Shown here: in pieces, positions 1 through 64,000 of the stretch
How the letters are laid out: every line of letters begins with the position of its first letter
How positions within the stretch are numbered: position 1 is the first letter of the stretch
Assembly (NCBI RefSeq): GCF_026571515.1
Contig: NW_026864517.1
Span: 1 to 64,000 of the forward strand
Direction: 5' to 3'
Length of the DNA stretch: 64,000 bases
From: Ruditapes philippinarum
Lineage: Eukaryota
Program-made: the position numbers and the translations under genes
The notes under the pieces: generated by a model
Database searches by the model: none
What the model was told of the DNA's origin: nothing
The model's input: the letters and a program-made list of their open reading frames with translations, nothing else

Positions 1-160
1 AAGGGTTGTACATATAAAGGGAAGTAACGCTTTAAAAAAAAGTGGACTACTTTCGGCATTTTGCCAATTAACAGCATTAGACTCTGAAATTTCGCTACCA
101 TTATTTGTTTGGTCTGACGACCCAAACAAATAAAAACGACTACAATGGTCGAACTAAATT

Positions 161-1289
161 TAATGAGTACAATGGCCGAACGATTTTATTGCCTGTCCTA
201 TTTCGTCATTTTTTCATTGAATTATGCTTGTTTCTGGCTTCCTGTCTTTGAAATCATACAAATATGATATTTGAAAGTGAAAAGTAGAAAGAAGTATTAT
301 ATTTGAATTAGGTTTGCTTGCTATACAGTATTCTGCTTTGATAACACACGTGTACATCAGCGTAAAAGTATTTACAATACAAAAATAAAATACAAACATG
401 TACATTATATAGAATTTATTTCATCAGCAAAATATATGTTTCAATTACATACATAAAATGTCATACCATTTTGACAATTATTTTGGAAATAAAGGCAGTT
501 GCTGTTGCTGTTGTTGTTTTTTTTTATTTCAGACGCAGGAAAAAGGTGTTCCTTTAAATGAAAAGCATGTTAACGTATATCTATGGAATATATACATGTA
601 TTGTATGTTTTAAATTTTAATATTGTGCTTATAATATCGTTAAATACTTCATCACACCATATTAAGTTATTCAATATCTTTACAGGAATCGGAAATTCTG
701 ATGTGTTTATTTGCCGGCATTATGGCAAATCGTATAGAAGACGATCGGCTTCATGTCGTCACGAGCAGATAAAGTAAAGATATTGAATTACTTAATATGA
801 TGTGATGAAGTATTTAACGATAATATAAGCACAATTTTAAAATCTAATATATACATTACATGTATATATTCCATAGATATCCGTAAACATGCTTTTCATT
901 TAAAGGAACCACTTTTTCTGCGTCTGAAATACAAAAAAAGCAACCAACAAAACAAAAACAAGACTTTATTTCCAAAATAATTGACAATTTAATGTACATG
1001 TACGTAATTGAAACATATATTTTGCTGGTGAAATAAATTCTATATAATGTACATGTTTGTATTTTATTTTTGTATTGTAAATACTTTTACGCTGATGTAC
1101 ACGTGTGTTATCAAAGGCGAATACTGTTAAGATGAGAATTTAAAGCAAGCAAACTGAATTCATTTAATTTATTACTTCTTCCTACTTTTCACTTTCAAAT
1201 ATCATTTGTATGATTTCGAGAAACAAGCAGTGAAAATTTTTTTTCGAAATAGGACAGACAATAAAATCGTTCGGCCATTGTACTCATTA
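161..1289. repeat. Long foldback inverted repeat (~520-bp arms, 90-bp spacer)
   Basis: 161-683 is the reverse complement of 774-1289 with scattered mismatches and indels; for example TAATGAGTACAATGGCCGAACGATTTTATTG pairs with CAATAAAATCGTTCGGCCATTGTACTCATTA. Confidence 0.9.
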
Positions 1290-1294
1290 GGGGC

Positions 1295-1372
1295 AAGTCG
1301 CTGTTTCCTTGAGCAAGAAACTTTTCACTCATTGCTCTGCACTGGTTGGCATCAAAAACGGGTTCGAAAGAT
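1295..1372 (+). mobile_element. CORE-SINE-like fragment
   Basis: GTTTCCTTGAGCAAGAAACTTT..CTCATTGCT..ACTGGTTGG; a related fragment lies at ~44405-44495. Confidence 0.45.
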
Positions 1373-2529
1373 TGTCTATAAGCTATTTATAGCTTCCTAC
1401 ACACTCAAATTAAAATATATTCTGTATAAACCAAATTCCGCAAAAGCATTAATTACGAAAGAAAATTTGAAAGGAACAGTTTTATTTAAAAGATGATACA
1501 AAATGGATGCACTATAATATCTTGCAAACATATAGGAAAAAGTTTACACGAAGTCCGTGGCTTTCATGCATGATTGTATATGTCATTTTATTTTAATTTA
1601 CCACTTGTGTATCATCATTTTAATATTCAAATCAACTATATATCAATCCATATATGGTTTTAATGTTCCAGGATTTATAATATTGTTTTGTTTTTTCTGG
1701 GCGAAGGTCGATCTAAAATCAGTTTGACTTCCTCTAAAAGTTTTCATAGGTCATTTTAAAATTACAAAATGAAATCTGGGAATCTCATTGGCCATTCTAA
1801 AATAATCTGTAAAGGATAGTTCTTGTCATTCTAAGATAGTTCTAAACTAAAATGCAAAGGATAGTTCTTGCCATTATAAAATAAAATGTATAGGATAGTT
1901 CTAAAATAGAATGTACAAGATAGTTCTTTTAATTAATTTTCTAGATAAATTGCTCAGATATTTAAGTTCTGTTTAACAATACTTCTTGCATTCAGATATC
2001 TCATTACATTTTCTAGTAAACAGTTTATTTTACTTAAGATAAAGAACTTACTGAGTTTATTTTACATAAGATCTGAGTTTAAGATTTTGTCCATAATAAT
2101 GAGAATAACATCGGAGCTTAGTTTATGGTGTCCAAAAGTGTCTAATTATTATATGATTATCGACGTGTTCAACTGATATAATATTAATAATTTTAGTATA
2201 TTTTTGCATATTAATCAAGTATTTATAAAAATAATTGCCTACCAACTGTGTAGATGTTGGTATTAGTTGTGTTCACTTACCGAAACACGCCAGGTTCGTT
2301 TAGAAACACATACATGTACATCTTAAGGTGTTCCATTTTTCAAGATTAATAACCCTCCAATTTTCAAGATTAATAACCCTTCAAGAAATTATTATCTCAA
2401 TGTTATGCAAGCTATGTTAACATTTCTATACGCCTTTGCATGGAAAACTATAAGAACTAACATACTCGTATACAAGTTAGCCAGTTTTACTTCGGCCGTT
2501 TTTAAAAGATACTTGTTTTAAAAAAATAT

Positions 2530-3190
2530 TTTTACATTCGTTTTACACTCTTGTTGAATTCCTCATACATCTAGCCCAAAGACAAGGAAGGAATTGTTTA
2601 TACTAAAGTCGTATAAGTTTTGTTATAACACTGCACATTGTGGACAAGCCACAGTCGCCCTTGGGATGCAAGGGTTGTTAGTAATCATACCCGAGTGCAT
2701 AGACATGTACCAACCCTTACTACCATACATATCTAAATACAGAACTCGGATATGTAGGGTATTTGTGTAAAATGTACAAAATGTACATCATGTTCTATAT
2801 ATTACACAGGGTGTCCATATTTATCGTCTGTTATTCTCTCTATACAAGTTTATTCTTGAATTCAGTTTAAGTGACATGTGTATACATCAATGTGCAAATT
2901 ACATCCAGATTCCTTTAGGCAAAGATCAGTACTCATTTATTAACTTAGACGTATATACGTTTTAATACTTACAGTAAAATTCTGTAGTATACAATATAAT
3001 ACCATGAAATCATCCAAGAAAACTTAGGTGCCAATATGTGCATTATTTCTGGCACCAGTATATAGAACTTTCATATGCTAGGGTTTTAATTTTCTCACCT
3101 GAAATAAACTTTACCTTATCTGACAACAGGCAACTTACTCCGCCATCCAATTTAAACAAGCAATTATCATAGTATTGCAAGCAATCCATA
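2530..3190 (+). repeat. Low-copy segmental repeat, copy 1 (internally deleted)
   Basis: ACATTGTGGACAAGCCACAGTCGCCCTTGG and GGCAAAGATCAGTACTCATTTATT are shared with 17923 and 18911. Confidence 0.8.
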
Positions 3191-3241
3191 AGTCCCCTAC
3201 CGGTTAGAACCACAGCAACATTCTGAATTGGTCATTAAATT

Positions 3242-3386
3242 ATGTCATTGAATGAATGAATGACATGAATAAACTTACATCTTTTGAGCTCTTGTCTGTA
3301 TCTAAGTAATATGTTAAATTTCCCTAATTATGTTTATAGAACAGATAATCAAAAGATCCAATTTTCTCAGTATGAATATGTATAAC
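3242..3386 (+). repeat. Left copy of ~145-bp direct repeat flanking the LINE
   Basis: Matches 10600-10749 with about 4 substitutions and one 5-bp indel; ends exactly where the LINE 3' tail begins. Confidence 0.9.
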
Positions 3387-3728
3387 ATAATATATAATAT
3401 TATATCTTTATTTCCTCCAATACTGAAGAGTTACGTACATGTTATAATGCAAATATGATTCTATATCTACAAAGTAAGAATATATATAATTTTTTACAAA
3501 ACAGAAACACAGATAGTCAATATACTAATACGATGACTAATAAAGCATTAGCCTCCTAAACAAATGGCATGATAGTTAACAAAACATTGATCATATATGA
3601 AAGCTTACATATGGCAATGAAACATCAACATATATAAATTGACATATGACTGTCAGAAAATCATTGGCATGGATAAATAGAACAATCATTCTTAACGATT
3701 TTCTGAGATTTCTTTGGCACCGCTGATA

Positions 3729-6700
3729 TTAATACAATATTTCAGTTGAGAATTTGGCAACTGCGATAAAACATTGTATACGTATATTGTCATTAATATC
3801 AAAACTTGTGAACCCACTTAACATCTCTATAAGTTGGTTTTCAATGCTCATACCGCACAACATGCGGAAATAATTGTGTCCTAGTAAAGATATGAGTTTT
3901 GTCCATAGACTATATCTAATGTTATCATAATGTAAGCAATGAAACACTTTATGTAACGCATATTCGTATGTTACAGTCTTGCAATAGTCACAAACAACGG
4001 GATATTTTCTGTCGAAATATTTGCACATCAGTTTGAACAATGAAAAACATTGTGTTTTATAAACCGGGAAATGTCTTTGAAAAATCCATATAGAGCTGTA
4101 GTCGTAGGTGGAATGTGTATTTAAAAATAGGTTGATATCGTCATCGTGCTCTACTCTAGATTTCCAAGTACAAAGTACATGCTCGTGCACCGCATTTTTG
4201 GTTATTCTTTTCCATGCATATTTAGATGGAAAGAAACCTGTTTCTGAAAAGTCATGTAGATATGAATATAGTTTATATTTTCCAAGAACACTGATGACGT
4301 CGGGAATAAAGCCTTTAGATTTAGCAGGTCGTGCATAATATGATGTTAAACGATTAACAAAAATTTACTTAAACTTCATATAGGAATCTGCATGACATAG
4401 TTGGGACAAAAAGATAAGTTTTCTAATATCAATAAGGTTAAAAAATCGGATAAATCCCTAAACAACTGAGAGCAATGTTAGTACGAGTTCCATATGGAAC
4501 GCCTTGAATCCATTTGACGCATTGTCTATGTGCCCGTTCCAAGGGAAGTAACTGTGTCGCGGTGACACCGCTCCATAATTCACTCCCGTATAGAGCAGCT
4601 GGGAGAACTTTAGTTTCGTAGATACGCCTTGAGGTGATAGGGTTTAGTCCATTTTTCCCTATTCCACTGTTAGGTAAGCTAAAGAATGTTTTCCTAAGTT
4701 TATGGCAGCTTTCGGTTATGTTTTCGCAAAGGTTCATGTCATTTGTGCAAAGAATGTCTAGATGGGTATATGAGTTAGTTTCACTTATAATTTTATTTCC
4801 CATTTTCCATAGTCTTTTGTTGCTACATTTATCATTAAAAACGAGAACTTTGCATTTCGTTGCGTTATAAAAGTAACGTTCCTTTTTGGCATAATTGAAG
4901 CATGTATCTATAAGTTCATCGAGCCCTTTTTGACATTTGAAATGATGACCATATCATCAGCTAAGGTTGGACATGCACATACTATGTTGTGAATTTTATA
5001 GCTACTTTTACACATGTCAATCCTGTTCAGTAGCTCATTTATGAAGAGGATGTAGAATTGAGGACTACAACATTGTCCTTGACGTGTACCTTGCAGCACG
5101 GGAACCAGTCGGAGACAAATCCATTTGATTTTACACAACTGTAACAGTTTTCGAAGAACGAATTTAAATTATTTGAAACAAAGATATATCAATAACCACT
5201 TTGATACAGTTTTAGTAACAATGAAGAAATCCAAGTGTGATCGAATGCTTGTTTCGCATCTTAAAAACATGTATACATTGGAGAATTATTTTTTATGGAG
5301 TATTGTACACATTTCGCGAAGCATAAATGCTGTGATCAAACAGCTAACGTTTTTTTTTGAAAAACCACCTTGTGATGGATTTAAATGAAATGCCACCATC
5401 CATTTCTGCAATTTGTTAGAACGACCTTTTCGAATAATTTTAACAAGGCGGAACAAAGGGAGATAGCTCTGTAACTAGCTGGATCATTTGCTTTCGTTAC
5501 CTCCCTGAAATAAAACTGTTTATTATGCCTTTTTTCATATCTGTAGGTGTGTGTGAGAATTCAACATATGATTTGAAGAGTTTTGGTAATACATTTTATC
5601 GATAAATCTCCGCCACAAATGAAGTTTCTCATACAAGAGATTGTCTTGGACATAGGCTTTCCTTTTCTTGCAAGAATTAAGACGCTGTTTTTACCATATC
5701 GCTGGTGATTATGTATTTTGCATGTTGTTTGCTTCGATAAGTTACTTTTAATTGTTTCAAGTTCACCTTCTACATATGATTTGTAATCAGAATCAAAATT
5801 TTCAGTCATTATTTATAGAGTATAGTTGCGAGAAATAAGATTTCCAACCCTCGTTTACTTCCTGCGGATCTGATACAGTAATTCCATAGAAAGTCCATTT
5901 CAAAACCGGGTGTATATTTGGTTTTTGAATTATTTTTATTAACCAATCTCCAAAATTAATTGTTATATCTAATTCCGATGCTTTGTCTAGCATACATTCC
6001 TCTTTATCTAGGAAAGATAGAACGGATTGGCGATGTGTTTTCCGAAAGAGGGTCTTGGCTATTTTGAAACGTTTGTAACTTCCGGAAGTCGTGTCACGTG
6101 GCTTTCCGTCGCTTATCCATTGTGCTCGCGCTTGTGCGCAGCTTTTAGACTGTCATTCCAGTAAGGTTGGATTTACCTTAGGTATGAATAAATCTGTTGC
6201 TAGATTAACAATCACAACTATTCCAGAGTAAAGATCATCAATATCGGACATTTTTTTTTGCATCTTATTTGTTAAATGTAAAACATCACTATTTTCAAGG
6301 AAAGTCTTATAATCCTCGAGATTCTTTGATTTGACGTTGTGCCAGTTAATGACGTCTATTCGTTCTCTAGGACGTGTGCACTCAATTCTCGGAATTACAT
6401 ATTTGCACACAAGATGTCTGTGTGTAGAGACACATAGTGAATTGTCTTCTATAATTTCACATTGTATAAAGTTTTGTAATGAACATTCTGGAACAAAAAT
6501 ATGATCAATTAGTGTTTCTCTACATGAGTTGTAAGGAACATTGCTATATATACACCCTTGACACATAGATGATGTAGTTAAAGAAGTTAAATTATAATTA
6601 CTTATAATATCTAATAGTTTTAACACCTCTAGAAGTCTATAACTGTGTCAGAACTTCTTACAGACGGAAGTTCCGTATTAAAGTCACCCAAAATGATCAC

Positions 6701-7161
6701 AGTACCTTTACTGATAAATTTAGAAATGACGTTCTCTAATTCTTCGACATACGTTGAATATGACATCATAGAATGATTTTTACAAGGTAAATACACATGA
6801 ATGAGATAAACATAAGTTTCTGGAAAAGTCATAATTTGTATTCCTATATACACTGCTCCGAATTCAAGTCTAAAGATGCGATCATGTGATTTATGTCTTT
6901 TCTCCACATAAACGCTAAGCCTCCTTTTCCTACCTTTCTACGTGATAGGGTGTCCAGTGAAGGATCGGAAATTGCATAGCTAATTTAGTTAGTATTTATG
7001 GTGTCAAGAAAGGACATGTCAGCACGATGCAACCAGTGTTCTGATAGTCCGCATATATGAATATTTTGAGATATTAAAAGGTCACTTAAATAGCTAGCAC
7101 TAGACATAACGCCGTTCGCATTCCAAGTTGCAAAGTTTAATATTCGAGTTCCGGCTTCCAT
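3729..7161 (-). pseudogene. LINE ORF2 (APE endonuclease + reverse transcriptase), disrupted
   Basis: ORF-track pieces 6629-6907, 6153-6626, 5802-5993, 5561-5809, 4908-5138, 4438-4803 and 3729-4190 are collinear fragments of one EN-RT polyprotein. Confidence 0.88.
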
Positions 7162-7174
7162 GGTTACTTCAATT

Positions 7175-8400
7175 TTATTCTACATCGATATCTAGCACAT
7201 CAAATCTATTATAGTTCGTGTTGTACCTATGCCTGTTATGGCTTTTATAATCATTATGTTTGCTGTCCATAAATTGCATACTTGTGTTTGTACTTTCTAC
7301 TCTTTCTCGTTTACGATAATTATTCCCAGACACCCATGGTCGACAAATAATACCACGAGGCCAGAAGTAAGGGTCATCAGATAACATAGACGCGTTTTTG
7401 TCATTTTCAACATTTACGCGAACAACCGTAGTCCGTTTCTGCTTATTTCGGAAAATGGATATTTTGTTACTTTGGGTCCCTTTGATCTAATATAAGCTGC
7501 TACCTTCGCTTCCGTGATTTGTGCTTTAAAACCGCCAACGTAAAATCGTTTGGTGCGCATGCGTACATATTGAGAAAAATCATCAACATTCTCAGTTTGT
7601 TCACTGACCGCGTTCCAAATGGGATCACATTAAGGGTTATGTAGTACATTAATATTGTTAAAAGATCCTTCAGTATCTCGCGCAGTAGATAATTCCTGCT
7701 GTCGGTCTATTACACGACCGAGTTGATGCGTATTACAGCCGAGTTTGTTATCATTTCTTTTCACAGTTATATTGTTTTTTCTGAAACGTGGTGCAACATG
7801 TTCTTTGTGTTTTGGCTTACTTCTATCCGTTATAATACCGGTAGTATGGATCGGGTTTATGTCGGCAGGGGTTGCAACGTATGGAACATATGACATAAGT
7901 GGGGCATGCAAAGCCCGCTCTTCCGAAGCCCGAGCTTGGTATATAGGTTCATGCTTGATTGATGGTGGCATTGAGCCTATATCTGCCACTTTGCCGGATA
8001 GACCAGACTCGTTTGAAATGTTATAAACTATGCGCGTTTTAGCATTTTGAAATTTAGATGAAAGGTTAATCACCGATTCCTGTATTGATTTCAATTTTTC
8101 TTGATTCTGGTGTATATATGTTTTACACGCGCGTACATCATTCTCGATTTTGGACTCCGTCTCAATAAGGCGATTGTTGACATCGTTTGTCAATGATTTT
8201 ACACTGTTAATTTCTTTGTCTAACGTCTGAGACACTTCTTTTGCATTTTTATGTGCCGCATTCGTTGACGATTCGCTAAGCGTTAATGTCTGTTTAATCA
8301 TCACGATATCAGCTTGCAGTGCAGCGATGGTTGCCTTTAAATGGTTTAATTCTGCTCGGCATTGGCTGTGGTCATTACCGCCTGGAATTGATGGGAGAGT
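7175..8400 (-). pseudogene. LINE ORF1 remnant
   Basis: Coiled-coil ORF 7630-8304 plus a C-terminal FWPxG..RPW segment ending at 7175, 13 nt before the ORF2 ATG. Confidence 0.75.
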
Positions 8401-9056
8401 TCGTATGGTTTACGGCGTTTTTGGCGCGAGTTTCACTTATTTTTAAACCCTTAAGCAGTGAAAATTTCACAAATCCATCCATTAAAAATTTTTAAAATGC
8501 AACCAGTTTCACATTTTTATGGGTCTCCCTTCGTGCGTTACACCTTTTTTTTCATTTTCCGGCATATGGGGAAACCGTCAAAAATTTTTACAATTCGAAA
8601 GGATTCTTTGGGGGTTTTTCAAGTTTTTAGGTAGAAAATTGGGATATTTGATTTAAAGGCGGTCAATAAAAAAACGCCTGGACCAGCATTTCCTGAAATT
8701 TTTTCAATAAAACATCCGGTTTGCATTTGAAAAAGCGAGTCAGCTAATAAGTTTAACTAATAATAGAGGGGTTCGCTAAACACACTAACCGAAAACGGGC
8801 AATGGTATTGATTTGATGTGACGCCAGTCAGACGTGTTAGTTGACACACAAACGGGGATTTTTAAACTGTCACTGGCTCTAATTCCGCATAATCGGTGCT
8901 ACTCTCCATTATGTTGCTTTATGCACAAATCATAAACACTGTAGTATGAATAAGCAAGTGTATAATCCAGAAAATATTAATCCACTTAGACTACTGAATA
9001 GTGAGCGTTTGTTATATACTTGCAAGCATCAATTTTTGAAATAGAAACAAAAAAGA

Positions 9057-10090
9057 AACAAGAACTGTCGGAGGACAGTAACGCTCGACTATTCGAAAAG
9101 TTGTCAAAAGGGTGTTTCATTGAGTATAATAATGCTTACCTATATGAATACATAAAATTGTCCGAAAAGGTACAAACCCTTCAGTAGTTATGGAGATACC
9201 GTCTAACAAGCAAAAATTTACCTAGAATTTCAAAGTCAAAAAGGGGCATAATTATGTAAACAAGCAAATCTTAGATAATCACAGGGAACAAGTGTGTGAA
9301 GTTTCAATCCATTCCCTTCAGTAGTTATGGAGATACCAGCTTACATGCAAAAACTTAATCAAGAATTTCTAAGTCGAGAAAGGGGCATAATTATGTACAA
9401 AAGCAAATCAGAGTTATGGGATTTGTGCCAATCATCTTAGACAATCACAGGGAACAAGTGTGTGAAGTTTCAATCCATTCACTTCAGTAGTTATGGAGAT
9501 ACCAGCTTACATACAAAAACTAAACAAAGAATTTCTAAGTCGAGAAAGGGGCATAATTATATAAAAAAGCAAATCAGAGTTATGGGACTTGTGTCAGTCA
9601 TCTTAGATAATCACAGAGAACAAGTGTGTGAAGTTTCAATCCATTCCCTTCAGTAGTTATGGAGATACCAGCTTACACGCAAAAACTTAACAAAGAATTT
9701 CTTAGTCGAAAAAGGGGCATAATTATGTAAAAAAGCAAATCAGAGTGTTGTGACTTGTGCCAATCATCTTAGATAATCACAGGGAACAAGTGTGTGAGGT
9801 TTCAATCCAATCTCTTCAGTAGTTATGGAGATACCAGCTTACACGCAAAAACTTAACCAAGAATTTCTAAGTCAAAAAAGGGGCATAATTATGTACAAAA
9901 GCAAATCAGAGTTATGGGACTTGTGCCAATCATCTTAGATAATCACAGGAAACAAGTGTATGAAGTTTCAATCCATTCCCTTCAGTAGTTATGGAGATAC
10001 CAGCTTACATGCAAAAACTTAACCACAGGGACGCCGACAAATGGGTGACTGCATTAGCTCGATTATTCCGCGAATAGTCGAGCTAAAAAA
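9057..10090 (-). mobile_element. Non-autonomous Helentron-like element (HINE) with internal 166-bp tandem array
   Basis: Sub-terminal inverted repeats GCTCGACTATTCG (9083-9095) and CGAATAGTCGAGC (10071-10083), an adjacent IR at 10056-10068, a terminal stem-loop ACTGTC-GGAG-GACAGT (9064-9079) and A/T-run flanks. TCAGTAGTTA recurs at 9181, 9318, 9484, 9650, 9816 and 9982. Confidence 0.8.
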
Positions 10091-10599
10091 AGAAAAAGAT
10101 TACGTCTAATTGTCTCAAAAGTAAAACACAGAATTAAAGAAAAGCTCCATGAAAGAAGCTACAAGCGCGTATTTCAATCTGCGCTGCACTCAAGCGTGAC
10201 GAAGACCTCTGTCAGTAGGGGTGAGTGATCGTTTAATCTTTCCACATTATAATTGAATCTAGGCCTTAGGGCGCTGGTTAGTACGGACTTGATTTGAATT
10301 GTTAACAGTACATAAAAAGTAATTCATAATCTGCTGTTTTTATATAATACCTATTTCTTATATCGACTCCAAAATGGCTGAATAACACAAAGAGTCACTG
10401 CGCCTCAGGCACTAAATATCCATTGTTTTTTGTTTTTGTCTAATAACTTCAGTGTGAATCACTATTTAATATCCAAAATTGAGTATCGTATGGTCCTGGT
10501 ATTAATTAATTAATGTGCCAATTTCCAATGCAAGGCAATATTTAAAACAAGAAAACCCTAGCAACCATCGATTATATCACCGGTCGCAAAACGGGGTCA

Positions 10600-10749
10600 A
10601 TGTCACTGAATGAATGAATGACATGAATAAACTTACATCTTTTGAGCTCTTAGGTTGTCTGTATCTAAGTAATATGTTAAGTTTCCCTAATTATGTTTAT
10701 AGAACAGATAATCAAAAGATACAATTTTCTCAGGATGAATATGTATAAC
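10600..10749 (+). repeat. Right copy of ~145-bp direct repeat flanking the LINE
   Basis: ATGTCACTGAATGAATGAATGACATG...GAATATGTATAAC matches 3242-3386. Confidence 0.9.
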
Positions 10750-12837
10750 TGATGTTTCAACTTTTCACTATTTTAAGTAAAGTCGTTTGAAAAGTTCAAA
10801 TGTCTTTAAAAGAGATCTCGGGGAAACAGTTTTTAAAAACGGACAAACAGACCAACTGACAGAGACTCTGAGGATAAATCTTTAACATCTCTTGTTGTTA
10901 CAAGAATATAACATTTTTAAAAGCAAAATTCTTAAACGAAGAGAAGATAACTCTTGAAATAAAGATGCTAGACTTATGAACAATTTCTTACATCATTACT
11001 TTATTAATTAATTGATAACACCTACATGTATATGACTTTAATACATGAATATCTTATGATAAATATACTCGTATGATATGGATCTAATTGCAATATTTTT
11101 GCATAAACTACGGATGAAAAGTGGCTATAATTTCAACTGAAAGATATCATCACATCCATATTTAAATGTTTCATAGTAGTTAAAATTATCTCCCACTAAA
11201 ATTTAACATTGCTTATATGAAACACCTTTACATTTGATTTTCTTTTCATATAAATAAAGTTCATAAAATGCAAAATTAGAATGCAAAACACAATCAATTT
11301 CATTTCCTCATAGGAAAAATCAATGTACTAGGTAGTTAGAAACAAGTAGACCTTGTATAATATAAATTTCAAAGACCTTTATTTAAAAACGTGATATAAA
11401 ACTCCATGATAATTTGGAACGAAGCGGGATATTGTCAACATAATGAAAATATCATCCATAAATCATGTTAGATACAGTATCAAATACATGTACAACTCTA
11501 ATAAAAAATATTTACATGTGTGATTCCGCTTTACTTAAGGCAAAACCGCTTCGATTCAGTATATTGTGCCCACGAGCGTCAATACTGCGTGTATAGTTTT
11601 TGCCTGGAATATTTCGAATATCCAAAATGTAAGTATTTATTTTCTCCTTTTGAATGATTGTACATATGTAAAGTTCATAAACATATTGCAAACTTAGCAA
11701 AATGAAAGAAAGTGCATGTGTACATGTAGTTATTACATGATTCCCTACATTTTTGTTATAATTTGCTGAAATAAAACCATCTATTTCACGAAAAATGTCG
11801 AAATGAATAAATGAAATTATTTCTAGCAAGTGAAAATAGAAATAAAATCTTACATTATCTGCATGCAATTTACCAGGCAACAGATAGAATTTTAAGTTTT
11901 CATTTCCCGCACGTTATGTCTCGGAAACAAATAAAATTTTCCATCTTTAGAAAGGGCAAACATATAAGTTTTGTAATGTTTTAACATTGGTTTAAGAGCA
12001 TGTAAGATGTTTATTACCTGAAGAAAGTAGCGCTGAATGTGAAATCATTTGTCATAAAAAAAAGATGTTAACAAAATATGATACAGGTAATTGACCAATG
12101 AGTAACTTTATTGAAACTTCTCGTATAACTGGACATACAATATAAGAAGCTTTTGAGAAGTAGAAATAAAAGTATTTCTGGTTTTATTATTCCTGGGGCA
12201 TACTGGGGCTAGAATGAGAAAAATAAGCTCTATATTTCAAAAGATTGGCTTAAATTGTAATGGTTATTGGTCAGCAATTGATATTAGATATACAATTTGC
12301 CTTAAATATGAAAAAAGTCTGCCCAACTACTTTTTAATTTATAGAAATTTATGTAGGTCACGTGAACTATTGATTATTCCTGCGAGGTGGTTTATAAAAT
12401 TGAAAACAAGAAACAAAAATTATTTTGACATTTACTTGAATACTCAACATTTCCACTTGGGGGGACATAATGTCACATTTTATTCACCTTTTCGTTCATC
12501 CTTTATTCTATGCTTTTATAAAGCAAATATTTTTATTGTAAATAATTACAAAAATTTTTGGTGCGTGCGCGCACGAATGTACGTGCGTGCGCGTGTTATC
12601 TTGCATGTGTGTGTTTTTTTTTTTATAACAAGGCAACTTATATAGGCTTGCGTGCTAAAATTCTGCTAAAGCCTGTGTTGAAAGTTTATGCAATTTCTAA
12701 TTTGTTTTGTTTTGCATTAGTTTGGATTGCAGTCACAACTATTTTTATTTCTTTATTACTTTATGATGTTATCATCACCGTTGATTTTGTGCCTTATTTG
12801 TTAAAACAACTACTATGACTTACAGTTTTAATTTCAG

Positions 12838-15437
12838 GAAATTTGTTGTGATTTTGGTAATATTGTTCGTTCCATATGGTGATGCAATGCACTCTCAACA
12901 CCAAACTTTATACAGTAGACACATAGGAGGTAGAAGAAACTATTTCCCACGTTTTTCAAATGATTTACTGCCATTTACACAACAAACAACAATTAGTCCG
13001 CTAGGTACAACTCCTGATATTTTAATGATAAGTGAAGCCGAAGAAAATTTGACAGCTGAGAAAGGCATAAAAATTCCTCCTCATGACTGCATCATTTCAT
13101 GGGACCAGTTAAAAGAGCATGTAAGTTAATTTTGGGATCATCAGAAATGTTTATATTCGATGTCGCCGCAGTGCTATTTTTGTAGCGTGTTCGGCCGCCA
13201 ATTTCTTCTTTATCGGTCAATCCATCCATGAAAAAGTTGCATGTTAAGCAAGAAAATATCTCTCCTAAAACGGAACCGATTATAATAGTCACTCTACATG
13301 TAATTCTTAAACAACACTTCCTTTACTATGGCTCGTAACAAATAATCAAGACTAATTTTGGTCCATTGAGCGCAACATCCAGGCATGAATGTCATTGTGA
13401 AGTAACTAAAATACATTTCTTTTTTTTAAGATTTGTGATTGTATGTTGCAAATTGCAAACCTAACTTGAATATTTGTGCAAATCAGTACGCAAAAGTTTC
13501 ATTCCAAAGGTTGACCTTCATGCTTAGTCAAATGTACGCGTATTTATAATTGCTTGTCTATTCCATCGACATTGCAAACAGGAACAGTCAGGATCTATGA
13601 CACTGTGAGAGGCAAAAGTTATATCAAAATGAAACAACCCCAATGAGTTTTTATTTACAAATACTAAAATGATTTATTGTTTTGCTATACAGTTTCAACA
13701 TAGATCAAAATCACAATATACAATGTATGTAACATGATCAACATCATTACATAAATAATGTCAATTGTGTTTTACTTCAAACATTTTTAGATAAAACAAT
13801 AATAATTATAGCTATACCTACTAAAACAGATTGCAGATGTTAATTACATAGGTATTTATGATCTTGATGACGATGACGACGTGTTTCCGGGAAGAGGTTT
13901 CAAAAATCACTTACGTCTACAAGTCTTGAATGAAACATCAATACGTAGAGAAGCAGGGGCATGGTTTGTATATTTAAATTTCTTTACTTCATTAAATTTA
14001 CAATAGCGTTGAATGGATGTTTTCATAGGCACTTATGGATATAGGTATTTTGTTCCTTTGTTTCGTTTTAGAATAGCTTAAAATAACGTTATAGCGTAAC
14101 GGAATCCTGCCGCCCTCTAAGGTACCTAATTCCGCTTGGATGAAGAGAAAATTCTAATTGACATTAGCAATTACTTTGATTATAATCAAACTTTGGACCT
14201 CTTGATACAGAAGCCCTTGTCCTACGTACTACTGGTCCACTGTGACCTTAAAATATTTTTCACAATTTATCTCTATTAAGGTTCCCATCATTCAACACTT
14301 GTGGATCTGTTTTTGGGATAGACGAACGTGTGGATGGTGCGAAAGCTATATTCCGTCCAGTATCAGGTACTAATATTTTTGTAGCAATGGTCCATCAACT
14401 TCATTTGACATTTGTTTACCCGAAAAGCATTTATTAATTCTAACCCATTTGAACGCACTTCATTTCATTTCCCATCTCTTGCTTGATTTGCTCGATTGTT
14501 TCACACTATATTCTTATAATTTCTAAATAAAACATCTTGTTATTTTCAGGTAATGCATTCATTGTCCCTGGAAAAAGAGACTATATCGTGAGTTTGAATC
14601 CAAGCCGATATATTTTCTATTTCTTCTGTCAGTCAGAACCGCAAGATAACAGATGCCGAGACGCACTTCTTATACTTCTGGTCAAGGTTAGCTATGTTGT
14701 CATTATTGCTCGAAATATTATTAACAACTCGGGAGAAACGGGTATCTTCGTAACATGTTAAATTATTGAGTAAGGGGGCGAGTTTGGCAAAAAAAGTATT
14801 TTGGGTTTCTTTATATGAAAAATTCTTTTCTAAGCCAAATATTTTTTATAGTAATTAAATGTGGTCCATGAAAATTTTTTACCCCATGACACAAATCATG
14901 AATTTACATTGGGGTCGTTTGTTTTTTTTCCTTTGGGTTTTTAGGGAAAATTTATTTTAAAATTTAATACATTTACATCAAAAAAGTAAAATGCTTGGAT
15001 GTTTAATTTTAGGATGAGAGAGAATGGCCTAGGGAAGGTGATGGTATTCCTAAAGGTCAAATTCGACTAGATGATATTCCCTGGGGAGAGATTGGTTCAA
15101 CACTGATGGCATGTTTTGGTCAGCAATTCATTGATGACACTGATCCACAAATTAAATGGGGTTGGACAGGCCCTGGTATAATAAATTATGATACCACTTT
15201 TATCATGTTGATAGTTTAACAAATATTAGGAAATTTGGATAATTCAATATATTTTCAATGGTTACTGTAAAGGCTGTTGAATAAACATTAATTAAACTAT
15301 TCGTTTATATCTATGAGATCCATAAGGACTATGACAATGTCATTAAATTTGAAAACGTTTTATAATTGGTTTATCGCTTTCTTTCAGAATGTGCAGTGCC
15401 AGGGTCAGAGGTTTTCGAAAAAGCAATTATGAAATAA
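12838..15437 (+). CDS. Secreted divergent lipocalin-like (RBP4/ApoD-like) protein, paralog 1; ATG-containing first exon not located
   Basis: GT-AG exons 12838-13120, 13830-13963, 14281-14366, 14550-14686, 15013-15175, 15388-15437 (internal intron phases 0,2,1,0,1) splice into an open frame. It reads: signal-like KFVVILVILFVPYGDA ... IPPHDCIISWDQLKEH|IADVNYIGIYD...NTC...DYIVSLNPSRYIFYFFCQSEPQDNRC...LDDIPWGEI..CFGQQFIDDTDPQ..W.W..E|CAVPGS..stop. It is collinear with the minus-strand paralog. AATAAA at 15714-15719. The gene itself is high confidence; the lipocalin call is moderate. Confidence 0.85.
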
Positions 15438-17059
15438 TTAGCTGATGACATTTTAAGGTAAAGCCAAGCAGCAGCTAATGGTCGGAATAGATTTCTGTCA
15501 TATACTTTGCTCACATGAATATAATTGTACTATTCAATGCACATGTGTTTACTTTTATTGAATATATATCTAACAAGAAAAATATTACATACATTCGTAT
15601 GTAATATAGGTACGATTGCATACTACTTTATGTTTGCTGAATTAAAGGTGTAATGTAAAATGAACAAACATGTCATGAGATATTTTATATCTTTAAACAT
15701 TTTCATGGAATGTAATAAATGTATCATCATATTAAAGTTGCATGCCTTCCGATGAGAAAAATGATTTCAAGGAAATCAAAATATGAAAAGAAAATTCACG
15801 GTCAATTGACTGCTTTGAAGCATAATCACAAATTTGAGTCACAGATTTGAGATATGATTATTTATTCATATTAACATCATTATTGGTTATATATTGATAA
15901 AAAAAACCCGAAAGACACAGTTTGTAAATATTTATTACAATTAAATATGAAAAAGGTATTTTCTATCCTATGCGACGCGCCGAGGTTAGCTATAATTAAA
16001 ATTACCGCGCAAAGTCGCGGTGGTGCTTGGGATAATCACTTGATACTGTAAATGGCAGCCATTTTACGATACGAAAATGCCTGGCCCTCCTCGGACAGTT
16101 TATCCTGCCGAAAAGATATGAAAAAATACTTGCAATTCAAAGTTTGTTTATCACATAAAGATTATCGATTTACTCTTTGCACACTTTTTCTATGCCTGAT
16201 TGTAATTATATTGATGTGTTTTCATTGGCTTAAACCATCACGTTACCAATACACATGTAGGTGTGAACTAATTTCGTGTTCATTAAAATTATTCCGTTAA
16301 TAGACATATAACAATCTTATTTACAAATGAATTGATAAAACAACAATCACAGAAGCATTTAAGATAATAACAATCATTGGAACAAAATAAATGCATATAA
16401 ATTGTAAATTTGTGTATGACAACTCACCCCCTAAACAAAACATAATAGACTCAACCAAAACAAGCGCCTGCTTCTTCACCTAACTATGTAGTTGCATGAC
16501 CATGATTAGCAATATAGCAAACCAAATCTAAGAGATAAACCTATTGTAAAAATAATACTATGACCACAGCAGATTTCGTACAGAAAAATATTTGCTTTTA
16601 TTGAATATATGTTTAAAAATATTTGTTTAATAGATATATTTGTTAAAAAATATTGGGAATTCGTGGACATAAAATTTCGTGATTTTGTCAAAAATAACAC
16701 TTTTTTCATAAATTCGTGGATTGTTAGAAATATAAATCAAAGATAAAATTCACAGAAAAATAAAAAGCAGATAATGTTATGCAAAATAGTGTTACCGAAA
16801 ACGAAATGAATTTTGTTGGATCTATCGATGAAAACCGACGAACAGCTCTTACATAGTTTGGAATACATCAGCAACCAGCTAGGTTATTTAATTATCCAAC
16901 AACCAATTAACAACCTACCAAATTGACACTCGCAAGTTTTGAGTATATTTTATAAAATGCATCACTCATTCCGCTTGTACATGTATGAAGCAGTACATAT
17001 GACACGTACAATGTTTTTTACTAGTTTTAGAATATCAAAATTCTTTATCTTACATAAGG

Positions 17060-19680
17060 TTAACTTGATCATCACATTTATAAATTATGGGTCAGTGAAG
17101 TTCTAGTATAGCTGCACAGAAAGCTTAAATTCATATAAATATATGCATTCTTTTTACAAACATGGGTATATATGTTATCAAATATAAAAAGAAAAAATGA
17201 CGAGTCAAATTCAGTGTCTTAGTAGTAAGTGTTTACAGTTTGCAAGGTTGATTCAATCTCATAACAAGAAGCATCTTTCAAAAAGATACTCAGCTGTGGT
17301 CGTCATTTCTTAGTAAGTTTTGCGTTAGTTCTAAGCACTGATTTAATAAAAAAATACCGTGTTCTAAGTCGGAATAGATTATGAATTTATTAATGTTCTG
17401 CAGAATTATTATCAATAACTTAAAGTTGTAGCAAAATTATCATCTTCGACATATCGCTGGTGACGGGCGATTCTTTGCTACCGACTGAATTTATTTTGGG
17501 TGGAAATAAAAATATGTAACTATAATTACAGGCTAATCGTAGGTCATTTGAATATTTTACCGATGTATTTTTCCATTCAGGCGTAATCCATGGGCTATAT
17601 CTGAAACGATCGCACGCGGATAATGGTACTCTTAAAAGGCGTCTTGGCAGTCTCGTGGCGCTTGTGAAATGCTTAAAATAACCAATGAAAATCCTACTTT
17701 TTAGCAGTTAATCACTGAAAATCATCCTGGCTCTAGACAGCCTCCGGTTGGAAAAAAATACAAGAGAATTAGATTCAACTGACAAATATTAAATCTAACT
17801 AAAATCATGCTTGTTTTTGCCGAATCGTTCTTATTTCGTTTAAAATAATTTTAATGTTTTACACACTTGTTGACACGTTATTTACTTCTAAGACAAATTA
17901 GTTTTGACAGAACAGTATGTAAACATTGTGGACAAGCCACAGTCGCCCTTGGTGTGTAAGAGTTGTAATTATACCCGAGTGCATAGACATGTACCAACCC
18001 TTACAACCTGTCACCCCATACAACCATACATATCTAAATATGGAACTCGGATATAGGGTTTTTGTATACTGTGTCCGTTATATCAACAATCACTTGTCAA
18101 TTTTACAACCATGCGAAGCACTTTATATAGCTGCCTTGTTACAACCAACAGTGGCAAAGCCCGACATTTTGAATAAGGCAGTATCTCATCCTAATGTAAA
18201 TATAATAAGATATAAGAACACTTTATCCTAACTAAATCACAAAATTCAATAGGTTGTTATTTATGTTACCTGATTGACTACCTTAGATGTCATTTAAAAA
18301 AATAAACATTAAATACTACATGATTAATCAAATAACTGCATTAAATTAAAGTAATGAGTTTAAAAATAAAATAATATTACATGTATGAAGCCAAAAACTG
18401 GAACACAAATGTTACTATTTTAAGAACAAATTTTTTTTTTTAAAGAAATGTGCATAAATTACTGGAATACTATGTACACACCAAAAATGGCCGGTTTTAA
18501 GACTTTTCTGGTATAAATTGTGCATACATATGCCTTCAATTTTTTTAGACAGCGGACTCTAAGAAACAGAAGTATTTTTTTTGAGAATTTAACCAAACTT
18601 ATTCACCATATATATCTTCCCACAAGTAAAAATAATGGATCCTCTCTGTAGATCATATATTTTAATCTATACAAGAGGTAATTTCTTTTTCTAAAAACAT
18701 TTTTCTTTTTAAACTTCAGTTTCTGTGATATTCCTAAATCTAAATCAAGTTATAAACTAAACAGGGTGACTACAGTCCATGTTTCATATTTTCTTTTCTG
18801 TTTAATATTGACTGTAATTCTCTCTTCACAAGTTTATTCTTGAATTCACGATTAAGTGACATGTGTATAAACAAATGTGCAATATGTTAGCGAAAATCTA
18901 GATTCCTATAGGCAAAGATCAGTACTCATTTATTTAGACTTAAACGTTTTAATGATTTATTATTATAATTCAAATTATGTAAACTTTTCATTGTAGATAT
19001 AGAGAACGGCTTAATTACAATGTAACAGTATTCTTGAAACCAATCAAGCTTGAAAATTTCAAAATTATTGTGCATTTGTTTATTTCAAATGTTGGTAAAG
19101 GTATGAAAACCATCCAAAGAAAACTTAGGTGCCTATGTGCATTATCTCTGGCACCAGTATATAGAACTTACCTACCATATGCAAGGTGTATAACTTTCTC
19201 ACCTGAAAGAATTTGTCCTACTTTACCTTATCCGACAACAGGCCACTTAATTGGCCATCCAATTCAAAAAATTATATTTGTATATTGCTTGTATAACAAT
19301 TGTTAAGTCGAATGACTGAAAACAACTGCTGAAGTTAATCTATTGAAGACAGCTGTTCAATACATGTATCTTGTAAGTGAATGTTTTATTTTATTTCATA
19401 TACATATATTTCCCATGTGCATTAAGTAACAGACATTTTCTGTTAAAACTCTCTCTAGATATGATCACCAGAATGTGAAAATATCAGGTAATTTATTTTT
19501 ATACCTGTACATGCAGTGCCTATAAGGCTGTAAAATATACAAATAAGAAAACGAACACATTATTTATCTATTCTAATAACAATCAAAAGTTTATTCTATG
19601 ACAAAAAGTACATATAGATGAATGTTTTCTACCTTGAATAGAAATTTATACACAAAGAATTTGCATCCAAATTGAAAATG
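17060..19680 (+). repeat. Low-copy segmental repeat, copy 2
   Basis: Collinear with 33150-35990 and, with deletions, ~2530-3190. Shared anchors include GGGTCAGTGAAGTTCTAGT and AACAACTGCTGAAGTTAATCTATTGAAGAC (copies 2 and 3), and CCACAGTCGCCC and AAAACTTAGGTGCC (all three copies). Confidence 0.85.
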
Positions 19681-20912
19681 AAGTTGAAATCGTGAATTCG
19701 TGAAATTGAAATCGATAATTTATGAAGCTGAAATGTCAGAATAAGTGTCCTTCACTTAGTACAAATTTACAATTAACACTTGTGTCGCATGAAGACCAAA
19801 CAGTATTTGAGCTAGGGTCATGAAACTTTATGCATATGAAGTTGTGTAAATTGGTTATCGATTGTGCCACATTTATGCCAGAGTTATAGCCCTTTACTAA
19901 GTCAAAATTAGGGATTTTCAACTTGTCATCCGTGTTGTTGACAATAAACGGTAAATATAATTATGCAAAACGGGCTTATTTAATTAAGTAAAAGAAAAAA
20001 CACGTGTGACGTATACTTTGGTATTTTCATCTTTATGCGCATTTTTGGTAAGTGACAAATACGTTTTGGTGAGCATAGAAAAACTCAAACCAACCGAATT
20101 TGGCACATTTTATGTTCCATTTTGGGCTGGAGAGTGCGCCATATTCCACCGTATATGTCACACGTATGACAAATTCGAACCGAACACTATTATGTCACAC
20201 GTGTGCCATAATATATATACGCTTCGTGACATATATAGCCCGACAAAGCTGGTGTCAGGGGACGTAAAGGATGCTGCACTTTTATTTCAATTATCCTTCA
20301 TGAACAGTCTCGATCAAACCGAGTCTGCAATTTCATGTAATTTTATTGTTTTTATTGCTTCCGAAAGATCACTCCTAAACCAGATGTTTTTTATGTTAAA
20401 AGATTTTGATCTTGAGCGTGGATGTCTTTTATCTTTATTTTTGAATTTGAATTATTTTGTATAGTTGGTCGTTCATTCATTCTGCTCAGATGTTCATTCG
20501 TTCCCACCCGGGAATCAAACCCGCAATGTCGAGCGCACTAACCGATTGATCTATGCGGGCTGGTACTACCTTGTGTGCAGTATATAATTTATATAAGTGT
20601 CTTTAAGTGTTAGTTTTTCGAAAGGCAGTTATTATTATACAATTGATATAAAACGTGAAGGTCGTCATGAGACTTGTATAGTGCACCTAGCTTTAAAGGC
20701 TCAAAATGACATGAGGCATATAATATTGATAACTATGACAAAAGCAGGCATAACGTCAAATTCTAGGTCAAGTTAACCATATGTATCCAAGTTGCGTGCA
20801 CATAATCTAAATTTAAAGTTCATAGCTGTAGCTCTCATTATAAACAATTATGTCACTGGGATGTAGTAGTCACCAACATTTACTATTAAACAACAAAACA
20901 CAATGCCATGTC

Positions 20913-22769
20913 AAACAAGGGTGCCATAGTCACAAAATACGCCCGTTTACGAAAATTTTAGATGAAGATGGGGGCATTATGGATAAGTGTTATATAGCAA
21001 GCAAGTTTTTATTCTTGGCACTGTGTTGTTAAATGAACTTTAAAACAAATCAGTAGGGAAGATATGCACAGGATGTGTAACCTTGACCTTGGTCGCGCGG
21101 ACCTGAATTTTATGCACGGCACTCAGCCTCACAATGATGAACATTTGTGCCAAATTATATTGAAATCCCCCTATGCATGTAGAAGTTTTGCTCCAGACAA
21201 GCGTTTTTCTATGAGCTCTAATTGTGACCTTCACCTTTGACCTAGAGACTTGGATTATGTGCAGGGCACTACGTCTCATGGTGGTGAACAATTCTATAAA
21301 GTAACATTAAAATTCCTCCATGCATGTAGAAAATGTGCTCCGGACAACATCTGGATATTTAATCATCTCTAGTGACCTTGACCTTGCAAATATTAACCTA
21401 AATTAAATGTGTCACACCTGTAGTCATGATTGTTACCATTTGTGCTACAATCCATCAATAAATGATGACTAAATGGTCCCTATACACATCTTCAAATTTT
21501 TATCTGAACTTTGACCTCTATGTGTAACCTTGACTTTGGTCGCAGGGATCTAAATTTTTTTCGTGCGACACTCAGCCTCACAATGGTGAATATTTGTGCC
21601 AAGTTATATTGAAATCCCCCTATGAATGTAGAAGTTTTGCTCTGGACAAGCGTTTTTCAATGAGCTCTAAGTGTGACCTTGAGCTTTGACCTGGAGACCT
21701 AGATCATGCATGGAGCAATACATATCATGGTGGTGAACATTTCCATAAAGTATTATAAAAATTCTTCCATACATGTAGGAGATATGCTCCAGACAAAATC
21801 TGGATATTTTACCATCTTTAGTGACCTTGACCTTGCATATATTGACCTAAAGTACATGTGTCACAGCCGTAGTCATGATAATGACCATTTGTGTTACAAT
21901 CCCTCAATAAATGATGATGAAATCGTCCCTATACACATCTTCATATTTTTTATCTAAACTTTGACCTCTATGTGTGACCTTGACCTTGGCTGCAGGGACC
22001 TGAATTTTGTGCGCGACACTCCGCCTCACAATGGTGAACATTTGTGCCAAGTTATATTGAAATCCCTCTATGCATGTGGAAGTTTTGCTCCGGACAAGTG
22101 TTTTTCAATGAGCTCTAAGTGTGACCTTGACCTTTGACCTAGAGACCTAGTTCATGTGCGTGACATGGCTTCTCATAATGGTGAACATTTCTATGAAATT
22201 TCATTAAAATCCCTCCATGCGTGTAGGAGATATGCTCCGGACAAAATCTGGATATTTCATCATCTTTAGTGACCTTGACCTTGTATATATTGACCTAAAT
22301 TATATGTATCACAGCCATAGTCTTGATAATGACCATTTGTGTTACAATCCCTAAATAAATGATGACTAAATGGTCCATATACACATCTTCATATTTTTAT
22401 CTAAACTTTGACCTCTATGTGTGACCTTGACCTTGGCCGCAAGGACCTGAATCTTGCGCGCGACACTCCGCCTCACAATGGTGAACATTTGTGCCAAGTA
22501 ATATTGAAATCCCTCTATACATGTGGAAGTTTTGCTCCGGACAAGCATTTTTCAATGAGCTCTAAGTGTGACCTTGACCTTTGACCTAGAGACCTGGTTC
22601 ATGTGCGCGACACTGCTCCTCATAGTGGTGAACATTTCTATGAAGTTTCATTAAAATCCCTCCATACATGTAGGAGATATGCTCCGGACAAAATTGGACG
22701 CCGCCCGCCCGCCCGACCGCAAGGGGCGTTCCCATAATACGTCCCGTTTTTCAAACGGGCGTATAAAAA
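20913..22769 (-). mobile_element. HINE-like element with ~448-bp higher-order satellite array
   Basis: subTIRs ATACGCCCGTTT (20937-20948) and AAACGGGCGTAT (22753-22764), IR 22737-22749, and a short (CCCG)n tract. CCTCACAATG recurs at 21127, 21576, 22024 and 22471; each unit consists of three diverged ~149-bp TGACCTTGACC-containing subunits. Confidence 0.82.
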
Positions 22770-23444
22770 GGGTCACAAAGTCAAAATGTAGGTTAGCTGA
22801 TATCTAAGTTAAATTCTACATTTGTACATTATAAAGTTAAAATTCTTATACAAAAAAAGTTGTGACTTGATCAAAATTAAGGTCAACTGTTTAAAATGAT
22901 AAATGTAACGAAAATCTTGTTGAAATGCATATTTAAAGATATACAGTGTACTTGTAAACACTTCATGGTGTTTTATTTCTTGATATATCCGTTGCACTTG
23001 TGTGCAGGATTTTGTTACTTTTTAGACATAATTTTGACTAACCTAGTCTGAAATACGTTCCTTTTTCACACAGCTGTCTCTCACAATTATAAGCAATTTA
23101 TTTCATTCAAGTTTATAAGGTTATTGTCAGGTTTTGTGAAAACATCTTAATTCTACGTGGACTTCTTAATAATATTTTCCACTTTTGGTTATGTTTCATA
23201 ATAAGCTATGATATATAAATAGAATAATAATAAAAAATACAAAAAAGCCATTTGTTGTATTAATGTAATTTTATTAATTGGCAAATTATCAACCGACTTA
23301 CATATCATATCTTTATTAAACCATCATTACTTCACTTGAATTAATAAATTTTGAGAATGTGATGAGGATATTATATTCCCTTTTAATAGAATAACTGAGT
23401 GATTAAATAATGACAATAAAACCACGACAGAAACTGACGATATC

Positions 23445-26400
23445 CTATGTGCCCATGACGGCTTCATTGTAAACATCAGACCCTGGAACTGCACATTCTA
23501 AAAATAGATAAATATGACGTCATCACTAACAAAGACTTATACGATAAATACATGTGTGACATTAAGATGTGCTCTAGAAGCCCAAAAACTTAAAAAGAAT
23601 TATTTCATCGCCAGAATAGATATTTACCCTAAAGTTTTAATTGATACTAGTATTCTATAACCAGGCCATCTATCAAATAAAAACATTTTTTCTAGACAAA
23701 ATTTATAATGATTAAAAAATAAGCTGAGTGTGTGAAAAATAACCTTTTAAAGATATTCTGCTTTAAAACAATACATCTTTCTAGCAGCAAACCTTATTTA
23801 TAATTAAATGTTTGACAAAATTAAGAACATAAATCATTGCACGATGCCAAGTGCTAAGAACAACATACAGAATGAAATCACAATGATTTTTATTAAGTAA
23901 AATGAAATTAAAAATTAAATTACAAATAGAACAAAGATATTTCAATGAATTTTGAAGTCCCTTGGGTAAGGTCTTTTTATATCTAAATATATTAATTGTT
24001 TAACCTTAGAGATATCATTGTTAGAGATGTAAAGTTCTACGCCTTAAATTAGCAGAAAAATGTCTATTCTTCCTGAATTCTTAAATGAACTACTGAGATG
24101 TTATAAGGACCACTCGCCTGTATACGTAGGGCGTCGTCATATTATTATAAATATAGTCATACAGTCGATAAGATCTTTTTAACAATATCTTTTGTTTGTT
24201 TAAATGACTACCATTAGTCATTGCTTTTAACATTCCATTCTAAAATAACCATATGGTCAGCAAAACCTTATGGCACTTTCTTGAAAATATGTAAAAAAAA
24301 AAGATCATAAATTCATATGGTATAAATTATCGGACAAGAAAAGTTTTCTTTGTTATATTCACCTTTTCCTCTCCATGTCCAAATTGCTTGTGGGTCAGTA
24401 TCATCGAGAAACTGTTGACCAAAACATCGAATCATTGTCCTCTCTATATCTCCCCATGGGATGTCATCAAGGTTGATTTGACCTTCAGGTACGCCATCGC
24501 CATCTTGTGGCCAAGATCTTTTGTCCTCAAAACCATTATTAGTAAATTGGTATTATTGTAATATTAAACAAAAAAATCTTACGTATTGTGTATCGTGATT
24601 AAATTTCTTATTTATCGAATCTGTGATACTTATTTGATGATATGAAAAGAAAATTATATTTCAGTTGAATCGAACAGACATGTAAATATGCAGTGTTAGA
24701 ATTTTTTACGTAATCAAACCAAAATTAATCATATTTTATATGTTACTCGGAATAGTTTTAAGAGTTTTTAATCTTTAGAATGTCATGTTTGAAATGTGAA
24801 TCATTCGAATATGAGAAAATAGATCTAGACTTTACAACAGGGCGTGGATTATTCAATGTATTTATAAGACATAAACTTAATATTGACCAACCTCTACTAA
24901 AAGTACATTTAATCCTTGAGAACATCTACCGTCCATGATTGTATCCCCCGTATAGCAGAAGAAATAGAACAAATATTTGCTAGGGTCTGAACTGACAACA
25001 AAATCCATTCTTGTTGGACTGACGGTAAAACCTTAAACAATGTAGCGTATGATTAATCATTCCAATCAAGCAATGTAAAAAACAACAGTTCACAACTACG
25101 CAAATGAGGATTTTCACATCTAATGTGTTCGTTAGTACGCCAATGAACGAGTTAGTGTCATAAAATATAAACTTCTTGTTGGCAATATTTATAGGAATTA
25201 TACTCATGGTATCATTAATTTTAGATATCCAGTCTTTGCTTGACCAGTTCTGGTCAAATCTGCAACTAAATGATAGAATAAATAGAATAATAACACAATT
25301 GGTAAACCAGGAAAACTTTACTCTTAAGATACTAACCTGAAAGAGCACGGAATATTGCTTTTTCACTGTCGACGCGCTCTTCTAGTCCAGGTACATAGGC
25401 ACAGGTATTTGTATCATCAATCCTATGATATGATAATATATAATATTTGTATAATAGAGTACACGCATGTGTGAAACCTAAATTGTTTTAATGAAAATAC
25501 TCTGTTTTCCTCATTGCTAGTGATCCATATATGAATCTATACATATATCCATACATGAATCTATACATATATCAATACATAACTCTACACATATATCCAT
25601 ACATGAATCTACACATATATCCATACATGAATCTACACATATATCCATACATGAATCTATACATATATCCATACATGAATCTATACATATATCCATACAT
25701 GAATCTACACATATATCCATACATGAATCTACACATATATCCATACATGAATCTACACATATATCCATACATGAATCTACACATATATCCATACATGAAT
25801 CTTTACATATATCTATACATGAGTCTACACATATATCTATACATGAAACTACACATATATCCATACATGAATCTACACATATATCCATACATGAATCTGC
25901 ACATATATCGATACATGAATCTACACATATATCTATACATGAGTCTACACATATATTCATACATGAATCTACACATATATCCATACATGAATCTACACAT
26001 ATATCTATACATGAATCTACACATATATCTATACATGAGTCTACACATATATCTATACATGAGTCTATACATATATCCATACATGAATCTATACATATAT
26101 CCATACATGAATCTACACATATATCCATACATGAATCTGTACATATATCCATACATGAATCTACACATATATCCATACATGAATCTATACATATATCCAT
26201 ACATGAATCTACATTTATATCCATACATGAATCTATACATATACATGAATCTACACATATATCCATACATGAATCTATACATATAGCCATACATGAATCT
26301 ACACATATATCCATACATGAATCTACACATATATCCATACATGAATCTACACACATATCCATACATGAATCTATACATATATCCATACATGAATCTACAC

Positions 26401-29400
26401 ATATATCCATACATGAATCTATACATATATCCATACATGAATCTACACATATATCCATACATGAATCTGTACATATATCCATACATGAATCTACACATAT
26501 ATCCATACATGAATCTATACATATATCCATACATGAATCTACACATATATCCATACATGAATCTATACATATATACATACATGAATCTACACATATATCC
26601 ATACATGAATCTACACATATATCCATACATGAATCAACACATATATCCATATATGAATTTACACATATATGCATACATATACTCAAACATTCATCCATAC
26701 AGTTAGAATAACCTTAATAAAAAACATTATCCAACAAATTGAAAAAAGACACATTTTCACAATTGAAAAATTGCTAATTTTGCTGATCAATAAAATTTAA
26801 CATTCCTTTTCTTAGCACTTATGGCGTATCAATAAAATGTGAAATATAAAATAATATATTATCTTACCTTAAACTTAAATCTCTTTTAATAACTGTGTCA
26901 TTCAAAAGGCTATATCGCAGGTGAACTTTTGTTGTCATCCCGGAAATAAACATTTCGTTGTCCGATATATCATATAATTCAATATAGTTCTTCCCAACAA
27001 CCTAAAAATAGTTGTTGTATTTCAATCAAATTGTGAAAATCATTTAAAATATACATACCGTTAAGTTTTTAAAGAGATTCCAATGATATCATTACAGACA
27101 AAAAAACAACAAGTATGTCAGCACTGCAGCCTCAAATCTCCAAATAAATGCATAAATGCGATCATCTAAAATATATTTCCGTAAATTTTTATTTCTGCAT
27201 GATAATTATAATGTTACCATTTTTTTGGCATTGTAACATTAGTTGGCATTTCTAAAGGTCAACGTAATCATTAAAATCTTTCATCACACAAATAATACAA
27301 GAAATTATCTTGGATGCATCTGATACAGTTTGTAATATTCGTTATGATTAAATCATTTAAAGATTACATATGGAATTGAAAATAATACAAACGTGATTTT
27401 TAAAGTCATCCCATGATAGAATACAATCTTGTGCAGGAATTTTCATTCCAATGTCATCGGCTAATTTATCGTCCTCGTCACTAACCATCATTACACCTGG
27501 AGTAGTGGTCGACATGGTTGTTGTAGAATACGACAGGAAAAATGGCGGGAAATTTAGTGATAAAGGCGGGAAGCTGTTACGTTCCTTGCTAAAGGCATTA
27601 TGTCTACCGTTACAAGAGGAAACAAACAGCAGACCGAAAATCACTATTATTTGTCTGGAAAACAAGTAAAGGCGCAATGAAAAGAAAAATAAGAAGGATT
27701 TGGAGATAATAAAAGGTTTAACAAACTATACAGTTCTATGGTCAAGTTGTCATGCAATTAATATCGGGGATCTAGACTTTACGTGACTGTCATTTAGTAT
27801 TTTCAACAATAAATACATGTGCATTTATTTATCAACACTATTTGTAACAAAAAGTTACGTGCTTGAATAAATTCTTAAAGTTATTAAGAACATGTTCATG
27901 TATCTTCATAACTTAACAGGGAGTGCCGCAATATTTAAACTCATGGTGACGGTTTCAAAATATGATCACTGATTTCATGGAAAAGTAGGGAAAACACATT
28001 ACTGCGATTGAGTATGGGATCTCTTGGATATCAAAATCCGGTAAAAAAAACACGAATCTTTCAACAAATGTAACTGCTTTCGTATATAACATGTATTGAT
28101 ATAAAGAAATAAAAAAAGGGGAAAATACATTACAATCGTGAGTATTTTGTATTTATCCTTCCAAACATAGTTTATAAAATTTGTTTTATCCTTGTCATGT
28201 ATGTACTTTTCTATTAAAAAGATAAATATTTAACACTAGAAATAATGCTTTCGTAACGAAAAGCATTTGATTTTGTCATTTTGATGGCGGTTGCGGCTAA
28301 TATATCAATACATGTATTTTCATCTATCTTTATACAAGCCACAACATTTACAATTAAAATTCGTATACGCCTTAATTGATAGGTAAAACAGAGTAAACAT
28401 TGACATGCGCATAGCAATACTCTAAATTAAAGTATAAACATATAATCTTCAAATTTTGTGTTTTATCCACTGAATACATTTAAATTGTAAAAACTATCAC
28501 TCAATTGAGATCAAAGTAAACGAAAGACAGGAAAACGAAAGAAAAAGATGACGCTAGCTGTGGATCGTTCACCAGAGGCCTATGGCTAAAATGTACAATT
28601 AACACGATTTCACCAGGTGACGCTGGTGACCAATTTTGATCCAAGTGGTCGTCTATAACTTTTGTAGCTGATCGTTAAGTAATGCTACAAGCAAAATATC
28701 TAAATACAAGCCAATTTTAACTATCTAAGCTCAATGTGCATTATTGTTTGGAGTGAAAAGTTATTTACATTCGCTTTTACTTAGTATTAGGCAGTTGACT
28801 TGGTGGGGCCATTTATGATCCCATGGTTATGACTGATGAAAAGATATTTTTAACTTTTCAGCACCTCTGACCTACTAATGCAAATGACTGGAACTACATG
28901 TATTTATATAACTTTTGAAGAGGGTCACCTTAGGATCATTCCAATATAGTGTGGTAAAAATCCGCTCACCAATTTAAGTAGTATACGAAATGACAGACGA
29001 CGGGCACACTGCCATCATAAAAGCTCTGTAGGAGCACATTTGTCTCGGAGCACATTTGTCTTACGTAAGACCGATGCGGTCGCATTTGTCCCACATGAGA
29101 CAAATGCGACCTCAAATGTCTACCCCAAAAAACTCATTTGTGTGACCAATGTGTTCCGATCAAGTTTTTTAAGGGACAAGAAAGCACATTTGTCTCATGT
29201 GTTTTTTAGGGACAAGAAAGCACATTTGTCTCATGTCATTTTTTATGAATTATTTGTCACATATTTCCCCATGGCAGAAATTCTTTTTTAGAATCGAGGT
29301 TCGCAGTTTTACCTCAAGTTTAATCATCAATAGGGTTGCTTATGCTTTCTTTATGAAAACCTGCAGTGAACTATTGATTACAATATCTCTAATTCAAGAA

Positions 29401-30009
29401 ATTGATTGACTTAACCTGAAGGCGTACACTGAAACATACTAAATCCCGTTCACGATGGTACAATGGTGACAGCGCGATGGCACGATGGTACGTTGATGAA
29501 AACGCGATGGTGCAATGGTGAAAACACAATGGTACGAACGTGAAACAACGATTGTACGATGGTGAAACAACGATTGTACGATGGTGAAACAACGAAGGCT
29601 CGATGATGAAAACGTGATGGTACTATGATGAAAGACGATGTTACGATGGTGAAAATACGATGGTACAATATGATGAAACTGCGATTGCATGACGATGAAA
29701 ACGCGATATTATTTTCACTATCGTGTCATCGCATCGTCTTATTTTTCCATGAATCACTTAAGGGCCTCCGTGGCTGAGTGATTTCAAAAAACCACTTACC
29801 CCTAAACGCTATAGGTTCGACACATACACGGGGCGTCGAACTATTCATGCGAGGATCCCGGTCAGGGTCCAAATGCGGAATACATATGCGCGTGCGCACG
29901 TAATAGTATTGCGTGGCCACGGAAAAGCTATTGTGTGCGCACGTAATAAATAAGAAAATTCTATGTCCCCTTTATGTCACCGTAGATACTACCTTGTCTC
30001 TAGTGCCAT
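23445..30009 (-). CDS. Secreted divergent lipocalin-like (RBP4/ApoD-like) protein, paralog 2, ~284 aa
   Basis: Exons 30009-29993 (putative, ATG GCA CTA GAG ACA AG|gt, phase 2), 27654-27393, 27001-26868, 25422-25337, 25031-24892, 24525-24363, 23497-23445 total 855 nt of open frame. It reads: MALETRQIIVIFGLLFVSSCNG ... IPAQDCILSWDDFKNH|VVGKNYIELYD...NTC...DFVVSSDPSKYLFYFFC...C...LDDIPWGDI..CFGQQFLDDTDPQ..E|CAVPGS. Exon sizes 134, 86 and 163 are identical to paralog 1. Minus-strand AATAAA at 23317-23312. Confidence 0.85.
25523..26700. repeat. 24-bp minisatellite (~49 copies) in an intron of paralog 2
   Basis: Unit ATCCATACATGAATCTACACATAT repeated with few variants. Confidence 0.97.
29034..29262. 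repeat. GCACATTTGTCTC-repeat element fragment
   Basis: The CACATTTGTC motif recurs about 6 times; the inverted motif GAGACAAATGTGC occurs at ~30326. Confidence 0.55.
29450..29740. repeat. Degenerate ACGATGGTGAAAAC-type tandem repeat
   Basis: Multiple CGATGGTGAAA(A)C units, including exact 21-bp repeats around 29540-29593; a related relic lies at ~30945-31065. Confidence 0.75.
29762..29865 (+). mobile_element. SINE 5' fragment (same family as 48300-48549)
   Basis: GGGCCTCCGTGGCTGAGTG..CCACTTACCCCT..GGTTCGA..TTCATGCGAGGA. Confidence 0.55.
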
Positions 30010-30159
30010 GAATCATCTATAAAACTTTAAGCATTGACAATAAACGTATCACAATTGATAACGATAAGAATAGACTTGCTGCATATGTATTTAGGTTCTG
30101 GCTGCTTCACTTGTAGAAATTTTCATTGTGACATGCAGAACAGGAATATACTAGTACTT

Positions 30160-30235
30160 TAATTTAATATATGACTCATATGCAGAGGCAGGAAGTTTTT
30201 GACTGACCGGAAGTGACCTAAAAAGTATTATAAAT
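30160..30235 (-). promoter_or_regulatory. Candidate promoter of paralog 2: AP-1, ETS and DR4-type motifs
   Basis: TGACTCA at 30172-30178, CAGGAAGT at 30189-30196, ACCGGAAGTG at 30206-30215, and TGACCG-n4-TGACCT at 30204-30219, with AT-rich TATA-like sequence, ~160-210 bp upstream of the putative ATG. Confidence 0.35.
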
Positions 30236-33149
30236 ACAGAAAACACAGAACAATGGCTGGTAGCCGGAGTACATATGGACATAGTTACATGTATTACCTT
30301 TTAAGAATTTTATGGAAAAAATGTGAGACAAATGTGCTTCGAGTGTCCTTTCTATTGTGTGTCGAACACATCTGTCTCATTTCCAATTTGTCGCAAACAT
30401 GAATGTTTAAGAACACATATACAATGTATAATGTTCATAAAGAAGCCACCTAAAGCGATTTTATAAAACGAGGAAGCGGAACTAAAAAGGTTTGTGGGTT
30501 GTATTACTTGTTGTTTTTACAAAGTCATAAAATAAGCTACATGTATATACATGTATAAACCAAATGACATTATTATTATCAAGTGTAATTACGTAGCAAA
30601 AAAATGCGTTCTAGATACCGGTATTGCAATTAATGGTCTGACAAAAATATTAAAAACTCCGTCAAAGCGTCGTAAACCCGCATTACATTCGCGGTAGCGA
30701 TATTGCGGCAATGGTTGCGATCTTAGGGCACACACCTGTATATACTGGGCGTTCTGATTTTTTATAAGACGCCATGAAAACGTCGCCTTGGTGTAAAGGG
30801 AGTTAAACTTCTTTACAAAATCTTAAAAGGTAACCTTGGTTTGAATCGTAAATTTCACACATGTATACAAAACTTCAATTCGTTGCCTAATAATGGGACT
30901 AATACGGTGTCCCGTTAGGGTCATCATGACACACATATAACTCGAAACGATGAAAATTAGAAATAACAGAATCACGATGGTAAAAAAATCGATGATGAAA
31001 ACACGAAATTATATCGAGTTTTCACCATTGTGGTTTCGTTATTTCGACTATTCACAATCGTACTTTTGACAATATTTGTGCAAAAGAGAAGTTGTTGTAT
31101 ATTTTGCGTTCGTAACTCATAAATATTTCAGTAACTTACAGGAAGAATAGTAGACCGCGTTGATATTTGTATGCCGTAAGATATCAAATTTCATTTTATA
31201 TCGGCTCGTAACTCTTTGAACAACTTAATCAAATTTTGTTTCACCTATTTTTCAAGAGCCCCATCCTATACCCTATAAATAGGAATTATAAATGACAATT
31301 GTCAACATTTTTACTCTGCCGTCTTTAGGAACTTGATAATAATTATATATTTTCACCCAAAAAGATGAAAATTGTTTTTTAATGAGGGAAAAAAGCTTTG
31401 CAATATGAATGATACATATGAATATGAATAATATGTCTTTAGTTATTTGTACTTCTGGCTATCGTTTTTAGTTAAGGATAACTATGGATCTATCTTTTGA
31501 CAAAAATGATTCCAGGTCTTCAGGAAAGAATCTAAATCATTCTGAAAAAAATGCTTTCTCTCTTAAAATTATGAATTGGTACTTTATTTATTGTTCTTTC
31601 ACTCTACAATTGTAAATATATCTTTTCTGAAAAAGAAAAAAGCATATTTACTGCAGTTGAATTATTATCTTTCAAACCTAGGATAAAGTTACAACAGTTG
31701 AGCAAAGTTCTAAAATTGCCATACTTTTCAAAAACAGAAAATATTAATGTCTTTGTTACCGTACATTACCAAAACAGATGTTCTGACTCCATCTCATTTT
31801 TACAAAATCTACAGTCTATTATAATTTCTTTTTTAAAGAAATGAATTGGTCTTATTCTGTTAATAATTCTGTAAAAAATCAAAGAAAAAAAAATAACTCA
31901 AATCATCTTTGCTATATGTTATGTTTAGCTTTTCACACCATTTTGATATACAAGAAGATTTTATCTTGGTGTTCATAAATACCTCATACATTGCATGTGT
32001 GCCCTTAGTAAATCTTAAAATAACTTTTAACAATGAAGGTATAAAAGGTCTTTGAAGGACATTGCTTGTTCTTTCACAAGTTGAAAGGAAACGGGATACA
32101 TTATTTACGATACCAAGATAATATACATGTATAAAGTTAATATTTGTTATATTTTAAAATATTTAACTGCTTAACTTTATCAGCATAAGACGAATTTTCT
32201 AAATTTTTAATCTTTACTTTCATGACTATTTCCCGTTTATTGGATTCTTTCTTTATATATACTATATAAAATAGATTTTCCTCTAATTCTATTAATAGTC
32301 TATAGAAAACAACTGATTGCAAATCCGGCAGATCTAAATGTATATCCAAAATGTTTTCATAATTATTTATATATCGGAACATCACATTGTATGATAATTT
32401 TATCAATTACCATATCAATTTCCTTCAGAAGAACTAAAATCTTTCAATATTTCCACAATCCGTTATTACAAAGTTCAATTTTAGAAGAATTATGGAGTGA
32501 TCAGAACGAAAACTTGGTTTAGTCTAAGGATCTACTACACTAGTTAAAGGAATAGAGGTGCCCAAAGAGAAATATTATATTACAAAGATAGGAACAGCAC
32601 AATGAATTTCTGACTCTCCATTTTATCTTTTTAGTTTCAAATCAATCCCTTGATTTCGAAAAAACAAAATATATAACGGTATTTCGGGTTTGGAATTAAG
32701 CACTTATTATAAAACTAATATTTGTCATATTTTGCGGTTCGGACAGCAATATTAGTCCCATTGTGCGGTTACGAGGCATTGGCACAGCCTTTAACAATAG
32801 CCAGGTCGAACTTCAATCAAAATCGTATGCAATGTATTTCATGTAAGTGCATTAAAAGATGTAACATATAAAAAAAAGATGTTTTGTCAAAATGAACGTG
32901 TTTTGAGCATATTTATCAAATGTATCAACCGTTCCCCTTGTATGAACCGGTACATACGACAAGTTTCATACTTGTTTAAAGATAGCAAAATTCTTATATT
33001 TTATAAACAGAAGTTTCACTTGATCAATAGTTTATAGCCGGTGCTAAGGGGCATGAGGGATGTTGCACTTATTCATTATCCCTCGTGTACAGACTCAATC
33101 AAACCGAGTCTGAAATTTTACATGTAATTTTGCTGTGTTTAATCACTTT

Positions 33150-35990
33150 TTCCAGATATTTATAGAATTATCACGTTAATTGTGGGTCAGTGAAGTTCTA
33201 GTGTAGCTAAAGATATGTTATACTCAAATTTGATATTAGAAACTATTTATAATTGCTACAGTCTCTTTGTAAATATCAAACTACAAACATTAAACCAATG
33301 CTTGTTTTACATACTTCGTCATAGAAGTTTATTTTATTTTATACTTGTTGAAGCCTGCAAGACTTTCTGTAAATATGATACATCTTCTTGTTGCCGGTTG
33401 TCCTACATGTCAAGTGCGATTAAGTTAACCAAAGTTACAAAACAAATATTATCGTCATGACAAGAGAAATATTCGTTGGTACGGCAGTGGATATTGCGGA
33501 TAAACCACAGTCGCCCCTAGGGATGTAAGGGATATGTACAGACATATTATACCTGGGTTGCTTAAACATGCACTTACCCTTACTATCATACATATTTAAG
33601 ATCAAACCAGATACATCCAATGCTATATACCTATTTCTCTATTAAACAGAAATTGGGAAGGTTGAAAATTTGAATAAGGCAGTTTCTTATCATAAAATGT
33701 AAAATATAGCATATTTCATATGTAAATCATGCATTAAATCAAAATTTGTCATATATATAACCTCATTGGTTCTCTTAGATGTCATTTTACAAAATTAATA
33801 TTAAATACTACATGATTAATCAAATTAAAATTGCATCATAATAAAATTATGAAGTCAAAAACTGGAACATAAACTATTTTTAGAACAAACAAGTTATTTT
33901 AAGATTACCACGGTGGGTTCGTAAATCGTTCCGTCCCTTTTTTGTTGTTGTTTTGACAACAGATGGAATTGGTGTTCTCTAGAAAACAAGGTAATTTTGG
34001 GGAATTAAACCAAACTAATACATCATATATGAGGGGCATATTTTAATAAGTGGCAATTATAAATACTCGTAGATCATACCTGTGAAAGATGATAAGTGCA
34101 TGGAATCCTTCAAAATATTCACCATGGGGAGAGCGCTTCCGATGACACTACGGATTTCGAACCGGCGACAACGAAGGCAAGATTTGATATATGGATATAA
34201 CTAAAAATCACAAGATGCAGTCAGGTGCAAAAAATATTGGTGAAAAGGGAAGTAACATGTATATCAGGACAATCGGCGGCATGCACAGCAAAACCTCAAT
34301 TCTCTGCTCCTCTAAAAAAGCTTGAAACAAGTCTGGTCGGTGGGTTCTTTGTAATGTAGTGATTAACTACAGCAGTGAGAACATGGTCACGGTAAAATAT
34401 TCTAGTGACACTATCCCTCGCAGGCACAGCGACACCGGGCAACTTTTCCAGGGTTAAGGGTCTCGATCTTTGAACCTAGTCATTAAGGCCGACGCTATTT
34501 CAACCCGCTCCCTTCGCTGTGCAGGATCCAACGGGAGTACACTTAACTTTTCTTTAAAATGGAAAACACACATAACGCGCTAGGCTCGTTATGTAACTTT
34601 TCTCATTCGCAGTATATCTTACATCTTCATCAACTATGGCTGTGACAGTACTGATGTCTTCTTCAGATGTAGCGGAAATTGACCAACCAGGTAGGGGATC
34701 ATCCTTAACATTAGTTTTACCATCCTTTAACATTGCCACCCATCTGGCAACTGTACGATATGGAAGGGCATTTCTCCATAAACTAAATCTAGATCAGTTT
34801 TTATTTCTGACGCGCATTTACCCCAAAAACGCACGAATTTTCCAACCTGCCATATTTACCAACAAAATACAAAACATGTATTTAAATGACCTGCTAATAT
34901 TTATTGCACGTGGAAATCGTGCGAAAATAGACTATTGGTAAGAAAAATCAATTATCTTTCAAATGATATATTATACATGGACTTTCACGTGCAAATTATG
35001 ATAAAATTGGGTTGTTGCCACTAATTAAAATATGCCCCTTCTATATCTGCCCACAGGAAACTGGTTTAAAATTAAATGATTCAAGAAAAACAAATCACCG
35101 TTCTGTATGTGTTTTCGTCAAACAGGGGTGATTTTTTATTGAAATATTATTTCTTTTAAACTTCAGTTTCCTGTAATCTACCTAAATCTAAATCAGGTTA
35201 AATATATTCACAGGGTGTCTGCTATTACAATTGTGTCTCATCAAAACTTAGGTGCCTATATGTGCATTATTTCTGGAACTTACTTACCACATGCTAGGTT
35301 TTATAACTTTCTCTCCTGAAATAATTCGTCCTACTTCACCAAATCTGACAACAGGCAACTTATTCAGCCATCCAATTTAAATTATATTACTTGTGTAACA
35401 ATAGTTCAGTCCAATGAATGAATGGTTAGACTATATGAAACTTTATAATAGATGAACACTGGGATAGTCTGTTTAGGTTCATATGTAGTGGGAACACATA
35501 ATGGACAATATAAAATCAATTTCACATTTATGACTATAAAACTATATTGGATTACTTGTAATTAAAAGATTTTGAATAAATGCAGAAGTTGTTTCGAAAC
35601 AACTGCTGAAGTTAATCTATTGAAGACATCTGTTCAATATCTTGTGTATGTCTTATTCTATTTCATATATTTCTCATGTATATTAAGTAACAGACACTTT
35701 TTGTTAAAACTCTCTCTAGAAAAAGTATCAGGTCTCCGTATTATTTTGATACCTGCACACTTAGTGCCTTTTGCAAGTGAAAGCTTTAAATCCTATCATA
35801 TAAGGCCATACAATTTACAAATAAATAAATGAACACATTATTTATCTATTCCAATAATAATCAAAAGTTTATTCTATGACAAAAAGTACATATAGATGAA
35901 AGTTTTCTATCTTGAATAGAAATTCTCTATTCGACTTAAGGCTATTAATATATACACAGAGAATTTGCATCCAAAATGAAATTTATACAG
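33150..35990 (+). repeat. Low-copy segmental repeat, copy 3 (contains the mariner insertion)
   Basis: Collinear with 17060-19680. Confidence 0.85.
34030..35041 (-). mobile_element. Mariner transposon relic (internally deleted)
   Basis: ~27-bp TIRs TGAGGGGCATATTTTAATAAGTGGCAA and TTGCCACTAATTAAAATATGCCCCTTC with TA flanks. The minus-strand peptide ALPYRTVARWVAMLKDGKTNVKDDPLPGWSISATSEEDISTVTAIVDEDVRYT resembles the mariner transposase N-terminal HTH/linker region. The empty site is visible in the paralogous segment at ~18608. Confidence 0.85.
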
Positions 35991-36072
35991 AAACTTAACA
36001 ATTTGTGAAACAATATCTGACAGTGAAAATGGGACAATGATGATGTCATTTCATTACAGTGATGTGATACTA

Positions 36073-36307
36073 ATATGAGCCGCGTCACAACAAAACCAAC
36101 ATAATGGGTTTGCAACCAGCATGGATCCAGACCAGCCTGCGCAGTCTGATCAGGATCCATGCTGTTCGCTATCAGTTTCTCTACTTGTTATAGGGTTTGT
36201 AAGGGAACAGCATGGATCCTGATCAGAGTGCGCAGATGCGCAGGCTGGTCTGGATCCATGCTGGTCGCAAACCCGTTATGTTGGTTTTGTCGTGACGCGG
36301 CTCATAT
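36073..36307. mobile_element. Palindromic (hairpin) MITE, copy 1
   Basis: ~95-bp inverted arms ATATGAGCCGCGTCAC...GTGACGCGGCTCATAT around a short spacer; second copy at 45632-45874. Confidence 0.85.
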
Positions 36308-38438
36308 AATGATGATGACAACATAACAATGGTGATGTCCATTACAATAATTATGTTCCTGTTAGAAAAACAACAGCTTTTGTTTACAATGAAAACATTA
36401 ATCTTATCAGTAAACCGTTAAAAATTGATGAACAAGAAATCCATTAACATTTTGTTTTAAAATTTAATGTAATGCTGTACAAGTTACCTCTGTCTACAAA
36501 TGATAGGTTTTGTCCTGGCTTCCAAGACTTGTTTACATGTTTCAGTAATTTTATCTGAAGCGAGATCAATTTATTGACACACATAAAAACCCAAGCCTCT
36601 CTCCATCCCCCTAAAAAATTCAAATCCTCGGAGGCATTGCTGATGTTACTTAATACTAGATGTGTTTTGTTCCCATACATGATGTGAAAATCATCATCTG
36701 ATTGCCATTTTGCTGACTTGAATTTAAAGCAAATGTTGGGATTTTTTTTATTGTTGTATCATTTCTGATAAAAAAAGTATAAATGCATCTTAACCAAAAT
36801 AAACCACAGCATGTTTTCCCTATGAAAGCAAAAGGTAACAACCATTTATTTTGACATTATGGCCATGATGCTTTGGAGTAAGACAAGGTGACCATTCCTG
36901 GGAGTACAGTAATAGGAAAAGAAAGTGAAAGCTTAAAACACTTTACTGCCGGTACAACTTAAAACAAAAAACATTTTGTAACATATTGCTTCCCAATTCC
37001 ACCTTGCAGTTTCAATTATCCTAAAAATGTCCAATGTCATCAATTTGTGGCCCAATATTTCCCAATTTCACCATTGTTATTTCAATGTGGTCTTAAACTT
37101 ATTGCTCAAGCTACCAATGCACATACAATAAAATTCTTTGAGGAGAATATTAAGAGATTAGTAAAGTTGGCCTTATGATCAACTGTACTACAATAATAAG
37201 GTCAAATTTAAACTATTCTGTGTTTAACTGCAGCATTTATTATTTCAATATTAAATCCTGTACACATGTGCCACATATTTTTCACAGCAATATAGAAAGC
37301 CATATAAAAATTATACTATCTTACAGTAAAGCATGATTTATTAAAACATTAAAATACATTTTACCTGAAGACAATTGTTATCTTTATCAATTACAAAAAA
37401 AAATTCTGATATGTACAATACCTTCAAAAAGAAAAAAAAAAACAATCAAAAATATCCGTTGTTCCAAAGTTGTGAATAAAATGAATGATATTACAGGATG
37501 AATGAAAAATAAATATTAGAGCCTAATTTTTACATGATATTTGTACATGGTATTAACACCTTATTTACAGTAAAATGTTTTAAGTAAATGGTAGTAAAAA
37601 TGGTTTCCATAGCAACATACTTGTTTCTATTCCATCAATGCCGTCCTCCTCTCATTATCTAATAATATTTCAGGCTTCTTTTTTATTTATCATGTCTGAA
37701 GAAATACTGAAGAAACTACAATTTTCAAAGGGGACTCTGTTGCGAAAAAGTTTTAAGGTCTTAAAAAATCTTAATGCCATTTAAACCAACAAAATTACTA
37801 CCCCCCCCCCAAAATAAACCCCACTAATAAAATGCATGACAGATGAGTCAAAATTGTATTTACAGATTCACTTAAAACAAATACACTACACTGTCCAATG
37901 TCAGAAATATGGAACACATTATCAATATTCAAATATTCAACAACAAAATTTTAAATAATATTCAATATACAGGCACACCTTTTCAAAAATTAGTACAGCC
38001 ACAACTCAAAACTACATCTACATCTCACAGACTAATCTAATAGAATACTTTATTCTAAAATCAGGTCCTGATCATCGACAACTTGGGTTTGCCTAATTTT
38101 TTACCAATGTCACTTTCACAAAACATATCCGTTTTGGTCATTTATTAAATTTGGACATTGTAGTTTGCTCCTTCTTTGATCAGGGAGACTTAAATACAAG
38201 CAGCGCAACTAAAATTCTGCTCTTATGTGAACCCATTATGTCTTCTTTCTCACAACTGTCCTTCCCTCTTAACTTTAAAATATTGCATTGCCATCCCAAT
38301 TCAATGTGAAGCTCTCATGGATTATCACAAAACCATTTTATTCACACACGTTTCCACCTATAACCAAATTTATTATCAAAATCCATATTTTTATTCTTCT
38401 GTGTTTACTTAAACTTAGACAACCAGTTTTAACGTGAT

Positions 38439-57585
<19,147 letters not shown>

Positions 57586-57869
57586 TCTATTACATCATGA
57601 CCCAAGAAAATTTAAAACCTAAAAAATATAAATGTGAAAAAATATTAAATGCAGGTAATGGACAAATAAATATGGTAAAATGGAATATTAATGAATTGGT
57701 TTAGAAAGTAACTGCTGATCAAGAGCTGACAGATAAGTCAGTACAATAAAAGCCATTCATTATCTTTTAAAATTTAAAGGGGGATAATTCAATCAAAATT
57801 ACTTCTTAAAAGTTTCCTGTCAGCAAAAAGATCTGATATGTAACTTCGTTTGAAACAGGTTTAAAGATG

Positions 57870-58834
57870 CAGGGATTTTTTTGCCTTATTTTATAGCCGA
57901 TATTCGGTCATATTCCCAATTGAAAATAGTGTATTATTTTCCCAATCCACAGGAAAAAATTCCCAATTGAAAGTTACAAAATAAAAATATTGAATAACAA
58001 ATTCTAAAATCTTGGAAAATAAGGGCTTCTTCACTGTTATGGTGTTTAAAAGTTTGAAGATGCCTTCCTAGACAGTTATTCTTTGCATTCATTTAATTTG
58101 TAAATTAATTACTGCAAAATTTAAGTCATGCAATTTTTTCCAATTTTTAACAAAACATTGCTAAAATTCCCAATTCATGGGTACTGGTTGGGGGCCACCA
58201 AAACCGGACAACCACCAAACCCGGACCAACCCCAAAAATGCTTACTTTAGTATTTTCTTTGTTCAGTGGTTGTCAGTCACTTTTTTATCAACAATGCATG
58301 CATGTTTCTTCTAAAATTAAGTAAATAAATTTATTTCAACCTCTGTAAATGGTAATATTTTAATGTCTATTTCAAGAATGTTGACATAGAAATTTGGGGG
58401 TCAAGAAAGCAATGTCTGATCTCATATACCAGCTATAATCATTTGCAGAGTAAACAATAGAATATCCAAAACTTCAGCATTTGTTGCTGAAATATTGTAT
58501 AACATGTTAAATATAAAAAATTAAAACATCCAAGCTTTTATCTGAATTAAATCACATCATGTACATATCTGTCCGGACACATGGTACTGTAATGTAGACA
58601 ATTTAGGTAATGCTTATACCCTCCTTGTCGAGCCTCAGATATAAGTGTCAATGCAATCAGAAATAAACAAACTGGTTTCTTAGTTAGGAAAAGAACCTAG
58701 CTGAACTGTGTAAATTTTTTAGGTCTCTAGGTTAAAAATTATGAAATCTGTACGGAAAAATGTTAAAAAAGTGTCCGGTTGATGGTCTCCGACCAGTATG
58801 GGTCATGTTCCCAAAATCCTGCAAAAAAACCCTG
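57870..58834. mobile_element. MITE with CAGGG..CCCTG ends, containing a nested MITE
   Basis: CAGGGATTTTTTT ... AAAAAAACCCTG, flanked by AGATG on both sides (57865-57869, 58835-58839); internal TTCCCAATT repeats. Confidence 0.65.
58184..58796. mobile_element. Nested TA-flanked MITE
   Basis: Imperfect TIRs CTGGTTGGGGGCCACCA and TGGTCTCCGACCAG, TA on both sides, and CCGGAC/GTCCGG subterminal repeats. Confidence 0.65.
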
Positions 58835-59053
58835 AGATGAGGACCAGTCTGGCTATAGTCGGAGCCATTGGGTAATATAATGGTTACCATATTCAAAGCC
58901 CAACGCATTTGAATACGGCAAAGCTCTGGAGCCAATTTTGAATTTGTTGAAATATTTTGTAAATGGAGTGAAACAGTGATTATTGATAATCTTGATGTTT
59001 TTTCGCCTGTAGCGTTGTTTATATTGATGTTGAAGTTTAAAATTGACCATCTT

Positions 59054-59283
59054 CAGTGTTCGAAATTAGCAGTAATCTGATAGCCCATGACTACTAAATT
59101 TCTCCTCGGGCTACCAACTTTTTACAGTAACAAGCCCGACCAGGCTACTGTATTTTCAGAGGCACTATAAACAACTGTTTTGAACAAATGAATCGTGCTA
59201 GTGAAATGTCTTTTGGTATTGTGAATTTTCAAATCTGGTAGTCCGACCAGCCTAGTGGATTCAAATCCTAATTTCTATCACTG
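59054..59283. mobile_element. Small MITE-like element
   Basis: Inverted termini CAGTGTTCGAAATTAG and CTAATTTCTATCACTG; no exact TSD. Confidence 0.5.
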
Positions 59284-62094
59284 CATCATTGTGAAGAATA
59301 ACATCTTCTGCGTCGATGGACAAAAGGATTATGTGAAAATATTGGAAATGAAATAAAATTAATGGTGATTTTGACGGAAGGTGTGCGAATTTCTTCAGGC
59401 AAACATATTTATCTTGTGTATTATTATAGACTTTGAAATATGATTTTTATTTCAAAACGGCCTATATTAAGTTGTTTTATTTTTATATATAATCAGCACA
59501 TGTGCTGGGATAGACAAATATACATTTTATTTGGATTTTAAAGGTGTTTTGAGCTCCACACCCCAAGTGTCTGTGCAAAAACTAGCTAAAGAGACTTCAG
59601 AGAACAGGTTTTATAATACTGCTAGTGCTACACCTGTTCCCTGAAGCCAATCCTGTATCGAAAGTCAACCAGAACTATGACATATTTATGTCATGCTGTT
59701 ATTCAATAAATTTGCGTTATCTGGACAAAACCTATTTTAACTTCGGTAGTTAGATATATTTTGTACACTTCAGTCTATATTTTTGAAGAAAGAAGGTTAG
59801 ATTGATGAAATATTCAAATAATGCCTAAAGTTAACATTTCATATAAATCGTCGCCATTGCTGCCCTAATCATCATTGAAAGAATTTTGGTTTGGATGACA
59901 TTTGCATGACCTGTGACCCAAATGCTATTTTTAATTGTAAACATGGCTTTGCAATTATGAATAACGATGTATTTATTCAATAACAGACATTGTACCAAAA
60001 ACATGTTAGATTCATATTGTTTTGAGTGATGATTCAGGATTATTTAAAATCATACAGTATTAAAAATAGTGTATGGTCCATTACTCAAAATAGATCTATG
60101 CTAAAATTTTCAAATCTTGGAAGTCCCGCGAGATTTCATTTGAAAGCAGAATCCATATTGATAAACAATCTCTACATATTTCCCTGTACACGATGTCATT
60201 GAAGTTTCATTTAAGAAAAAAACATGAATTGATTAAAAACGATTTGGTTATCACATAGAAATTTTTATTTGACCCAAATTTGATTTATAAGAGTGATTTT
60301 TATAGGGTTTTATGTAATGCACACGGACTGCCAAATTTCTGGTAGCCTTTGCAAATAGGGTTGACCCATAACTTTACTGTCGCACAACGTCAAAATAAAA
60401 GCGACATATAGTTATGCAGAACTATGCAAAAACTTGCTATCAATGCCAGTGTATTTTTTCTCTTTTGGGGGAAGGGGGTCGTGCCCTTTGGAGGGGGAAA
60501 AATGCAATAGGAGGGGGAATTTTATTCCTTCACAATTGAGGAGAAACGAAAACGAATCCGGTGCATATGTGACATTATTTTCTTTTCGGTAGAAAATGGG
60601 AGCTGTTCTTGCAACACAAGTTTAAAATAAGTCCTTTTTGTTTAATATATGGATCTAAAATATCGACAGCAGAATTTAAATGTCGCATGTTAAACTTGTT
60701 GGGATGCCAGCCCTTACAAGTTCCTACCTGGGAATGATTTGTACACAACCTTACTAAACAGTAAGTCTTACAAGCATAAAATAAAACATTTTTTTGGGGA
60801 GTTAGTTGCCAAAAATGATATTCATTGCAGGCAAATTTGGGCTTCTGCATGGGGGAAAATTTTGGCTTTCAGGAGGGAAAAAACATATGGGGAATATTGC
60901 TGAATATTTTGGTGGAAAGCAATTGTTTAATGTTCTGTAACACAAATTATAAAATTAGTGTTCTGTCCATCAACACATTGCAATTCTTTTAATTATGTCA
61001 AAGTCTTGTTAGATTTTTAGACAGAAAACAACATCAAATTAAATTCTATGTAAACTAGATTTTCCTACTCAGGCTACTGGGAATGGGATGCCAACAACAT
61101 ATAAAAATAAGTAATTACCTCCAACTTTAATGCGTCTGTGATGTGGTCTGTGATGTGCTTAACGCAATTATATGCGAGATATTAAGTATTTAAATGTTTA
61201 CACAGTAACAATAATATCTGAAATATAAAGCTTTTGAATAGAAAAATAATTTGAAACATTGTGCACAAATGGCTGTTTCAACTTTCGTTCTTACCGAATG
61301 TAGCACATATAATGCAGGGGTGATATTTCAAATACACGTCAAATAACTCGAGAAATGATTCTGAAACATGGAACTTAACGTTTGGTTAAACATTGATTGG
61401 TTTTCAAAAACATGTTTTGAGTGTTTTCCAAAATTAACAAGTGCTGTAAACTATACAACAATTAGCCGCGAGTTGTCAAACAAAAATCATGCGCGTGTGT
61501 ATTGTAAGCCACACCCCTATCACATACGCAATAGAATCGTCCATTTTATGCAAGTATGTCGCACTGGTTCCCGCTAAATTTCTGAAAAATTCTAGCAAGT
61601 TACTCGAAAAAATGAAGAACTAGTAAATAAATTTGACTGTGAAAAATGATTGTTGCTTAAATGAGGAATCTTAGGGCCACAAACGACGAAATTTTAATCA
61701 TTCAATTACAGAATTCTGAACAATATTTCAAGATCGGTTTTCCTAGTGACACACGGCATAAACACAGCGTCTACACACTGTGTATTCCGTGTGTTTTTAT
61801 TCAAATTATTGCCGATTAAGGCGTCTGAGATCACGTAGAACATTCTAAAGGACAGCAATTGAAAGCATAATTATAAGAAAATCTTTTACTTTCATCTTTG
61901 TAGCAGTTACCAGGAAATCAACAGAAAAAATTGGTTTTATTATTCAAAATTAACTTTGTTGACAACTGAGGGATTCCCTTTCGACAGCTTAAACTGTAAA
62001 CATTCAACATATATGTACAATAATATATGTACACCATAAATATCGTGCTTAATATAATACATTTCATTTATAATGTTGATATTGAATTACTTAC

Positions 62095-62255
62095 AGATAT
62101 ATATTCCAAGATGACGAAGATATTTATGGATATTCCAACAAACCTCGGTTCAAAACATCAAAATGGGGTTTGCCCTTTGACATTTATGACGTCATAAAAA
62201 TAGACCAATCCAATATTCAACCTCGTTTTGAAATGCTGCTCTATGCAAATTAATA
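62095..62255 (-). promoter_or_regulatory. Probable Sin3 promoter and non-coding first exon
   Basis: Minus-strand donor GTAAGT begins at 62094. Nearby are a perfect CRE TGACGTCA (62187-62194) inside the palindrome TTTATGACGTCATAAA, tandem CCAAT (~62205-62214) and an octamer ATGCAAAT (62243-62250). The first coding exon begins at a splice acceptor (57618), so an upstream UTR exon is required. Confidence 0.45.
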
Positions 62256-62674
62256 AATAGACGGTGCGTTAGTCACACGGTTAGAACAGCAAAGGTAACT
62301 AGACACTAAATCACAGCACTCAAAGTTGTGCTCAAGACGCTAATATTCGTGTAAATTCGATTGTGAATTTAGTTCGAAATAAAGGTAAAATCAAAGCGTG
62401 AATTATCAACAAGCATCATAGTTATGGAGGGCGTTCGTTGCCAAAATTCCAGACATATAAAGTGATCATTTTGAAATGCAAACGTGCATGTCTAGCATTT
62501 TTTATTGTATTCGTGCACAGCAAATAATATGCCTCTTAATCCAATCTTTTAATTGAAGGCACCCGCTTTTAAATAACAAGTTTACATGTAGATCTTAATA
62601 AGTGACTTAACATGAAAAACAGCAATAAATTTACAAGTTCGTATCTTCCATTGCAATTGCACACTTATCATGCT

Positions 62675-62699
62675 ATATATATATATATATATATATATA
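62675..62699. repeat. (TA)n microsatellite
   Basis: About 12 TA units. Confidence 0.9.
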
Positions 62700-62929
62700 T
62701 CTAACCGTATCTGAGATGAATAAATGAAATACAGAAAAAAAGAGTTTAAGAAAACGTGTTTCCAGTTGTAGAACTGCATCAGTACGTTTAACACAGTAGT
62801 TAACATGTTTACAAAAACAAAAGTAGATTTACAAAGTTTTAAAACGATTTTGAGTCATGCCCCTCTTTGAGTATTTTGAAACTTAGAACAATGGCGGAAA
62901 TGTACGGTAGATAGATATATATACAGGTA

Positions 62930-64000
62930 TAAAACCCGGCGCCTATCTCCTATTTCTCAGTAAAGTAAAGGAAAACGCGATGTCCTTTCTAACTTTTTTT
63001 AATTTTTTTTTATAAAAAATAAAATAATTTTGGTATCAAATGAAAGATTACTCCATAAGCTTTCTATGAATGCTTCAGAAATAAAAATGAATTATAATGT
63101 ATTATATATGAATAAAAGTATTGGAATTTTTGTTTCAAAATTTATCATTTTTCCTCTGAAAATCACAAAAGAAAAACACGGCGTCCCATCCAAACTTTTC
63201 TTTTTGATTTCGTAATCAATTTTAATAGTTTTGGATTGAAATAAAACTGTGCTGTCTATAATTATATAATGCCTAAAAATAAAAATGAATTCAGGAGAAG
63301 TATTAAAATTTTCGTTTTAAAGTTTCTGAAAACCACACTCTGTAAGAAAAACACGGCGACCATTTTACTTTTTTATTTATTGATCAATTTTAATAATGTT
63401 GGCGTCAAATGAAAGAATCCTTCATGACCTTTCTAGTGATGCCATAAAAATAAAAAAAAAATAATTACATAGAAGTATAAAAATATTTTGTTTCAAACTT
63501 ACCGTTGTTTTTTCTCGCGCTCTCTCTCTTAAAACCACAAAGAAAATCACGCCACTCCCTTTAGATACTTTATAAATTAATCAATTTTCAAAATAGAAAA
63601 TGAATATAGAACGAAAATTAAGACTATAAGCTTCAAATATATTAAAAAGTATTTATTTATACTGAAAATACCTTATTAAAGATTGCACATATGTGCTGCG
63701 GATAAGTACTTTCTTGATTCCGAAAGGAAAACTCTGTGGTTGCTTTAAAATCCTATTTTTTTCAAATACTAGCATAGTTTTTGTTTAAAATGAAATGTGT
63801 GCCAATACATTTTTTTTCAATGATACCAATACAAATATTGAATGGTTTTTAAATTATGAATAAAATTGCTGCCTTGAAGTTGGTCATTTTCCCCCTAAGA
63901 ATTTCCAAATCGCCAATGTTTCTCAGGAAAACACGAGGTTAAATAATTAGTTATCTTAATCATTTAGTATTAAATAAATGGTAAAATCAGCATTTTTCAA
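62930..64000. repeat. Degenerate ~175-195-bp periodic repeat, probably a DNA-element arm running off the window
   Basis: An AAGAAAAACACGGCG-like motif occurs at ~63170, ~63345 and ~63540, and TCAAATGAAAGA at ~63036 and ~63405. Confidence 0.45.

What the first reader, a model, noticed from the sequence alone, without database searches (positions are those of the whole stretch)
12838..30009. Tail-to-tail pair of cryptic, highly divergent lipocalins that have lost the GxW signature
Seen: two intact multi-exon ORFs with matching exon sizes and phases, signal peptides and six aligned cysteines (DC-I; NTC; FFC-x8/x10-C; CFG; ECAV). Established: RBP4-type lipocalins have six Cys in this order, including C-x8-C after the TDY motif. 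The first three lipocalin introns are phase 0, 2, 1, with the first lying just before xxGxWY, and RBP4 has a phase-1 intron just before its last Cys. Here the same 0,2,1...1 pattern occurs. The exon after the phase-0 intron starts VVGKNY or IADVNY (Trp replaced by Asn), the TDY region reads SSDPSKY or SLNPSRY, and the ILSR motif reads VLLVE or ILLVK. Inference: a lineage-specific outlier lipocalin family that motif searches would probably call 'uncharacterised', possibly carrying pigment, retinoid, steroid or other hydrophobic ligands.
Basis: partly seen in the sequence, partly recalled or inferred. Interest (0 to 1): 0.8.

Follow-up and report, generated by a model that had tools for sequence, protein, structure and literature searches.

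The report
Two cryptic clam lipocalin genes
Two neighbouring six-exon genes of the Manila clam, listed in databases as "uncharacterized", encode very divergent members of the lipocalin family of small-molecule carriers, so this is a solid re-annotation and not a new kind of protein.

Summary
The window, from Ruditapes philippinarum, carries two convergent paralogous six-exon genes. Gene A is on the + strand at 12815-15437 and gene B on the - strand at 27677-23445. Their exon sizes match (134/134, 86/86, 137/140, 163/163 nt), the intron phases are 0,2,1,0,1, and six cysteines align. The proteins are 50% identical. All five junctions of gene A appear in RNA contigs from three runs.

Three corrections are needed:
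- The signature Trp is replaced by Tyr, not Asn, and several paralogs keep the Trp.
- Gene B has TTG where gene A and its Mercenaria relatives have the start ATG.
- The fourth intron is phase 0, not the canonical phase 1.

The family has at least 17 exon-5 matches in this genome and was otherwise found only in Mercenaria. The ligand is unknown.

The parts
12815..13120 (+). Gene A exon 1. It holds the ATG, a hydrophobic leader, a Thr/Pro-rich linker and Cys1 (DC-I). The donor GTAAGT gives phase 0.
   Evidence: Reading. Junction 13120>13830 is seen in run X3. P0019 starts MTYSFNF. RefSeq P0001 starts at the second Met, 12887.
13830..13963 (+). Gene A exon 2 (134 nt, phase 0 to 2). It starts IADVNYIGIY, the lipocalin SCR1 position with Tyr in place of Trp. 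It covers strands A-C and a conserved N-x-T sequon.
   Evidence: (junction 13963>14281 in X1 and X2).
14281..14366 (+). Gene A exon 3 (86 nt, phase 2 to 1). It holds Cys2 (NTC) and strands D-E.
   Evidence: (junction 14366>14550 in X1 and X2). An exon-3-skipping joint 13963>14550 is also present in X2.
14550..14686 (+). Gene A exon 4 (137 nt, phase 1 to 0). It holds the SLNPSRY region, Cys3-x8-Cys4 and strands F-H, and ends ...ILLVK.
   Evidence: (junction 14686>15013 in X1).
15013..15175 (+). Gene A exon 5 (163 nt, phase 0 to 1). This is the most conserved part of the family. It holds the long post-barrel loop, the main alpha-helix and Cys5 (CFG).
   Evidence: 63% identity between A and B; 17 matches in the genome; junction 15175>15388.
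15388..15437 (+). Gene A exon 6. It holds Cys6 (ECAV), a C-terminal helix and the TAA stop at 15435-15437.
27393..27677 (-). Gene B exon 1. A TTG stands where A has its ATG, followed by a leader-like hydrophobic stretch, a Thr-rich linker and Cys1. The internal ATG at 27515 is used by RefSeq. The donor GTTTGT gives phase 0.
   Evidence: The stretch is single-copy in the assembly.
26868..27001 (-). Gene B exon 2 (134 nt). It starts VVGKNYIELY.
25337..25422 (-). Gene B exon 3 (86 nt). It holds Cys2.
24892..25031 (-). Gene B exon 4 (140 nt). It holds SSDPSKY and Cys3-x10-Cys4, and ends ...VLLVE.
24363..24525 (-). Gene B exon 5 (163 nt). It holds Cys5.
23445..23497 (-). Gene B exon 6. It holds Cys6 and the TAG stop at 23447-23445.
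29993..30009 (-). It is not supported.
   Evidence: 102 comparable ATG/GT combinations lie upstream. There is no RNA evidence, and RefSeq does not use it.
25523..26678 (.). A 24-nt minisatellite of 48 copies inside intron 2 of gene B. It is the source of the long spurious ORFs on both strands.

Best explanation
The window holds two convergently oriented paralogs of a lineage-restricted, expanded family of secreted, highly divergent ('outlier') lipocalins of venerid clams.

Each gene encodes four parts:
- a leader;
- a roughly 50-residue disordered Thr/Pro-rich linker, probably O-glycosylated (inferred);
- an eight-stranded up-and-down beta-barrel;
- the usual C-terminal alpha-helix.

Six conserved Cys lie in the same order and similar spacing as the three disulfides of plasma retinol-binding protein. 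These would join the N-terminus to the helix, strand D to the C-terminal tail, and strand G to strand H.

The proteins descend from ordinary metazoan lipocalins. The first three introns have the positions and phases of a canonical ApoD-like gene in the same genome. The sequence has drifted below what Pfam or BLAST can detect.

The most likely function, inferred from the fold only, is extracellular binding or transport of a small hydrophobic or planar ligand inside the barrel. The unusually conserved post-barrel segment (exon 5) would serve as a structural clamp or a partner-binding surface.

Gene A is transcribed, correctly spliced and under purifying selection. Gene B is intact from exon 2 onward, but its ancestral start codon reads TTG. 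It is therefore either a very young pseudogene, poorly translated and unsecreted, or served by a 5' exon not yet identified.
For: Gene models:
- Searches give the exon pairs and splice sites.
- One search shows all five junctions of gene A in RNA contigs of three runs.
- Searches show that public proteins XP_060567033.1 and LOC132725890 use the same junctions.

Fold:
- Gene A model: pLDDT 73.8 overall and 85-96 in the core, pTM 0.73, eight strands plus helix.
- Gene B model: pLDDT 82.9, pTM 0.83, same topology.
- Foldseek: all 73 hits at E<=1e-3 are lipocalins.
- ESM Atlas feature search: all named top clusters belong to lipocalin families (VDE, Lipocalin_10, Lipocalin_2, PF00061), scores 0.85-0.90.

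Gene structure:
- The canonical clam lipocalin on G000:C10351 has a phase-0 acceptor immediately before YLGDWYEV. Its next exons are 125 nt (phase 2) and 89 nt (phase 1).
- Here the corresponding exons are 134 and 86 nt with the same phases.
- Introns 2 and 3 lie 39 and 68 residues after the Trp-equivalent, against 37 and 67 in the canonical gene.
- The canonical lipocalin phase pattern is 0,2,1,1,1 (PMC3184775).

Cysteines:
- Six are conserved across 13 family members.
- P0010 lacks Cys3 and Cys4 together, which fits a Cys3-Cys4 bond.
- The RBP disulfides 4-160 and 70-174 are listed for 1RBP in PMC5487895.

Constraint: gene A against its near-copy on C14774 gives dS 0.128, dN 0.036, dN/dS 0.28.

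Family size: at least 17 exon-5 matches in the genome.
Against: - No sequence-level link to lipocalins was obtained. Pfam gives nothing at E<=10, either exon by exon or on six full-length relatives. A family profile against PDB sequences finds no lipocalin. BLASTP of exon 4 against the canonical clam exon finds nothing.
- The SCR1, SCR2 and SCR3 motifs are not met literally.
- The fourth intron is phase 0, not 1.
- The models rest on a shallow alignment of 12-13 sequences from two species plus one transcript.
- No ligand, tissue or secretion data were obtained.
- Both RefSeq models lack the leader, and for gene B the window itself lacks the ATG.
Confidence: 0.85

Rival explanations
1. The barrel is a convergent fold or a prediction artefact. 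On this view the family is an unrelated Cys-rich secreted clam family that merely models as a lipocalin.
For: No Pfam, PDB-sequence or BLAST similarity to any lipocalin was found. The alignment behind the models is shallow. ESM scores of 0.85-0.90 are only leads.
Against: - Two models have high-confidence cores.
- Forty-one consecutive lipocalin hits appear in a search that does not depend on Foldseek, clearly separated from other barrels.
- Three introns sit at equivalent positions and phases to a canonical lipocalin gene of the same genome.
- Trp is present at the SCR1 position in many paralogs.
- The Cys order resembles RBP.
- These lines of evidence are independent of one another.
Confidence: 0.07
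2. Gene B is a recently inactivated pseudogene, or a non-secreted remnant, and not a second working lipocalin.
For: - TTG stands exactly where A has ATG and where Mercenaria relatives start MRL....
- The first in-frame ATG lies after the leader, and RefSeq's 232-aa model starts there.
- No second copy exists in the assembly.
- The proposed upstream exon is no better than chance.
Against: - There is no stop or frameshift in any of the six exons.
- All splice sites and all six Cys are kept.
- The protein models with higher confidence than gene A's.
- NCBI annotates it as a protein-coding gene.
- The TTG could be an allele or an assembly error, or a real 5' exon may exist. RNA for gene B was not examined because the reads tool had been used once, on gene A.
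Confidence: 0.4
3. The N-terminal half is a SKICH/HECW_N-like beta-sandwich and not part of a lipocalin barrel.
For: Sub-threshold Pfam HECW_N hits appear in two members (E 0.002 and 0.018, 15.5-18.7 bits against a cut-off of 26.7). The family profile also hits 2lfe_A (HECW2) at E 0.71 over the ...DWIGIY.ID.D stretch.
Against: The hits are below threshold, cover only about 30 residues, and are absent from four of six members. Both structure models place this stretch as strand A of the barrel, and no HECW or SKICH structure appears among the fold matches.
Confidence: 0.02

Closest known systems
Plasma retinol-binding protein (RBP4) and the RBP/PTGDS-like lipocalins
   Same: - Six Cys in the same order, including a close pair bracketing the G-H hairpin (C-x8-C in gene A).
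- The last Cys falls at the C-terminal end of the aligned RBP chain.
- A phase-1 intron lies in the codon before the last Cys.
   Different: - About 10-12% identity, and no detectable sequence homology.
- A Thr/Pro-rich N-terminal extension of about 50 residues.
- About 13 extra residues between strand H and the helix.
- Tyr replaces the SCR1 Trp in A and B.
- The fourth intron is phase 0.
- Nitrophorins and the Rhodnius amine-binding protein score equally well, so no specific RBP4 orthology can be claimed.
Canonical ApoD-like lipocalins of the same clam genome (G000:C10351, C5739; Pfam PF08212)
   Same: The first three introns have the same placement and phases (0, 2, 1) and similar exon sizes: 125/89 nt against 134/86 nt. 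Both are secreted barrel proteins. The D...Y.....C spacing in the SCR2 region lines up without gaps when read by eye.
   Different: - The canonical genes hit PF08212 above its cut-off, while the window genes do not hit it at all.
- The canonical genes keep GxW, TDY and the SCR3 Arg.
- Their last exon is undivided, whereas this family has two further introns.
- The Cys pattern differs.
Outlier lipocalins of arthropods (Rhodnius nitrophorins and biogenic-amine-binding protein, tick histamine-binding proteins)
   Different: There is no sequence similarity. Those proteins are salivary effectors of blood feeders, which has no ecological parallel in a filter-feeding clam. Heme or amine binding was not tested.

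Membership tests
Lipocalin (calycin superfamily) | Eight-stranded antiparallel up-and-down beta-barrel, preceded by a short N-terminal helix and followed by a C-terminal alpha-helix | tested here: met
   DSSP of both models shows a short helix, eight strands, then a 12-residue helix. Lipocalins fill ranks 1-41 of a 48,161-chain search.
Lipocalin (calycin superfamily) | SCR1 motif G-x-W at the start of strand A | tested here: not met
   Gene A reads D-V-N-Y and gene B reads G-K-N-Y at the start of exon 2. Relatives read G-R-N-W, K-P-W, M-D-W and K-E-W at the same column. The Trp is therefore ancestral in the family with G-x-x-W spacing, and is Tyr in A and B.
Lipocalin (calycin superfamily) | SCR2 (T-D-Y) and SCR3 (conserved Arg after strand H) | tested here: inconclusive
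   The SCR2 region reads S-L-N-P-S-R-Y in A and S-S-D-P-S-K-Y in B. Only the Asp (in B and most relatives) and the downstream Tyr/Cys spacing match the canonical clam gene. An invariant Arg lies three residues after strand H (D-x-R), and a Lys at the strand end is Glu in B. Residue contacts could not be inspected.
Lipocalin (calycin superfamily) | Match to a lipocalin profile HMM (PF00061, PF08212 or other Calycin-clan families) | tested here: not met
   There are no Calycin-clan hits at E<=10, neither for ten exon peptides nor for six full-length family members. The family profile finds no lipocalin among PDB sequences.
Lipocalin (calycin superfamily) | Conserved gene structure: phase-0 intron just before SCR1, then phase 2, then phase 1 (canonical pattern 0,2,1,1,1) | tested here: met
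   The first three introns match a canonical lipocalin gene of the same genome in phase and, to within two residues, in position. The pattern is taken from PMC3184775. The remaining introns are 0,1 instead of 1,1.
Lipocalin (calycin superfamily) | Secreted: N-terminal signal peptide | tested here: inconclusive
   Gene A, P0019 and the Mercenaria relatives have a typical hydrophobic leader after the Met, but no signal-peptide predictor was available. Gene B has the leader but a TTG in place of the ATG.
RBP4-type lipocalin | Three disulfides: N-terminus to helix, strand D to C-terminal tail, strand G to strand H | not testable with these tools
   The six Cys lie in the right order and on the right secondary-structure elements. 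P0010 lacks Cys3 and Cys4 together. Model coordinates are not exposed, so S-S distances could not be measured. RBP bonds 4-160 and 70-174 come from PMC5487895, and 120-129 from my own knowledge.
RBP4-type lipocalin | Orthology or specific relatedness to vertebrate RBP4 | tested here: inconclusive
   [not shown]
HECW_N / SKICH-like domain | Pfam PF16562 match above the gathering score | tested here: not met
   The scores are 15.5 and 18.7 bits against a cut-off of 26.7, in two of six members.

The most novel reading that the evidence does not exclude
The family may be a protostome counterpart of the RBP4-like lipocalins. It would be a secreted carrier with the RBP-type three-disulfide scaffold that transports retinoids, carotenoids or bilins in clams. 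Its strongly conserved exon-5 module would then be the docking surface for a receptor or carrier partner, much as RBP4 docks to TTR/STRA6. That would push RBP-like retinoid or pigment transport outside vertebrates and might connect to the shell or tissue pigmentation of the Manila clam.
Probability: 0.1. Interest if true: 0.7.

Novelty: new member of a known kind. Interest (0 to 1): 0.4.

Why it matters
It gives a fold and a likely class of function to a block of clam genes that current annotation leaves blank. That block covers at least 17 exon-5 matches in the Manila clam and at least 7 proteins in the hard clam.

It shows that exon-intron structure plus the cysteine pattern can reveal a lipocalin that profile HMMs miss, and it suggests a new family for the Calycin clan.

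Expanded secreted ligand-binders in bivalves are candidates for pigment handling, immunity, detoxification or chemical communication. The RBP-like disulfide scaffold in a mollusc bears on how the RBP/PTGDS-type lipocalins arose.

It is not a new kind of protein. Divergent 'outlier' lipocalins that only structure can recognise are already known from insects, ticks and plants.

Tried and rejected
- Pfam on ten single-exon peptides and on six full-length relatives gave no lipocalin, only sub-threshold HECW_N. I treat HECW_N as noise because the fold searches show no such structure.
- A family profile against PDB sequences gave only E 0.71 and 2.2 noise.
- BLASTP of exon 4 of A and B against the canonical clam lipocalin exon found no alignment.
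- The phmmer hits P0002 (Mytilus 'MGAM') and P0012-P0018 match low-complexity or bacterial repeats, not relatives.
- The word-index protein search returned only the query for P0003.
- A search for a second allele of B's first exon in the assembly found none.
- Literature searches for the locus names found nothing. Two papers I wanted were not held.
- Earlier scan notes near this place were empty.
- No profile-profile comparison with a lipocalin alignment was possible, because no full-length lipocalin sequences could be obtained through the tools.
The full-length sequences used for Pfam, alignment and folding are public database proteins returned by the searches (P0001, P0019, P0026 and relatives).
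Full report
**What is in the sequence**

tblastx of the + strand of 12-20 kb against the - strand of 20-31 kb gives six collinear pairs of coding pieces. Reading the frames and splice signals gives two six-exon genes.

| Exon | Gene A (+) | Gene B (-) |
|---|---|---|
| 1 | 12815-13120 | ?-27393 |
| 2 | 13830-13963 | 27001-26868 |
| 3 | 14281-14366 | 25422-25337 |
| 4 | 14550-14686 | 25031-24892 |
| 5 | 15013-15175 | 24525-24363 |
| 6 | 15388-15434, TAA | 23497-23448, TAG |

Internal exon sizes are 134/134, 86/86, 137/140 and 163/163 nt. Intron phases are 0,2,1,0,1 in both genes. All introns are GT..AG. The stops face each other 8 kb apart, so the pair is tail to tail.

**Is it real and expressed?**

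Contigs of three runs (X1 on record as RNA; X2 and X3 guessed to be RNA) carry all five junctions of gene A at the predicted bases: 13120>13830, 13963>14281, 14366>14550, 14686>15013 and 15175>15388. One short contig skips exon 3.

An exhaustive phmmer search with the exon-5 peptide returned a public protein identical to gene A's splice model. It is P0001 = XP_060567033.1, 'uncharacterized protein LOC132725865 [Ruditapes philippinarum]'. A later search returned P0026, LOC132725890, on the same public contig. It is gene B's splice model. A and B are 50% identical over 228 residues.

A near-copy of A on contig C14774 (protein P0019, 91% identical) differs with dS 0.128, dN 0.036 and dN/dS 0.28, which indicates purifying selection.

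My own exon models were searched exon by exon only and were never joined. All full-length sequences used below are these public proteins.

**The 5' ends**

Gene A has ATG at 12815 followed by a hydrophobic leader, and P0019 starts the same way.

In gene B the codon aligned with A's ATG, and with the Met of Mercenaria relatives that begin MRL..., is TTG at 27677-27675. The next in-frame ATG, at 27515, lies after the leader, and RefSeq starts there.

It is one of 102 ATG-plus-phase-2-GT combinations in the 3.8 kb upstream. I could not test it with reads, because the single read-laying run went to gene A. So 'two intact ORFs' holds for A. For B it holds only from the leader onward.

**What it is**

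Pfam finds no lipocalin. Ten exon peptides and six full-length relatives give no Calycin-clan hit at E<=10, and only a sub-threshold HECW_N match appears. A family profile finds no lipocalin among PDB sequences.

Structure prediction is clear.
- With a 12-sequence alignment, P0001 gives pLDDT 85-96 across the core and pTM 0.73. It shows a short helix, eight strands, a 12-residue helix and a C-terminal tail. The first 45 residues are disordered.
- P0026 gives pLDDT 82.9, pTM 0.83 and the same topology.
- Foldseek returns 73 hits at E<=1e-3, all lipocalins.
- The ESM Atlas feature search independently lists only lipocalin-family clusters among named neighbours, at scores of 0.85-0.90, which count as leads.

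**Homology, not only fold**

The same genome has canonical ApoD-like lipocalin genes that pass PF08212's cut-off. In the one on C10351 a phase-0 acceptor lies immediately before YLGDWYEV. That exon is 125 nt and ends in phase 2. The next exon is 89 nt and ends in phase 1.

The window genes have the same three phases with exons of 134 and 86 nt. Introns 2 and 3 lie 39 and 68 residues after the Trp-equivalent, against 37 and 67 in the canonical gene. The canonical metazoan pattern is 0,2,1,1,1 (PMC3184775), and here the last two are 0,1. Three introns conserved in place and phase argue for common descent.

**The 'lost GxW'**

Across 13 family proteins and the paralogs in the genome, the column that reads Tyr in A and B (IADVNY, VVGKNY) reads Trp in P0003, P0010, P0021 and P0024. 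It also reads Trp in the copies on C5773, C14517, C7681 and C12770.

**Cysteines**

The six Cys sit as follows:
- before the N-terminal short helix;
- at the start of strand D;
- at the end of strand G;
- just before strand H;
- at the end of the main helix;
- in the C-terminal tail.

This is the order of the RBP disulfides. Bonds 4-160 and 70-174 are listed for 1RBP in PMC5487895, and 120-129 is from my own knowledge. P0010 lacks Cys3 and Cys4 together, as expected for a bonded pair.

**Family and distribution**

Exon 5 is the most conserved piece, at 63% identity between A and B. It has at least 17 matches on about 11 contigs of this 1.4-Gb assembly, with clusters on C7681, C5773 and C11982. 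Some may be haplotigs.

Outside this species, the 1.84-billion-protein search and two word-index searches found only Mercenaria mercenaria proteins and one unnamed transcript. None of the named ones carries a functional name; every one is 'uncharacterized'.

**Mechanism**

- Shown: spliced transcripts of gene A, purifying selection on gene A, and a lipocalin barrel predicted for both gene products.
- Inferred: secretion, three RBP-like disulfides, O-glycosylated linker, ligand in the calyx, and a partner-binding or clamping role for the conserved exon-5 segment.
- Unknown: ligand, tissue, and whether B is translated.

**Verdict**

This is a new, Pfam-invisible member family of a well-known superfamily. 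It is interesting mainly as a re-annotation and for the RBP-like scaffold in a mollusc.

Noticed in passing
window 25523-26678: A 24-nt minisatellite (48 copies, 92% matches) fills most of intron 2 of gene B. It produces spurious ORFs of up to 393 aa on both strands.
   Followed up: partly
window 21073-22698: A 448-bp tandem repeat (3.6 copies, 88% matches, with an internal period of about 147 bp) lies in the 8-kb spacer between the two gene ends. Another 22-nt repeat lies at 29481-29707.
   Followed up: no
window 47300-48349 (- strand), probably about 36-56 kb: Exons of a SIN3-type co-repressor gene. Pfam Sin3_corepress matches 47990-48349 at E 4.6e-32 and continues in 47300-47701. The strongly negative GC skew over 36-56 kb fits a long gene on the - strand.
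   Followed up: partly
window 13963>14550 (run X2): A short RNA contig joins exon 2 directly to exon 4 of gene A, skipping the 86-nt exon 3, which would shift the frame. Its depth is similar to that of the exon-3-including contig in the same run.
   Followed up: no
G000:C14774:1-2718 (L025): A 2.7-kb contig carries a near-copy of gene A (P0019, 91% amino-acid identity, dS 0.128, dN/dS 0.28). It is either a divergent haplotype or a very recent duplicate.
   Followed up: partly
G000:C10351:62938-80615 and C5739:176388-179513: Canonical ApoD-like lipocalin genes (PF08212 above its cut-off), at least three on C10351. One was used here as a within-genome control for intron positions.
   Followed up: partly
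window 4438-8304 (- strand): Several ORFs of 120-224 aa with no Pfam hit. By eye they look like remnants of a retroelement, but this was not verified.
   Followed up: no
P0001 residues 49-93; P0010 residues 78-110: A weak, sub-threshold resemblance to the HECW1/2 N-terminal domain lies around the ...SWD.FK.H....WIGIY.ID.D stretch. It is probably chance similarity of one beta-strand motif.
   Followed up: partly
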